A stretch of DNA of 64,000 bases from Nitrospirae bacterium GWC2_57_13 (GTDB taxonomy: Bacteria > Nitrospirota > UBA9217). Of this stretch, positions 1 through 64,000 are shown piece after piece. Location: assembly GCA_001805055.1 (NCBI GenBank), contig MHDZ01000033.1, forward strand, positions 4,404-68,403. Reading direction: 5' to 3'. Within the stretch, counting starts at the first letter, position 1, and each line of letters opens with the position of its first letter. The notes under the pieces are model-generated. The model was not told the DNA's origin, searched no databases, and saw only the letters and a list, made by a program, of their open reading frames with translations. The translations under genes were made by a program, and so were the position numbers.

Positions 1-2115
1 CAGTGGCGCGTTATGGCAGTGGCGATCACCAAGGACGACCGCTTCGGCGACGGCAAGGCGCCGGTCACGGTGTCGCTGCCGCTCACGGCACGGCCCGTAA
101 CCCCGCGGTTCACGCGGATAGGCGACAGCTTTAAGGCAGGCGTAACGGTCCAGGTGTCCGGCGACGCGGGCGGCGACGTAACGATCACGGCTACGCTGCC
201 TGACAAGAACAGCGCCGTGGCTTTCGCGGGCACGGGCGGCCTGACCACGACCATCGCCGTCAAGCCCGGAGAGACGCGCAAGGTCCTGTTCCCCTACCGG
301 GCGGCAGAAGCGGGCAGTGCTCCGCTGCGATTCACCGCCCGCTTCGAAGGCAGGGACCGCGCAGGCAACCGCATCACTCATGACGATGCCGTGCAGGTGA
401 CGCTGGCAGTGCAGGACCTGCCGCCCACAGAGACCACCGTGGCCGTGGGCGAGACGGACAAAGAGAGCAAGGAAAAGCTGAATGTTCCCAAAACCGGCAT
501 ACGGTCCGATACGGGCGGTCTGACCATCACCCTGGCGAGCACTGCCCTTGCCCAGCTCGACGAAGGCGCCCAGTACCTCGTGGCCTATCCCTACGGGTGC
601 CTTGAGCAGCGGACGAGTCTGTTGTTGCCGCTGATGCAGCTCCATGAATTGTCCTCTGTCTTCAAGTTCGACCTGACGGCCTCGAAGCCCATACCTGAAG
701 TGATAAAGGCGAACCTCGCCATGGTGCTGTCGCTCCAGAACAGCGACGGCGGCTTCCGCTACTGGTCGTCGGACAGCTCTTCGGACCGGTGGATCTCGCC
801 CTATGTTGCGAAGCTGCTGGCCCGGGCCGAAGGCATGCACTACGATATTCCGAAGGCCGCAAAGGAGAAGCTCGGCGGGTTCCTGCAGCAGAGCCTCCGG
901 GATTTTCCCTGGTACATGCGACTCTGCTCCTGGCGGTGCAAGGCCTACTACCGCCTGAACATCCTGACCGGCATGCGCGAGCTCGGCCTGTCCGACGAGT
1001 CCTACTACCAGGACTACTACAGCCGCAGAAAAGAGCTCGGCCTCGACGCCCAGATACAGCTTGCCGCGCTGCTGACGCATTTGCCGAAGTGGAAGGAGCA
1101 GTCTGCAACGCTTTTTGAAGAGATCAAAAAAGGCATGTTCATCACCGCAGCCACAGCGCATATCGAGGACCGGGCCGACCTGCCTCCGTCCTGGGGATGG
1201 ATGACCTCGCCGGTAATCAATACGGGCAGGGCGCTCAGCCTCTTCCTGCTGCGCGAACCGGACCATCCCTTCAACGCCAAGATGGCGCGCTATATCCTGC
1301 AGGCCCGGAAGAACGGCCGATGGCGCACCACCTACGAGAACGCGGCCGCGCTGGACGCCCTGCTGGACGTGCTGAAGAAAAAGGAAAAGACAGAGCCCGA
1401 CTACAGGGCAACAGTGCTGCTTGCCGGCAAGAACGTGCTCGAGGCGGACCGAAAGGGCTACGACACGAAGCTCGTGGAAGGAAGCGTTGAAGCAAAGGAC
1501 CTGCCGATAGGGAAATCTGACCTGGTGATCAAAAAGAAGGGGAAAGGCTCGCTCTATTACACGCTGCGCTATTCCTACAAGCTCACGGGTCCGCAGCCGC
1601 CGCGCCAGGAAGGGTTCTATGTGGAACGGAAGATCAGCCGTTTTGATCCCGTGAAGTCATCTGCTGCCGAGAAGGAATCGCTGCAGGAGATCCCCCTGGG
1701 CCAGGTGGCGGTCGTGGAGCTGACAATCATCGTTCCCCAGGCAGCGTACCGTTTTGTGGTGGACGACCCGCTGCCCGCGGGCCTGGAGCCTATCGACCGG
1801 AGCCTCAAGACCACTTCCCAGCGGTATCAGGTGAAGCAGGGAGAGGAAGATGAGGGTGAAGGGGAGGATAGTGAAGAAGGATATGAGGAAGAGCGCGGGT
1901 CCTACCGGTCCAATCCCTTCAACCATGTTGAACTGCATGACGAGGGCGTGAAGCTCTTTGCCGACGAGATCGCTGCAGGCGTATACCGGTACCGGTATCT
2001 GGCCCGGGCAACGACGCCGGGGATCTTCGAATTGCCGGGCACTGTGGCAACGCTCATGTACGAGCCCGAGCAGTTCGGCAGGGCCGCGGAAGGGACGTTC
2101 AAGGTGACGGAATAA
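1..2115 (+). CDS. alpha-2-macroglobulin family protein, C-terminal part (5' end lies outside the window)
   Basis: Thioester motif YPYGCLEQ at about nt 590-610. An acidic E/D-rich linker sits near the C-terminus. The frame is open to the window edge. It lies directly upstream of pbpC, the conserved A2M-PbpC pair. Confidence 0.85.
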   Translation, partial: QWRVMAVAITKDDRFGDGKAPVTVSLPLTARPVTPRFTRIGDSFKAGVTVQVSGDAGGDVTITATLPDKNSAVAFAGTGGLTTTIAVKPGETRKVLFPYRAAEAGSAPLRFTARFEGRDRAGNRITHDDAVQVTLAVQDLPPTETTVAVGETDKESKEKLNVPKTGIRSDTGGLTITLASTALAQLDEGAQYLVAYPYGCLEQRTSLLLPLMQLHELSSVFKFDLTASKPIPEVIKANLAMVLSLQNSDGGFRYWSSDSSSDRWISPYVAKLLARAEGMHYDIPKAAKEKLGGFLQQSLRDFPWYMRLCSWRCKAYYRLNILTGMRELGLSDESYYQDYYSRRKELGLDAQIQLAALLTHLPKWKEQSATLFEEIKKGMFITAATAHIEDRADLPPSWGWMTSPVINTGRALSLFLLREPDHPFNAKMARYILQARKNGRWRTTYENAAALDALLDVLKKKEKTEPDYRATVLLAGKNVLEADRKGYDTKLVEGSVEAKDLPIGKSDLVIKKKGKGSLYYTLRYSYKLTGPQPPRQEGFYVERKISRFDPVKSSAAEKESLQEIPLGQVAVVELTIIVPQAAYRFVVDDPLPAGLEPIDRSLKTTSQRYQVKQGEEDEGEGEDSEEGYEEERGSYRSNPFNHVELHDEGVKLFADEIAAGVYRYRYLARATTPGIFELPGTVATLMYEPEQFGRAAEGTFKVTE

Positions 2116-2361
2116 TGACCGTTTTTTTGGACGCAGATAACAATGGATGCTATTTGGACCACGAAGTACACGAAGGGCACGAAGGGCACGAAGAAAGATC
2201 AAGGCAGGACGGTCTCTCGCAAAGGGCGAAGTTAATGAATAGTTCGGAGCTCGGAGTACGGAGTTGGGAATGCAGAATTTGGAACGTTCCAGAACCTCGC
2301 AGTTCTCTGTGGGCTCTGTGATCTCTGTGGAAGAGGGAATGCATTTGCGTCCGTTCGTCTT

Positions 2362-4764
2362 ATGAGGGTTTTCCGGAAATATCGTGCGTTTCTCATAATC
2401 CTGGCATCGGTAGGGATCATGCTTGTCCTTGGCGTTGGCGGAATGCTCTTCGCGATGCGCTCCGAGGCGCGCAAGCACCCCATCTACGCCGCTGATGTAA
2501 AGCCGTTCCACTCTCTCCGCATCGCGGACCGGAACGGCGTGCTGCTGCAGGAGGTCCGGAGCCGGGACGGCAGGAGCGCGCCGGTGCGGCTCCGCGCCAT
2601 CTCGCCTCATTTTATTCATGCTGTTCTCGCCGCCGAGGACCGGCGGTTCCGGTCCCACAGCGGTGTGGACTGGCTTGCTGTTGGGCGGGCGGGCGCGATG
2701 AATATTCTGTCCGTCGGCCGCCGCTCAGGAGCCTCTACCATCACGCTCCAACTCGCCAAGATGCTTGATCCCGGGCCCCGCACGCTCGGCAAGAAGATCC
2801 GTGAAGTGAAGGGCGCCTGGCGCATCGAAGCGGGCATGACCAAGGACGAGATCCTGGAGCAGTACATGAGCCGTCTTCCCTTCGGCAATCAGCTCTTCGG
2901 TATCGAGAGCGCTTCCCAGGACTATTTCCGCAAGAAGGCTTCGGACCTGTCCCTTGCCCAGGCCGCTCTCCTTGCCGCTATTCCGAACGCGCCGACCCTG
3001 CTGAACCCCCGCCGGAACCTCGACCTCGTAAATAAACGCCGGACATTCATCCTGGATCGCATGCATTCCCTGGGCTATATTTCCCGGGAGGAGAAAGAGC
3101 TTGCACAGGCCGAACGGATCGAAATCCACGAGCCGGCCCGTCCGCGCAGTGCCCCTCATTTCATCGAGCGGCTGCAGACAGACCTGCCCGCACCAATAAC
3201 CCGTGTCACCGCAACGCTGAACGCGCGGCTGCAGGCAGCAGTGGAGCAGCAGGTGAAAGAGGTGATCGACGAACTGAAGGGCAGAGTGGTGACGAACGCG
3301 GCAGTGCTTGTGCTTGAGAACCGTACCGGAGAGGTGCTCGCTTACGTGGGTTCTGCGGATTTTGATGATCACGGAAATGAAGGCCAGAACGACGGCGTGC
3401 AGGCCCTGCGTCAGCCCGGCTCGGCCTTGAAACCCTTTATCTACGGGCTGGCGCTTGAAAAGGGGATGTCGCCGGCTACGATGCTGGATGATCTGGAGGT
3501 TCATTTCTCGACGCCTGTAGGAGATTTCTCTCCTCAGAACTACAGCCGCAGGTTTCACGGCCCGGTGCGGCTGCGTGAGGCCCTTGGCAATTCGCTGAAC
3601 GTGCCGGCAGTGCGCGTTATCGCCGAATTGGGCACTGATGCGGCCCTGGCGCGGCTGCGGGATTTCGGTTTCCAGACCCTTGATGCCGATGCAGAGCACT
3701 ATGGCGTGGGACTCATCCTGGGCGACGGCGAGGTGACGCTCTATGAATTGACCAGGGCCTATATGTATCTTGCGCGCGGTGGTTCGATCATTCCGGTGCG
3801 GGAGGTTCTGGTGCAGGCAACGGCGATCATGGCGAAGGGGAGACAAAGCGACGGGGAGCGTGAGAAAAGAATGAAGAGCGCCCCCCTGCGCGTATCCACG
3901 CCGGAAGCGGTCTATCTTATCACCGACATCCTGAAAGATCCCTATGCGCGTACCACTGAGTTCGGGCTCGATTCCGTGCTGCGACTGCCCTTTCCCGCTG
4001 CGGTCAAGACGGGCACGTCGCGCAACTATCGCGACAACTGGACCGTGGGATACACCCGTGAATACACGGTCGGCGTCTGGGTCGGCAATTTCAACGGCGT
4101 TCCCATGCAGCAGGTGGCTGGCGTGAGCGGCGCCGGGCCGATCTTCCGGCGGGTCATGATGCTGCTGCAGGGTAAGAAGGAGCCTAAGGACTTTGAACGG
4201 CCGTCTGGACTCATCGAGGTGGAGGTCTGCGCCCTGTCAGGGAAGCAGAAGGGTCCGGACTGTCCACACGGCGTTTCAGAGCTGTTTCTCAGGGACGAGG
4301 TTGAGGCCGGCGCAATGGAGCCCTGCGACGTTCACCGCAAACTGCCGGTGCTCGCCGGCAACGGCCAGATCGCTCCAGCAGGAGCCCGGCGCGAGGAAAC
4401 AGAGTACCGCGTTTTTGAGGACCTCCCACCGATCTATGAGTTCTGGCAGCGCGAGACAGGACGGCCTGTCATGCCCAGGGAACTGTCACGCCATGCCGAG
4501 TCGGCCCTGTTCGAGATCATCCGGCCCGCTCACCAGTCTATTTACCGCCGTCCCCTTGACCTGGCTGCCCGCTATCAGACCATTCGCTTCGAGGCTGTGG
4601 GCGCGCCGGGCAGCGCTGAAGTGGTCTGGACCCTGAACAGCGATGAGATCGGGCGCACCCGTGATGCTCATTTCCTTGATTGGCCTGTGCGCACAGGCGA
4701 ATATCGACTTCGGGCCACAGCGCCCGGTGTTCCTGCCAGCGAGATCCGTTTCACGGTGGAATGA
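2362..4764 (+). CDS. pbpC: penicillin-binding protein 1C (bifunctional GT51 transglycosylase / transpeptidase)
   Basis: N-terminal TM segment. GT51 motifs (EDRRF, RxxSGxDW, ITLQL). A transpeptidase domain and a PbpC-type C-terminal domain follow. It is paired with the A2M gene. Confidence 0.85.
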   Translation: MRVFRKYRAFLIILASVGIMLVLGVGGMLFAMRSEARKHPIYAADVKPFHSLRIADRNGVLLQEVRSRDGRSAPVRLRAISPHFIHAVLAAEDRRFRSHSGVDWLAVGRAGAMNILSVGRRSGASTITLQLAKMLDPGPRTLGKKIREVKGAWRIEAGMTKDEILEQYMSRLPFGNQLFGIESASQDYFRKKASDLSLAQAALLAAIPNAPTLLNPRRNLDLVNKRRTFILDRMHSLGYISREEKELAQAERIEIHEPARPRSAPHFIERLQTDLPAPITRVTATLNARLQAAVEQQVKEVIDELKGRVVTNAAVLVLENRTGEVLAYVGSADFDDHGNEGQNDGVQALRQPGSALKPFIYGLALEKGMSPATMLDDLEVHFSTPVGDFSPQNYSRRFHGPVRLREALGNSLNVPAVRVIAELGTDAALARLRDFGFQTLDADAEHYGVGLILGDGEVTLYELTRAYMYLARGGSIIPVREVLVQATAIMAKGRQSDGEREKRMKSAPLRVSTPEAVYLITDILKDPYARTTEFGLDSVLRLPFPAAVKTGTSRNYRDNWTVGYTREYTVGVWVGNFNGVPMQQVAGVSGAGPIFRRVMMLLQGKKEPKDFERPSGLIEVEVCALSGKQKGPDCPHGVSELFLRDEVEAGAMEPCDVHRKLPVLAGNGQIAPAGARREETEYRVFEDLPPIYEFWQRETGRPVMPRELSRHAESALFEIIRPAHQSIYRRPLDLAARYQTIRFEAVGAPGSAEVVWTLNSDEIGRTRDAHFLDWPVRTGEYRLRATAPGVPASEIRFTVE

Positions 4765-5001
4765 CCTCAACGGCGATCTTTCGCGCAGAGAAATCTATAT
4801 AATTGAAATTTTGGAACAGATTGTCCAAAGGGTCATTAAAGAACGGTTCTCTGTTCAGCGGCTCTAGAACGACTGTTTCGAGATGGAAGATTCCACAGGT
4901 AAAAAAAAGATTTATCTGCAAGAAGTTGCCACAGGCAATAACTTCTGCTACGATTACTCCTATTGTTCATTTCAATTCTTTGTTAAAGGGGGATTAAAGG
5001 T

Positions 5002-6228
5002 ATGATGCACAGATGGTTGTTATCTGCAGCACTGCTGTTCTCCTTTGTTGCAATGCCTGCAGGCGTAGGTGTTGCCGCGCAGAATGCTCCGGCTCAGAAG
5101 CCCGCGGGAGCAAAAGCCGGCGCCGTTACCGTCCAGATCGATAAGACGGAACTGAAGAACGGCGGGACCATCATGATCACAGGCAAGGCGCCGAGGGGCA
5201 AGCCCGTGTTCATCGAGGTGTTTGCCGAGCGGACAGTTCGGGCCTCGCGGTTCGATGCAGATGTGGACAAGGAAACAAAGAAGCGGCCGTACATTTTCTA
5301 TATGACCCATGAAATGCCTGCTTACTACAAAATTTTTGCTCCCAAGGACCGGAAAGAAGCGATAGACAAGGAAAAGAAAGAGGGCAAGAAGTGGTCCGTA
5401 TCGAAGGTCCTGAAGGACACGGGCGCCGACGCTGTTTATTCAGCGCCGACGAAGATCAAGATCGACCGGTATCAGGCCACGCTCGTCGGCAGCATCATAG
5501 GGTCACGGGGGTCGATCATGCCGGCCATGGACGACAAAGATAACGCCCGGCGGTCCATGCAGCTTTTGAAAGCCCGGTTCCGTTCTCTCGACAAGGTGCT
5601 GGGCGCGGCTGTTGACGTGGCCCCTGACGGCAGCTTCAAGGCCGAGGTGAAGATCCGCTCGGGTCTTGCCCCCGGCAAGTACACAATAGTCGCCGCCGTG
5701 GACAAGGCCACGAAGAGCGCTCCCGTCACCTTCGAGAACAAGATCAGCTTTCCCTTGCTGTACCTCAAGAACGGGGGCACGAGCCTGAACCTCATCGGAC
5801 CCTTCTTACTTACCCTGGCCGTGGCTATCTTCGGCGTGCTGATGGGCGCAGGCGGCGGATTTATCCTGAACCCTCTCCTCGTTTCGATCTGGCCCCTGCC
5901 GCACACCATTGTGGCCGGCACGGTCATGCCCACAGTGCTCTTCTCCCAGGGCAGCGGCATCTACAACTACTCCAAGATCAAGTTCATCAGCTGGAAGCTG
6001 GGCGTTGCCATCGGCCTTTCCATGGTCGTGGGCGGATTCATCGGGCCCAAGATGACGGAGCTGATCACCCTTGAACAGTTCAAGTTCGTGTTCGGATGGA
6101 TACTGATCATTCTTGCCGGGCTCATGTTCTGGCAGACAACGCCGAAGTACCTGGCCACGAACAAGAAGGAGCAGGCGATCCTGAAAGAGTTCAAGCGGAA
6201 GGCCGAGGAATCGGCGCGGAAGAAATAA
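5002..6228 (+). CDS. secreted/periplasmic domain protein fused to a TauE/SafE-type 4-TM half-transporter
   Basis: Signal peptide, then a ~260-aa soluble domain. The C-terminus is four TM helices with GAGGGFILNPLL (a TauE/SafE-like glycine motif). Strong RBS AAAGGGGG upstream. Confidence 0.6.
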   Translation: MMHRWLLSAALLFSFVAMPAGVGVAAQNAPAQKPAGAKAGAVTVQIDKTELKNGGTIMITGKAPRGKPVFIEVFAERTVRASRFDADVDKETKKRPYIFYMTHEMPAYYKIFAPKDRKEAIDKEKKEGKKWSVSKVLKDTGADAVYSAPTKIKIDRYQATLVGSIIGSRGSIMPAMDDKDNARRSMQLLKARFRSLDKVLGAAVDVAPDGSFKAEVKIRSGLAPGKYTIVAAVDKATKSAPVTFENKISFPLLYLKNGGTSLNLIGPFLLTLAVAIFGVLMGAGGGFILNPLLVSIWPLPHTIVAGTVMPTVLFSQGSGIYNYSKIKFISWKLGVAIGLSMVVGGFIGPKMTELITLEQFKFVFGWILIILAGLMFWQTTPKYLATNKKEQAILKEFKRKAEESARKK

Positions 6229-6348
6229 TAGGGAGCAAGTCCCGATCAAATCGGGACGTAAAAAAATTACGGCAACACGCCCCGCCCCGTTTCCAAATGG
6301 TAGAGGACGCGGGACGGGGGTTGCCTCGGTCCAAAAAGGAGAAAAAAA

Positions 6349-6738
6349 ATGATTGTTCAATTTTGGGGACAGGAGTTCAAGGTCAATATCGTCGTCGGCT
6401 GCATCGGCGGCTTTCTCATCGCGATCGTTTCGTCCATGTTCGGCTTCGGAGGCGGCCCTTTCATGGTGCCCCTGATGACCGTGGTGCTCGGCCTTCCCAT
6501 GTACGTGGTGGTGGGCAGCTCGCTGCTGGCCATCTTTTTTAATACCCTCATGGGCACCATGCGCCATTACCAGTTCGGGAACTTTGATGGCCTATTCTTT
6601 CTCATCATGTTCCCGGCGGCGATATTGGGCGGCTGGATCGCTCCGAAGATCGCTCAGCGTGTGAGCCCAACCGTAGTCAAGCGGGTGGCTGTTGCCGGCC
6701 TGCTGATCCTCGCCCTAAACCTGTTGGGAGTGTATTAA
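6349..6738 (+). CDS. TauE/SafE family membrane protein (second half-transporter)
   Basis: 129 aa with 4 TM helices and GFGGGPFMVPLM and GxxxG motifs. RBS AAAAGGAG upstream. Probably forms a split transporter with the preceding gene. Confidence 0.6.
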   Translation: MIVQFWGQEFKVNIVVGCIGGFLIAIVSSMFGFGGGPFMVPLMTVVLGLPMYVVVGSSLLAIFFNTLMGTMRHYQFGNFDGLFFLIMFPAAILGGWIAPKIAQRVSPTVVKRVAVAGLLILALNLLGVY

Positions 6739-6768
6739 CTGTTCTTGTATTTCGTGCCTGTTCTGCAG

Positions 6769-6812
6769 ACAGGCGTCTTTCCCGTTTTTTCAGGGAAGAC
6801 GCCTGTTTTCTT
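6769..6812 (+). terminator. rho-independent terminator after the TauE gene
   Basis: Inverted repeat ACAGGCGTCTTTCCC / GGGAAGACGCCTGT followed by a T-run. Confidence 0.55.
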
Positions 6813-6844
6813 CAGAGGGCAAATCGTAAGGAGGAGAGCGGATC

Positions 6845-7684
6845 ATGATGGATACCTCGCAGTTACTCGATGACGTGTCCTTTGCCAAGGCCCTTCTCGA
6901 CAAAAAAAGCCTGTCGAATGCGGACATTGTATTCGCCCTGCGGAACCTGCTGCGGATGAAGTACTATCCCGTGGCGGTAAAGTTCTTTTTTTCCCAGTCT
7001 GAGCTTGATGCGTTCAAGAAAAACACTGAATACAAGGTGTCGGCCCATCCATTTACCTTCTGCCATTATCTGGCTGCTTCGCGCCAGCGCGGCGATATCC
7101 TGCTGAGTCCAGAGAGGGGGCTCGGGTGCAGCAATGCAAAGTATATTTTCGGCTGGAAGGGGATGGACGAGGGCGAGGTCAAAAGTCATCTGAAGTACGC
7201 CAAGAACGCGAAACAGGCGGAAAAGATCGTCACGCTCAAGAAGCGTCTGCCCGAGAACCTTCTGGCCTTTGCCACGGCGCCGCTGCACAAGTCGCCCTAT
7301 GTTCCGGATGTGATCCACGGCATGAGCGACGTGCTGCAGGCATACCACCTCGGCAATGACTGGTCCACGGCCATGGACATCTTTCCCTTCCAGATGAGCA
7401 TGACCATGAACAGCTCGGCCTGCCACGGTGTGACCGAGGTTTATCTCAGCCGAAAGCCCAATATCACGCCCATGTGCAGCGGCAGCTACACAGCGGGAAA
7501 GACCGAGCAGGGTGAGATAAACTGGATCTGGCCCGGCGACCAGCTTGAACCCACGGTGCGGTGGATGCTGGAACGGACTGTGCGCGACGCCGGCCCTTCC
7601 TTCCCGCGGACGGGTGAGACCTATCCGGGGTTCAATATGTGCAAGCTCTGTCCGTTCCTGGTCTGGACAAAGCCGAAGGAGTGA
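6845..7684 (+). CDS. DUF169-like conserved hypothetical protein
   Basis: 279-aa soluble protein with MKYYPVAVKF and Cys/His-rich segments reminiscent of DUF169. RBS GGAGGAG upstream. Family assignment is from memory only. Confidence 0.4.
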   Translation: MMDTSQLLDDVSFAKALLDKKSLSNADIVFALRNLLRMKYYPVAVKFFFSQSELDAFKKNTEYKVSAHPFTFCHYLAASRQRGDILLSPERGLGCSNAKYIFGWKGMDEGEVKSHLKYAKNAKQAEKIVTLKKRLPENLLAFATAPLHKSPYVPDVIHGMSDVLQAYHLGNDWSTAMDIFPFQMSMTMNSSACHGVTEVYLSRKPNITPMCSGSYTAGKTEQGEINWIWPGDQLEPTVRWMLERTVRDAGPSFPRTGETYPGFNMCKLCPFLVWTKPKE

Positions 7685-8015
7685 GTAAGGCCGCAGAGAG
7701 GGGGGGGGGAAACGGACATCTGTTCGTCTTCCCCCGCCTGGTTGCGGCTTTTCGTCTCCGGCATTCCATCGCGGGTGCAAGCTTTCTGCTTTATTCACCT
7801 GCAGTCATGACCTGCCTGGAATACTCAAACCTGGCCGGCGCCGCCGGGATGTTGAAGGGGTCGGGCGTTGTCGGCATGATGAGAAGGATGCTCATGCTTG
7901 GCCACAGATCAGCGAAGAGGGAAAAACATGAATGGACCGCAAAGACATTGCCGGGATGATCTGTTGCATCCCCGATGATATGCTGATCTCGAAAATATTC
8001 AAGGAGGGTTGCTTT

Positions 8016-8546
8016 ATGAAAAGATTTTCAGCTGTCGTACTTGCTGTTGCAGCCACAGTTCTGCTGTTGAACGGCTGCATGAAGGTGGCGCCCTCGCCTG
8101 CGCTGCCCGGCGGCGGAAAGATCGTCATGTTTGTGATCATTGACCGTGGTGTTGAAAATGGATTTACAGACTATCAGATAAAAAACCGGCATCAGCTCGG
8201 TGCGTTCATGGACAAAGACCTTGTTGCCATGCTCTCCAAAGCGGGTTATGAACCTCGCTTGATCCAGAAGCGTTCGGAGTACAAACCGGGAAAGAACAGC
8301 TACCTGCTCCAGACAAGGATCCTGAATTACAACCCTGGCAGCAAAGCTGCGCGAATGGTCGTCGGCTTTGGTGCGGGTTCGGTCGGAATGGATCTTAAAT
8401 ATGAGCTTCATGGCGCGGGAAAAGAGCCGCTGCTTTCCGATAAGATCGGCAAGGGAACGAGCGGAGAGTGGCAGTACCTGGTAAGAAAACTTGAGCTGGC
8501 GATCCTGGAGGCCGTATCGGCAAAATTGCATCAGACGACTAAGTAA
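8016..8546 (+). CDS. lipoprotein, hypothetical
   Basis: Signal peptide ending in lipobox LLNGC. RBS AAGGAGGG 7 nt upstream of the ATG at 8016. Confidence 0.5.
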   Translation: MKRFSAVVLAVAATVLLLNGCMKVAPSPALPGGGKIVMFVIIDRGVENGFTDYQIKNRHQLGAFMDKDLVAMLSKAGYEPRLIQKRSEYKPGKNSYLLQTRILNYNPGSKAARMVVGFGAGSVGMDLKYELHGAGKEPLLSDKIGKGTSGEWQYLVRKLELAILEAVSAKLHQTTK

Positions 8547-8727
8547 TTGGAGCGCTTTGGGCGCCGAGAAGAAAGGCCAGGCTTGTCGTCTCTGACTGCG
8601 CCTGATTGAGTCGGAGGCAAGCGTCATGTAGACAGTGGCCGAGACAAGGCCGGCGATCCATGCGCCGGCCTTGTCTGTCTGCAGTCGCCTTTACAAGGAT
8701 CATCGCCATGGAATGCTTCATAAGAAC

Positions 8728-9462
8728 ATGAAGAAAAATATTGCCATTGCTATCACTATTCTGGGAGCAGCACTAAGCCTGGCTGCAGCCGCTGCTCCAT
8801 TCCGGGCCGCGGCTCTGCCGGTCAGTGCGAATAATCTGATCTCCCGCAAACCCGATGTGCCGTCCTTGCCTCAGCCCAAGCCCTTTATTCAAGGTCCGGC
8901 AAAGGGGCGATTTCTGGTGGCCGGGCGCGGCATGGGCGATCCTCGTTTCCAGGAGATGGTGATCCTGCTGATCCGCTATGACAGCCAGGGGGCGTTGGGC
9001 CTGGTCATTAATCAGCCTTCGGAGGTGAAGCTTTCCTCGATGTTTCCCGAGATCAAGGCGCTGAAGACGGATCGGCAACGATTGTTTTACGGAGGCCCCG
9101 TGGCTCCGCAGCAGATGCTGATCCTGGTGCGGTCGAATAAAAAGCGCGGCGAATCATCGAAGGTGCTGAGCGGAGTGTACGTAAGCTCAAGTCGTGAACT
9201 TTTGAAAAGCCTGGCGCGGGAACAAAAATCAGAGAAGCACTATCGGGTCTATGCAGGGTATGCCGGTTGGTCGCCGGGCCAGCTGGACCGTGAACTGGGC
9301 AGGGATGATTGGTACATCGCCCAGGCTGATGAAATGAGTATATTCGAAAAATATCCAGGTTCCCTCTGGCCGGAATTGATACGCAGAAGCGCTGTGATCC
9401 ACGTGAGGAATGAGGACGCCGCCTTTGCCGTGAAACTTGCGGGGCTGATCGAGGGGCCGTAA
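8728..9462 (+). CDS. YqgE/AlgH family (DUF179) protein with N-terminal signal peptide
   Basis: GRFLVAGRGMGDPRFQEMVILLIRYDSQGALGLVINQP matches the YqgE/AlgH signature. Start chosen at MKKNIAIA, which is followed by a hydrophobic signal-like segment. Confidence 0.6.
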   Translation: MKKNIAIAITILGAALSLAAAAAPFRAAALPVSANNLISRKPDVPSLPQPKPFIQGPAKGRFLVAGRGMGDPRFQEMVILLIRYDSQGALGLVINQPSEVKLSSMFPEIKALKTDRQRLFYGGPVAPQQMLILVRSNKKRGESSKVLSGVYVSSSRELLKSLAREQKSEKHYRVYAGYAGWSPGQLDRELGRDDWYIAQADEMSIFEKYPGSLWPELIRRSAVIHVRNEDAAFAVKLAGLIEGP

Positions 9463-9483
9463 CCGCGGCGTATGCCCGACGGT

Positions 9484-9849
9484 TCAGCAGGAACCTGCGA
9501 TACGCTCCTTTTTTGCTCCTGCCACGTGTTCAACGACGCATTCAGGATCGCATTCGATGCACATGTCGATTCCCTGAATGAGCTGCATATCAGCGCAGGC
9601 TTCATAGGCCCGCAGCAGCTCGGGATCGGTCAGCCGTTCGAGCACCGTGGATTTCGGTCTGAAATATGACCTGCCGCAGCTCATGCAGATCCAGATGAAA
9701 TTGTGCTTGGCCAGCTCAAGACACGACTCGCAAATATAGATCTCAGTTCCCGGCATTGCTTCAGTGTGGACTGACGCGATCCGTTCTCCGCAGACGCTGC
9801 ACAATCCCTTCTTCTCGTCTCCATCGAACATGGCAGTCCTCCTTTCCAT
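9484..9849 (-). CDS. cysteine-rich zinc-ribbon protein, hypothetical
   Basis: Multiple CxxC pairs (CSVCGE, CESC, CMSCG, CIECDPEC). Divergent from lexA. Start could be 9849 or 9831. Confidence 0.45.
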   Translation of the reverse strand: MERRTAMFDGDEKKGLCSVCGERIASVHTEAMPGTEIYICESCLELAKHNFIWICMSCGRSYFRPKSTVLERLTDPELLRAYEACADMQLIQGIDMCIECDPECVVEHVAGAKKERIAGSC

Positions 9850-9985
9850 CCTGCAAGACCGTTATGGGCCGGCGGCTCTCTCGATAACGGCGGTTCCGGC
9901 CCTCCTGACTGAAATTATAGCAAAATTACGCAAAAGGGATTGATAGGGAAAAGACCGGCGTCTGGCCGGCGCCTTTTTTTTGCCC

Positions 9986-10014
9986 TTGACAGTGAACGTT
10001 CGTTCACCTATAAT
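9986..10014 (+). promoter_or_regulatory. lexA promoter with a putative LexA operator in the spacer
   Basis: TTGACA (9986-9991), a 17-nt spacer, then TATAAT (10009-14). The spacer GTGAACGTTCGTTCACC contains a perfect 6-bp inverted repeat GTGAAC-N4-GTTCAC, which is a Cheo-type GAAC-N4-GTTC. Confidence 0.6.
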
Positions 10015-10116
10015 AAAAAAACGCCCTCTCCCCTGGAGGGAGAGGGCTGGCCCGCCCCGTATTCCCGCCTGTGCGGGATATCGGGGGTGAAGGGGCTGAA
10101 GGAGGGGAGCGGGAGC

Positions 10117-10710
10117 ATGGTACGGGACGTGGATAAAGACAAGCTGCGGGAGCGGGAGAAGGGCATCGCGCAGTTCTATCATGACCATGGCAGGATGCCG
10201 AGCTTTTCCGAGATCGGCGAGCTGACAGGCCTGCGCTCCAAGAATGCCGTGTCCAAGCTTGTCCGGAAGCTCGAGGACCTGCAGGTGCTGGAACGGGACA
10301 GGACCGGGCGGCTGGTGCCGGGCTCTATCGCATCTTCGGTGCGGGTGCTCGGCACGGTGGAGGCCGGCTTCCCGAGCCCTGCCGAGGAAGAGCTGGCGGA
10401 TACGCTCTCCCTTGACGACCTGCTGATCCAGAACCGGGAGGCGACCTTCCTGCTGAAGGTCTCGGGCGATTCCATGTCCGGCGCCGGCGTGCTGCCCGGC
10501 GACATGGTGATCGTGGACCGGGGGCAGACACCCAAGAGCGGGGACATCGTGATCGCCGAAGTGGACGGCGAGTGGACCATGAAATATCTCCGGAAGCGGG
10601 GGAGCAGCGTGACCCTCGTGGCCGCCAACCCGAAGTATCAGCCCATCACCCCGAAGAACGAGCTCAAGATCGCGGGCGTGGTCACGGCGGTGGTGAGGAA
10701 GTATAAATAG
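10117..10710 (+). CDS. lexA: LexA repressor (S24 peptidase)
   Basis: N-terminal winged HTH. Cleavage-region and S24 motifs (GDSM, MKYL, Ser/Lys dyad). RBS GAAGGAGGGGAG upstream. Confidence 0.9.
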   Translation: MVRDVDKDKLREREKGIAQFYHDHGRMPSFSEIGELTGLRSKNAVSKLVRKLEDLQVLERDRTGRLVPGSIASSVRVLGTVEAGFPSPAEEELADTLSLDDLLIQNREATFLLKVSGDSMSGAGVLPGDMVIVDRGQTPKSGDIVIAEVDGEWTMKYLRKRGSSVTLVAANPKYQPITPKNELKIAGVVTAVVRKYK

Positions 10711-10796
10711 GTTTGACGCGGAGATGGGGAGACAAGGGAGACGCGAAGAGAGGCAAAAAATCGTTCTCGCGCAAAGGCGCAAGAACTATATTTCCC

Positions 10797-10824
10797 TTGA
10801 ATAACATCCGGAAAATACTATAAT
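10797..10824 (+). promoter_or_regulatory. putative sigma70 promoter inside the AT-rich islet
   Basis: TTGAAT, a 16-nt spacer, then TATAAT. It points toward brnT/brnA. Confidence 0.35.
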
Positions 10825-10969
10825 AAAAACGTAACTACTCAGGTCAATTATATGTCACAGGAGGGATAAAAGGCTTTCCGCTTGCTCTATTTGAGCCCTG
10901 CTCTTTTTAAAACTCTTGCCCCCATATAAACTGTGATAAGCTGAATCGAGTAGCTTGAAAAGGTGGTAA

Positions 10970-11489
<520 letters not shown>

Positions 11490-11562
11490 CTTCGCATTAT
11501 TCCGACCCAAGATAAGAGGAAGTAAGACTGTCGCCCTTATATCAACCGGTAAGAGGTTGCTC

Positions 11563-11943
11563 ATGAAAAAAATAAAAGTGTTGGCAATCGCTTTGTTAAT
11601 GTTTGTTGGCAACATGAATATTTCTATCGCGACAACTGAGGTAGAAACAAAGGAAGAAACACTGAATTACATTCGTGTATTGTTCTCGGATAAAAAAGTA
11701 ATCGAAACATACCAAAAACTCATTTCCGAAGGATATTCGTGGCAGGACGAATATGCCAATTTTGGTTCAATGGTCGATGAAAAGCATGAAAGTTTTTACG
11801 GGCAAGTTCAGATAGTGATGGAGAAAGACAAAGGGGCGAAACGTAACAAGGTTGGCGAGAGGAGAGTGCTGGTTGTTGATTTTCTTTGGAGTAGAATAGG
11901 CAATAAAATAGAAAATATTAAAGTCGGAACGTATTCACAATAG
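11563..11943 (+). CDS. secreted hypothetical protein (AT-rich, likely foreign)
   Basis: Signal peptide MKKIKVLAIALLMFVGNMNISIA. Codon usage is low-GC, unlike the neighbouring genes. Confidence 0.45.
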   Translation: MKKIKVLAIALLMFVGNMNISIATTEVETKEETLNYIRVLFSDKKVIETYQKLISEGYSWQDEYANFGSMVDEKHESFYGQVQIVMEKDKGAKRNKVGERRVLVVDFLWSRIGNKIENIKVGTYSQ

Positions 11944-12205
11944 TACCAAAGATAGTATAGATGAAGATAAAACGGTCTATCTTCTGCCTGATATTACACC
12001 TGATGACGACCAAGAGGCACTGATTCGGGAATTCTATGAGCGTCTTTTTGAAGAACAGCTGAGTGATTGGTGCACTGATGAGTATTCCTGGCCATCGAAA
12101 CGGGACGTAAAGATGTTCAAAGAGTGGTTCGATATAGAATTTCACACCGTTGTTCTTGACCTTGCAGGTGAACCATTGGAGGATGATGAAATAGAGCCGC
12201 AATAG
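11912..12205 (+). pseudogene. gene remnant in the +1 frame relative to the preceding ORF, no ATG
   Basis: An open 97-codon frame encodes ...ALIREFYERLFEEQLSDWCTDEYSWPSKRDVKMFKEWFDIEFH... No start codon and no RBS. AT-rich. Confidence 0.3.
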
Positions 12206-12384
12206 GAACGGGTAGGCATATAATTTCTGACAAGCTGATTTCAACCTGCGGGGCTGTGCCATGGAGCCCCATCCCGGCGCGAAAACTACGCGCCGGGAGA
12301 ACCAGGGGCTTGAAACCGACCCGGAAAAACGGGCGGCTCAGCCCCGCATTCTCATCATGCTTGAACAACCCGGCTTGAAGCGAA

Positions 12385-12478
12385 GTTATCCGTTTTGATC
12401 CGTGTCCACCCCATTAGACCCCGTCAGATCGGTTCTAACGGGGTAAATCCGTGGCCAAATGTTCTTAAAGGTGGATTT
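12385..12478 (-). repeat. miniature copy of the mosaic intergenic repeat (end unit - CCCCGTYAGA..TCTAACGGGG hairpin - end unit)
   Basis: GTTATCCGTTTTGATCCGTGTCC ... CCCCGTCAGATCGGTTCTAACGGGGTAAATCCGTGGCCAAATGTTCTT. It matches both the termini and the hairpin of the full copy at 58346-58634. It abuts the dinB start codon. Confidence 0.6.
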
Positions 12479-12481
12479 CCC

Positions 12482-13795
12482 ATGACCGACCAGCCCCTCA
12501 CCATCCGCTCCTGGCCGAAGGCGATCCTGCACATCGACGCCGACGCCTTTTTTGCCTCCTGCGAGCAGGCGGTCCGTCCCGAGCTTCGCGGCAGGCCCGT
12601 GATCACCGGCAAGGAGCGAGGCATCGTGGCCGCGGCGAGCTACGAGGCCAAGGCCCGGGGCGTGGAGCGGGGCATGCGGCTCTTCGAGGCGAAGAAGGTC
12701 TGTCCCGACGCGGTCATTCTTCCCTCGGACTACGAGACCTACAGCCTTTTTTCGATGCGCATGTTCGAGATCTTCAGGCGCTTCTCGCCCGACGTGGAGG
12801 AGTACTCCATCGACGAGGCCTTCGTGGACCTTACGGGCCTGCGGCGGAGCTTCCACGGGCCCTACTGGATGATCGCGCAGCGGATTCAGGAGACGGTGGC
12901 GCAGGAACTGGGGATCACTGTGTCCGCGGGTCTGAGCCTTTCGAAGGTGCTGGCCAAGATCGGTTCGAAGCACCGCAAGCCCCACGGCCTCACGGTCATT
13001 CCCGGCCGGGAGGTCCATGTCTATCTCAGGGACCTTCCGGTGGAGAAGGTCTGGGGCATCGGGCCGAACACCACGGCCTTTCTCCGGAAGTTCGGCGTTG
13101 TCACGGCCCTCGACCTGGCCCGGAAGGACGAGAAGTTCATCGAACAACATCTCTCCAAGCCATTTCGCGAGATATGGAACGAGTTGAACGGCCGGAGCAT
13201 GTATCCCGTGGTGACGGAGCCGAAGAACAGCTACCAGTCCATCAGCAAGGCGCGGACCTTCACCCCGCCGTCGAACGACGAGGCTTTTGTCTTTGCCCAG
13301 CTTGCGAAGAACCTGGAGAATGCCTGCATCAAGGCGCGGCGCTATCAGCTTGCGGCGGCGCGGCTTGTCGTGTTCCTCAGGCGCCAGGATTTTCAGGACC
13401 GGGGCGTGGAGATCAGGCTGAGCCGCCCCACCTCCTATCCCGCCGAGCTTTTCGAGCCGTTGCGGCAAGGCTTCCGGCAGCTCTACGCGCCGGCCGACCT
13501 CTACCGCCAGACCGGCGTGGTGCTCGGAGGCCTGGTGCCCGAGGGTTCTGTTCAGTACACGCTCTTCGATGATACGGCGAAGATCGAGAAGATGGCCAGG
13601 GTCTACGGCGCGGTGGATGAGCTGTCCCGGAAGTTCGGCAAGCATGCCATTCAGCACGCGGCGAGCCTGCCGGCCAAGCTGCAGGCCCGGCACGAGGGCG
13701 AGCGGGGAGATGTTCCGGAACGGAAGGCGCAGCTCTTTCGCGGTGAGAACAGCAGGCAGCGTCTGGGTCTGCCGCTGTTGCGGGTGAAGGTGTAA
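12482..13795 (+). CDS. dinB: Y-family DNA polymerase (DinB-type; ImuB not excluded)
   Basis: ILHIDADAFFASCEQ and PVITG...RGIVAAASYEAKARGV are the canonical Y-family N-terminal motifs, followed by little-finger-like regions. It lies near lexA. Confidence 0.85.
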   Translation: MTDQPLTIRSWPKAILHIDADAFFASCEQAVRPELRGRPVITGKERGIVAAASYEAKARGVERGMRLFEAKKVCPDAVILPSDYETYSLFSMRMFEIFRRFSPDVEEYSIDEAFVDLTGLRRSFHGPYWMIAQRIQETVAQELGITVSAGLSLSKVLAKIGSKHRKPHGLTVIPGREVHVYLRDLPVEKVWGIGPNTTAFLRKFGVVTALDLARKDEKFIEQHLSKPFREIWNELNGRSMYPVVTEPKNSYQSISKARTFTPPSNDEAFVFAQLAKNLENACIKARRYQLAAARLVVFLRRQDFQDRGVEIRLSRPTSYPAELFEPLRQGFRQLYAPADLYRQTGVVLGGLVPEGSVQYTLFDDTAKIEKMARVYGAVDELSRKFGKHAIQHAASLPAKLQARHEGERGDVPERKAQLFRGENSRQRLGLPLLRVKV

Positions 13796-13802
13796 ACCTG
13801 AA

Positions 13803-14012
13803 AAAAGCTTTTTTGACGCGGATAAAATCTGGAATGGCGGATAAGGACAGAAAAAAATGTTTTTTATATTGAAAAAGAATCGTCTTTGAGGTGAAAACGC
13901 TTTCTGCATAAATTCTGGAGTGAGCGCATTCCCCGTCACGCCAAGGCGGGACTGCGGGGAGCTTCAATGCCTGGTTTTATCTGCGGGAATCTGCGTCCAA
14001 CGGCCGTTTTTA
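13803..14012 (+). repeat. truncated copy of the mosaic intergenic repeat (left terminus present, right terminus absent)
   Basis: TTTTGACGCGGATAAAATC...GATAAGGACAGAAAAAAATG...TTGAAAAAGAATCGTCTTTGAGGTGAAAACG...GAATCTGCGTCCAACGGCCGTTTTTAGG is collinear with the 58346-58540 part of the full copy. Confidence 0.6.
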
Positions 14013-14046
14013 GGATAAAAGATATGTATCGCAGCCTGGCAGGGCG

Positions 14047-14083
14047 GAAAATTAAAACGCCGGAGGGAAAGCCCCTCCGGCGT
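14047..14083 (-). terminator. rho-independent terminator of the csp-rbp operon
   Basis: CGCCGGAGGG-AAAG-CCCCTCCGGCG hairpin followed by a T-run on the minus strand. Confidence 0.6.
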
Positions 14084-14149
14084 GATGTATTCACAGTAGG
14101 TATGATCGACAAGCCTCGACAGCCGGTCTGAACCAGCGAAGGACGCCTT

Positions 14150-14506
14150 TTATTTCCAGCGGTTTCCGCCACCGCCGCCGCCGCGGTTGTCCCGGTCCCT
14201 GCCGCCGCCACCGCCACCGCCGAAGCCGCCGGACCTGCCACCGCGATCGCTTCGTTCGCGCTGCGGCCTCGCTTCGTTAACGGTGATCGCCCGCGAATCA
14301 TGCGTTGTGCCGTTCAGCGACGCGATCGCCTTCTCGCCTTCATCATCATTCGTCATTTCCACGAAGCCGAACCCTTTTGAGCGGCCCGTGGCAGCATCGG
14401 TGATGATCTTGACGGACGCCACTTCTCCGAAAGGCGTGAATAATTCCTTTATTCCGTCTTCCGTTGCCGAATACGATAAATTCCCCACGTAAAGCCTTTT
14501 TGCCAT
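14150..14506 (-). CDS. RRM-type glycine-rich RNA-binding protein
   Basis: RNP2 LYVGNL and RNP1 KGFGFVEM, then a Gly/Arg-rich tail. Confidence 0.85.
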   Translation of the reverse strand: MAKRLYVGNLSYSATEDGIKELFTPFGEVASVKIITDAATGRSKGFGFVEMTNDDEGEKAIASLNGTTHDSRAITVNEARPQRERSDRGGRSGGFGGGGGGGRDRDNRGGGGGGNRWK

Positions 14507-14561
14507 GATCTCCTCCGCGCCTGTGCGCTCTTGTTTCGGTGAAACTCCGCCTGGTGATGTA

Positions 14562-14762
14562 TCAGAGTTTTACGACGTTAACTGCCTGAAGACCCTTGGG
14601 ACCCTGTTCGAGGTCGAAGCTCACGGAATCACCCTCTGCCAGAGACTTGAAGCCCTCGCCCTTGATCGACGAAAAGTGAACGAATACGTCCTTTGCTTCG
14701 TCGGTCGTGATGAATCCAAATCCTTTTGAATCATTGAACCATTTTACCGTACCATTCGGCAT
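14562..14762 (-). CDS. cold-shock protein (CspA family)
   Basis: [18 protein letters not shown] and VFVHFSSI are canonical CSD motifs. 66 aa. RBS GGAGGAG upstream. Confidence 0.9.
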
Positions 14763-15231
14763 CTGTGAAACTCCTCCTTGAGATGAATATGCTGCTTTGC
14801 TACGAAGCAATACAGCGGAAAAAGCGCAAATCATGAGAAGGCTGCATATTATTTCATGCAATCCCTCTCCATAAGCACAGTTCCTTTTATTTGTTTCTAA
14901 TAGTATGCGCCTTTTTAAGAAATGTCAATCCGAAATTTTACCATTTCATTGAGGGGTTAGGCGCTCAGGATACGTTCCGCAGCCTGGCCCGTTGGCGTAA
15001 TTCGACAGCGCCTGTGAGTCAGTCATGCCTGAGGGCGCGCATGCCCTTTGCGGCTTGGAAGCGCTTCTGCGTACCAGCTAGGTATAGGGTACAGAGGTAT
15101 TCCGGAACGTAGCCGGAGAAAAGGTTTCTGGGAGTCCAGGCTGTCCATCGGGTCAGGGAACTCCAAAAAAACCTTGCAACCTCTTAAAAAATAAACTATA
15201 ATCCAAAATCCCATTCTGGTGGTTATATGCT

Positions 15232-16305
15232 ATGTCCACGCCTGATCTTCAGGACCTCCGCAAAAAGATAGACGAACTGGATGACAAGCTGCTCGAGCTG
15301 CTGAATGAGCGGGCGGGGATCGTCGTCGCGGTCGGCACTATCAAGAAGAAAGAGAAGCTGGATTTTCATTCCCCGGGGCGGGAGAGGGAGATCCTTGAGC
15401 GCCTTACATCGCGCAATCAGGGGCCTTTTCCCCAGGAAGCGCTCCGGGCGGTTTACCGCGAGATACTGTCTTCATCCCTCTCTCTGGAGCGGCCTATCAA
15501 GGTGGCCTATCTGGGCCCGCGCGCTACGTTCACGCATATGGCCGGCATGCAGCAGTTCGGACTGGCGGCCCAGTACGTGCCTGTCGAGACCATCCGTGAC
15601 ATCTTCAGCGAAGTAGATCGCGGCCGCGCCGATTACGGCGTCGTCCCCATAGAGAACTCCACCGAGGGGGTGGTGAACTATACCCTCGACATGTTCATCG
15701 ACTCGGACCTTCAGGTCTATGCCGAGATCATGCTTGAGGTGTCGCAAAACCTCATGAACCGTTCGGGAAAATTGGAGGACATCAGGAAAATCTACACGCA
15801 CCCCCAGGTGCCGGGACAGTGCCGGCAGTGGCTCGAGAAAAATGCATCCGGCATCCCCATATTCGATGCGCCGAGCACCGCCCGGGCCGCGGAGATGGCC
15901 AAGGATGATCCCGAAGCGGGCGCCATTGCCAGCGAGATGGCGGCCATGCTCTACGGCCTTCAGATCGTTGCCCGGAAGATCGAGGACAATCCGCACAACG
16001 TTACCCGTTTTCTCGTCGTCGCAAAACGGTCGCCGGGCAGGACGGGAAAAGACAAAACCTCCATCATGTTCTCCATCAAGGACCGTGTTGGCGCGCTGCA
16101 TGCGATGCTCCAGCCCTTTGTTGATGCAGGGATCAACCTCAACCGTCTCGATGCGCGGCCCTCGGGCCGGAAGGTCTGGGATTACGTATTTTTTCTCGAT
16201 TTGGAGGGGCATATCGAGGAAGAAAAAGTCGCCAAGGCCATCGGCGAGCTGAGAGCTGAGTGTCTGTTCCTGAAGGTGCTCGGGTCCTATTCGAAGAGCC
16301 ACTAG
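15232..16305 (+). CDS. pheA: bifunctional chorismate mutase / prephenate dehydratase
   Basis: N-terminal CM helix pair (LRKKIDELDDKLLELLNER), a PDT domain (ESTEG, TRF) and a C-terminal ACT domain. Confidence 0.9.
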   Translation: MSTPDLQDLRKKIDELDDKLLELLNERAGIVVAVGTIKKKEKLDFHSPGREREILERLTSRNQGPFPQEALRAVYREILSSSLSLERPIKVAYLGPRATFTHMAGMQQFGLAAQYVPVETIRDIFSEVDRGRADYGVVPIENSTEGVVNYTLDMFIDSDLQVYAEIMLEVSQNLMNRSGKLEDIRKIYTHPQVPGQCRQWLEKNASGIPIFDAPSTARAAEMAKDDPEAGAIASEMAAMLYGLQIVARKIEDNPHNVTRFLVVAKRSPGRTGKDKTSIMFSIKDRVGALHAMLQPFVDAGINLNRLDARPSGRKVWDYVFFLDLEGHIEEEKVAKAIGELRAECLFLKVLGSYSKSH

Positions 16306-16459
16306 CATCGATTGCAGGGTGCTGCGTCTGGAATTCGGCACTGCAGCATCAACATTTCCACACACGCTTACCGCGCCTATCGCTTGTGATTGGTTTTATC
16401 ACCTGGATAGTTTCACTAGCATGAGAAATTAAGAGAGACCGGGAGTCTACTGAAAAGCC

Positions 16460-17533
16460 ATGATTGTTTCCGAAAATATCAAGAGTATTAATCCCTACGT
16501 TCCTGGAAAGCCGATCGAGGAACTGGAGCGCGAGCTGGGCATCAGCGGGAGCATAAAGCTCGCATCGAATGAGAATCCGCTCGGGCCGTCGTCCAAGGCA
16601 GTTGCTGCGGCCAAAAAGGCGCTGGAAGGGCTGAATCGTTATCCCGACGGCAGCGGCTTTTATCTTGCAAAGGCCCTCGCCACCCGGTACGGAGTGGAGA
16701 TCGGCCAGATCATCCTGGGCAACGGGTCGAACGAACTGATCGAACTGGCGGTGCGCACCTTTGTGCAGCCCGGCGACGAGGTCGTATCGGCTGTTCCTTC
16801 CTTTGTCGTGTACAAAATGATCGTCCAGGCTGCGGGCGGCACGAACATCATCGTGCCTTGCCGGGAATACACCCACGATCTCGACGCCATGGCTGAACGG
16901 ATCACACCGCGCACCAGGATCGTTTTCATCGCGAATCCGAACAATCCCACGGGGACCATGAACACGAAGGCCGAGTTGGACCGGTTCATGGGCAGGGTGC
17001 CGGACCATGTACTCGTGGCCCTTGACGAAGCCTACGGTGAGTACGTGACGAGAGTCGACTATCCCGACGCCCTGGATTATCTGAGAGAGGGCAATAACGT
17101 GCTCGCGCTCCGCACCTTTTCGAAGATCTACGGCCTTGCGGGGCTTCGTATCGGCTACGGCATCACCACTGCCGAGATCGCCGGTCTGTTGAACAACGTG
17201 AGGCAGCCATTCAATACGAACTCCCTCGGCCAGGCAGCCGCCCTTGCGGCCCTGGCGGACCGAAAGCACGTGGAGAGATCGATCGCCGTTAACAACGAAG
17301 GCAAAAAGTATCTGTACCAGGCCTTCGAGCAGCTCGGCGTCTCCTATGTCCCCACGGAAACCAATTTCATTTTTTTTGAGACGGGCCGCGATTGCGGCGA
17401 CATCTATGACACGCTCCTGCGAAAGGGCGTTATCATCCGTCCCATGGGAGGGAAGCGCCTTCGCGTTACCATCGGGCTCGACGAAGAGAACAAACGGTTC
17501 ATTGCGGAGCTCGATGCGGCGCTGAAGAGCTGA
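16460..17533 (+). CDS. hisC: histidinol-phosphate/aromatic aminotransferase (class II PLP, HisC family)
   Basis: [12 protein letters not shown] and NPNNPTG motifs. Embedded in the aromatic-amino-acid block. Confidence 0.8.
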
Positions 17534-17603
17534 TGGTCGTCCGCAGGCGCTGTGTGGTGGACCGTCAGTTTGCAGAGGGACGCATGCCGGAGAGAGAACA
17601 TTT

Positions 17604-18617
17604 ATGATCATCGTTCTGAAGCCAGATACCACCCGGGAGCAGATGGATCATATCATCGAGAAGCTCACGGGGCTCGGGTTGAAGGCGCACGTGTCGGCCG
17701 GAACAGAGCGCACCGTTATCGGGGCCATCGGCGATGAACGTATTCTGCGGACCATTCCCCTCGAGGCTTTTCCTGGCGTAGAAAAGGTATTGCCCATCCT
17801 GAAACCCTTCAAGCTTGCGAGCCGGGATTTCAAACAGGAGAATTCGGTCATCCGTATCGGGGGGGCGGAGATCGGCGGAAGGAAGCTGGTCGTCATGGCG
17901 GGACCCTGCGCCGTGGAGAGCAGAGAGCAGCTGCTGGAGATCGCCGGGGAAGTGAAAGGAGCGGGGGCCGCCTTCATTCGCGGAGGGGCATTCAAACCGC
18001 GCACCTCGCCCTACAGTTTTCAGGGGTTGGAAGAGGAGGGCCTCAAGTACCTCGCCGAGGCCCGGCAGAAAACAGGCCTTCCCGTTGTCACCGAGGTGAT
18101 GGATCCCCGGGACATTGAGCTGATCGTGAAGTATGCAGATGTGCTGCAGATAGGCGCCCGGAACATGCAGAATTTTCGTCTCTTGAAGGAAGTGGGAACC
18201 TATCGGAAGCCGGTGCTGCTGAAACGCGGCATCTCGGCCACGATCAAGGAATGGCTGATGTCGGCCGAGTACATCATGTCGGAAGGGAATCATGACGTGA
18301 TACTGTGCGAACGGGGCATACGCACCTATGAAACGGAAACGCGAAACACGCTCGATCTTTCGGCTGTGCCGGTGCTGAAGCAGCTCACCCATCTTCCGGT
18401 AATCGTTGACCCAAGCCATGCCGTGGGTAAATGGGAACTGGTGCCGCCCATGGCCAGAGCGGCCGTAGCCGCGGGAGCGGACGGACTGCTCATCGAGGTG
18501 CACTCAAATCCTGAAGAAGCGCTTTGCGACGGCGAGCAGTCGCTCAAGCCCAAGATGTTCCGCCAGCTGATGAGCGAAATGCGGGTGATCGCGCAGGCCG
18601 TAGGGAGAGATCTCTAG
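17604..18617 (+). CDS. 3-deoxy-7-phosphoheptulonate (DAHP) synthase, type I-beta with N-terminal regulatory domain
   Basis: N-terminal ferredoxin-like domain, then a KDO8PS-like barrel (GPCAVES, GARNMQN, KRG). Confidence 0.85.
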
Positions 18618-18639
18618 GGTAGAATTCCCCATTTCAATG

Positions 18640-18838
18640 ATCCTAGAAACGGCAGTTGGCCGCAGATTCACCCCGTTAGAAATAAGAATCTGCTAACGGG
18701 GTAAACGCAGATTTTTGCAGATTAAACCAGGCATTCGGACAGAAAGGGCATTCACCCCAAAGGGGATTCTTTTTCAACAGCAATTTTTTTGTCTGTTTTT
18801 ATCTGATCTTATCGGATGTTATCCGCGTCCAAATGTTC
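18640..18838 (-). repeat. truncated inverted copy of the mosaic intergenic repeat between the DAHP synthase gene and tyrA
   Basis: The reverse complement matches 58346-58540 almost base for base (AAGAACATTTGGACGCGGATAACATCCGATAAGATCAGATAAAAACAG...CCCCGTTAGCAGATTCTTATTTCTAACGGGGTGAATCTGCGGCCAACTGCCGTTTCTAGG). Confidence 0.7.
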
Positions 18839-18926
18839 TTTTCAGGATGATCGAAAGTGTTTTGGATTTTGGTTGTTGAAAAATTTTGTCGTTTGATTCT
18901 TGGACCCTGGAATATATAAAAAAGCT

Positions 18927-19787
18927 ATGATCCATTTTAACAATGTTACCATTATCGGCGTCGGTCTGATCGGCGGCTCTCTGGCCCGGGTCATGAAAAC
19001 GGGGAAGCTTGCGGGAACCATCACGGGCGCTGGCAGGAGCAAAGCCACCCTGGAAGAGGCGCTTGGGCTGGGAGTGGTCGACCGGATCGCCGAAAATCTG
19101 GGTGAGGCTGTCGAGGGCGCCGACCTGGTGGTCCTCGCAACGCCCGTGGCAACCTTCGAAGCGATCGCCCGTGAGATCGGCCCGCGCATGAAAGAGGGCG
19201 CCATCGTCACCGATGTAGGAAGCGTAAAGGGCAGGTTCGTTAAAGCGCTCGAGAAGCTGTTGCCGAAAAACATCCGCTATGTTCCCGGTCATCCCATAGC
19301 TGGCAAGGAGAAGTCGGGCGTCTCCGAATCTACGGAAGTGCTGTTCCAGGGGGCGCGGTGGATCCTGACGCCTACGGAGCGGACCGATCCCGAAGCGCTT
19401 GCAGCGGTGGAAACGCTGTGCCGGGCGGCAGGTGCGCAGGTGCGGCGCATGGATGCTGATCTGCACGATCGGGTCTTTGCTGCTGTTAGCCACCTTCCGC
19501 ATGTGGCGGCCTATGCCATGGTCTGCACTGTGGCCGAACTGAACACGGGCAGCGAAGAATACATTGATTTTTCCGGCGGAGGGTTCAGGGACTTCACGCG
19601 CATCGCGGCCAGTTCTCCCGAAATGTGGCGGGATATTTGCCTTCTGAACGGGAATAACATCATCGAAATGATCGATCGGTACCAGTTCTCGTTGAATATG
19701 ATGAAGCGCGCCATTCGAACGAAGGACAGCAACAAGCTTGAAGGGCTGTTCCGGTCGGCCAGCGACGTACGGAAGGGATTGAAGTGA
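18927..19787 (+). CDS. tyrA: prephenate dehydrogenase
   Basis: Rossmann motif VTIIGVGLIGGS followed by a PDH C-terminal domain. Confidence 0.8.
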   Translation: MIHFNNVTIIGVGLIGGSLARVMKTGKLAGTITGAGRSKATLEEALGLGVVDRIAENLGEAVEGADLVVLATPVATFEAIAREIGPRMKEGAIVTDVGSVKGRFVKALEKLLPKNIRYVPGHPIAGKEKSGVSESTEVLFQGARWILTPTERTDPEALAAVETLCRAAGAQVRRMDADLHDRVFAAVSHLPHVAAYAMVCTVAELNTGSEEYIDFSGGGFRDFTRIAASSPEMWRDICLLNGNNIIEMIDRYQFSLNMMKRAIRTKDSNKLEGLFRSASDVRKGLK

Positions 19788-19833
19788 CGTCCTGAGGCCG
19801 TTGCCGTTCGGCGCGGCGGGATGATTGGAAACC

Positions 19834-21132
19834 ATGGCTGACCTTCTCATACAACCTTCGCGCGGCCTTCACGGAGCGATCACCACACCCGGAGACAAGT
19901 CCCTGTCCCACCGTGCCGTGATGTTCGCGGCCATAGCCGAAGGTACCACGGAGATATCCGGTTTTCTTACTGCCGAGGACACGCTGAACACGGCCAAGGC
20001 CGTGCAGCAGCTCGGGATCACCGTCGAGGGACTCGGCACGGACCGCATGCTGGTGCACGGCAAGGGGCTGGACGGCCTGTCTGAGCCTGCCGGCGTGCTC
20101 GACCTGGGCAACTCGGGAACAGGCATGCGGCTGCTGGCCGGTCTTTTGGCCGGGCAGAATTTTTTTTCCGTCCTGACGGGCGATCAGTATCTGAGAAAGC
20201 GCCCCATGGCGCGCATTGTGGAGCCCCTTCGCCGGATGGGATCCATGATCGACGGCCGCAGCAATGGGAAGCTCGCGCCGCTGGCGATCCGGGGCGGGGG
20301 GGCGGCGCTGAAGGCAGTCGAATTCGCTTCCCCGGTGGCGAGCGCCCAGGTGAAATCAGCACTGCTGCTGTGCGGTCTCTATGCCGACGGCGTAACCACG
20401 GTGAGCGAGCCGCACAAATCGCGTGACCATACGGAGCGTATGCTTCGTTATTTCGGCGCTGACGTGGCCGAATCAGGGCTCTCTGTGAGCGTGCGCGGGA
20501 GGCGTCCCCTCACGGCAGGCGGTCCGGTCGTCATTCCAGCTGATATCTCTTCGGCAGCTTTCTTCATGGTAGCCGCCGCCGTGGTCCCCGGCTCTGATCT
20601 CCTGATCACGAACGTGGGTGTCAACCCGACGCGCACGGGAATCATCGATATTCTCCTCCAGATGGGAGCGGACATAACGCTCGAAAAAGAGCGCGATCAG
20701 GCAGGGGAACCCGTGGCCGATGTGCGGATCAGGCACCGGCCGCTCAAATCCGTTCAGATCAGCGGCGGTGTAGTACCTCGGGCCATCGACGAGATCCCCG
20801 TGCTGAGCGTTGCTGCGGCATATGCGGCCGGTACGACTGTGATCCGCGATGCCGCTGAGCTCAGGGTAAAGGAATCCGACCGCATAGCGACGATTGCCGC
20901 GGAACTGCGGAAGATGGGTGTGCAGATCAAAGAGCATTCCGACGGGATGGAGATAACGGGCGGCAGCGCCCTTACAGGCACCCGGTGCGAGAGCCACGGC
21001 GACCACCGCATCGCCATGTCTCTTGCCGTGGCCGGGCTGGCGGCGCGGGGAGAGACAACCATCGCCGGCAAGGAGTGGATCGATACGTCCTTTCCGGGAT
21101 TCGAAGGGTTGCTGAGGAAAACGGCTTCATGA
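19834..21132 (+). CDS. aroA: 3-phosphoshikimate 1-carboxyvinyltransferase (EPSP synthase)
   Basis: LDLGNSGTGMRLLAG and other EPSPS motifs. A TTG at 19825 is the alternative start. Confidence 0.9.
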   Translation: MADLLIQPSRGLHGAITTPGDKSLSHRAVMFAAIAEGTTEISGFLTAEDTLNTAKAVQQLGITVEGLGTDRMLVHGKGLDGLSEPAGVLDLGNSGTGMRLLAGLLAGQNFFSVLTGDQYLRKRPMARIVEPLRRMGSMIDGRSNGKLAPLAIRGGGAALKAVEFASPVASAQVKSALLLCGLYADGVTTVSEPHKSRDHTERMLRYFGADVAESGLSVSVRGRRPLTAGGPVVIPADISSAAFFMVAAAVVPGSDLLITNVGVNPTRTGIIDILLQMGADITLEKERDQAGEPVADVRIRHRPLKSVQISGGVVPRAIDEIPVLSVAAAYAAGTTVIRDAAELRVKESDRIATIAAELRKMGVQIKEHSDGMEITGGSALTGTRCESHGDHRIAMSLAVAGLAARGETTIAGKEWIDTSFPGFEGLLRKTAS

Positions 21133-21193
21133 CTCTCGGCAGCCGCTTCTTCCGGATCGGCTCAAAACAACTCCAGAAACGCGAGGTGGATGC

Positions 21194-22459
21194 ATGAAGG
21201 CCGTCAATATACTAGTGATCCTGTTCGTTGCAGTGATTGCGGCGCCCCTGTCCTGGGCGGCCGATGAGAAGCCGGTCTTCGGCCCGAAGACCTATGAGGT
21301 TCGGGAGAGGTTCGGGCTGGAAAACCGCTCCAGCGATGTCGTCAAGGTCCGTGAAGGCAGATATATGCTGAAGCTCCAGAACGGGACTGTTCCGCTCGAG
21401 CGGCCGGACTTTCTGGAGGTCATGGTGAACGGCGAAAAGGTCCTGCAGGAGAACCCCTATCTGCACGCGGTGATCGCCTGCTATGTAACGCTGAAGAAAG
21501 AGAATACGCTGACGGTCATGGTGCGGGACGCGAAACCGTCGGGCATGCGCAGGCCCGCGCCGACCCCGAAATCCCTGCTGCTTACGGTGACGCCGGCGCG
21601 TCTTGCCGATTTCGCAGGCGCCTATGGCGCAGCATCAGGGAACGACCTGCAGGTTCTGCTGAAAAGCATCCTAAGCATCAGGGACCCCGAAGCGCGCTCC
21701 CGTGCCGAGGAAGGGGCGAACCTGCGGAATGATCTCACTCATCGAACAACATCGCTCGGAAAGCTGGCTGCTTTGAAAGAGCGCACGGCCCGGGATTTCC
21801 TGCTGTTCCTGTATACGGACATGTCCGGACAACCCGAGGTCAGGGCCGAGGCCGCGACAGCGCTCGGCGTTCTGGGAGACAACACGGTCATACCAACGCT
21901 GATGCGCGAGATCGTGAACCCGAACGACCTGATCCGGACAGCCACGGCGCGGGCGCTTTCCCTCTATCCGGAAGAGGAAACCGCCGGACCGCTCACGCGG
22001 ACCTTGACGGCCCTGGACTCCATGAGAATGGGGGCGCTCATCCGGTCTCTCACGGCGGCAGGATGGAAACCGGTAGGTGTTGTCCTGCAGCTTGCCGACT
22101 CATCTGATCCTTATGTGGTCGGCATTGCCGTGGAGATCCTGGGCGGCCTGCAGGAATCGCGGGCCACGGACCGCTTGCTGGCGCTTTTCGCAGATCCCGG
22201 CAGTCGTGATCTGCGACCGATCATCTCCGCGCTCGGACAGTCCAGGGATCTGCGAGCCCTTGATCCGCTCCTGAAGCTTGCGGCCGATCCGAAGCGTCGC
22301 GCAGGAAAAGAAGCGGTCGTCGGTGAAGCGCTGGCCGATCTTGGCGATCAGCGGGGGGCTGCAGGAATCACCGAGATGATCAGGAAAAGCCCGTCCGATG
22401 CGGTGACTTCGCAGTTAAAGGCTTCGTGCAGAAAACTGACGGGCAGGGAATGCCGGTAG
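21194..22459 (+). CDS. secreted HEAT/PBS-lyase-like repeat protein
   Basis: Signal peptide. Repeated AxxALGxxGD / RxxAxxALG HEAT-like units. Confidence 0.55.
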   Translation: MKAVNILVILFVAVIAAPLSWAADEKPVFGPKTYEVRERFGLENRSSDVVKVREGRYMLKLQNGTVPLERPDFLEVMVNGEKVLQENPYLHAVIACYVTLKKENTLTVMVRDAKPSGMRRPAPTPKSLLLTVTPARLADFAGAYGAASGNDLQVLLKSILSIRDPEARSRAEEGANLRNDLTHRTTSLGKLAALKERTARDFLLFLYTDMSGQPEVRAEAATALGVLGDNTVIPTLMREIVNPNDLIRTATARALSLYPEEETAGPLTRTLTALDSMRMGALIRSLTAAGWKPVGVVLQLADSSDPYVVGIAVEILGGLQESRATDRLLALFADPGSRDLRPIISALGQSRDLRALDPLLKLAADPKRRAGKEAVVGEALADLGDQRGAAGITEMIRKSPSDAVTSQLKASCRKLTGRECR

Positions 22460-22493
22460 GATAGGAGCGTGAAGCAGCGAGGCTGCAGACATT

Positions 22494-23186
22494 ATGATCA
22501 AACGAGCACAGGGGCCGGTCATAGCCATTGATGGGCCCTCAGGGGCGGGGAAGAGCACGATCGCTAAGCTGCTGGCCCGCCGTCTGAAATATGCCTATAT
22601 CGACACGGGCGCCATGTACCGTGCCATCGGTTGGAAGGCAACGCGCGAGGGGATCGACCTTGCCGACGAACATGCCCTGGCGGAGCTGGTCAGCAGGACC
22701 AAGGTGACCTTCAATGGAGGCAGCGCTGATCCGAAGGTTTCTGTGGACGGCAGGGACGTGAGCGGAGAGATCCGTACGCCTGAAATGGGCATGGCCGCGT
22801 CTGCAGTCTCACGGTCTAAGACCGTGCGCGCCCGCCTGCTGGAACTGCAGCGGGAACTCGGGGCGGATGGAGGCGTGGTGATGGACGGGCGGGACATCGG
22901 CACGGTGGTCTTTCCCGACGCAGAGGTAAAGTTCTATCTCGACGCTACCGCGGAAGAGCGGGGCCGAAGACGCTACCAGGAACTGAAAGAGAAGGGACTG
23001 GACGTTGAACTCGCCCGTATCACCGGAGAGATTGCGATGCGCGACCTGCAGGACAGCCGGCGCGATATCGCCCCCCTTCGGAAGGCCGATGATGCGATCC
23101 TTATCGATTCGAGCAGGCTGACGGTCGAGGAAGTGCTTGAGCGAATGCTCGGTGAGATAGGATCAAGAAGGGCCGGCAGGGTATGA
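22494..23186 (+). CDS. cmk: cytidylate kinase
   Basis: IAIDGPSGAGKST P-loop and YIDTGAMYR. Confidence 0.9.
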   Translation: MIKRAQGPVIAIDGPSGAGKSTIAKLLARRLKYAYIDTGAMYRAIGWKATREGIDLADEHALAELVSRTKVTFNGGSADPKVSVDGRDVSGEIRTPEMGMAASAVSRSKTVRARLLELQRELGADGGVVMDGRDIGTVVFPDAEVKFYLDATAEERGRRRYQELKEKGLDVELARITGEIAMRDLQDSRRDIAPLRKADDAILIDSSRLTVEEVLERMLGEIGSRRAGRV

Positions 23187-24025
23187 AGATCATTCTGGCG
23201 GAAAAAGCCGGATTCTGTTTCGGCGTCAAACGGGCCATCGAGACGGCCTTCAAGGCGGCATCGAAAGGCAGGGGCTATTGCCTGGGGCCGCTCATTCATA
23301 ATCCCCAGGAGGTCGATCGGCTCCGGCGGGAAGGGGTCGAGACCGTTGAGAGCCTTGACGTCCTGTCAACGGGCGATGCCGTCATTATCCGCTCCCATGG
23401 CGTGCCTCCCTCCGTCCTTGCCAGGGCGCGGGACAAGGGTCTCACGATCATAGATCTGACCTGCCCCTTTGTGGGCAAGGCCCAGCGGCATGCGGCTTTG
23501 CTGCGCGAAGAGGGGTATCAGGTCGTGGTAGTGGGGGAGAAGAAGCATCCCGAAGTGCACAGCATTCTGGGTCATGCCGGACCCGATGCCCTGGTCGTGG
23601 AGACTCCTGAGGCGGTAGCGGGTACGCAGTTTCAGCAGCGGATCGGCGTGGTGGCCCAGACCACACAGGCATATAGCAATTTTTCCGGAGTTGTGCTAAA
23701 ATTACTTGAACTTTCAAAGGAATTGAAGATATTCAACACCATCTGCACCTCAACGGCTGAACGGCAGGAATCAACGCAAACCCTTGCCGGGAAGGTTGAC
23801 GTCATGATCGTGGTGGGCGGTAGGAACAGCGCCAACACGACGCGTCTTGTTTCCCTGTGCCGCGAGGAAGGCAAGCAGACCTATCACATCGAAACGGCCG
23901 ATGAGATACAATCGGACTGGGTGAAGGACGCAGGGACGGTGGGCATCACTGCAGGCGCATCCACACCCGACTGGATCATCGATGATGTGCTCAGAAGGCT
24001 GCAGGCAGAGAACACCGGGCAGTAG
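23183..24025 (+). CDS. ispH: 4-hydroxy-3-methylbut-2-enyl diphosphate reductase
   Basis: MKIILAEKAGFCFGVKRAIE N-terminus, conserved Cys ligands and HNPQEV motifs. Confidence 0.9.
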   Translation: MKIILAEKAGFCFGVKRAIETAFKAASKGRGYCLGPLIHNPQEVDRLRREGVETVESLDVLSTGDAVIIRSHGVPPSVLARARDKGLTIIDLTCPFVGKAQRHAALLREEGYQVVVVGEKKHPEVHSILGHAGPDALVVETPEAVAGTQFQQRIGVVAQTTQAYSNFSGVVLKLLELSKELKIFNTICTSTAERQESTQTLAGKVDVMIVVGGRNSANTTRLVSLCREEGKQTYHIETADEIQSDWVKDAGTVGITAGASTPDWIIDDVLRRLQAENTGQ

Positions 24026-24067
24026 CGCGACCTTTGATCTAAACCACGGGGGAGGGGAATCCTTTTC

Positions 24068-25762
24068 ATGATCGACAAGGAACAAGACTTCGAATACGAA
24101 GGCGAAGAAAGGACCGGCGAGCAGGGGCAGAATGAGTTCGAAAACCTGTATAACCAGTCCTTGAAAAGTTTCAAACAAGGGTCGGTCGTGAAAGGTACGA
24201 TTGCGCAGGTTCTGGCCGGTTCGGTGATGGTCGACGTGGGCTACAAGTCCGACGGTATGATTCCTGTTGATCAGTTCACGGCTGATGAGCTTGCCAGCCT
24301 TCAGCCCGGTGATGAGATCGAGGTCTTTCTTGAATCGGGTGAGGACTCCCACGGAAATCTGAGGCTGTCCCGGGAAAAAGCGAAGCGGATGCAGGCCTGG
24401 GACCATTTGAACAATGCCTACCAGAGCGGTTCTCCGATCAAGAGCAAAGTCCTCGCGAAGGTCAAGGGCGGGCTGTCCGTCGATATCGGCGTGAGCGCCT
24501 TTCTGCCCGGTTCGCAGATCGATATGCGGCCCCTGCGGAACCTGGACCAGTATCTCGGCAAAGTCCTTGATGTGAAGATAATCAAGATGAACCCCGGCAG
24601 GGGGAATATCGTCGTCTCCCGCAGGGCCATCCTGGAACAGCAGAGCGCTTCGCAGAAAGAGGAGACGCTGGCGAAATTGGCCGACGGACAGACCGTGAAG
24701 GGCATTGTCAAGAACATCACGGATTATGGTGCATTCATAGATCTGGGCGGCATCGACGGCCTGCTGCACATCACCGACATGTCCTGGGGGCGGATCGGCC
24801 ATCCCTCGGACCTGCTCAGCACGGGTCAGTCCATCGACGTAGTGGTGTTGAAATTTGATACCGAGCGGCAGAAGGTCTCACTGGGTCTTAAGCAGCAGAC
24901 GGAAGACCCCTGGCTCCGGGTGGCAGATCGTTTTCCCGTCAACGGGCGGGTGCGCGGCAAAGTCGTGAATCTTGCCGAGTACGGCGCTTTTATCGAGCTC
25001 GAGCCCGGCGTGGAGGGGCTCGTGCATGTCTCGGAAATGTCCTGGACCCAGAAGGTCAAGCATCCCTCCAGAGTCGTGTCCCTGGACGACGAGATCGAGG
25101 TGCAGGTGTTGTCCGTGGACCCGTCGGCCAAGCGCATCTCACTCGGGATGAAGCAGGTGGAGCCCAATCCGTGGCAGACCATCGCCGACCGCTATCCTGC
25201 AGGGACGGTCGTGGAGGGCAAGATCAAGACGATCACCGATTTCGGCGCTTTCGTCGGGATCGAAGAGGGCATCGACGGCTTGATCCATGTGTCTGACCTG
25301 TCCTGGACCAGGCACATCAAGCATCCTTCGGAGTTGCTGAAAAAGGGCCAGACTGTGAAGTCTATGGTGCTGAACATCGACGCTCAGAAGGAGCGCATCT
25401 CCCTGGGACTGAAGCAGCTCGATGCCGATCCCTGGGATAAGGGGATACCCGAACGCTATGCCATGGGCAGGGACGAGACGGTGAAAGTCGTCAAAGCCGC
25501 CGAATTCGGGCTCTTCGTCGGACTTGAGTTCGGCATCGAGGGCCTGATCCCCGCCTCGGAGATCCCGCGGGAATCAGAGGGGATCAAGGAAGGCGACGAA
25601 GTGACGGCCCGGGTGATCAAGGTGGACAGGGGAGAGCGAAAGGTCGCGCTCTCGATCAAGGCGCTTGTGAAGGGGAAGGACCGCGAGAGTGTGAAGGACT
25701 ACCTGGGACAGCAGGACAAGTTCGATACCACTATCGGTGCGCTTCTGAAAGGCAGGAACTGA
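24068..25762 (+). CDS. rpsA: 30S ribosomal protein S1
   Basis: Six S1 repeats (GxVxGxVxxIxxFGAFVxL). Canonical cmk-ispH-rpsA order. Confidence 0.9.
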   Translation: MIDKEQDFEYEGEERTGEQGQNEFENLYNQSLKSFKQGSVVKGTIAQVLAGSVMVDVGYKSDGMIPVDQFTADELASLQPGDEIEVFLESGEDSHGNLRLSREKAKRMQAWDHLNNAYQSGSPIKSKVLAKVKGGLSVDIGVSAFLPGSQIDMRPLRNLDQYLGKVLDVKIIKMNPGRGNIVVSRRAILEQQSASQKEETLAKLADGQTVKGIVKNITDYGAFIDLGGIDGLLHITDMSWGRIGHPSDLLSTGQSIDVVVLKFDTERQKVSLGLKQQTEDPWLRVADRFPVNGRVRGKVVNLAEYGAFIELEPGVEGLVHVSEMSWTQKVKHPSRVVSLDDEIEVQVLSVDPSAKRISLGMKQVEPNPWQTIADRYPAGTVVEGKIKTITDFGAFVGIEEGIDGLIHVSDLSWTRHIKHPSELLKKGQTVKSMVLNIDAQKERISLGLKQLDADPWDKGIPERYAMGRDETVKVVKAAEFGLFVGLEFGIEGLIPASEIPRESEGIKEGDEVTARVIKVDRGERKVALSIKALVKGKDRESVKDYLGQQDKFDTTIGALLKGRN

Positions 25763-25769
25763 AACCCCT

Positions 25770-26675
25770 ATGAAAAAGAACAGTGTCATCATGGTGTTCA
25801 TGACCGTCATCGCGCTCGGTGTGGCTTTTTTTATCGTGCTGTCGCTGGCCTCCTTTCTGATCCGCGGCAAGGCCCTTTCACCGATGAAGCCCCTGCCCGG
25901 CCTGGACAGGATAGCCCTGGTCAAGGTAGAGGGTGTGCTGATCTCGTCGGAACGCATCGTCGACGAGGTGAAAAATTATACCGAGGATTCGTCGATCAAG
26001 GCCATCGTGGTAAGGGTGGATTCTCCCGGCGGGGCCGTGGTTCCGGCGCAGGAGATCTATGAGGCGCTGAAGAACGCCCGGACAGAAGGGAAGAAGGTAG
26101 TTGTTTCCATGGGGTCCGTTGCCGCGTCAGGAGGCTACTATATCGCCGCTGCCGCGGACCGGATCGTGGCGAACCCGGGGACGCTCACCGGAAGCATCGG
26201 CGTCAAGATGGAGTTCGCAAATCTTGAACGTCTCCTGGAGAAGATCGGCGTCAAGGGCATGGTCCTGAAGGCCGGCAAGTACAAGGACGTGGGTTCTCCC
26301 TATCGCGAGATGACGGCACAGGAGAAGGAACTCCTTCAGAACGTGATCGATGATGTTCATAGCCAGTTCATTGAAGCCGTGGCAGAAGGAAGAAACATCC
26401 CTCTACAGGACATCAGGGCTATTGCCGACGGCCGCATCTTCACAGGACGCCAGGCTTACGAGTTGAAGCTCGTTGACCAGCTTGGCGACCTCTCCGCCAG
26501 CATCCAGGCTGCTGCCGATCTTGCGGGCATCAAGGGAAAACCCCGGATGGTCAGCAGGGAGCGAAAGACCCAGTTTTTTGATTATTTGAAGCAGGAGACC
26601 GCATCATGGATCGCCGATGTGCTGAGCGATGCCATGGGAAGAAATCATACGCGTCTGCAGTATCTCTACCAGTAA
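25770..26675 (+). CDS. sppA: signal peptide peptidase SppA (S49, 36K type)
   Basis: N-terminal TM. S49 motifs (SPGG, GSVAASGGYYIA). Confidence 0.85.
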   Translation: MKKNSVIMVFMTVIALGVAFFIVLSLASFLIRGKALSPMKPLPGLDRIALVKVEGVLISSERIVDEVKNYTEDSSIKAIVVRVDSPGGAVVPAQEIYEALKNARTEGKKVVVSMGSVAASGGYYIAAAADRIVANPGTLTGSIGVKMEFANLERLLEKIGVKGMVLKAGKYKDVGSPYREMTAQEKELLQNVIDDVHSQFIEAVAEGRNIPLQDIRAIADGRIFTGRQAYELKLVDQLGDLSASIQAAADLAGIKGKPRMVSRERKTQFFDYLKQETASWIADVLSDAMGRNHTRLQYLYQ

Positions 26676-26690
26676 GCTCAAGGAGGAGCT

Positions 26691-26975
26691 ATGACGAAAG
26701 CGGAGCTCATTGACAGAATTGCCGAAAAGAGGCCCAGCCTGACGCGAAAACAGGTGGAGGTTGTCGTCAATACGGTGCTCGACAGCATCAAGGACGCCCT
26801 CTCAAGGGAGGATAAGGTCGAGATCAGGGGCTTCGGGAGCTTTCGAATTCGCCATCGCCGGGCAAAAGAGGGCCGGAATCCCAAGACCGGCGACACGGTC
26901 CATGTTCCGCCGAAGAAGGTGCCTTTCTTCAAAGCCGGCAAGGAAATGCGGGAAATGGTCGACGGGAAAGAATGA
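26691..26975 (+). CDS. ihfB: integration host factor beta subunit (HU/IHF family)
   Basis: MTKAELIDRIA...GFGSFRIRHRRAKEGRNPKTGDTV with DNA-binding arm motifs. Confidence 0.7.
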   Translation: MTKAELIDRIAEKRPSLTRKQVEVVVNTVLDSIKDALSREDKVEIRGFGSFRIRHRRAKEGRNPKTGDTVHVPPKKVPFFKAGKEMREMVDGKE

Positions 26976-27122
26976 ATCTTTCCTGAACTGCACCGACACC
27001 TTTCCCGCCTCCCCGCAGCCGGTCGGCAGGCAGGCTTCACTAACCTTCAGCCTCTCGATCCTCGACAGGACCGGCATTCTTCATTCTCCTGCCGATTCCC
27101 TTTGACCATTTCCCCTTGATCC

Positions 27123-27773
27123 ATGAGCGAACCGAAGGAATATATCGACGTACTGGACTGCGCCGGCAAAAAAACAGGGCAGGCTATGCTGCGGGCCGAC
27201 GTCCATCACCAGGGGCAATGGCACGGCGCCTTTCATTGTCTGATCGTGCATCGAAGGTCAGGAAATTTTCACGCTTTCTTTCAGCTTCGCTCCCGCCAAA
27301 AGCTCCTTGCGCCCGGGCGGTTCGACGTCACGGTCGGCGGACATTACAGCACGGGAGAAGAGGCCGGCACGGCCGGACCCCGCGAATGCAGGGAGGAACT
27401 GGGGATAACAACGGATTTCAGCGATTTTATGCCTGTCGGGCGAAGGGTCTTTGTATACTGTTTTGACGGCGGTCTGCGAGAATTCGAATTCCAGGACGTG
27501 TTCCTGCTTGAGCGGGAGCTCGATCCGGGAGAGCTAGCACTCCAGCATAGTGAAGTGGACGGTCTGCTCGAGCTCGAGGTCAGCGTGGGGATTGCCCTTT
27601 TTTCCCATGCTGTCCCATCCGCCGAGGGGGCATTTTTTCATCCCCGCGGAACGAAAGAGCGCAGGACCGTTGCTGCCTCCGACTTCGTCCCTTGTTTAGA
27701 CAACTACTATCTCAAGCTTCTCCTGCTGGCGCGGCGCTTCTTGCTGGGAGAACGTGATCTGCTTATAATCTGA
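27123..27773 (+). CDS. Nudix hydrolase, IPP-isomerase (Idi type 1)-like
   Basis: HGAFHCLIV...GRFDVTVGGH...GE...RECREELGI resembles the Nudix/IDI box. The C-terminal ~70 aa is low complexity. Confidence 0.5.
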   Translation: MSEPKEYIDVLDCAGKKTGQAMLRADVHHQGQWHGAFHCLIVHRRSGNFHAFFQLRSRQKLLAPGRFDVTVGGHYSTGEEAGTAGPRECREELGITTDFSDFMPVGRRVFVYCFDGGLREFEFQDVFLLERELDPGELALQHSEVDGLLELEVSVGIALFSHAVPSAEGAFFHPRGTKERRTVAASDFVPCLDNYYLKLLLLARRFLLGERDLLII

Positions 27774-27820
27774 TCCAGCGGCTGTCCCGAGCCTCGGGGG
27801 ACACAAGGAGGGGCTCAACC

Positions 27821-27848
27821 TTGACAATTCGGCTGGTTCCGATAGAAT
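27821..27848 (+). promoter_or_regulatory. putative sigma70 promoter of the Rieske/cytochrome b operon
   Basis: TTGACA, a 16-nt spacer, then TAGAAT. Confidence 0.45.
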
Positions 27849-28038
27849 AAAAAGTAGTCTTCTGCAGACAGGTTCGCGCCAGCCGCGAGTTCAGAAAAAC
27901 ATCTTCTCCCGGGTGGCTTCTCGGGCCACTATCTCTATCCATAAGTATCAGGGTGGCATTGCGTCAGCGGGGTCCGTCAGCGGCGGATTTCGTTTTCCTC
28001 CCCTGCAATGCAGGGCGAGGAACTGAAGGGAGGCAGGA

Positions 28039-28578
28039 ATGAGCGAAGAGGGTATTACGCGACGAAATTTCATGATACGGACGATGGTTTCCATTTTCGC
28101 CTTCATCGGTGCGGCGCTGGCTGTCCCCCTCGGGGGGTTCAGCATCTTTCCGGCGTTGAAGCGCCGCGAGAGCGGATGGAGCGATGCCGGCACCGCTCGG
28201 GACCTGAGAGTGAATGTTCCTCAGGAACGCCGTTTTTACGAGGTCGTCAAAAAGGGCTGGCGGGAGGAAAAGGTCGAGCGGGCAGCCTGGTTCGTGAAGC
28301 AGGAGACTGGAATCATAGTCGTCTTCTCTCCGAGTTGTCCGCATCTGGGATGCGGATACCGGTGGCTTGCGGCAACGCAGCGCTTTGAATGCCCCTGCCA
28401 CGCCAGTGTTTTCGATATAAACGGCAAAGTGCTTTCCGGCCCTGCGCCGAGGGCGCTTGATGTCATGGAGTCGAGACTGGACAACGGACGGGTCCTGGTA
28501 AAATTCGAGATATTTCAACTGGGCACGCCGAAGAAGGTGCTTGCTTGGAGGAGGCGTCATGCTGAAACGGGTGCTTGA
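28039..28578 (+). CDS. Rieske [2Fe-2S] protein of a cytochrome bc-type complex (Tat substrate)
   Basis: RRNFMIR twin-arginine motif. CPHLGC...CPCHASVF Rieske boxes. Confidence 0.85.
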   Translation: MSEEGITRRNFMIRTMVSIFAFIGAALAVPLGGFSIFPALKRRESGWSDAGTARDLRVNVPQERRFYEVVKKGWREEKVERAAWFVKQETGIIVVFSPSCPHLGCGYRWLAATQRFECPCHASVFDINGKVLSGPAPRALDVMESRLDNGRVLVKFEIFQLGTPKKVLAWRRRHAETGA

Positions 28579-29884
28579 CTGGCTTGATGAACGGATCGAG
28601 GTGCGAAATCTTTGGGAGACCATGACGAACCGGCCCATCCCGGGAGGGTCGAGTTGGTTCTACGTACTTGGGTCCTCGCTGCTCTTTGTGTTCGCGCTCC
28701 AGATGGTGACCGGCATTCTGCTGACGCTGTACTATGCGCCCGTGCCGGACCACGCCTACCAGAGCGTCAAGTACATTCAGGAGGAAGCCCTGTTCGGAAG
28801 CTTTGTCCGCGGGTTGCATCACTGGGGCGCAACATTCATGGTGGTGCTCGTGTCACTGCATATGCTGCGCGTCTTCGTGTTCGGGGCCTACAAGAAGCCG
28901 CGGGAGGTCGTTTGGCTCGTCGGCACCGGTCTCTTTCTGATCGTATTCGGATTCGCCTTTACAGGCTATCTGCTGCCCTGGGACCAGAAGGCCTATTGGG
29001 CCACCGTAGTCGGGACGAACGTGGCCGGGACGGTGCCCGTCGTGGGCGGATTTCTGCTGCGGATCATTCGCGGCGGAGCCGAACTCGGAGATTTTGCTCT
29101 GAGCCGGTTCTTCACGATCCATACCTATATCCTGCCCTGGAGCCTTGCGCTACTTGCAGGTCTTCATGTGTTCCTGCTTGAGCGGGCCGGGGCCGGCGGC
29201 ACATGGAATGCTGCGGAGCGCACGCCCTATCGATCGGAGCCGCTCTTCCCGCACCAGATATTCAAGGACAGTATTTTCATCCTGCTGCTGGTTCTCGCCC
29301 TTTCGTCATTTGCCCATTTCTTCCCGGCCCCTCTGGAGCCCCAGGCAGATCCGACTGACAGCACCTATAATCCCCGGCCGGAATGGTACTTCTATGCCGT
29401 GTTCCAGATGCTGCGCATCTTCGAGGGGCCCTTTGAATTGATCGGGACCGTGGTCCTGCCTACGGTGGTGATCACACTGCTGCTGCTCGTACCGTTCATA
29501 GATCGCAGGCCGGAAAGGGATCCCTGGCGCAGGAAGGCCATGATGACCGCGGCAGCACTGGCCGTTGCTGGTGTTATGGCGCTGACCATTGCCGGGGCCC
29601 GGGCCCCGATCGTAGGCGTCCCTGCCGTGACGGAAGAATCGGCCCTGGCGGGCCGCCAGGTATATGCGCGGTCCGGGTGCGTTGCCTGCCACAGCATCCA
29701 TGGCAAAGGCGGGACCATCGGCCCTGACCTGACCGGCGTGGGTGCGCGGAAGGACCGTGCGTGGCTCGACAAATTCCTTGCCGATCCGCAGGCGGTCAAG
29801 CCGGGCGTCCTGATGCCGAAGCCTGATGTCACTGATTCGGAGCGGCAGGAACTGGTTGATTATCTGCTGAGCCTGAAGCAATAA
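28559..29884 (+). CDS. cytochrome b fused to a C-terminal monoheme cytochrome c domain
   Basis: Cytochrome b N-terminal motifs (conserved His in TM helices, PEW-like EWY). C-terminal CVACH heme c site. Confidence 0.85.
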   Translation: MLKRVLDWLDERIEVRNLWETMTNRPIPGGSSWFYVLGSSLLFVFALQMVTGILLTLYYAPVPDHAYQSVKYIQEEALFGSFVRGLHHWGATFMVVLVSLHMLRVFVFGAYKKPREVVWLVGTGLFLIVFGFAFTGYLLPWDQKAYWATVVGTNVAGTVPVVGGFLLRIIRGGAELGDFALSRFFTIHTYILPWSLALLAGLHVFLLERAGAGGTWNAAERTPYRSEPLFPHQIFKDSIFILLLVLALSSFAHFFPAPLEPQADPTDSTYNPRPEWYFYAVFQMLRIFEGPFELIGTVVLPTVVITLLLLVPFIDRRPERDPWRRKAMMTAAALAVAGVMALTIAGARAPIVGVPAVTEESALAGRQVYARSGCVACHSIHGKGGTIGPDLTGVGARKDRAWLDKFLADPQAVKPGVLMPKPDVTDSERQELVDYLLSLKQ

Positions 29885-29940
29885 CGAGATAAATCCAGTT
29901 GCGTGATCTCGACGCCGATATCGTCTGCCCCGGAGGGATC

Positions 29941-29980
29941 AAAATAAAAACCCTTCCCCTGATGTAAGGGGAAGGGTTGA
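29941..29980 (-). terminator. terminator for the mrp operon on the minus strand, possibly bidirectional
   Basis: CCCTTCCCC-loop-GGGGAAGGG hairpin flanked by A/T runs. Confidence 0.5.
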
Positions 29981-30019
29981 ATAAGCGCGTGTGACTCTTC
30001 AGCCGCGAACCTGTTACTG

Positions 30020-31807
30020 CTAGTATTTCAGGAGGAGATAGGCGAATAGGAACAATGTTGCCCAGAGGACGCTCTGGCCGATGGGCCGGTTCTTTACAAT
30101 GTCTCCGGGAAAAGCCGCCTTCTCCGCCTTCAGTCTTTGCCCAATGCCTGCCTTCTGTTCTTCTCTGCTGAACCTCAACAACAGGGTGTCCGCACCGATT
30201 TTTACCGCCGAAAGCGGATTTTTACTGAACCATGACAGGGAAGAAGGGATCGCGTCAAAAGCGACTCTGTTTATCCATACCCCTAACCTCGCCATCGGAT
30301 TATTTACAACCCACATGAATGCCCTGGCGCCCTTCCGGTAAAACCAGTCGGCATCGAGGTTTGTCGCCCTGATCTCAGCAGGATATATTCCAGACAGCAA
30401 CAGTAGGGTGAAAGCCAGAGCCGAGAAGAACAGCAACTGCAGCTGGTCAATAACATGGGCGCCCGTGTACGGCGCATAGTCAACAGGATGCGGCAGTATG
30501 CTGTATAGATATCCGGGGAATACGCCGATGAAAATGCAAAGGAAGGCGGCGATCCCCATGGCGAGAAGCATGTTGAGCGGGGCCTCTTTTGTTCGGATTC
30601 CCGAGTCGTGAGAGAAGAACGCAAAATACGGGATTTTAATTCCGGAATGGTGAAAAACACCTGCAGAGGCGAAAATAAGGACAAACCATATGAAAGTCAG
30701 GCCCTCGTGACCGGACGCACTCACGATCATGGATTTGCTCACGAATCCACTAAAGAGAGGGAAACCTGATATTGATGCGGCGCCAATGATGCAGAATAGG
30801 GTCGTAAGCGGCATACTCTTGTACAGTCCGCCGAGGTCGGTGGCGTTTATTTTACCTGTTTGGTGCAGAACCGCGCCCATTGACATGAAGAGCAGGGCCT
30901 TGTACAGGATATGGGCAAAGGCATGGGCGACCGTACCGTTCAGCGAAAGCGCTGTGCCAATCCCGATGCCCGTCACCATGAACCCGACCTGGTTGATCAG
31001 GCTGTAGGATAGCACCTTTCTCAAATCGTTTTCAATGACCGCGTAAAAGATGGGGAAAGCAGTCATTGCGACGCCGATCCAGATCAACAGGTCGGTGCCG
31101 GGAAAAGACCTCGCAAGAACATAGACGGCGGTCTTGGTGGTAAAGGCGCTCAAAAAAACCGTGCCGGAAAAAGTCGACTCCGGATAAGCATCCGGAAGCC
31201 ACGCATGGAGAAGCGGGAAGGCGCCGTTTATTCCGAATCCGATCAGGATAAAATAAGACGCAAGGCTGTTTAAGCCCAGATACCCGAATTCGATTGACCC
31301 GGTGGTATGCACATGGATGAGTATGCCCACAAGGAGACAGAGCCCGCCGAAGATATGGACCAGAAGATACCTGAAACCGGCCGCCTGGGATCCGGCCCTC
31401 TTGCCTGCCCAGACAAGATACGCCGCCGCGAACGCCATGACTTCCCAGAATACGAACAACGAGAGCATGTCTCCGGCGAATACCGCGCCTAATGCGCTTC
31501 CCGCATACAGAAAGGCCGCCACATGCTGGCCTGCTTCCTTGACACGAACGGCATAGAGCGCCCCGATAAAGGACACAATCGTGAAGATATATCCAAAGGC
31601 CATGCTGAGCCTGTCAACCCTGCCGAACACCATCTGATAGTCCAGGAATGGAACGGACCAGTGCGTACCCACCTGTATGTTAAGGAGGTTTATAAAAGCG
31701 AAAACGGGCAGGATGAGCATGTACGCAGCCCGGACCCGGCCCTTGAAAAGAGGGATCAAAAGCGCTCCGAGGATGAATATCGCAGACGGGGGGAGCGCAT
31801 TATTCAT
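30020..31807 (-). CDS. Mrp antiporter large subunit (MrpA/NuoL-like)
   Basis: ~595 aa with many TM helices and NuoL/MnhA-type motifs (WLPDA, GxxFxxSK). Start at MNNALPP with RBS GGAGAAGGG. Confidence 0.8.
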   Translation of the reverse strand: MNNALPPSAIFILGALLIPLFKGRVRAAYMLILPVFAFINLLNIQVGTHWSVPFLDYQMVFGRVDRLSMAFGYIFTIVSFIGALYAVRVKEAGQHVAAFLYAGSALGAVFAGDMLSLFVFWEVMAFAAAYLVWAGKRAGSQAAGFRYLLVHIFGGLCLLVGILIHVHTTGSIEFGYLGLNSLASYFILIGFGINGAFPLLHAWLPDAYPESTFSGTVFLSAFTTKTAVYVLARSFPGTDLLIWIGVAMTAFPIFYAVIENDLRKVLSYSLINQVGFMVTGIGIGTALSLNGTVAHAFAHILYKALLFMSMGAVLHQTGKINATDLGGLYKSMPLTTLFCIIGAASISGFPLFSGFVSKSMIVSASGHEGLTFIWFVLIFASAGVFHHSGIKIPYFAFFSHDSGIRTKEAPLNMLLAMGIAAFLCIFIGVFPGYLYSILPHPVDYAPYTGAHVIDQLQLLFFSALAFTLLLLSGIYPAEIRATNLDADWFYRKGARAFMWVVNNPMARLGVWINRVAFDAIPSSLSWFSKNPLSAVKIGADTLLLRFSREEQKAGIGQRLKAEKAAFPGDIVKNRPIGQSVLWATLFLFAYLLLKY

Positions 31808-32042
31808 AATATTTTTCCCTTCTCCTGACAAGGGGGCGAAGAATATATTTTGCCACCAATACGAGAAGGACGCATGCCACAAACCCGTAGGTGGCGTAAA
31901 AAGAGGGGTATTCTTCCCACGTGAAATAAGGATGCTTGGGTATAAACAGATCAACAACTACCAGCAGAACAAGGGAGATATAAAAAACCTTTAAGAATCG
32001 TTTTAAATTCTCCGGCTTATCAAATAGATGCTTTTTCTTCAT
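31800..32042 (-). CDS. small membrane protein (80 aa) within the mrp cluster
   Basis: One or two TM helices. RBS AAAGGAG. Stop and start overlap the neighbouring genes. Confidence 0.4.
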   Translation of the reverse strand: MKKKHLFDKPENLKRFLKVFYISLVLLVVVDLFIPKHPYFTWEEYPSFYATYGFVACVLLVLVAKYILRPLVRRREKYYE

Positions 32043-32056
32043 GAGAGCGCTCCTTT

Positions 32057-32182
32057 TCAGGCAGATAAAAAAATGGCGACTAAATATAAGATGCCGATTG
32101 AAACGGCAATGAAGAAAGTCCGCAGGTATCCCGGCTCAGGCTCGTGTTTGAGCTCCATGATCTCCTGATGGTCATTATGCAT
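32057..32182 (-). CDS. small membrane protein (41 aa), not in the supplied ORF track
   Basis: MHNDHQEIMELKHEPEPGYLRTFFIAVSIGILYLVAIFLSA. RBS GGAGGGAA 7 nt upstream. 1-nt gap to the upstream gene. Confidence 0.35.
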   Translation of the reverse strand: MHNDHQEIMELKHEPEPGYLRTFFIAVSIGILYLVAIFLSA

Positions 32183-32183
32183 C

Positions 32184-33713
32184 TTAATTCCCTCCGGTTA
32201 CGGACGTTACCGCAATCCGCGCAAGATCAAAAACTAGTGACGGCATGAAAAATAATGCGACCGCCCCGATCGCGGTAAGAACCAGCGGCACGACCATCAG
32301 GGCAGGGGCCTCGTGTATTTTCAGTTCGGAGTTCGGAGTGTGGAGTTCGGAGCGAACGCCATGATACTGCCTATGCTCGGCAGCGGGCTCCTTGAAATAC
32401 GCAGCATACACTATCGGCAGAAAATAGCTGGAATTCAGGATCGTGCTCGCTGCAATAACCGCGAGAATGGGCCATTGGCCTGCCTCGATTGAGCCGAGTG
32501 CAATGTACCATTTGCTCAGAAACCCTCCGAGCGGCGGCATCCCGATCATGGAGAGCGCGCCCAGGGTGAACGCGGCCATGGTGAATGGCATTTTTTTGCC
32601 GATTCCGCTAAGCTGGCTGATATCGGACTTGTGGGCCGCCACATAGATCGCACCGGCGGCAAAGAAGAGGGTTATTTTTCCGAAGGCATGCAGAACGATG
32701 TGCATGACGCCGCCAATGATGCCCGACGGGGTGAGAAGAGCGACGCCGAGGATAACGTAGGAGAGCTGGCTCACAGTTGAGTAGGCAAGCCGGGCTTTGA
32801 GGTTGTCCTTTCTGAGGGCGATGATCGACGCCACGATGATCGTGAATGAAGCGAAATACGCAAGGGCTGTGCCGAGTCCGAGGTCTTTCAGCAGGTTCAC
32901 ACCGAATATATGCAGCACGACCTTTACTACGACGAAGACCCCGGTCTTCACCACGGCCACGGCGTGCAGGAGGGCGCTCACCGGAGTAGGGGCGACCATG
33001 GCAGCGGGCAGCCATGAGTGGAACGGCATCATTGCAGCCTTTCCTATGCCGGCCATGAAAAGGACAAAGATCACGATGAGCATGGAGTCCGACGCTTTTC
33101 CCGCAAGGATCCCCTGAGGGGAGAAGTCGAGTGTGCCGGCCGCGTTGTAGGTGAGGAAAATCGCAAAGAGCAGGAACGCTACGGATGTTCCGAGCAGATA
33201 GGCTATGTATCTCCGCGCACCTTTTCGGGCCTCCGGTGTTTCCTTGTGTGCAACGAGCGGATATGTGCAGATGGTGATGATCTCATAGAACAGGAAGGTC
33301 GTGAACAGGTTAGCGGAAAAGGCCACTCCCATTGTTGCTGAAAGCGCGATCGCGAAGCTGGCGAAATATCTCGTCTGGTTGTGCTCTTTCAACGACCTCA
33401 CATAACCGATGGAATAAAATGACGTGATGATCCATAAAAATGACGCGGTGAGGCCGAATAACATCCCGAGAGCGTCCACCCGGAACTGGATCAAAAGACC
33501 CGGGGCAATGGTCAGAACCGTGTATTCAAGCACCTTTCCATCGAGGATAAAGGGAACCATGGATGCAACGAGCGAAAACTTGATTACGCCCGCGAGAATG
33601 GTCCAGGTCTCTCTGAGGTTTTTGTGCCGTTCTCCCGAAAGCAGTATCAGAAACGCGGCAACAAGGGAAACCAGTACTGCCTGCAATGGTCTTGCGGAAC
33701 AAAGAACTTCCAT
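32184..33713 (-). CDS. Mrp antiporter subunit D-like (NuoN/NuoM family)
   Basis: 14-TM proton-pumping subunit family (WLPAAM, HAF motifs). RBS GGAGGAAGG. Confidence 0.8.
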   Translation of the reverse strand: MEVLCSARPLQAVLVSLVAAFLILLSGERHKNLRETWTILAGVIKFSLVASMVPFILDGKVLEYTVLTIAPGLLIQFRVDALGMLFGLTASFLWIITSFYSIGYVRSLKEHNQTRYFASFAIALSATMGVAFSANLFTTFLFYEIITICTYPLVAHKETPEARKGARRYIAYLLGTSVAFLLFAIFLTYNAAGTLDFSPQGILAGKASDSMLIVIFVLFMAGIGKAAMMPFHSWLPAAMVAPTPVSALLHAVAVVKTGVFVVVKVVLHIFGVNLLKDLGLGTALAYFASFTIIVASIIALRKDNLKARLAYSTVSQLSYVILGVALLTPSGIIGGVMHIVLHAFGKITLFFAAGAIYVAAHKSDISQLSGIGKKMPFTMAAFTLGALSMIGMPPLGGFLSKWYIALGSIEAGQWPILAVIAASTILNSSYFLPIVYAAYFKEPAAEHRQYHGVRSELHTPNSELKIHEAPALMVVPLVLTAIGAVALFFMPSLVFDLARIAVTSVTGGN

Positions 33714-33721
33714 CCTTCCTC

Positions 33722-35209
33722 CTAGAAAACCGATGGAACGGCGAACTGTATCACGGTTGTGATGATCCTGCCGCTGAATAACCCGAGGATCAGGACCCCA
33801 ACAGCCATGACAAGGACCGGGACAAGCATGCCGAGTGGCGCCTCATCCATTACAGCTCTCGCGCTCTTTCCATGACCGGGGTCTGCCGCGGTGAAGTACA
33901 CTCGCTCGATGATCCTGAAGAAGACGATGGCGGTCATCAGGCTGCTGATCAAAAGCACTGCTGCAAACACCCATTTTCCCGCCTCTATCGCTCCGAGCAC
34001 CAGATACCACTTGCTGAAAAAACCGGCTGTCGGCGGAATGCCCACTACCGAGATGCCTCCCACGACAAAGGCGGCCATGGTAATGGGCATGGTTTTGTGG
34101 ATATGCGATAATGAAGCAATGTTCGTATTTTTTGTCTTATAGGCGATCGCACCGACGGCAAGGAACAGGCATGCCATCATGAACGAGTCGTTGAGGATAT
34201 GCAGGATCGAGCCGGTGAGGCCGGTCCTGTTCGCGAAGCTAACGCCCAATACGATGTAACCAACCTCGGCGATCAGGATATAGGCAAGCATCCTCTTGAG
34301 CTCTGTCTGGGCGATTGCGTACCCAGAACCGAAGATCACTGCCGCTGCAGCCACCCAGCCCACGAGGTTCATCACCGGCAGGACCTCGATGGAAAAAAAC
34401 GGCTGGAACACCGTGAAGATGATCCGTATCATCAGATAGGCGCCCACTTTTGTCATGGTGGATGCGACCAGCGCGCTCACTGCAGAGGGAGCAAGCGTAT
34501 AAGCGTCGGGAAGCCATCGGTGCAGAGGGAAAAGGGCGATCTTGAGCGCTATTCCCACCATAAAAAAGGCGAAGGCGACCTGTATCACCGGGGAATGGTA
34601 CAGGCCGGGCAGAAGCCTCGACAGGTCCGCGATATTAAGGGTGCCTGTCATGATATAGAGGTAGCCCACGCCGAGGAGATAAAAACAGGCCCCGATGGTG
34701 CCCATGATCACATAGTTGAAGGCCGCGAGCGGTGCCCGCTTGTCCGGTCCGATGGCCACGAGGGCGTAACTCGCCAGGGAGGTTATCTCAAGGAATACGT
34801 AGATATTGAAGATGTCGCCCGTCACGACAATGCCGAGCAGGCCGGTAACGAGCAGCAGGAAGATGGAGTGGAAATATACGGTCTTGCCGGGAAACTCCCG
34901 TTCAATGCTTTTTCTTGTATAAACGGCGATGACAAGACTGACGAACGATACGATCACGGCCACGAAGCCGCTTAAATGGTCTATCACATACTCAATGCCC
35001 CAGGGCGGCGCCCATCCGCCGAGACGGTAGTGAATGGTCCCGGAGTCAATCACGGTGTTGAGTGCAATGAAACTCGATGCTGCGCTCACGGAAAGGGCCG
35101 CCAGCATCAGGGGGAAGCTGAGCGCTCTCCAGCGCAGCCCCAGGATGATGTTGATCAGAGATGCCAGGAGCGGCACTACGATGATAAGAACAGGAGCGTT
35201 TTTTATCAT
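33722..35209 (-). CDS. Mrp antiporter subunit D-like (NuoM/MbhH family), second paralogue
   Basis: WLPDAY and HILNDSFMM motifs. 495 aa. Confidence 0.8.
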   Translation of the reverse strand: MIKNAPVLIIVVPLLASLINIILGLRWRALSFPLMLAALSVSAASSFIALNTVIDSGTIHYRLGGWAPPWGIEYVIDHLSGFVAVIVSFVSLVIAVYTRKSIEREFPGKTVYFHSIFLLLVTGLLGIVVTGDIFNIYVFLEITSLASYALVAIGPDKRAPLAAFNYVIMGTIGACFYLLGVGYLYIMTGTLNIADLSRLLPGLYHSPVIQVAFAFFMVGIALKIALFPLHRWLPDAYTLAPSAVSALVASTMTKVGAYLMIRIIFTVFQPFFSIEVLPVMNLVGWVAAAAVIFGSGYAIAQTELKRMLAYILIAEVGYIVLGVSFANRTGLTGSILHILNDSFMMACLFLAVGAIAYKTKNTNIASLSHIHKTMPITMAAFVVGGISVVGIPPTAGFFSKWYLVLGAIEAGKWVFAAVLLISSLMTAIVFFRIIERVYFTAADPGHGKSARAVMDEAPLGMLVPVLVMAVGVLILGLFSGRIITTVIQFAVPSVF

Positions 35210-35556
35210 TGCATTTCATCCTCTTCCAGGGTCTTGAACCGCTTGTAAATCAGTATGGCAAGGGCGAGGGCCACGCCGAATGTGCTCACCATGACCACGA
35301 TGGCCGTCAGCATGAGCACGTGCGGCAGCGGGTTCATGTAGTGGGCCGCGTCAACAGCCTGGCCGGCCTGTATGATCGGTATAGTCGCGCCTTTTTTGGA
35401 ACCCATGGATACGAAAAAGAGTATTATCGCGGTCTGGAATATGTTCATCCCCACGAGCTTTTTGATGAGGTTCTTCTTGGCTATCATGGCATATAAGCCG
35501 ATCATCATCAGGAAGATATAGAACCAGTAATTATATTTTCCGATCACGAATTCCAT
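35206..35556 (-). CDS. Mrp antiporter subunit C (NuoK-like)
   Basis: MEFVIGKYNYWFYIFLMMIGLYAMIAKKNLIKKLVGMNIFQTAIILFF is the MnhC/MrpC signature. ATGA overlap with the upstream gene. Confidence 0.8.
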   Translation of the reverse strand: MEFVIGKYNYWFYIFLMMIGLYAMIAKKNLIKKLVGMNIFQTAIILFFVSMGSKKGATIPIIQAGQAVDAAHYMNPLPHVLMLTAIVVMVSTFGVALALAILIYKRFKTLEEDEMQ

Positions 35557-35557
35557 G

Positions 35558-36016
35558 TTATTCCACCGACCCTTCCTCGTGCTCGCCTCCGGAGGCGAGA
35601 TTGAGGAATATGGAGACCATGACCGCCATGACCGTGATCCCCACACCGATCTCTATGCCGAAGGTGCCGAGGGCCCTTGCTTTTGCAGTTCCCACCGGCA
35701 GGATCTCCGCAAGGACGCCGTAGTCAAGATAGTTTGCCCCGAGCAGCAGGCAGATAAACCCGATCCCTGCGTATATCAGCACGCCCACGCCCGTCAGGAC
35801 CGTGTTCATTTTTTCCGTCATTCTTCTTTTGACCTCAGCAATATCGTACGCGATCATACTGAGTATGAAGCTCGCCCCGAGTATGCAGCCGCCCTGGAAT
35901 CCTCCGCCGGGGCTGTAGTGGCCGTGGGCGATCACGTACAGGGCAAAAAGAAGGATAAACGGCGTCAGAAACCTGCTTACACTCTGGACTATCACATTGT
36001 CGCATTGCTTGATCAT
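35558..36016 (-). CDS. Mrp antiporter subunit B (MnhB domain)
   Basis: HGHYSPGGGFQGG MnhB motif. ATGA start/stop overlap at 36013-36016. Confidence 0.7.
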   Translation of the reverse strand: MIKQCDNVIVQSVSRFLTPFILLFALYVIAHGHYSPGGGFQGGCILGASFILSMIAYDIAEVKRRMTEKMNTVLTGVGVLIYAGIGFICLLLGANYLDYGVLAEILPVGTAKARALGTFGIEIGVGITVMAVMVSIFLNLASGGEHEEGSVE

Positions 36017-36289
36017 GATTTCTTCCCCCGTCGCAGCAGAAGTATGCACACGATCCCTGCGGTGAATATGACCGTGGTTTCTCCGAGGGTGTCATAGCCC
36101 CTGTAGTCGGCAAGCACGGACGTGACCGCATTGGGTGTCGCCGTTTCTTCAATGGTTTTTTCCAGATACCGGGGCGAAACATGGGTAGTGGCCGGAGACG
36201 CAAGGGATCCCCAGTCGGGCATCTCGTTGGTGCTGAACACGAGCAGGCCGCCGGTGATGATGACCGCAATCAGCGCGAAGATCTTCAAT
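36013..36289 (-). CDS. MnhB-N/MbhE-like small membrane subunit
   Basis: ...ADYRGYDTLGETTVIFTAGIV... is the MnhB N-terminal-domain signature. Probable TTG start at 36289 with RBS GGAGGA. Confidence 0.45.
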
Positions 36290-36530
36290 CGTTGGTCCTC
36301 CTGGTCGTCTGGAATATGGCGCCGATAAAGAAGGCGGTGCTTATGCCGGCGCCGACCGCGGCCTCGGTAAAGGCCACGTCCACGGCCCCCATTCCCGTCC
36401 AGAGCAGGCACATGAGAAAACTGTAGGCCCCGAGGATGATGGCAGAACTCAGCAGGTCCTTCACGTTAATGGCGGCTACAGCGCAGATAACGACCATGAT
36501 GAGAATGATGAAATCGAGTTGCCAGATCAT
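36285..36530 (-). CDS. DUF4040/MbhD-like small membrane subunit
   Basis: 81 aa, 3 TM. Its position in the cluster matches MbhD of Mbh-type modules. Confidence 0.5.
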   Translation of the reverse strand: MIWQLDFIILIMVVICAVAAINVKDLLSSAIILGAYSFLMCLLWTGMGAVDVAFTEAAVGAGISTAFFIGAIFQTTRRTND

Positions 36531-36865
36531 TTCTTCCCCTCCTTCATCGTCCAGGGCGCCACGCCAGCGTCGAGCGCGGCCTTGGTGATCGCATGACAGG
36601 CCGTGGGATTCGCGATAAAGATAAAAAATGCGATCAGCATGATCTTCACGCTCACCAGGAAGGCGACAAGCGTGAATCCCGCATGCAGGTTGTAAAGCGC
36701 CATGCCCGAGAGCATAAGGAACGCGCCGAGGGTGTCGCCCTTGCCCGCAGCGTGCATTCTTGTGTAGAAATCCGGAAACCGCAACATGCCTATGCTCGCT
36801 GTGAAGAAGAAAAAAGCTCCCACGATCATCAAAACCGCCGATAGGATCGATAGTGTGGTCGTCAT
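36527..36865 (-). CDS. Mrp antiporter subunit G
   Basis: FFFFTASIGMLRFPDFYTRMHAAGKGDTLG is the MnhG/PhaG signature. Confidence 0.75.
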   Translation of the reverse strand: MTTTLSILSAVLMIVGAFFFFTASIGMLRFPDFYTRMHAAGKGDTLGAFLMLSGMALYNLHAGFTLVAFLVSVKIMLIAFFIFIANPTACHAITKAALDAGVAPWTMKEGKK

Positions 36866-37170
36866 CTGCCCATCTCCCTGTCCTTAAAGGATTTCGCGCC
36901 CGGCATGATGCTTTTCCTCACCCGGAAGAATTTCGCGGCGGCAAGTGTGGCGATAAAGTTCAAGAGGGCGTAGGCCAGGGCAATATCCACGAACATGTCG
37001 ATCCGCTTGTAGATAAGCCCCATGAGGCAGAGCAGTATAGTTGTCTTGGTGCCGATGACCCCCGCGCCCACGATCCTGTCCAGTACGGTCGGGCCGTACA
37101 CCACCCGGTACAGGACTACCATGGCCAGAAGGGCCATAACAATGCTGATGCCGAGAATGAAGTCTTCCAT
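36862..37170 (-). CDS. Mrp antiporter subunit F
   Basis: VVYGPTVLDRIVGAGVIGTKTT is the MnhF signature. Confidence 0.75.
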   Translation of the reverse strand: MEDFILGISIVMALLAMVVLYRVVYGPTVLDRIVGAGVIGTKTTILLCLMGLIYKRIDMFVDIALAYALLNFIATLAAAKFFRVRKSIMPGAKSFKDREMGR

Positions 37171-37647
37171 CTACTCCTCCCCAAAGATATGGGCGATCCT
37201 CTGTTCCATATCGCTGTTCAACAGGTCCTCAGCGGTCTTTTTGCTCAGGGCATGGACATAGTATTCTCCATCCCTTATGTCCGCCGTTATCGTGCCCGGA
37301 GTGAGGGTGATGGAGTTGCCAAAAACCACGTGCGAGACATCTTTTTTAAGCGTACTTTTAAATTTCACCAGCTGGGGGTCAATGGGCATCTTTGGGTTCA
37401 GGGCAAGCTGAGCCACATGCAGGTTGGACAAGACGATCTGGTACAGGAGCCAGGGGATGTATTTCAGGAACCTGATAATCTCTTGAAACGCATAGGGATG
37501 GATTTCGCGCCTGAATATGAGGTCGTGGGTCATAAAAGTCACTAGTGCGGACGAGATGATCCCCAGCGAGAGATGAAAGGCGTCGAATATACCTGACCAG
37601 ACCATCCAAAGCGTAAAAAGCGCGGCAAAGAGAATGAGGTATTTCAT
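37171..37647 (-). CDS. Mrp antiporter subunit E
   Basis: MnhE motifs including ITLTPGT. Start at MKYLILF. Confidence 0.7.
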   Translation of the reverse strand: MKYLILFAALFTLWMVWSGIFDAFHLSLGIISSALVTFMTHDLIFRREIHPYAFQEIIRFLKYIPWLLYQIVLSNLHVAQLALNPKMPIDPQLVKFKSTLKKDVSHVVFGNSITLTPGTITADIRDGEYYVHALSKKTAEDLLNSDMEQRIAHIFGEE

Positions 37648-37728
37648 GTTTGTTTCTCCTGATCGGGCCTTCCTGGATTCCCCTTCCCTGTATGAGAGGG
37701 CCATAAAAGACAAGGCTAAGCCATGACG

Positions 37729-38118
37729 TTATCCCCAACAACGGCAGGGTCGGGGACCCGTGAGCGGTCGGTAAATGGAGGCGCCCAGCAGCACAATGAT
37801 GAGACAGACGATGGCCCAGGGCTCCGCAACCGTGATGAAGTCAAACAGGCTGAAATACCCGATGTCAAAGGCGATGCTCGTGATCGGTGGACACCCGATC
37901 ACGAGCATGGTAAATGAGGTCAAGATGGGCGCTGAGAGCGCGATCGCTGCCTCGGGGATGCCCATGGTCCGGGCATGAGCATCGTAAATGAGCAGAATCG
38001 GGTCGGCGAGCCGCTTGCCCGCTCCGGTGTCGAGCATGTCCATTCTTGTGGACACGCTTGCTCCGAATACGACCCGGGTCTCCCAGGGAACTTTCTTGAT
38101 CACTTCATTGAAGCCCAC
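37729..38118 (-). CDS. hypothetical membrane protein upstream of mrpE
   Basis: Open frame with a C-terminal TM pair. No family recognised. Confidence 0.3.
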   Translation of the reverse strand: MGFNEVIKKVPWETRVVFGASVSTRMDMLDTGAGKRLADPILLIYDAHARTMGIPEAAIALSAPILTSFTMLVIGCPPITSIAFDIGYFSLFDFITVAEPWAIVCLIIVLLGASIYRPLTGPRPCRCWG

Positions 38119-38403
38119 GAGCCGGAAACCGATGATCTATCAGCCTCTATCGGGTTGCTTTTGGCGCGCGCGGGGAGCGGGCGACGAAATGTCCGATTTT
38201 GCCAGCAGATATGCAGTATTGTACCTGAACAGGTTTTTTTTATCAAGCATAGTCATCGCGGTATCGGCATCACCACCGGATCAGACGGGTGTGACAGGCA
38301 ATTAGCGCTCTCTCCAGGGAATATGATGAGGATAACGGTCATGCAGGCACGGTTGTCAGCTGATCTCTCGTGCTGATTTGAAGGTCAGCGCCGGGGTTTT
38401 CTG

Positions 38404-38432
38404 TTGACATTTTTTTGTGATTCAACATAATA
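38404..38432 (+). promoter_or_regulatory. putative sigma70 promoter of hemL
   Basis: TTGACA, a 17-nt spacer, then ATAATA. Confidence 0.45.
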
Positions 38433-38510
38433 GGTCATACAGCGTATCCATCGAGCGTTCGAGAGTTGCAGGAACTCTGTACCGTTCACCAGAGCAGGAA
38501 AGGAGCAGTT

Positions 38511-39794
38511 ATGGCAGGGCCCAGGTCAAAAAAGCTTTTTGCAGAGGCGAAAAAGCATATTCCCGGTGGCGTGAACAGCCCGGTACGGGCCTTCCGTTCC
38601 GTCGGCGGTGAGCCGCTCTTCATCAAGAAGGCAAAGGGTTCCAAGATAACCGACGCGGACGGGAAGGAATACATCGATTACGTTCTGTCCTGGGGGCCCA
38701 TGATCGTGGGCCATGCCCATCCCGCGGTGACAGCGGCCCTTCGGAAGGCCGTTGCCGACGGTACGAGCTTTGGCGCGCCGACCGAGCTTGAGGTGACGCT
38801 GGCGAAGCTGGTCAAAAAGGCGTATCCGTCCGTTGAGATGCTGCGCATGGTCAGCTCGGGAACGGAAGCGACCATGAGCGCGATCCGCGCGGCACGGGGG
38901 TATACGGGCAGGGACAAGATCCTGAAGTTCGACGGCTGCTACCACGGCCATGCCGACAGCCTGCTCGTGAAGGCAGGCAGCGGCGTCGCCACCTTCGGAC
39001 TTCCTGACAGCCCCGGCGTGCCGGCTGACCTGGCAAAGCTTACCCTCACGGTTGCCTTCAACGATCTGGCCGCCGTGCAGGAAATCACGGCCCGCGAGGG
39101 AGCACAGATCGCCTGCATCATTGTCGAACCCGTTGCCGGCAATATGGGGTGCGTACCCCCGGAGGCTGGTTTTCTCGAAGGCCTTCGCGAGGTATGCGAC
39201 CGGCACGGCATCGTGCTCATCTTTGACGAGGTCATGACGGGCTTCCGCGTGGCCTTTGGCGGCGCCCAGCAACGGTACAATATCACGCCTGACCTTACCT
39301 GTCTGGGGAAAGTGATCGGCGGAGGCCTGCCTGTGGGCGCCTATGGCGGCAAACATGCGATCATGGAAAGGATCGCTCCGATCGGTCCCGTCTACCAGGC
39401 CGGGACCCTGTCGGGCAATCCCATCGCCATGACAGCGGGGATCGAGACACTTAAACTGCTCTCCAGGCCCGGCGTATACCGGACCCTGGAGACGCTTTCG
39501 GCCGAGCTTGAAGAGGGGCTGACGCAGGCGGCCAGGGGTGCAGGCCTGCCGGTCACGATCAATCGCGTGGGATCCATGTTCACGGCCTTTTTCACGGACC
39601 GGAAGGTGCGGGATTTTGCCAGCGCCAAGACGTCCGATGCGGCGCGTTTCGGCAGGTTCTTCCAGTCCATGCTGAAGCAGGGTGTGAACCTTGCCCCTTC
39701 CCAGTTCGAGGCCGCCTTCCTGTCCCTGGCCCATACGCGGGCGGACATCGCAAAGACGATCGAAGCGGCCCGGAAGAGCATGCGGGGGCTTTAG
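38511..39794 (+). CDS. hemL: glutamate-1-semialdehyde 2,1-aminomutase
   Basis: [17 protein letters not shown]-terminus. Class III aminotransferase PLP site. Confidence 0.9.
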
Positions 39795-39921
39795 TTTTTT
39801 ATCACAGGGGTTGCAGGTAGACTCTGGAAGGTGAGGCGCTATGAAGTTGAGAAGTTGGGAGGATAGGAAGATGAGAATCAAGACCTCCCATCTTCATACC
39901 TTCTTATCTTCTTAACTTCGT

Positions 39922-40173
39922 GTGTTTTCTATGGAAGAGAAGGATAGAAAGGTATGGCGCCTTATCGGCGCGCTGAGCACCGTGGGTATCACGCTTGTGG
40001 CCGCCCTGGTGATCGGTTTTTACATAGGGCTCAAGCTTGATGAATATTTCGGCACCTCACCGTGGCTGACGATCGTATTCCTCATTCTTGGCATCATCGC
40101 GGGCTTCAAGAACCTCGTCACCCTGTCGAGAAGGATCGAGGAATTGGACAACGACAAGGATAAAAAGGACTGA
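39922..40173 (+). CDS. AtpZ-like small membrane protein (ATP-synthase gene-1 family)
   Basis: Two TM helices with LGxxxxGxxLD...SPWLTIVFLILG, typical of AtpZ. No ATP synthase genes are adjacent. Confidence 0.5.
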   Translation: MFSMEEKDRKVWRLIGALSTVGITLVAALVIGFYIGLKLDEYFGTSPWLTIVFLILGIIAGFKNLVTLSRRIEELDNDKDKKD

Positions 40174-40607
40174 TGGAGACGGACAAGGGTTCTCTGCATG
40201 CAACAGCAACGGCCATCGTCCGAAAGATGGCGTTTAAAACAGGGGGGCTTACCGCCCTGGCGGCTCTGGGAGTCGCGGTGTTCAGCGCTGTTGCCGGCGA
40301 AACCGAACGTTGGTGGTTCATTCCGGCAAGCATCCTCTTCGGCGGAGCGCTGGGAGTACTGAATTTCCGCTGGCTTGCCCAGACCGTCGAACGGATCTAT
40401 GTCAAGCCGGGGATGACGCGGACAGCGGCACAGATCGCCGGCATGGTGCTGACAGTGCTGAAGCTTTCCGCTATTTTCCTTATTCTCTTCGTCGTGATCA
40501 AATGGCGGCTGCTGCATCTCTTCGGCCTCGTAGCCGGCCTGTCGCTCAGCTTTGTCGCTATTTTGTGGGATGGATTTCTGACGATGCTCGGCCTGCGCCG
40601 GACCTAG
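40173..40607 (+). CDS. AtpI-like 4-TM membrane protein
   Basis: 144 aa, four TM helices. It follows the AtpZ-like gene with an overlapping stop/start, as in atpZ-atpI pairs. Confidence 0.4.
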   Translation: METDKGSLHATATAIVRKMAFKTGGLTALAALGVAVFSAVAGETERWWFIPASILFGGALGVLNFRWLAQTVERIYVKPGMTRTAAQIAGMVLTVLKLSAIFLILFVVIKWRLLHLFGLVAGLSLSFVAILWDGFLTMLGLRRT

Positions 40608-40678
40608 GAACTGTGCAGGTCCGTAGCCGGCGTGGCCTCGATCATCGCGCGCACTCATTTCAGGGGAGGAAGTGGCAC

Positions 40679-41152
40679 ATGAAAAATCACGTTCTGCGGC
40701 CGCTGTACGCCGTGCTCATGATCGTGACGCTCATCCTGGCGGCCAGGATCTTCCTGGTTCCGAAGGACTTCGGCATACAAGAACGGGGGTACATGTATGG
40801 CTGGCACCGCAAGTCCAATGAAGAGGACTGGAAAAAGGTTTCCGTGAAATACCAGGGCAAGGAATACTGCAAGGACTGCCACGGAGCGAATTACGACAGC
40901 ATCGCCAAAACCCCCCACAAGAACATCCAGTGCGAGAATTGCCACGGCCCGGCAATAGAGCATCCCAGCGATCCCCCAAAGCTTACTATCGACCGCAGCA
41001 GACAGCAGTGCCTTCGATGCCATTTTCCGCTTCCTTACCCCACGAGCGGACGATCGAAGATCCGGGGCATCGATCCGGAGACGCACAATCCCGACATGGA
41101 ATGCTCCATGTGCCACAATCCCCACCATCCCAGTCTGGAGGGCATGCGATGA
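40679..41152 (+). CDS. membrane-anchored tetraheme cytochrome c (module 1)
   Basis: N-terminal TM. CKDCH, CENCH, CLRCH and CSMCH heme sites. Confidence 0.8.
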   Translation: MKNHVLRPLYAVLMIVTLILAARIFLVPKDFGIQERGYMYGWHRKSNEEDWKKVSVKYQGKEYCKDCHGANYDSIAKTPHKNIQCENCHGPAIEHPSDPPKLTIDRSRQQCLRCHFPLPYPTSGRSKIRGIDPETHNPDMECSMCHNPHHPSLEGMR

Positions 41153-41937
41153 CTACTCGACGGGACTTTATCAAGAAAACCATCATTACCGTCGCCGGTG
41201 CGGCCCTGCCCCTGACGGCCTTCGAGCTCCTCGATCCGAAGAAGCTTTTTGCCCAGGTTGCGGCGGAGAAGACCAGAGTGCGGTGGGCGTTCCTTATCGA
41301 CACCTATAAATGCGTGGGCTGCGGCTACTGCGTCAAGGCCTGCAAGCTCGAGAACGAGGTGCCCTACGAGGCAAATGCAACCCGCACCTGGGTCGAGCGC
41401 TACGTGCTGACCAAGGACGGCAAGTTCCTGGCCGACAGCCCCAAGGGCGCCCGCGACGGCTATACGACCTCGAAGATCGACCTCGGACTCGGCAACTACG
41501 AAGAAGTGAAGAACAACAACATCGAGAAGGCCTACTTCGTGCCGAAGCTCTGCAACCAGTGTGAGAATCCGCCCTGCGTGCAGGTCTGCCCTGTTGGCGC
41601 CACCTACCAGGCGCCCGACGGCGTAGTGCTCGTTGACCGCTCGTGGTGCATCGGCTGCGGCTACTGCATCATGGCATGCCCCTACGGCGTGCGATTTTTC
41701 CACCCCGTGCACCACACGGCGGAGAAATGCAACTACTGCTACCACCGCATCACCAAGGGCATGAAGACGGCCTGCGTGGACGCCTGCCCCTTCGGCGCAC
41801 GCCAGATAGGAAATATCAAGGACCCCAACGACCCGGTCACGAAGATCATCAGGACCCAGCGCGTCGCCGTGCTGAAGAGCGAATACGGGACGAAACCCCA
41901 GGCCTTCTACATCGGCCTGGACGAGGAGGTGCGGTAA
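41149..41937 (+). CDS. Tat-exported 4x[4Fe-4S] ferredoxin subunit (NrfC/PsrB/DsrO-like) (module 1)
   Basis: RRDF twin-arginine motif. Four CxxCxxC...CP cluster motifs. ATGA overlap with the cytochrome gene. Confidence 0.85.
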   Translation: MTTRRDFIKKTIITVAGAALPLTAFELLDPKKLFAQVAAEKTRVRWAFLIDTYKCVGCGYCVKACKLENEVPYEANATRTWVERYVLTKDGKFLADSPKGARDGYTTSKIDLGLGNYEEVKNNNIEKAYFVPKLCNQCENPPCVQVCPVGATYQAPDGVVLVDRSWCIGCGYCIMACPYGVRFFHPVHHTAEKCNYCYHRITKGMKTACVDACPFGARQIGNIKDPNDPVTKIIRTQRVAVLKSEYGTKPQAFYIGLDEEVR

Positions 41938-43190
41938 TGGTACATGGCGAGCTCTGGACCCTGAAGGAACTGTTCGTCCTGCCCAACGAGTACATCTACT
42001 GGAGCGTCCAGATCGTGATGTATCCCTTCATGACCGGTCTCGTGGCCGGGGCCTTCGTGCTCTCGTCGCTCTACCACGTCTTCGGCATCGAGAAGCTCAA
42101 GGACATGGCGCGGTTCGCCCTGGTGTTCTCGTTCGCGCTCCTGTTTGCGGCGCCGATGCCCATTGTGCTCCATTTGCAGTTTCCCTTCCGGGGCATTAAT
42201 GTATTCATGACGCCGCACTTCACCTCGGCCATCGCGGCTTTCGGCATTGTGTTCTTCACCTACGGCGCCATCGTCGCCTCGGAGCTCTGGTTCCTGTACC
42301 GGAAGCATTTCGTTGAGGTCGCTCTCAGGCTTCGCGAGAAGCAGGACAAGACGATGATGGAGTGGTTCTCGTATCTCATTTTCTGTTCCCTTACCCTGGG
42401 CGTCTATGACGTGAGCGAGGAATCCCTGCATCGCGACGAGAAAGCCATCAAGTTCCTGGCCGCACTCGGCATCCCCGTGGCCTGTTTCCTCCACGGCTAC
42501 GCCGGGTTCATTTTCGGGTCCGTGAAGGCGAATGCGCTCTGGATGACGCCGCTCATGCCGGTCATCTTCATCATGTCCGCGATCGTGTCGGGCATCGCAC
42601 TCTGCATGCTCACCTACATCGTGACCATGGAGATCCGCAAGTTCCTGGCCAAGCGGAAGCGCACCACCTATGGTGTCTACCAGACAACGGATCAGATCCG
42701 GAGCGTCGAGATCAACGTGATCCAGATGACCGCCAAGTACCTGCTGTACTTCATGGTCTTCGCCATCAGCCTCGAGGTGCTGGACCTCATCTTCCGCGGA
42801 TATACGGCCGTCAAGTCATGGGACGTGCTGCGCAGCGTTATCTACGGCAAGGACTTCACGAGCATCTTCATCCTGCAGTACGCCATCGGGAACCTGATCC
42901 CGCTCATCCTGCTCCTGACGCCGGGGCTGACCCTGCGCAGGACCCTGCTCGGCGTGCTGCTCGTGCTCTTCGGTGTGTTCATGATGCGTTGGAACGTGGT
43001 GATCGGCGGACAGGCTTTCTCCCTCACCTTTGCGGGATACATGCACTATCACTTGCCGATCGTGCCGCACTCCATGGAGACGTTCAAGGAAGGGCTCTTC
43101 GGCGCGCTCAGCATCTTCATCATGCCCTTTGTGCTGTTCTATTTCATCAGCAAGATATTTCCGGTCTTCGAGTACAAGGAAGCCCATTGA
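41937..43190 (+). CDS. NrfD/PsrC-family integral membrane quinone-interacting subunit (module 1)
   Basis: ~417 aa with about 10 TM helices. TAATG overlap with the FeS gene. Confidence 0.8.
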   Translation: MVHGELWTLKELFVLPNEYIYWSVQIVMYPFMTGLVAGAFVLSSLYHVFGIEKLKDMARFALVFSFALLFAAPMPIVLHLQFPFRGINVFMTPHFTSAIAAFGIVFFTYGAIVASELWFLYRKHFVEVALRLREKQDKTMMEWFSYLIFCSLTLGVYDVSEESLHRDEKAIKFLAALGIPVACFLHGYAGFIFGSVKANALWMTPLMPVIFIMSAIVSGIALCMLTYIVTMEIRKFLAKRKRTTYGVYQTTDQIRSVEINVIQMTAKYLLYFMVFAISLEVLDLIFRGYTAVKSWDVLRSVIYGKDFTSIFILQYAIGNLIPLILLLTPGLTLRRTLLGVLLVLFGVFMMRWNVVIGGQAFSLTFAGYMHYHLPIVPHSMETFKEGLFGALSIFIMPFVLFYFISKIFPVFEYKEAH

Positions 43191-43221
43191 CGGCCGCGCT
43201 TCCCAGGGAGGTGGTGATCCC

Positions 43222-43737
43222 ATGAAGAAGACGATCATGACGCTCCTGATGCTCTTCGGGCTGCTCCTCTCCGCTGCTACGGCTGCGGTTCGCGCCGATA
43301 CGCACGAACCCGACGTCCCGAAGAAGTTATTTGTTCCTCCCCCGCCTTTCACGCCGGGGATCTATCCCTGCTCCCAATGCCACGCAGGCATGCCTGTAGA
43401 CCGTAATCCACGGAAGCTCCAGGGCATGCATGACAACATTGCGTTGAAGCACATGCCGGGAGGCTGGTGCTTCGACTGCCACAACCCGAACAACCGTGAC
43501 ACCCTCCGGCTGGCGAACGGCAAGATCGTACGCTTCGAAGAGTCCTATAACCTCTGCGGCCAGTGCCACGGCACCATTCTTCGCGAATGGAAGGCCGGCC
43601 TGCACGGCAAGCGCACGGGCATGTGGAACGGCGAGAAGCAGTACCTGCTCTGTGTGCACTGCCACTGGCCCCATGATCCGAAGTTCAAGCCAATTCAGCC
43701 ACTGCCGCCCCCGGTGCGGCCGTCGGACATCAAGTAG
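43222..43737 (+). CDS. secreted tetraheme cytochrome c (module 2)
   Basis: Signal peptide. CSQCH, CFDCH, CGQCH and CVHCH heme sites. Confidence 0.8.
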   Translation: MKKTIMTLLMLFGLLLSAATAAVRADTHEPDVPKKLFVPPPPFTPGIYPCSQCHAGMPVDRNPRKLQGMHDNIALKHMPGGWCFDCHNPNNRDTLRLANGKIVRFEESYNLCGQCHGTILREWKAGLHGKRTGMWNGEKQYLLCVHCHWPHDPKFKPIQPLPPPVRPSDIK

Positions 43738-43761
43738 CGTCCTGACGCAGCGAGGTACGCC

Positions 43762-44688
43762 ATGCAAGACAAAAAGACACCAGAACGCAGCATTCAGCGG
43801 AGGACCTTTCTGAAAGGCGCGGCGCTCGGCCTGGCCGCCACGGCGCTTCCCTCGCGGGACGCCGAGGCCTCGATCTGGGAGGCCTTTTTTCAGAAGCACT
43901 TCCGAGAGATGAGCGAGGCAGAGATCAGGAAGGTGATCGGGAGGCTTGAGCAGGAATACGAGCAAAAGTACAAAAAAAAGATAACCGTCGGCATTGAGAA
44001 GCCCCTGCCCGGCGTGCTCTTCGGCTACGGTCTCGACCTTTCCCGGTGCATCGGCTGCCGCCGGTGCGTCTACGGATGCGTTGACGAGAACAACCAGTCC
44101 AAGGACCCGCAGATCCACTGGATCACCGTGCTCCGGTTCAAGAAGGGCGAGAAGTGGGTGGACCTGGAAGAATCGGAGAAGTACTACAATCCCTCTGCGG
44201 TCCCGGAGGAGGAGTATTTTTACATGCCGGTCCAGTGCCAGCAGTGCGAGAATCCGCCCTGCGTGCGTGTCTGCCCCACCCAGGCCACATGGAAGGACGA
44301 GGACGGCATCGTGGTGATCGACTACAACTGGTGCATCGGCTGCCGATACTGCATGGCGGCCTGCCCCTACGGCGCACGCCGGTTCAACTGGACCGACCCC
44401 GGACGGAAGACCGAGGAGCTCAACACCGAGACCCACTACCTGGGCAATCGCCCCCGGTTCAAGGGCGTGGTCGAAAAATGCACCTTCTGCATCCAGAGAA
44501 CGCGCAAGGAACCCGGACGGTATCCGGCCTGCGTGGAGGCATGCCCCGTGGGTGCGCGGAAATTCGGCAACCTGCTCGACCCCATGAGCGAGATCCGGTA
44601 CGCGATCGAGCATAAACGGGTCTTCCGCCTGAAGGAGGACCTGAACACCAATCCCAAGTTCTATTACTTCTTTGCCTACGGCGGGTGA
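43762..44688 (+). CDS. Tat-exported 4x[4Fe-4S] ferredoxin subunit (NrfC/DsrO-like) (module 2)
   Basis: RRTFLKG twin-arginine motif. Four Cys clusters, including CQQCENPPCVRVCP. Confidence 0.85.
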   Translation: MQDKKTPERSIQRRTFLKGAALGLAATALPSRDAEASIWEAFFQKHFREMSEAEIRKVIGRLEQEYEQKYKKKITVGIEKPLPGVLFGYGLDLSRCIGCRRCVYGCVDENNQSKDPQIHWITVLRFKKGEKWVDLEESEKYYNPSAVPEEEYFYMPVQCQQCENPPCVRVCPTQATWKDEDGIVVIDYNWCIGCRYCMAACPYGARRFNWTDPGRKTEELNTETHYLGNRPRFKGVVEKCTFCIQRTRKEPGRYPACVEACPVGARKFGNLLDPMSEIRYAIEHKRVFRLKEDLNTNPKFYYFFAYGG

Positions 44689-44702
44689 GGGGGAGGACGG
44701 TC

Positions 44703-45944
44703 ATGAAAAACCTGATCAGGAACTTTTTCATCGCCGGCAGGCAGGTATTGATCGGCGACAAGACCTATTATGCGTGGATCGCCTTCCTGTCGGTCTTCAT
44801 CCTGCTCGGCCTGAGCGCCTATGTGGACCAGTTGCACCGCGGCCTTATCACCACGGCCATGCGCGACCAGGCCTCGTGGGGCCTCTATATCTCTAATTTT
44901 ACCTTTCTGGTGGGTGTGGCCGCAGCGGCCGTGCTGCTCGTGATCCCGGCGTACCTGTACAATTTCAAGCCTATCAAGGAGATCGTGCTCTTCGGCGAGC
45001 TGCTGGCAATCACGGCCATTATCATGTGCATCCTCTTTATCATGGTGGACATGGGCCGGCCCCTGCGGGTCTGGCATATCCTTCCGTTCATCGGTTCCAT
45101 GCACTTTCCCTCGTCCCTCCTGGCCTGGGACGTGGTGGTGCTGAACGGGTACCTGGCGATCAACACGATCATCGTGTTCTACGTGCTCTACCAGCTCTCC
45201 ATCGGAAAGGAGTACAAGATGTCGGTCATCGGGCCGCTCATCATCCTTTCGATTCCCTGGGCGGTCAGCATCCATACGGTGACGGCCTTCCTCTACAACG
45301 GCCTGTCCGCCCGGCCCTTCTGGAACGCATCGATCCTGGCGCCTCGCTTTCTGGCCTCGGCATTCTGCTCAGGACCGGCCATCATGCTGATCCTGTTCCA
45401 ACTCATCCGGAAGAAGTCCGACGTGGAGATCGACGACCGCGCCATCTTCAAGATCGCCGAGCTGATCGCCTACGCCATGGGGCTCAATCTGTTCCTGCTC
45501 GGCGCCGAAGCCTTCAAGGAGTTTTATTCCGGTACCATCCATTCCTACCCCATCGAGTATCTCTACTTCGGCCTGCACGGAAAGACCGCCCTCGTTCCGT
45601 GGATCTGGTCGGCGACGATCCTGAACATCACCGCATTTTTCCTGTTCCTGTTCCCCCGGACGCGGGAGAACTTTACGACTCTGAACATTGGATGCATTTT
45701 CGTCATCATCGGTGTCTACATCGAAAAGGGCATGGGGCTGATCGTTCCCGGGTTCGTACCCGATACGCTCGGCGAGATATACGAATACATTCCCACGACG
45801 TCCGAGATAGTGATCACCATGGGCATCTGGGCTTTGGGTGCGATGCTCTATACAGTTCTGCTGAAATTCGCCGTCCCCATATATACGGGTAAGCTTCGGT
45901 TCGAGATGAAGGAACAGAAGAGCTATAAAGCATCCCCGTCGTGA
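44703..45944 (+). CDS. NrfD-family integral membrane subunit (module 2)
   Basis: ~413 aa polytopic membrane protein, a paralogue of the 41937 gene. RBS GGGGGAGGA upstream. Confidence 0.8.
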   Translation: MKNLIRNFFIAGRQVLIGDKTYYAWIAFLSVFILLGLSAYVDQLHRGLITTAMRDQASWGLYISNFTFLVGVAAAAVLLVIPAYLYNFKPIKEIVLFGELLAITAIIMCILFIMVDMGRPLRVWHILPFIGSMHFPSSLLAWDVVVLNGYLAINTIIVFYVLYQLSIGKEYKMSVIGPLIILSIPWAVSIHTVTAFLYNGLSARPFWNASILAPRFLASAFCSGPAIMLILFQLIRKKSDVEIDDRAIFKIAELIAYAMGLNLFLLGAEAFKEFYSGTIHSYPIEYLYFGLHGKTALVPWIWSATILNITAFFLFLFPRTRENFTTLNIGCIFVIIGVYIEKGMGLIVPGFVPDTLGEIYEYIPTTSEIVITMGIWALGAMLYTVLLKFAVPIYTGKLRFEMKEQKSYKASPS

Positions 45945-45983
45945 TCGCGCCGGCGGTCGCTCCGGGAAAAGGGGATCGAGCAT

Positions 45984-46021
45984 AAAAAAAGGAGCAACGG
46001 CCAGCCGTTGCTCCTTTTTTC
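45984..46021. terminator. bidirectional rho-independent terminator
   Basis: A-run, then GGAGCAACGG-CCAG-CCGTTGCTCC, then T-run. It lies between convergent genes. Confidence 0.65.
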
Positions 46022-46039
46022 TGAACGTAAAACGGACAC

Positions 46040-46894
46040 TTACTCTTTTGGCGTCTTGGACAGCAGCAGCATGACTACGCCCATGCCGCTTACCAGCAAC
46101 ATCAGGAAACCTGAGAAGTTTTTCCGCGAGCGAAGGTCCGCGAAGGTCCCTGAGATCCCCTTCTCGATATCGTCAAGCTTACGCGTGTACTCGCCGGTAC
46201 GCTCCTTGACGAGGTTTACATCCACGGTGTGAAAGAGCGTCCGGAACTCGGCCTGGGTGCTGAAGAACGCCTGTTCCTGCTCTTCCGGATAGATGCCCGC
46301 CCGGCGGAGCGCCTTGATGCCGTCCTCGATCTCGGTGATCTTCTTTTCAACGAGGAACATGGCCTGTTTCATATCTTGTGCCCTGCCATAGGTATGGCAC
46401 TTTGAGCAGCGCTGTTCGCTGATGATCTCGATGTTCGCCTTCTGGATATTATGGGAGCCGTGGCAAACAACGCAGTGCGGGCCCTTCCCCGATGTTCTGA
46501 GGGCCTTTCCATGACCGCTTTCATTGAAGTACCTCAAAATGCCGACGTGGCACCTGCCGCACAGATCGGGGATCTTGGCGTAGGGCGGGACTCCGATGAA
46601 GCCGCGCTGCTGATGGGACATGGCCAAAGACGGGTCTTTCGGATCACCGCCGTGGCAGTCGTGGCAGGTAATATCGTTCTGCGCGTGCCAGCTTTTTCTC
46701 CATTCATCGACGATCTCACGGAACACAGGCTTCATTCGCTCCGACGCGTGGCAGTCGATGCAGGCATTCTCCTCGATCCGTTCCCCCGACCAGGTCTTTG
46801 ACATGAACTCGCGGGCGAAATCCTCCCGATAACCGGCGGAGGAGATGCCCGGGAGACCGGCGATCAGCAGCAGGGACAGTACCAGTGAACGCAT
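46040..46894 (-). CDS. pentaheme cytochrome c with C-terminal membrane anchor (bc-complex associated)
   Basis: Signal peptide. CIDCH, CHDCH, CGRCH, CVVCH and CSKCH heme sites. C-terminal TM. Start overlaps the cytochrome b stop (ATGA). Confidence 0.8.
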   Translation of the reverse strand: MRSLVLSLLLIAGLPGISSAGYREDFAREFMSKTWSGERIEENACIDCHASERMKPVFREIVDEWRKSWHAQNDITCHDCHGGDPKDPSLAMSHQQRGFIGVPPYAKIPDLCGRCHVGILRYFNESGHGKALRTSGKGPHCVVCHGSHNIQKANIEIISEQRCSKCHTYGRAQDMKQAMFLVEKKITEIEDGIKALRRAGIYPEEQEQAFFSTQAEFRTLFHTVDVNLVKERTGEYTRKLDDIEKGISGTFADLRSRKNFSGFLMLLVSGMGVVMLLLSKTPKE

Positions 46895-47994
46895 CACGAC
46901 CTCCCCCAGAACATGAGGATCACCCATAGCGCGAAAGCGGCGAGGAACATGCCGCGCAGGAACGGCCTCTTCATGATGTTCTTTTCTTTTTCCGTGTCGA
47001 AGAAGGGCCAGAACAGGAACAGAACGAAGAGTGCGACCTGGATGATCACACCCAGGAACTTGTTGGGAATGATCTTGAGCATCTGGTACGGCGCGAGCAG
47101 ATACCACTCGGGCCGAATGCTCGCCGGCGTCCGGTAGGGGTCCGCCGGCATCGTCGCATCCCCGGGGAAGAAGAGGTTCGGCGCAAAGGTTATCAGGAAG
47201 AACATAACGGCCAGATAGACCATCACCATGAAAAGGTCCTTCTGGAAGAACCGGGGATAGTACGGATAGCCGTCGGGATGGTTCTTCTTGTGGTACTCTG
47301 TCCACGGCCGCTTCTCTTCCGCGGACAGTCCAAAGGGTGTCCCCGAGATGCCGATACGCTTGGTCAGGAACAGGTGGAGCCCCAGGAGCATCAGGAAAAT
47401 GGGGGGGAGGATCGAAATATGGAAGGCAAAGAACCTGCTGAGCGTCGCTCCCGTAACCGACTCGCCGCCCCGCAGGACGTTGGCGACGAGATCACCCATA
47501 TAAGGTACGGCTGTCGGAATGGCGGTCGCAACGGTCGTCGCCCAGTAGCTCAACTGGGTCCAGGGAAGCAGATACCCGCTGAACCCGAAGGCGACGGATA
47601 CGAAGAGGAGAAGCGCGCCGACGATCCAGGTAAGCTCCCGCGGCCGCTTGTAGTTTCCCATGAGGAAAACCGTCAGCATGTGCGCGAAGACGACCCCGAT
47701 CAGCAGGTTGCTGCCCATGACGTGCATCTGGCGGAACAGCCAGCCGAAGGGAACCTTGTTCATGATGCCCTGCACGCTCTGGAAGGCGTGGTCAGGATGG
47801 GGAACATAGTAGATGAGAAGGAGGATGCCCGTGATCACCTGGATCAGATACCCCGCGATGGTGACGACTCCCAGGGTATAGAAGATATTGATATTTTTCG
47901 GCACCCGGTATGCGCGGACCTCCTCTTCAACAAGGTCATTGATTCCGATCCGGACGTCGAGCCAGTTCCTCACACGATCCCACATAGTTTTCAC
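46894..47994 (-). CDS. cytochrome b of a second Rieske/cytochrome b complex
   Basis: Cytochrome b N- and C-terminal motifs (conserved bis-His helices, PEWY-like). 366 aa. Confidence 0.85.
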   Translation of the reverse strand: MKTMWDRVRNWLDVRIGINDLVEEEVRAYRVPKNINIFYTLGVVTIAGYLIQVITGILLLIYYVPHPDHAFQSVQGIMNKVPFGWLFRQMHVMGSNLLIGVVFAHMLTVFLMGNYKRPRELTWIVGALLLFVSVAFGFSGYLLPWTQLSYWATTVATAIPTAVPYMGDLVANVLRGGESVTGATLSRFFAFHISILPPIFLMLLGLHLFLTKRIGISGTPFGLSAEEKRPWTEYHKKNHPDGYPYYPRFFQKDLFMVMVYLAVMFFLITFAPNLFFPGDATMPADPYRTPASIRPEWYLLAPYQMLKIIPNKFLGVIIQVALFVLFLFWPFFDTEKEKNIMKRPFLRGMFLAAFALWVILMFWGRS

Positions 47995-48404
47995 CCGATC
48001 ACGATATTTTCGCCGTCGACCCTGAGCGGCAGGACCGGAAGGGGTTTCGGCGGTGGTCCGGAGATAACATGCCCATCAAGATCGAAGGTGCCCGCATGGC
48101 ATGGACAGAGTAGTTGACGGTTCTCTTTATCATAGTGGACGAGACAGCCGAGATGGGTACAGACGCGCGAGAGGGCGATCAGCCCCTTCCCGGGACGGTT
48201 TACGACGACCGCGGGGACATCGTTGAACACGATCTCCTTCGCGTATCCCAGGGGGATGTCGCGTTTCGCAATGACGAGTGTCCGGGCCTTTTCAGCCGTT
48301 CCGGGCGGGACGAGATAGCGGACGAGAGGGTAGAGCAGGGAGGCCAGCGTGGTGATGCCAAGGGCCGACAGTAACAATTGGAGAAAGCTGCGCCTCTTCA
48401 TCAC
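47991..48404 (-). CDS. Rieske [2Fe-2S] protein (second copy)
   Basis: RRSFLQ Tat motif. CTHLGC...CPCHAGTF Rieske boxes. Confidence 0.85.
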   Translation of the reverse strand: MMKRRSFLQLLLSALGITTLASLLYPLVRYLVPPGTAEKARTLVIAKRDIPLGYAKEIVFNDVPAVVVNRPGKGLIALSRVCTHLGCLVHYDKENRQLLCPCHAGTFDLDGHVISGPPPKPLPVLPLRVDGENIVIG

Positions 48405-48818
48405 ACCTCCCCAGTTTGCTGAAGAGAAACTTACTATAGTGAAGTTTCGAATTGCTGCTGATCATCGTATGATAGATCAGCTTTCGTTGTCAAGGGGAAA
48501 ATGGTACAGTTGCAATGTCCAATATGTTTCATTGCATCAGGGGCAGGAACGGATCAAATCGTTCCCGCCGAATCCTGATCAGGACAGGAGAATTGAGGCA
48601 TTCCGGAGCGCGGCTTGTCAGAAGCGCCCTTTAATCCTCTGTATGTCGTTTTTGACCGGATATTCCGCATCTTCGGCCCGAACAAGGGACCGGGGAGCTG
48701 AAGGGCGGCAGACAGGAAAATGTTGTCTGCGGTATTGACATCCATACTGCTCCTGTGATATAAAAACAGGTCTTCATAAAATTCTGTTTTAGAATTTGGA
48801 AGACTTCAGGGGGGGAAT

Positions 48819-49847
48819 ATGAAATTCATTCGCAGGCTGTGGGAGAAGGGACGTGGTGCGTTCAGCGCGGTCCTGGAAAAGCTCCGCGGGCCGCTTTCGC
48901 TCAAGGCGAAGCTGCTCATTCTGACGCTATTGACGGTGATCGTCGCGGGCGGCGGCACCATCTCGTATCTGTTCTATGATTTTACCCAGAACAACCCGAA
49001 ATTCTGCGTCAGCTGTCACTTGATGCAGCCGGCCTATGACACCTGGGCGAAGAGCGAACACAAAGGCCTGAACTGCCACGACTGTCACCATCTGTCGATC
49101 CCGGAGCAGAACCAGCTGCTGATCAGTTTCGTTCTGCGCCGTCCGGACGACGTTCCGGACCGTCACGGGAAGGTCATCGCCGGACTGTCGAAGTTCTGCA
49201 ACGAGTGCCACACGGAAGGGAAGGGGAAGAAGATCAACAGATCACTCTTCCACGCGAAGCACGTGTACATGGAACAGCTTGAATGCACCATGTGCCATGG
49301 CGAGGTCAAGACGGACAAGTCGGGGCTGCATTCATTTCTCCCGACGGAAAAGTTCTGTGTCAAGTGCCACAGCGGCAAGCAAGTGCATGGCGAGGGCATG
49401 GGCGGCCTGGCCTGCCTGAATTGCCATACGGACCGCACCAAGGACCTGAAGCCGGGCAGGAGAAAATGCCTCTACTGCCACAGCTCGGACCAGGGCGTTC
49501 GCGAGATTCTTGAAGAGGGCGGGACCATTGACGTCCGGCATTTCACGCCTGATCCGTCCGTGGTCAAGCGGGCCACGAAGATCGTCTATTCCGATAAGGC
49601 GCCCATGCAGTTCTACTGCTATGAATGCCATCAGGCGCATACGCCGGGCAAGGCCCGGCCGACAACGACGGACTGCCTGAAATGCCACAGCAAGATCCGG
49701 TCAGTCGGGAAGCACAAAATGCACTTGAACATGGACATGAAATGCCAGGATTGCCACAAGCCGCACATCTGGACGGTGACGGAAGCGTCGGCCCGCAAGG
49801 ACTGCGTTGCTTGCCACGAGTATAAAAGTCCGAAGGCGTTCCTTTAG
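48819..49847 (+). CDS. membrane-anchored multiheme cytochrome c with 11 CxxCH motifs
   Basis: N-terminal TM. Heme sites CVSCH, CHDCH, CNECH, CTMCH, CVKCH, CLNCH, CLYCH, CYECH, CLKCH, CQDCH and CVACH. Possible promoter TTGACA at 48735. Confidence 0.8.
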   Translation: MKFIRRLWEKGRGAFSAVLEKLRGPLSLKAKLLILTLLTVIVAGGGTISYLFYDFTQNNPKFCVSCHLMQPAYDTWAKSEHKGLNCHDCHHLSIPEQNQLLISFVLRRPDDVPDRHGKVIAGLSKFCNECHTEGKGKKINRSLFHAKHVYMEQLECTMCHGEVKTDKSGLHSFLPTEKFCVKCHSGKQVHGEGMGGLACLNCHTDRTKDLKPGRRKCLYCHSSDQGVREILEEGGTIDVRHFTPDPSVVKRATKIVYSDKAPMQFYCYECHQAHTPGKARPTTTDCLKCHSKIRSVGKHKMHLNMDMKCQDCHKPHIWTVTEASARKDCVACHEYKSPKAFL

Positions 49848-49984
49848 TGTCGTAAGGGCGACCATGGTCGCCCTTCTTGAGGGGGTGGGCATGCCCCCCC
49901 TGATCGTTCGGCGCGTCTTTTTGCCGGTGATAGCGTTTAGTACAGGAGAATTGCATTCCATCGACGAAAGGAGGTGAATCCTGA

Positions 49985-50308
49985 ATGAAGAAATTTTTTG
50001 TGATCGCGTTGGTTGTTGCAGTAACGGTAGTCCTGGCAGCGTCGGCGTTCGCGGTTGGTCCGGGCAAGACTGTTGAATGGGACGGCAAGGGCGCGGGCAA
50101 GGTCGTGTTCGACGGCAAGGTCCATGCTGATAAGGGCTCCAAATGCGCGGATTGCCATCAGTCCGGTCTCTTCAAGATGAAGAAGGGTAGCGATACCCTG
50201 ACCATGAAGGACATGGAAGCTGGCAAGAACTGCGGTGCCTGCCACAACGGCACCAAGGCTTTCGGCGTGAAGGACGCAGCTACCTGCGCCAAGTGCCACA
50301 CGAAGTAG
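49985..50308 (+). CDS. periplasmic triheme cytochrome c7 (PpcA-like)
   Basis: Signal peptide, then a ~83-aa mature protein with CADCH, CGACH and CAKCH and a Lys-rich sequence typical of the c7 family. Confidence 0.75.
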   Translation: MKKFFVIALVVAVTVVLAASAFAVGPGKTVEWDGKGAGKVVFDGKVHADKGSKCADCHQSGLFKMKKGSDTLTMKDMEAGKNCGACHNGTKAFGVKDAATCAKCHTK

Positions 50309-50330
50309 ATCTGTTATTATTGTGCAGTAA

Positions 50331-50367
50331 AAAACCCTCACGGGTCATTCCGTGAGGGTTTTTTTTG
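50331..50367 (+). terminator. rho-independent terminator (also borders selC)
   Basis: CCCTCACGG-GTCATTC-CGTGAGGG followed by T8. Confidence 0.7.
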
Positions 50368-50368
50368 T

Positions 50369-50467
50369 TGGCGGGAGAGCATGAGAATCGAACTCACCTT
50401 CCCCAGCGCAGGCTGAGGAACAACGGATTTGAAGTCCGGGACGGGCACCAGCTCCGTACGCTCTCCC
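50369..50467 (-). tRNA. selC: tRNA-Sec (anticodon UCA), CCA encoded
   Basis: Folded by hand from GGGAGAGCGTACGGAGCTGGTGCCCGTCCCGGACTTCAAATCCGTTGTTCCTCAGCCTGCGCTGGGGAAGGTGAGTTCGATTCTCATGCTCTCCCGCCA. It has an 8-bp acceptor stem, the anticodon arm GGACUUCAAAUCC shared with E. coli selC, a long variable arm and a GTTCGATTC T-loop. Confidence 0.85.
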
Positions 50468-50607
50468 GTTCTGTAGAGGGCCGAGGGATGAAGGAAAACC
50501 GCGGATCAATGCAGAACGGCTATGAACGGATTATACTTGAGACATTGTCAGCGTGCAACGGTTTTTTCCCGGCGCCTGAAGCAGGCAGAGAAACTGTCCC
50601 TCTGTTG

Positions 50608-52590
50608 TCACGCGTCTTTACCGCTCATGAGATTGTGCGCCGCATCCAGTTCGTTGTGCGCGCCGAGCAGAACAAGAATGTCCCCTGCTTTGAGCCGAAA
50701 GTCCGGGCCGGGATTTGTGATGGCCTTTCCATTTCTCGCCACGGCGATGATGGTCGCCCCCGTGGCGTTCCGGATATCAAGCTCCCGCAGGCTTCTGTCA
50801 GCGGACGGTGATCCTTCCGGGACCTGAAAATTATCAACCGTGGAGCCTCCGAAAAGGGCGGCAATGCGTCCGATATTCTCCTGTTCCAGCGATATGCCGC
50901 GCAGCATTTTATACCCCTCGAAGCGGATCAGGCTTATCTGGTTCGCGATCACGTTTGCGGGGATGTGATATTGGTGCAGGACGCGCGAGAAAATCTCGAT
51001 CGATGTTTCGAACTCCTCGGGGATCACCTGGTCGGCGCCGAGCTTGTAGAGGCCATCGACCTCCAGGGAGTACCGCGTGCGGACCAGGATGAAGATCGTG
51101 CCGTTGAGCTGCCGGGCCAGCCGCACGGAGATGCGCGTGGCCGCATAATCGGAGATGGCGAATACGATGGCCTTGGCGCAGTCGATCCCCGCACGCCTGA
51201 GCACATCTGGCCGGGTGATGTCGCCGTAAATGATCGGCTCTCCCTCGCTTCGCGCCGTCCGGATGGTATCGGCATTCACTTCAAGGATCACATAGGGGAT
51301 GTGTGTGGCCTTCAGCGTTCTGGCCAGATTTCGGCCGTTGATGCCGTAGCCCGCAATGATGGTGTGTCCTGCCAGAGAGCAGGTATCGCCCTGAGGCTGG
51401 ACCGGCCGCAGGCCGAAGGGCAGACGGTCGACAAGCCAGGGGCTGAACTGGATGACAAAGGGCGTTGCCAGCATGCTCATGATGGACGCAGTGATAAAGG
51501 TCTGGAACAGGTCGCCGCTGATCAGCCCCTTCGCCTGCCCCTGCTGTGCCAGCAGGAAGGCGAATTCTCCGATCTGCGCCAGGCCGAGTCCGGCGAGCAG
51601 GGCGCTGCGGATAGGATAGCGGAGCGCCTTCGCGGTGATGATGACGATAGCGGCCTTGACGAAGACAAGCAGGGCTGTCAGGGTCAGCAGCCACACCCAG
51701 TGAGCGACGAAATAGTTGATCACCAGCAGCATGCCGATGGAGATGAAAAAAATGCTCGAAAAATAGTCCCGGAAGGGGATGATGTCAGCCACGACATGAT
51801 GGCTGTATTCGGATTCTGATATGATCAGCCCCGCCAGAAAGGCGCCCAGGGCAAGGGACAGGCCGAGACGATAGGTGACCCAGGCGGTACCCAGGCAGAT
51901 CAGTACGATCAGCAGAAAGAACATCTCCCGGTTCTTGAGGCGGATCACCTGGTGCAGGAGCGAGGGGACAACCTTGCGGGCGATAAAAAAGACGGCAACA
52001 ACACCGGCAGCCGAGGTTCCGAGCGTGGTCAGAACTGAGACGGCCGTAACGGTTCCGGCGGCGCTTGCCTGGCCCAGCACAGGAAGCAGAAGCATCATCG
52101 GCACAACGGCAATGTCCTGGAACAGAAGTATCCCCGTGGCAAGCCTGCCGTGGGCCGAGTCGATCTCGACGCGGTCAGCGTACATTTTGAGGACAATGGC
52201 CGTGCTGCTGAGAGAGGCAAGAAAGCCGAAGAACACGGCCTGCGGGACGGGAAAACCAAGAAAGAGGGAGATGCCGGTGGCGACAGCGATGGTCATGAGC
52301 ACCTGGACGGCGCCGCCGATCAGAAACTGCCTGCCTGAGCGGATGATGTCGGTCAGAGAGAATTCGATGCCCACCGTGAACAGCAGCAGCACCACGCCGA
52401 TCTCGGCGAGGCGTTCAACTATGCTCATTTCGGTGATGAAAGCCGCGCCGTGGGGGCCGATGACCACGCCGGTGATCAGGAATCCCACAATGGCCGGTAG
52501 CTTCATCTTATGAAAAATGAAGGTGATGGGGAGCGATACAGCCAGCAGGATAATAAGTTCCCGTAGTATGATTATCTCGTGTTCGGGCAT
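50608..52590 (-). CDS. CPA2-family K+/H+ (monovalent cation:proton) antiporter with TrkA-N/TrkA-C (RCK) domains
   Basis: ~13 TM Na_H exchanger domain, then IIAGYGINGRNLA-type Rossmann RCK domains. 660 aa. Confidence 0.85.
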   Translation of the reverse strand: MPEHEIIILRELIILLAVSLPITFIFHKMKLPAIVGFLITGVVIGPHGAAFITEMSIVERLAEIGVVLLLFTVGIEFSLTDIIRSGRQFLIGGAVQVLMTIAVATGISLFLGFPVPQAVFFGFLASLSSTAIVLKMYADRVEIDSAHGRLATGILLFQDIAVVPMMLLLPVLGQASAAGTVTAVSVLTTLGTSAAGVVAVFFIARKVVPSLLHQVIRLKNREMFFLLIVLICLGTAWVTYRLGLSLALGAFLAGLIISESEYSHHVVADIIPFRDYFSSIFFISIGMLLVINYFVAHWVWLLTLTALLVFVKAAIVIITAKALRYPIRSALLAGLGLAQIGEFAFLLAQQGQAKGLISGDLFQTFITASIMSMLATPFVIQFSPWLVDRLPFGLRPVQPQGDTCSLAGHTIIAGYGINGRNLARTLKATHIPYVILEVNADTIRTARSEGEPIIYGDITRPDVLRRAGIDCAKAIVFAISDYAATRISVRLARQLNGTIFILVRTRYSLEVDGLYKLGADQVIPEEFETSIEIFSRVLHQYHIPANVIANQISLIRFEGYKMLRGISLEQENIGRIAALFGGSTVDNFQVPEGSPSADRSLRELDIRNATGATIIAVARNGKAITNPGPDFRLKAGDILVLLGAHNELDAAHNLMSGKDA

Positions 52591-52640
52591 TGGCTCCCCT
52601 TGCAGCTTCGACAGAAAAAAAAGAGGGCACGGGGTTCGCT

Positions 52641-54539
52641 TCAGCGCAACACGCGTTTATCCCCGATGCGTTGCGTCACCTTCTGCGTGTCGAAATATTC
52701 CAGTATCGGGACGGCAAACTTGCGCGACGTTTTCGCGAGGTCCCGAAATTCGGCCACGGTGATCTCTTTCTTATCCTTCAGATGGCTGAGAAGATCGGCG
52801 CGCATCTTCTCGACCACGCCCCTGTGCAGGTGGAGTGAATCATTGATGCGTACGGTCCTGCCTTCATCGGCGAGCAGTTTCAGGAGGTCGCGGGCGTCCT
52901 TGTCGGTGATCTTGAGCAGCGCCGGGAGCTCCTCCCGGAGGGGGGGCTGTGCTCCGCCTTTTTGGATGGCGTCCACGATGCTGTTTTTGATCTCGCCGGG
53001 AGCCTGGCCGCTGCCTGGCTTGAAGGAGGGGAGCCGCAGCTTCGAACCTTCGGCGTCGAGCAGCTTCCGCTTAACCAGCCCGTCAACGCTCATGGCCAGG
53101 ACCCGGGGATGCAGCCGGATCCTGAGCATGCCCTTCAGTTCCTCCTTGTCGATACCCGGCTTGAGGGGGTTGTTCTTATGAAAGGCTTCGATCAATGCCA
53201 GGATGCGCGCGTCCAGATCGGTAAGATGGCTGCTGTGCACATAGAGGGAGTCAGTGCGCAGGATCGCTTTTTTCTGGGTTGCTGTTGCGAGCGCGTCCAT
53301 GACGACCTGTTTCTCCGCAGCCGTGGAGCCAACGATGTCCGCCTCCTCCATCCCGGCGACGCCTTTTCCTGCGATCAAGACCGGTAGTTTTTCCTCGAGC
53401 CCGCCCTGCAAGAGAGTCTCAAGGTTCTTGAGAGACGCGGCCATGGTGCTCTTCCGGTGCCTGCGGGGCTGGGGATCGAGCACCACACCGCCGCCAAGCG
53501 TTTCCAGGGGGGAGTAGAACCGGATGATGAACCGATCTCCGTGCTGGATGATCACAGGATCTTCCAGCCGGAACTGAACAAAGCCCTCATCTCCAGGCTG
53601 GAGCTCATTGCTGCCGATCAGTGCTGCCCTGCCGATAGCCTCCTGGGTCGAATTATAAAAGCGGATGCGTGATCCGGTCTTGAGCACTCGCGACGCCTGC
53701 TTCAGCAGTGACAGCCGGACGTCAACGTTCCGTGTAGGCTTGAAGAAACCCTTGCTCACGATGGTGTCGCCGCGCGACAGATCGTCCTTCTCAACGCCTT
53801 GCAGGTTCACGGCGGTGCGCTGGCCCGCAACGGCGCGCGTCACCGGTTTGTTGTGGGACTGGACGCCGCGCACCTTTGTTTTGACGCCCGCCGGCAGGAT
53901 CTCCACTTCCTGTTCAAGGCTGATGGCGCCGGAAAGGATCGTTCCCGTAATGACCGTGCCGAAGCCCTTCATGGTGAATACGCGGTCGATGGGCAGCCGG
54001 AGAATGCCATCCGCAGACTTTGGCGAAACGTCCCGTGAAAGTTTGTCGAGCTCCGCAACGAGCTGCGGAAGGTTCTCTCCGGTGAGCGAGGAGACAGGGA
54101 CCAGGGGCGACTTTTCCAGGAAGGTGCCCTTTACGAACTGCCGCACCTCGTCCTTGACCAGATCGAGCCAGTCCTTCTCGACGGCGTCCATCTTGGTCAG
54201 CGCTATGATGCCCTTTTTGACCGCCAGGAGGTCGCAGATGGCAAGATGCTCGCGCGTCTGGGGCATGATGCCTTCGTCCGCTGCGATGACGAGCATCACC
54301 ACGTCGATGCCGCCCACGCCGGCTAGCATGTTCTTGATCAATCCTTCGTGGCCGGGCACGTCCACGATGCCGAGACGGCTGCCGCCCGGCAGGTCAAGGG
54401 AAGCGAAGCCGAGGTCCAGGGTGATGCCCCGTGCCTTTTCTTCTTTCAGACGGTCCGGGTCCGTGCCCGTCAACGCCTTGACGAGGCTCGATTTTCCGTG
54501 GTCTATATGTCCGGCAGTGCCGAGGATGACGTATTTCAT
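52641..54539 (-). CDS. selB: selenocysteine-specific translation elongation factor
   Basis: GTAGHIDHGKSSL G-domain, EF-Tu-like domains II/III and a C-terminal winged-helix extension (632 aa). Confidence 0.9.
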   Translation of the reverse strand: MKYVILGTAGHIDHGKSSLVKALTGTDPDRLKEEKARGITLDLGFASLDLPGGSRLGIVDVPGHEGLIKNMLAGVGGIDVVMLVIAADEGIMPQTREHLAICDLLAVKKGIIALTKMDAVEKDWLDLVKDEVRQFVKGTFLEKSPLVPVSSLTGENLPQLVAELDKLSRDVSPKSADGILRLPIDRVFTMKGFGTVITGTILSGAISLEQEVEILPAGVKTKVRGVQSHNKPVTRAVAGQRTAVNLQGVEKDDLSRGDTIVSKGFFKPTRNVDVRLSLLKQASRVLKTGSRIRFYNSTQEAIGRAALIGSNELQPGDEGFVQFRLEDPVIIQHGDRFIIRFYSPLETLGGGVVLDPQPRRHRKSTMAASLKNLETLLQGGLEEKLPVLIAGKGVAGMEEADIVGSTAAEKQVVMDALATATQKKAILRTDSLYVHSSHLTDLDARILALIEAFHKNNPLKPGIDKEELKGMLRIRLHPRVLAMSVDGLVKRKLLDAEGSKLRLPSFKPGSGQAPGEIKNSIVDAIQKGGAQPPLREELPALLKITDKDARDLLKLLADEGRTVRINDSLHLHRGVVEKMRADLLSHLKDKKEITVAEFRDLAKTSRKFAVPILEYFDTQKVTQRIGDKRVLR

Positions 54540-54699
54540 AAGTAGTGCGGTAGACAGTAGTCAGCAATCAGTAGACAGCAGACCGTGAACAGTAAACAGC
54601 TGACAGTACATAGTAAAGAGTATACAGCAGACTGAAAGTAAAGAGAGAAGCAGAAAAGGTTTTTGAATTCAACCCTGCATGCTGTTTACGGCATGCAGT

Positions 54700-56109
54700 C
54701 TACGTTAGAATCTTTTTCACCGCTTCAACGATCTTTCCGATCTCGCCGTCATTCAGCGTCCGGGGGTCGAAGAGGACCATCCCTTCCTTTATGCGTGTGA
54801 TGACGTGGGGTTTGTCGATCCGCAGGCGCGATTCGATCTGGTTCGCACTGAGGCGGTCATGGGCCAGGGCAATGACCCTGGTCGGAAGATTGCCCATCGG
54901 GAGGGCCCCGCCGCCGGTCTGGGACTGCTCATCCTGCACTGTGGCTGCCAGTCCCGTGATGCCGAGAGCGCGAAGGCCCCCGGCCAGGAGCGAAGCCTTG
55001 CGTTCGATCTCCTGCAGCGGCTGTGTGAGCATCCAGAGCGTGGGGATATCGCGCGCCGCCTTTTTCATGTCCAGGTACTGAGCAAGGGTCGCTTCGAGGG
55101 CAGCCAGCGTGAGCTTGTCGATGCGCAGGGCACGGGCGAGGGGATTCGCCCGTATGGGATCGAGAAAGGACGTTCTCCCGAGTACCATGCCGGCCTGAGG
55201 GCCGCCCAGCAGCTTGTCGCCGCTGAAGGTCAGAATGTCCACGCCAGCGTCCATGGCCTGCTTTACCGTGGGCTCGTCGCCGACGCCGTAGGATGCCAGG
55301 TCAAGGAAACTGCCGCTTCCCAGGTCCCACATAACCGGGATGTTGTGCTTTTTTCCGAGTCCGGCCAGCTCCTGGGCCGAGACCTCCTTGGTGAAGCCGA
55401 CGATCTTGTAGTTGCTCGTATGGACCTTCAGCAGCAGCCCCGTATTCTCGGTGATCGATTTTTCATAGTCCTTCAGGTGGGTCTTGTTCGTCGTGCCCAC
55501 CTCGCGAAGTTTCGCACCGCTCCGCTCCATCACCTCGGGAACACGGAAGGAGCCGCCGATCTCGACAAGTTCACCGCGTGAGACGATCACTTCCTTCCCC
55601 CGCGCCAGGGTATTCAGGCAGAGCAGCACGGCAGAGGCGTTGTTGTTCACTGCCGTGGCGGCTTCCGCACCGGTCAGGCGCCTGAGTATGTTCTCGACAT
55701 GGATATACCGCTTGCCCCGATCACCGGCAGGGATGTCGTACTCAAGGTTCGAATAGCTGCCGCTCACCTCGATCATTCGCCGTATAGCAGTCTCGCTCAG
55801 GAGGGACCGGCCGAGATTGGTGTGGACCACCACGCCCGTGGCGTTGATGACGGAACAAAGGCTCGGCTCATTCAGTTCGAAAAGGATCCGCTCTGCTTCG
55901 ATGAGGATCTGCTCAGCCGAAAGGCCTGCTTCGCTTCCTGCAGGCGGTCCGGCGAGGATCCTTTTGCGCGTACGGTCCAGGGCGGTCCTGAGCGCTTCCA
56001 GCACCAGGACCCGGGGATGTGAGTCAAGCCACTGCTGAGTCTTGTTCTCTTTCAGCAGTTCGTCCACAGCAGGAAGCTTTTTGAGCAATTCTTTCATAGA
56101 ATTTACCAT
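54700..56109 (-). CDS. selA: L-seryl-tRNA(Sec) selenium transferase
   Basis: SelA N-terminus (LPAVDELL) and PLP-fold motifs (GSF..., K in FSGDKLLGGPQAG). Start at 56109 or 56133. Confidence 0.9.
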   Translation of the reverse strand: MVNSMKELLKKLPAVDELLKENKTQQWLDSHPRVLVLEALRTALDRTRKRILAGPPAGSEAGLSAEQILIEAERILFELNEPSLCSVINATGVVVHTNLGRSLLSETAIRRMIEVSGSYSNLEYDIPAGDRGKRYIHVENILRRLTGAEAATAVNNNASAVLLCLNTLARGKEVIVSRGELVEIGGSFRVPEVMERSGAKLREVGTTNKTHLKDYEKSITENTGLLLKVHTSNYKIVGFTKEVSAQELAGLGKKHNIPVMWDLGSGSFLDLASYGVGDEPTVKQAMDAGVDILTFSGDKLLGGPQAGMVLGRTSFLDPIRANPLARALRIDKLTLAALEATLAQYLDMKKAARDIPTLWMLTQPLQEIERKASLLAGGLRALGITGLAATVQDEQSQTGGGALPMGNLPTRVIALAHDRLSANQIESRLRIDKPHVITRIKEGMVLFDPRTLNDGEIGKIVEAVKKILT

Positions 56110-56269
56110 AGCATAGTTATACGGGAATATCAACAGTAAGGGGACAGTCCCCTTCGCCCAGGGGGGACTGTCCCCTTGCCGGATTTTATTGCTTGCCCTT
56201 TTCCTCGGTACTAGAGTATAATATTTTTCTACCGAACAGTTCTACCAAATATGATAAGGAGTCAGGTGC

Positions 56270-56881
56270 ATGGCGGAAGAAGATCAGGCCAAGGCGGCGG
56301 AGGCCGGCCCGCAAGGGAGCGGGTCCCGCAGCGCGATCAAACAGTGGAAAGAATGGACGCTTCTCGCCATCCTTGTTCTATTTGTTTTGGTCCTGGCAGC
56401 GGTCTTTCTTACCCGCGAAGGGAAGAAGGGCCCGCGGCCAGGAGCAATTCGGGAAGGCAGCACCGCTCCGGACTTTGCTCTGCCGGCCCTTAACGGAACG
56501 TACGTCAGCCTGTCGGACCAGAAGGGCAAAGTCGTACTGGTCCATTTCTGGGCTACCTGGTGCCCGCCCTGCGTTGAGGAAATGCCTGATCTGGAGCGGC
56601 TCTATCAGGAATTCCGGGGCCCCGATTTCGAGGTGCTGGCCATCAGCGTGGACGAGGAAGGTCCGGGCAAGGTGCGGGCCTTCATGCAGAAGAACCGCCT
56701 CTCCTTCCCGGCGCTGATGGATCCGGGACGGTCCGTCGCATCGAGCTACGGCACGTTAAAATATCCTGAAACATTCATCGTGGACCGTTCGGGCGTGGTC
56801 CGGCACCGGGCGATCGGATCATGGGACTGGAACGAGCCGGTGAACAGGGAAAAGATACGGAAACTGCTCGGGACAAGGTGA
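56270..56881 (+). CDS. TlpA/ResA-like thiol-disulfide oxidoreductase (membrane-anchored thioredoxin fold)
   Basis: TM anchor, then WATWCPPC active site. Confidence 0.8.
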   Translation: MAEEDQAKAAEAGPQGSGSRSAIKQWKEWTLLAILVLFVLVLAAVFLTREGKKGPRPGAIREGSTAPDFALPALNGTYVSLSDQKGKVVLVHFWATWCPPCVEEMPDLERLYQEFRGPDFEVLAISVDEEGPGKVRAFMQKNRLSFPALMDPGRSVASSYGTLKYPETFIVDRSGVVRHRAIGSWDWNEPVNREKIRKLLGTR

Positions 56882-57050
56882 TAAAATGTCGGATCTCTTG
56901 ATAACCATTGCTGTGCTGTTCCTTATGCTCTGCGCTGTCATCAGGTTCAATCGGGGCCTCGGCTGGTGCTGAGGAGCAGAACCTGGTCCCTTCTGTAGAG
57001 GGGAGAACAAGTCCACCGACCGCACGGACGGTGAACAGTAGTAACAGCTC

Positions 57051-58250
57051 ATGAAAAAGAACCTTCTTGTCTTCCTGGGAGCGCTTGCAGCGTGCTGTCT
57101 TGCCGTTCTCGCCTGGATACTCATTGTCATCAACAGCCTTCCTGATGTTTCTCTCCTGAAACAGTACCGTCCTGATGCGGCGGCCGAGGTGTTCGACCGT
57201 GAGGACCGCATACTCACGCAGTACTACGAGCGGAAGTTCCGTATCCGTATTCCGATAACCAACCTGCCCGACATGGTCATTCATGCTGTCACTACCGCAG
57301 AGGACGATACCTTCTTCGATCATGGGGGGGTGAATTACCGGGCGACCTGGGAGGCACTGCTGCATGACGTAAGGCAGCGCCGGTTCGCGCGGGGCGGCAG
57401 CACAATCACGCAGCAGATGATCAAGAATGTATTCCTCTCACGGGAAAAGACCATTAACCGCAAGATCAGGGAGTACGTTCTTGCCCGCAGGGCCGAAGAG
57501 ATCCTGTCCAAGCGCAGGATCCTGGAGATCTATCTGAACGAGGTGGAGTGGGGCGAGAACATCTACGGCATCGAGGCGGCAAGCCGGGCCTATTTTGACA
57601 AGCATGCATCGGAGCTGAGCGCCGCCGAGGCCGCGCTGCTTGCCGGCATGCTGCCCAACCCCCGGTTCTTCGATCCCCTCAAACGTCTGGACAAGGCTAA
57701 GGCCCGGCAGGATCGGGTGCTGTTCAATATGTTTCAGGCCAAGTTGCTTACTGAGGACGAATATGGTGCCGCGCAGACCGCCCCTTTGGCGCTCAGGACC
57801 GGATCGTCAGGGAGGTTCGATCTTTCGGCCCTGGCCGGCAGGAACGGCCGCCCTTGCTATCAGAAGATCCTGGAGCAGATCCTCCTCGACAGCTACTCGG
57901 ACCACGCGCTGTACCGCCAGGGGATCAAAGTGCGCACCACGCTCGACAAGGACTTGCAGGAGCGGTTGTGCTCCTGGATGCGCGAGGAACATGACAACGG
58001 CGGAACAGCGGCGGACCATGTTGCTGCTGCGGTGCGGCCTCCGATCCTGGTCGTGAAGGAGGGTGGTCAGATCCGGGCGATCGTCTGTGTCAGGAATGCG
58101 GAGGCAGCCCGATTACTGCTCGATTCGCTCAATCCCCGGGAGCGGGAATACGAGGTCGAGGAGGTCTTGTTCAGTTCTATCATGATGGACGATATCATCG
58201 TGTCCGTGGAAACGGTCGGCGACGGGCAGGAACTTCAGACAGGCCGGTGA
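57051..58250 (+). CDS. monofunctional peptidoglycan glycosyltransferase (GT51) with C-terminal extension
   Basis: N-terminal TM. GT51 motifs EDDTFFDHGG, GGSTITQQ and RKIRE. No transpeptidase domain. Confidence 0.8.
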   Translation: MKKNLLVFLGALAACCLAVLAWILIVINSLPDVSLLKQYRPDAAAEVFDREDRILTQYYERKFRIRIPITNLPDMVIHAVTTAEDDTFFDHGGVNYRATWEALLHDVRQRRFARGGSTITQQMIKNVFLSREKTINRKIREYVLARRAEEILSKRRILEIYLNEVEWGENIYGIEAASRAYFDKHASELSAAEAALLAGMLPNPRFFDPLKRLDKAKARQDRVLFNMFQAKLLTEDEYGAAQTAPLALRTGSSGRFDLSALAGRNGRPCYQKILEQILLDSYSDHALYRQGIKVRTTLDKDLQERLCSWMREEHDNGGTAADHVAAAVRPPILVVKEGGQIRAIVCVRNAEAARLLLDSLNPREREYEVEEVLFSSIMMDDIIVSVETVGDGQELQTGR

Positions 58251-58345
58251 TTCTGCAAAACCGAGAAAGGGCAGTTGGAACCACGGATGAACACTGTCAA
58301 GGCCGTAAGGCAAGGCTTATATCGGACGCTTCATCATGAAAAGAG

Positions 58346-58634
58346 CATTTGGACGCGGATAAAATCCGATAAGATCGGATAAAAAAAGACAAACAACTCT
58401 TTTGCTGTTGAAAATGAATCACCTTTGGGGTGAAGGCCCTTTCTGTCCGAATGCTGGGTTTTACCCAAGAAAAGCTGCGTTCACCCCGTTAGAAGATTCG
58501 TATTTCTAACGGGGTGAATCTGCGGCCAACTGCCGTTTTCAGGTGCATTCGTTCGGTGATGTTGTTTATTCGGAGAACGTTTTGCACTATCCGTCCTTAT
58601 CCGCTGTTTTCGATTTTATCCGTGTCCAATAACG
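58346..58634 (+). repeat. full-length mosaic MITE-like intergenic element with ~34-bp imperfect terminal inverted repeats
   Basis: Left TIR TTGGACGCGGATAAAATCCGATAAGATCGGATAA. Right TIR (reverse complement) TTGGACACGGATAAAATCGAAAACAGCGGATAA. Internal hairpin CCCCGTTAGAAGATTCGTATTTCTAACGGGG. It lies between convergent genes, and three related copies are elsewhere in the window. Confidence 0.7.
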
Positions 58635-58658
58635 TTTTTCCGGTTTTACTGCTTCCGA

Positions 58659-59699
58659 TCAGAACTCGATGTTCGGCCTGAGGATGAACTGGAACTCATC
58701 GTTCTGCCGGTTCGTCCCGAGGCTGCCTGTGTATTTCTTCGCCGACTCCCAGACGAAACCGACCGCAAGGGCGGGAGCCATCTTCCGGCTCTCGAGGGGC
58801 CATTTCTTCTCAATGAAAAAATAGTGGCGAATGGCGCTGAAAGTCCTGCGGTCCATGTCGAAGGTGTATTCGAATCCGCTGTTATCGAGGAACGAGGACC
58901 GTGACGGCTTGTAGTCGAGCCTGCTCCGGCGCATGGACAGGAACAGGATGTCCGTGATCTCAGGATGTTCATGAAGCTTCAGGCCGAGACGGAAACTCCA
59001 GCTCAGCTTCCGTTCCGGCGATTTCCGGTCTCCCTTGACCTTCCATTCGAATTCCCGCCAGTTGTCCCGTATCAGCACGTTGTCCTTGATGTGGCGATCT
59101 CCAACGCTCATCAGGAGGCCCGAGTAGCCCTTGCCTTTCACATCCGGCTTTTCCGGAATATCGAAATCCACCACGTTCCCAAAAAAGAGCGAGACTGCGT
59201 AGGGCTCCTGGAACCCGGCGGTCACCGCCTTCACCCAGTTGAAGCTCCCTGAAACCTCGGCATTGTCATAGAACCGGGTGTGGTTCTTGCGTATATACGC
59301 GCCCGCGTAAGGCAGAGGGTTCACACTGGCTTCGAGCACCATGAAGCGGGGGATAAGGGACCCCGATAGGAGCGCCTGGTAGATCTCCGCCTCTTTTTTC
59401 TCGCCGAGCTGGGGGATGGGCTTGCTGGTGAGCGCCAGGAAAAGAGCGACGTTTGAATAGTAGGCGTCCGTTTCAATTTCCAGGTCGAACCATCGCTCGC
59501 GGCCTTTTTCGTTTGTTGCTGCTCGGTCTGTCTGCTGTTCGTCAGAGTGTTCTGCAGAGACGGGAAAGGGAAGGAAAAGTACCAGGAGCAACAGAAGGAG
59601 GGCAGGGTAAGAATATCGTCTGGGCATTACTGCGACTGACTGGGCCATGGAAGTAGTATAGCATACCGCGACACGAAGGCCGCAACCAAAATCCGCCAC
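58659..59699 (-). CDS. outer-membrane beta-barrel protein, hypothetical
   Basis: Signal peptide. Alternating amphipathic beta-strand pattern. C-terminal Phe (...RPNIEF). The start may lie at an internal Met. Confidence 0.5.
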   Translation of the reverse strand: MADFGCGLRVAVCYTTSMAQSVAVMPRRYSYPALLLLLLVLFLPFPVSAEHSDEQQTDRAATNEKGRERWFDLEIETDAYYSNVALFLALTSKPIPQLGEKKEAEIYQALLSGSLIPRFMVLEASVNPLPYAGAYIRKNHTRFYDNAEVSGSFNWVKAVTAGFQEPYAVSLFFGNVVDFDIPEKPDVKGKGYSGLLMSVGDRHIKDNVLIRDNWREFEWKVKGDRKSPERKLSWSFRLGLKLHEHPEITDILFLSMRRSRLDYKPSRSSFLDNSGFEYTFDMDRRTFSAIRHYFFIEKKWPLESRKMAPALAVGFVWESAKKYTGSLGTNRQNDEFQFILRPNIEF

Positions 59700-59959
59700 C
59701 CCCGCTCCGTGTCATACATCTTATTGCTGCGGGACGGAGACGGAGGAAGACTCGCCCCGCCCGTCTCATATAAAATAGGACGCGGGACGGGGAAGGCGCG
59801 AAGAAAGACAATAAACAGATGAAGATCTTGCCTTGTGAAATGATTTCAGCTCTTACTTCGTGCCTTAGCGCCTTTGTGACAAGTTTTGGTTTAAAGAAAA
59901 GCCGGCGAGCTTATCACGTTTTGAGGATAAGCAGCATACACGGTCGGGCCAGAACAGCC

Positions 59960-62900
59960 TCAGGCCATAACAGCCTCGCGCAGCTTCACGGACATGATGC
60001 GCGAGCAGCCCGGCTCCTCCATGGTGATCCCGTAGAGCGCGTCGGCCGTCTCCATGGTCCGTTTGTTGTGGGTGATCAGGATGAACTGGGAGCGGCTGCT
60101 CATTTCCCTCAGCAGGCGCGTGAAGCGCGTCACGTTCGATTCGTCGAGAGGCGCGTCCACTTCGTCGAGCATGCAGAAGGGGCTCGGCTTCACCAGGAAG
60201 GCCGCGAAGAGCAGCGCGATGGCTGTGAGCGCCCGTTCTCCGCCCGACAGGAGTGTGATGCTCTGGAACTTCTTGCCCCGGGGCTGGGCCACGATCTCGA
60301 TGCCCGACTCAAGAATATTGGCCTCGTCCAGCAGGACCAGCTCGGCCTTGCCGCCCTCGAAGAGCAAGGAGAAGACCTCCTTGAACTTTTCGTGAATGGC
60401 GTTGTAGGCCTCGAGGAAGAGCTCCCGCGTTTCGCCGTCGAGTTTCGCGATGGTCTTCCGCAGGTTCTCCATGGATTCAGTGATGTCCTGCTGCTGCGCG
60501 CTCAGGAGATCGTGTCGTTCCTTCAGGTCAGCGTACTCCTGCAGCGCGTCCACGTTGATGGGGCCCATCTGGTCGATCTTCTGGCGCAGTTCGTCGACGC
60601 GGGCCTTCGCCTCGTCCACATTCAGTTCGAACTGTCCGAGCTCGCGTACAACGGCCTCGAGCTCCACATGGTAGCCCGTCCAGATAGCGTCCTTCAAATG
60701 TTCGATCTTCATACGGAGCTCGGTCCGCTTCACTTCGTTCGCTGAGAGCCGCTTCTGGGCCGCCTCGATGTCGTGCCGGACCTCCTTTGCCTGCTCCTCA
60801 ATGCCCCGGAGACCGTCGGCGGATTCGCGGTACGCCTCCTGCCTGGCAACGAGCACCTCCCGGTCCGCGTCGCGGACCACGATGCGATCCTTGATCTCCG
60901 CTTCGGCCTCGGTGATCGCCTTTTCAGACTCCTGCAGTTTCACGACGATATCGGCCAGTTCCTTCTCTCGGCCGTCCAGCCGATTCTGAAGCTCCCTGCC
61001 TGAGTGCTCAAGCTGCGCGGCGTTCGCGGCGGCAGCATCCTGCTTTTCCTGGAGCGACGCGACGGCCATGCGCAGCTCGGTGATCTCGGCGCGGGCCGAT
61101 TCGAGCGATTCCTTCTGGTCGGTCAGATCTTTCTGGAGGGATTCGATGGCGGCCTGGGCCGAGGATTTACCGTCCTCGAGACCTTGGAGCAGGACCGTTG
61201 ATCGCTCGATACTCGCGGCCAGTTCTGTCCGGCGCTCCGCGCGGCCTGCTGCTTCATCGGCAAGGGCAGCAACGCGCTGGCTTGTACGCGCCGTCTCATC
61301 GCGAAGTGAAGCTGCGTCCTTCTCCCTGTTCACAAGTTCGATCTCGGTCTGGTGGATCTCACGGGAAAGCTCCGCCTCCCGCGCCTTGTTGTCGTCATGA
61401 GAGCGTTCCAGCTCCCGGACCCCGGCCACGAGCTCTTCAACGCGGCGGGAGAGAGCGGCTGTTTCCTGCTCCAGGTCCTTGATCTCTCGCCGCTTCGCCA
61501 GGATGCCCCGTCCGCCTGCGTCTGCGGTGGTGCCGCCGGTGACCGCGCCCCAGGGGTCCACGATCTCGCCGTCGAGGGTCACGAGGGTCTTGTGGAACCC
61601 GTTGTGCTCCCAGAGATGCAGGGCGGTCTGCATGGTGTCCACGACCACCACGTCGCCCAGCAGGTACTGGGCCAGGTCGTTGAAGTTATCTTTGCAGCGC
61701 ACCACCTGCAGCGCCGGTCCGATCACGCCGCTGTGGCCGTTCTTCACAAAGGCCTCGGTCTTGATCTCCCGGGGCGATCGGGGCACGAAGGTGCTGCGGC
61801 CGCCGCTTTTGCTCTTCAGAAAGTCGATTGCCTTGAGGGAATCGGTCTGGGAATCGACCACCACATACTGCAGCCGGTCGCCCAGCACCGCCTCGATGGC
61901 CGCTTCGTACCGTGGTTCCGTCTCGAGCATGTCCGCCACGAGGCCGTGGATCTTTCCCAACCGCTCGCCGTTGCCGTTCTCTTTCCGGGCCGACATGACG
62001 GTCTGCACGCCTTTCTGGTAGCCTTCCAGGCTCTGCTCCAGCTCCAGGAGCGAACGGAGCCGGGAGTTCCTGTCCGACAGCCGGTCCTTGGCCTCGCCGA
62101 GGTTCGTTTCGGCCGTCTTTTTATTTGCCGTGGTCTCTTCGATGCGAGCGATGATGCTGCGGCGCTCTTCCTGCAGCGCGTCCCCGCGCTCCGCTATCTC
62201 GGCGAGTTCGCGCTCTCTCGTCTGGAGCGCGAGAGTGCTTTCCTGAAGGCGTTGTTCGAGCTCACCAGTCTCTTTGCGGCCCCGCTCCGATTCCTCGTCG
62301 AGCTGGCTAAGGCGGGCCTGAAAAGTGGTGATCCGCGAGTGTTCAGCCGCTGACTCGGTCACGGCCGAGTATACTCCTGCCCGGGTCTCTTCCAGCTGCT
62401 GCTCCTTGCTGCGCAGGTTCTCTGCAAGGCCTTCGATGACCGTGGTCCGCTGTTTCAGCCGGCCGTTCTTCTCCTCCATGGCCGAGGCCATGGTCCGCTG
62501 TTCTTCCGCGCCCCGGGACCGGGCCTCGGCAACGCGCGCGATCTCCTGGGTGAGATATTCCCGGTCGGCAAGATCGCGGGCCCGTTGGTCCGTAAGGGAC
62601 GCGATCTGGCTTTTCGACATCTCAACGCGGTGTTCGGCGCGGGCCAGGGCGCTCTCGGTCTCGTGGATCCTGTTCTGGAGCGTCGTAAGCTCCCGTTCAG
62701 CGGCCAGGGCGTCGGCGCGCGCCTCTTCAATGGCCGACTCGGCCTTGCTGAGGGAAGCGTGCAGTTCCGTTGATCCGTTCTCGAGGCTGCGGAACTCCTC
62801 GGTTGCAGCGTTCCATCCGAGCCCGAGGTTCGAGTACTCCACGGCGGACAGGCGATAATCCAGGTCCTTCATCTCGGACCGCAGTTTCTGGTACCGTTCG

Positions 62901-63544
62901 GCCTTCTTGGCCTGGCGGTCGAGAGAATTGACCTGCCGCTTCACCTCGCTCAAAATATCGTTCACGCGGACCTGGTTCTGCTGGGTTGATTCGAGCTTGC
63001 TCAGGGCCTCCTGCCGCCGGGCCTTGTACTTCATCACGCCCGCCGCTTCCTCAAAGAGGAACCGCCGGTCCTGGGGCTTGGACGACAGGATCTGGTCGAC
63101 GCGGTCCTGCTCGATGATGGCATGGACCTTGGCGCCCACGCCGGCGTCCATCATCAGGTCGCGGATGTCCTTCAGACGGCAGGGGATCTTGTTGATGTGA
63201 TATTCGCTCTCGCCGGAGCGGAAGAGCCGGCGGGTGATCTCGATCTCGTTGTAGTCGCCGAATCCCGGAGGAAGCTGGCCCGCCATATCGGTCAGCGTCA
63301 GGGTGACCTCGGCCATGCCCGTGGGCTTGCGGCTCTCTGTCCCGTTGAAGATGACGTCCTCCATCTTGTCGCCCCGCAGGTGCTTGGCGCTCTGTTCGCC
63401 CAGTACCCAGCGGATGCCGTCGGAAATATTGCTCTTTCCGCACCCGTTGGGGCCGACCACGGCGGTTATGCCGGGCTGGAACACGACGGAGGTCTTGTCG
63501 GCAAAGGATTTGAAGCCGGTCATCGTGAGGGACTTGAGCTGCAT
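59960..63544 (-). CDS. smc: chromosome segregation protein SMC
   Basis: Walker A GPNGCGKSN at the N-terminus, long coiled coils, a hinge, and a C-terminal signature LSGGE + Walker B. 1194 aa. Confidence 0.9.
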   Translation of the reverse strand: MQLKSLTMTGFKSFADKTSVVFQPGITAVVGPNGCGKSNISDGIRWVLGEQSAKHLRGDKMEDVIFNGTESRKPTGMAEVTLTLTDMAGQLPPGFGDYNEIEITRRLFRSGESEYHINKIPCRLKDIRDLMMDAGVGAKVHAIIEQDRVDQILSSKPQDRRFLFEEAAGVMKYKARRQEALSKLESTQQNQVRVNDILSEVKRQVNSLDRQAKKAERYQKLRSEMKDLDYRLSAVEYSNLGLGWNAATEEFRSLENGSTELHASLSKAESAIEEARADALAAERELTTLQNRIHETESALARAEHRVEMSKSQIASLTDQRARDLADREYLTQEIARVAEARSRGAEEQRTMASAMEEKNGRLKQRTTVIEGLAENLRSKEQQLEETRAGVYSAVTESAAEHSRITTFQARLSQLDEESERGRKETGELEQRLQESTLALQTRERELAEIAERGDALQEERRSIIARIEETTANKKTAETNLGEAKDRLSDRNSRLRSLLELEQSLEGYQKGVQTVMSARKENGNGERLGKIHGLVADMLETEPRYEAAIEAVLGDRLQYVVVDSQTDSLKAIDFLKSKSGGRSTFVPRSPREIKTEAFVKNGHSGVIGPALQVVRCKDNFNDLAQYLLGDVVVVDTMQTALHLWEHNGFHKTLVTLDGEIVDPWGAVTGGTTADAGGRGILAKRREIKDLEQETAALSRRVEELVAGVRELERSHDDNKAREAELSREIHQTEIELVNREKDAASLRDETARTSQRVAALADEAAGRAERRTELAASIERSTVLLQGLEDGKSSAQAAIESLQKDLTDQKESLESARAEITELRMAVASLQEKQDAAAANAAQLEHSGRELQNRLDGREKELADIVVKLQESEKAITEAEAEIKDRIVVRDADREVLVARQEAYRESADGLRGIEEQAKEVRHDIEAAQKRLSANEVKRTELRMKIEHLKDAIWTGYHVELEAVVRELGQFELNVDEAKARVDELRQKIDQMGPINVDALQEYADLKERHDLLSAQQQDITESMENLRKTIAKLDGETRELFLEAYNAIHEKFKEVFSLLFEGGKAELVLLDEANILESGIEIVAQPRGKKFQSITLLSGGERALTAIALLFAAFLVKPSPFCMLDEVDAPLDESNVTRFTRLLREMSSRSQFILITHNKRTMETADALYGITMEEPGCSRIMSVKLREAVMA

Positions 63545-63821
63545 AGGTCTCCTTAATAAAGGCAGAGGGCAGGGTGCAAGGGGCCGGTGAACAAAAAAAG
63601 CTTAAGAAACAGATCGCAAGGCTGTACAGAGCGCCCTGTGCGCCATGCTCTTTGCTCTATGCTTGTTTGACGATGGTATATAGCACAAGAAACGGGGTTT
63701 GTAAAGATTAAAATATCAAGGTAAGGTATTGATTTTCGGCTCCTATACTACATATTGTGGTTTTTGGCGGTTTCTTTTGGGGGGAAAGGACCCCGGAAAA
63801 GGCCTGATCAGCGCTGGAATA

Positions 63822-64000
63822 TCATATTTCCCGCTCCTCCAGGCGGCGCAGGCCCATGCGCAGAGGCAGCAGCAGGGCCAGCAGGTTCAGGACCAGCACC
63901 AGCACAAAGGAGAGGGTGATCCAGGCCCAGCCCGAGGCAGGAATGGTCCGGCCCATCGTCTGGGCCGTAAAGATGCGGTACACGGGCCAGGCCTCGAGGG
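63822..64000 (-). CDS. membrane protein, C-terminal fragment (gene continues beyond the window)
   Basis: Open frame on the minus strand ending at a TGA at 63822. It encodes a hydrophobic C-terminus ...LSFVLVLVLNLLALLLPLRMGLRRLEEREI. Confidence 0.35.
   Translation of the reverse strand, partial: LEAWPVYRIFTAQTMGRTIPASGWAWITLSFVLVLVLNLLALLLPLRMGLRRLEEREI

Follow-up and report, generated by a model that had tools for sequence, protein, structure and literature searches.

Putative nested mobile elements in a Nitrospirota genome: a MITE-like unit and a hairpin with a GIY-YIG coding partner

Hairpin repeats with small nucleases and the repeat of the window

Ssn proteins are a family of ssDNA-specific, single-domain GIY-YIG nucleases of ~94 amino acids (cd10448), whose binding sites are hairpin repeats (NTS/SRM) on ssDNA, with cleavage upstream of them (PMC11893778). 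The ssn genes are flanked by SRM repeats, which amount to hundreds of copies per genome (PMC11893778). An IS-like layout was noted by Chenal et al. (2025), who also drew the parallel with REP, RAYT and BIME; the word 'duplication' is absent from the main text of their paper (PMC11893778). The question of mobility was left open by Chenal et al. (2025), and the loci described below provide a concrete, testable case.

The window analysed here, i.e. the whole stretch of 64,000 nucleotides from Nitrospirae bacterium GWC2_57_13, contains a dispersed intergenic repeat. This feature probably consists of two nested non-autonomous mobile elements, a MITE-like backbone of ~215 bp and a hairpin which has a GIY-YIG coding partner. 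The hairpin-GIY-YIG cassette, rather than the lineage-specific backbone, is the interesting part.

The hairpin system resembles Ssn/SRM in several respects. Its metagenomic partner is a single-domain GIY-YIG protein of ~90 amino acids (86 aa here), its gene is bracketed by inverted hairpin-forming repeats that also occur scattered over the genome, the stem is accompanied by a conserved non-palindromic flank, and the layout of gene plus repeats is IS-like. The systems carry some differences as well. The hairpin stem is longer here (10-15 bp), the gene is situated within one split palindrome with a half-arm on each side (7/7 loci) and not between two complete hairpins, the right arm is coding, and the 86-aa protein lacks the Ssn-like C-terminal W..W..LIE..NP.W.DL segment. 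A further difference is that target duplication, empty sites and in-frame insertions were seen for the present hairpin. The SRM motif HGTCWYN(0-2)YYVSBRHN(0-5)WNVSBRGN(0-2)RNCYNB was found in none of 126 hairpins searched with 20-nt flanks on both strands, while as a positive control it gave 4 sites around the GIY-YIG gene on a Shinella plasmid. Identity of the 86-aa protein was 44% with B. subtilis YazA, a member of UPF0213, and 36% with the Shinella protein whose gene has the SRMs around it. With the profile of the 86-aa family, used as a proxy for cd10448 membership, YazA scored 47 bits and the Ssn-like proteins of Shinella, L114 and L117 scored 34-46 bits. By analogy, the hairpin system would work like Ssn/SRM while being classed as a distinct variant. 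The original prediction could name no repeat family for the element; this holds for the sequences of hairpin and backbone, neither of which had a named match in the resources searched, but Ssn/SRM (2025) is a close analogue in kind.

The comparison with REP/BIME elements made in the original prediction was apt, as the hairpin belongs to a family of palindromic repeats with a small nuclease gene as partner, in the manner of the Ssn/SRM parallel to RAYT/REP/BIME (PMC11893778). Both hairpin and REPs are short extragenic palindromes with many copies, combining with other motifs in mosaic intergenic blocks, and for both, spread is attributed to a nuclease gene, present as a single copy, which has the repeats on either side. 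However, the hairpin has no GTAG-type head, its flanks being GRTTYA / TRAAYC, and its family extends over several phyla, while REPs are confined to single species. The fold of the associated protein is GIY-YIG and not the HUH of RAYTs; a RAYT Y1 (HUH) domain was found in none of the ~60 ORFs of the window, and what the arms enclose is a GIY-YIG gene. Elements of the IS200/IS605 and RAYT families are not known to make a target duplication, whereas the hairpin shows one of 4 bp. Among the IS200/IS605-derived elements, PATEs share with the hairpin a very small size, a tetranucleotide-type target and, probably, a hairpin-dependent mobility. They differ in that IS200/IS605 elements have unlike left and right ends and are not known to produce a duplication, while the present arms are symmetric, and no Y1 transposase which would fit a PATE reading was seen.

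Like MITEs (Correia, Nezha, Chunjie, RPE), the elements described here are small, non-coding and dispersed, with inverted ends and nested or truncated copies. The hairpin shares with MITEs the target duplication, and its in-frame insertion into genes recalls the Rickettsia palindromic elements. Small size, lack of coding content and terminal inverted repeats were found for the ~215-bp unit and for the hairpin alike. The main differences are that no DDE-transposase parent sharing the ends was found, that the partner of the hairpin, at 86 aa, is a very small nuclease, and that the hairpin with its 29-60 bp is far below the size of classical MITEs. A coding version with the hairpin's arms does exist, its product being a GIY-YIG nuclease and not a proven transposase.

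Copies and boundaries of the ~215-bp unit

In a self-search of the window with 58245-58733 as query, region 58330-58537 aligned with 18850-18647 at 87.6% identity over 209 nt (E 1e-64), and weaker matches were obtained at 13799-14014 and 12433-12458. An nhmmer profile built from five full copies of the ~215-bp unit matched only 58331-58545, 18639-18850, 13795-14017 and 12397-12461 in the 64-kb window, together with a partial reverse match at 58645-58480. The repeat predicted at four loci is thus real under both alignment and profile search, and the following features could be assigned.

58330..58546, strand +: copy A, full unit with left end, core, nested hairpin and right end (nhmmer E 1.8e-70); its neighbours are a GT51 transglycosylase gene and a convergent ORF of no assigned function
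58330..58387, strand +: left end of copy A, terminal ATCATGAAAAGAGCATTTGGACGCGGAT followed by 10-bp-periodic GGATAA/ATCCG units (end motif at 58341-58360)
58476..58522, unstranded: nested hairpin mini-element TTCA-CCCCGTTAGAA-GATTCGTAT-TTCTAACGGGG-TGAA (perfect 15-nt arms, DNA fold)
58515..58546, strand -: right end of copy A, inverted partner of the left end, GAATCTGCGGCCAACTGCCGTTTTCAGGTGC (end motif at 58518-58537, minus strand)
58590..58645, strand -: extra solo left-type end in inverted orientation (end motif at 58618-58637, minus strand; partial nhmmer match 58645-58480)
18639..18852, strand -: copy B, full unit with a hairpin at 18667-18705, in the spacer between the DAHP synthase and prephenate dehydrogenase genes (nhmmer E 4e-69)
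13795..14018, strand +: copy C, full unit of a diverged subfamily without hairpin, directly 3' of the dinB stop codon (nhmmer E 2e-53)
12386..12476, strand +: copy D, a miniature with end units GTTATCCGTTTTGATCCGTGTCCA, a degenerate hairpin at 12409-12443 and right end ATCCGTGGCCAAATGTTCTTAAAGG

When six copies were aligned with their flanks, similarity began at ATC(A/C)TCCTGAAAAG and ended at TTTYYAGGAT, so that the recurrent unit could be set at ~215 bp. For copy A, ATCATGAAAAG and TTTTCAGGTG mark the left and right limits of its likeness to the other copies. The stretch of 290 bp originally taken as a reference full-length copy is therefore a composite of one ~215-bp unit, a spacer of ~45 nt and the solo inverted left-type end, which resembles the left end of copy C (GGATAAAATC...GCGGATAAGGAC). 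The 34-nt inverted repeat described for it does exist (29/34 matches, arms 58338-58366 and 58612-58640), but it arises from the extra solo end. Likewise, the predicted set of one full, two truncated and one miniature copy had to be replaced by three full units, two with the hairpin (A and B) and one without it (C), and one miniature, beside the solo end. The end motif AANNNNNNTTGGMCRCRGAT occurs 8 times in the window, with 0.2 occurrences expected; six of these form the pairs 58341+/58537-, 18648+/18840- and 13804+/14008-, and the two others are the unpaired ends 58637- and 12466-.

Each backbone end consists of a terminal inverted repeat of ~27-35 nt (ATCCTGAAAAnnGCAnTTGGnCGCrGAT) followed by the 10-bp-periodic ATCCG/GGATAA units, and left and right ends match at 25/35 positions in copy A, 20/28 in copy B and 19/27 in copy C. 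The left end of copy A also contains a -10-like TAAAAT within a promoter-like ATGAAA-18-TAAAAT at 58336-58365, and a TAWAAT hexamer is present in the left end of 6/6 aligned copies. No ORF with a Pfam match was found inside the unit.

Outside the window, contigs of the JGI metagenome project Ga0154442, which share its GC content of 57%, carry full copies at 7643-7861 of L071 and 11587-11803 of L121. Together with A and B these copies are 82-89% identical in unrelated contexts, and their similarity stops at the same terminal bases. Fragments of the backbone are present on L054 and L109, and a more distant copy on a Desulfuromonadales MAG (L009). Copy C is more diverged, with ~75% identity to the other full copies; in its alignment the hairpin is absent and the ATCTGCG units are one fewer. 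Copy C could not serve as a precise empty counterpart of the hairpin, its site not being clean because of this missing 10-bp unit. In copy D the left arm of the hairpin is duplicated, and its end lies 5 nt upstream of the dinB ATG.

Relatives lack the unit at several of its sites or carry only a part of it. The DAHP synthase beside copy B shows 100% identity to that of Nitrospirae bacterium GWC2_57_13. At this site, a relative with a 95% identical DAHP synthase has kept the left-end half alone, with an indel of ~130 nt, and in relatives at 79-82% the spacers measure 31 and 57 nt and contain no trace of the element. Around dinB, the 95% relative (L167) carries a single end unit without hairpin upstream and a strongly diverged left end downstream, while relatives at 81-83% lack the element at the downstream site of copy C. 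The orthologous empty sites belong to distant relatives, too diverged for comparison at the level of single bases. As to the hundreds of copies per genome predicted originally, a genome-collection scan for the hairpin plus right-end pattern gave only 4 loci in three MAGs, both large collection scans having used hairpin patterns.

No transposase, integrase, Y1 or GIY-YIG domain was found among the ~60 ORFs of the window, in agreement with the original statement that it contains no transposase, and no parent element of the backbone was found in the window or in any locus examined. Based on these sequence features, the backbone is classed as a MITE-like non-autonomous unit, present in the Nitrospirota lineage of the window and in a small number of other MAGs from groundwater or sediment. 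Its ATCCG/GGATAA units would represent subterminal protein-binding repeats, bound by a putative transposase that another part of the genome provides.

The hairpin, its insertion sites and its coding partner

The strong hairpin module seen in the original prediction was confirmed. Its arms at 58480-58494 and 58504-58518 are perfect over 15 nt, and as single-stranded DNA it folds with -17 kcal/mol (z -7.3). In general form the hairpin is CCCCGTTAGA-loop-TCTAACGGGG with arms of 10-15 bp, and with its flanks it gives a palindromic mini-element GRTTYA-CCCCGTTAGA-loop-TCTAACGGGG-TRAAYC of 29-60 bp. A collection scan with the pattern CCCCGTTAG-N(8-16)-CTAACGGGGTRAAYC gave at least 118 metagenome contigs, chosen by the hairpin pattern itself, so that arm invariance and co-occurrence among these loci are biased. 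The loci have unrelated flanks and host GC contents of 32-62%, and no neighbouring gene family recurred in more than 7 of 122 hairpin loci. Of 117 non-redundant hairpins, 75 are intergenic, 18 have the stop codon of an ORF in a flank or arm and 24 are located inside open frames. The stem covaries beyond the fixed arms (inner pair 2 is AT in 53, TA in 38, GC in 14 and CG in 4 cases), and identical loop variants were found again in unrelated contigs and genomes. A looser hairpin pattern was found on 19 viral contigs; none of these hairpins was of the ORF-carrying kind described below. The plasmid database gave no match to the element, its only GIY-YIG matches being distant. A literature search with the literal element sequences yielded no paper, and a keyword search for GIY-YIG with repeats, MITEs or transposons yielded the Ssn paper as the relevant find, beside a general review of the GIY-YIG superfamily.

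Filled and empty sites could be compared between orthologous metagenome loci which are 80-87% identical. At 2363-2421, L017 is filled with TTCA-CCCCGTTAGAAAG-33 nt-CTTTCTAACGGGG-TTCA, and the orthologous L018 is empty with a single TTCA. A second filled site of L017, at 1245-1277, has TTTA/TTTG flanks, and its empty counterpart in L056 has one TTTA. In the gene of a CDC48-like ATPase, L017 and L101 carry a 29-nt hairpin plus 4 nt as a 33-nt in-frame insertion, which is absent from the ortholog in L056, where the sequence reads EDVTIERLA. For the pilin-like genes of L013 (TTCA) and L135 (TTTA), deletion of the insert and one copy of the flank restores G-F-T-L-I-E. On both sides the hairpins are flanked by T-N-N-A, with the consensus GRTTYA / TRAAYC, in which GRTTYA stands on the side left free by the search pattern. 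By analogy with the NTS/SsnA pair, the 5' flank could possibly be a strand-specific recognition sequence.

Judged from these site comparisons, the hairpin inserts at TNNA sites with a 4-bp target duplication and is mobile in its own right. A check for target-site duplications, proposed with the original prediction, was thus positive for the hairpin, although with identical flanks in only 35/119 pairs, but not for the backbone, for which none was recognisable from five copies with defined boundaries. Because the hairpin moves independently and is found in several phyla, it is regarded as separate from the backbone. As a separate observation, 23 of the 119 flank pairs are exactly inverted, and these proportions are not accounted for by a simple cut-and-duplicate model.

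In two loci, L033 and L075, arm pairs 255-260 nt apart enclose an ORF of 86 codons' product length (86 aa). The same arrangement, with the ORF between CCCCGTTAGAGAT and ATCTCTAACGGGG, was found in all seven independent loci examined (L075, L033, L129, L130-134, L135, L136 and L137-139), the loci beyond the first two having been reached through homologs of five further taxa. The cassette has a size of ~300 bp and reads T..A-CCCCGTTAGAGAT(A), 8-25 nt, ATG ... CTA TCT CTA ACG GGG, followed in most by TAA. Its right arm codes for the C-terminal SLTG, and the stop is usually provided by a flanking TAA or TGA. Both arms of L137 share one change (GTTAGTGAT / ATTACTAAC). When residues shared between the seven genes were compared, identical codons were used in a proportion of 0.89 in the last six codons vs 0.52 in the first eighty, the former being the highest value of all six-codon windows, which argues for a constraint on the arm at the DNA level. 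The ending FL[SF]LTG is present in ~110/120 homologs; ~85 stop directly after it and ~30 read on into the flank. The read-through part often begins with Phe (TTY), matching the TTYA flanks, and the product P0064, fused to a pilin N-terminus, corresponds to the L135 insertion. Other loops between the arms, of 33-284 nt, have non-GIY-YIG content.

The 86-aa protein is a bare GIY-YIG domain (Pfam PF01541, E 6e-17, residues 1-68) without any other domain. No NCBIfam model matched it above its cutoff; weak matches were obtained with PHROG 314 'homing endonuclease' (E 1e-5) and, below cutoff, TIGR01453, and the nearest solved structures are the UPF0213 proteins 1zg2 and 1ywl. The family comprises at least 5904 clusters at 90% identity. 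Between its members from Omnitrophota, Patescibacteria, Planctomycetota, WOR-3, Elusimicrobiota and Flavobacteriales, identity is 76-93%, a level indicative of horizontal spread. No gene of this family was found in the window or in the four Ga0154442 contigs carrying the same element family, and the hairpins of the window may be orphans.

Proposed explanation and alternatives

The reading of the feature as two nested elements combines these observations. What the sequences establish is that the repeats exist and are nested, that the hairpin has a target duplication and empty sites, that gene and arms are physically associated, and that the arm is constrained at the DNA level. A transposase from elsewhere in the genome would bind the ATCCG/GGATAA units and move the backbone. 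The hairpin would have entered one backbone copy beside its right end before that subfamily multiplied, because in copies A, B, L071 and L121 it occupies the same position, just inside the last right-end ATCTGCG unit, and it is missing from the older copy C. Following the Ssn/SRM model, the nuclease would recognise the hairpin on single-stranded DNA and cut beside it, and this cutting would spread the cassette and the ORF-less hairpins alike. As a point against this model, GIY-YIG enzymes are hydrolytic nucleases and no transposase of this fold is known, which does not account for the joining step. As far as the alignments tell, the different combinations of modules in the four copies are the product of nesting, truncation and solo ends. 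The original MITE/BIME-like reading is correct in describing non-coding, inverted-repeat-bounded, dispersed and modular intergenic sequences, but the modules are nested independent elements and not shuffled parts. Nesting of independent mobile pieces as the cause of a 'BIME-like' look is useful for the annotation of intergenic repeats in uncultured Nitrospirota.

It is possible, and put forward here tentatively, that the hairpin and the 86-aa GIY-YIG gene form an undescribed cross-phylum family of minimal autonomous mobile elements. Such an element would have ~300 bp, inverted ends of 13-15 bp and a 4-bp TNNA duplication, and its ORF would borrow the last codons and the stop from the element end and the target. 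Its hairpin derivatives of 29-60 bp would enter intergenic sites, genes (without a shift of the frame) and further repeats such as that of the window. If true, bacteria would have a first transposon-like element with a nuclease (GIY-YIG) only, and the mobility of Ssn-type systems would be directly supported. For tiny GIY-YIG genes bracketed by the same arms, insertion evidence at the sequence level (target duplication, empty sites, in-frame hits) is now at hand, and the new hairpin-enzyme pair might extend the toolbox for cutting ssDNA.

The relation between hairpin and gene could also be the reverse. The hairpin would then be primary and spread by other means, and the GIY-YIG gene would be a homing-type parasite which cuts ORF-less hairpins, repair copying the ORF into the loop via arm homology. 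This fits the constant location of the ORF at the loop position of one split palindrome, the loops with other content between the same arms, and the fact that the weak database matches (PHROG 314, TIGR01453 below cutoff) are homing-endonuclease families. It is at odds with the co-variation of arms and ORF as a unit in L137 and with the borrowing of the last four codons, and usually the stop, from arm or flank in all loci, which argues for long co-inheritance. Moreover, the ORF-carrying cassette in the pilin gene of L135 has a 4-bp duplication and was therefore inserted where no hairpin pre-existed. The parasite scenario is accordingly judged unlikely. A duplicated small-RNA gene or cis-regulatory RNA, transcribed from a promoter on its left side and closed by a terminator-like structure on its right, is still less probable as an explanation of the ~215-bp unit. 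The left ends have kept a -10-like TAWAAT with a -35-like CTGAAA 17-18 nt upstream, the unit folds strongly (z -5.5) and the right-end GCGGCCAACTGCCGTTTT looks by eye like a weak terminator, but the opposite strand folds equally well or better (z -6.2), as is expected of any inverted-repeat element. Relative to adjacent genes the copies have every orientation, with sites between convergent genes as well as in an operon spacer, they are truncated or absent in close relatives, and the hairpin is dispensable (copy C). The Rfam check suggested with the original prediction gave no match for the element: tRNA-Sec was the sole match in the window at the gathering threshold, and relaxing the limit to E 1 gave none for 58250-58700 or for the L075 cassette with its GIY-YIG gene.

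Very improbable, in our estimate, is that the repeats are host cis-elements, the hairpin acting as a terminator or mRNA stabiliser and the ATCCG arrays binding a nucleoid or regulatory protein, with copies arising via selection or gene conversion. The 18/117 hairpins beginning within a few bases of a stop codon and the 75 intergenic ones would agree with such a role, as would the 10-bp periodicity of the end units, which suits protein binding or DNA bending, and similar unit arrays upstream of dinB in the 83% relative without hairpin. Against it, the hairpin is not followed by a T-run, target duplications are present at filled/empty sites, insertions occur in frame within coding genes and in pilin leader regions, and the same loop variants recur in unrelated genomes; identity of sequence across phyla is also hard to reconcile with convergent selection. 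Two nested mobile elements remain the preferred explanation for the feature.

Several further readings were considered and rejected. A gene-specific regulatory element was argued against by the neighbour enrichment (at most 7/122 loci per family). For GTTAGA/TCTAAC as attC-like sites, core and inverse core are in reversed order and the element is too short. A DnaA box at TTATCCGCG matches at 6/9 positions and misses the CACA core, and pairs of DUS/USS-like uptake sequences were dropped given the target duplications and the ORF-carrying version. The window's locus itself recurs identically in Rifle groundwater assemblies.

Hairpin and cassette insertions within genes

The hairpin, a small palindromic mini-element, was found in-frame within the gene of a CDC48-like AAA ATPase, where the insert of the 29-nt hairpin plus 4 nt gives rise to extra RPVRNGISNG-type residues. 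An ortholog of this ATPase without the hairpin insert is present in locus L056 (8758-8785).

Hairpin insert in the CDC48-like AAA ATPase gene
L017, 3834-3862
L018, 4785-4814
L101, 6395-6424

The GIY-YIG cassette, an 86-aa single-domain nuclease gene between the same two hairpin arms, interrupts a pilin-like gene, located downstream of a T2SS-F gene, at its G-F-T-L-I-E codons (L135, 1483-1767; protein P0064), with a TTTA duplication at the insertion. Since no stop codon is provided by the flank, the two reading frames are joined into a nuclease-pilin fusion ORF.

Loop variation and flanking arrays of the hairpins

Orthologous hairpins at the same locus in L044 (6598-6632) and L100 carry reverse-complemented loops (atgctcgctat versus atagcgagcat), which suggests either flipping by arm-to-arm recombination or independent insertions in both orientations. 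The hairpin of L009 (3331-3556) is interrupted within the loop by 205 nt of inserted sequence that carries CGCGAAGG-type simple repeats and shows no GIY-YIG similarity, and arm pairs with 33-284 nt of other content between them occur in L014, L056 and L084.

Arrays of degenerate 7-10-mer units flank the hairpins of many metagenome loci (L008, L010, L012, L050, L102). The intergenic region 2116-2361 of the window contains TTGGACGCAGAT, resembling the short end motif of the element (the ~215-bp inverted-repeat backbone), with arrays of CACGAAG (x4) and CTCTGTG (x3) downstream; these belong to the same class as the hairpin-flanking arrays.

Other GIY-YIG genes associated with repeats

Two further small GIY-YIG genes are flanked by direct repeats of 22-30 nt, not by hairpin arms, which hints that further GIY-YIG subfamilies are also mobile.

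Small GIY-YIG ORFs
L110, 111-423, 47% identical to the 86-aa family
L117, 8343-8666, Ssn-like

As a positive control for the motif of SRM, the hairpin repeats of the Ssn GIY-YIG nuclease system, a locus on plasmid pShin-01 of the cultured strain Shinella sp. HZN7 was used (L172, 594949-596343). Four CGTCATCCTCGGGCTTGACCCGAGGATCC copies surround a 94-aa GIY-YIG gene, and this layout is the textbook SRM arrangement.

Other genes and repeats of the window

Element copies D and C bracket dinB, which is part of an SOS-type cluster (9940-13795). The AAAGGTGG stretch that lies just before the dinB ATG is contributed by copy D through its right end.

SOS-type cluster
9940-10710, LexA-like S24 peptidase
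10976-11248, BrnT toxin
12482-13795, dinB

The direct-repeat families reported by the repeat finder at 41299-44584 and 24749-25570 are coding and bear no relation to the mobile repeats: they represent paralogous subunits of 4Fe-4S/NrfD-type oxidoreductases and, within ribosomal protein S1, its S1 domains. The region 50369-56133, with tRNA-Sec near SelB and SelA, is a selenocysteine-insertion gene cluster.

Selenocysteine-insertion genes
50369-50467, minus strand, tRNA-Sec
52641-54539, SelB
54700-56133, SelA
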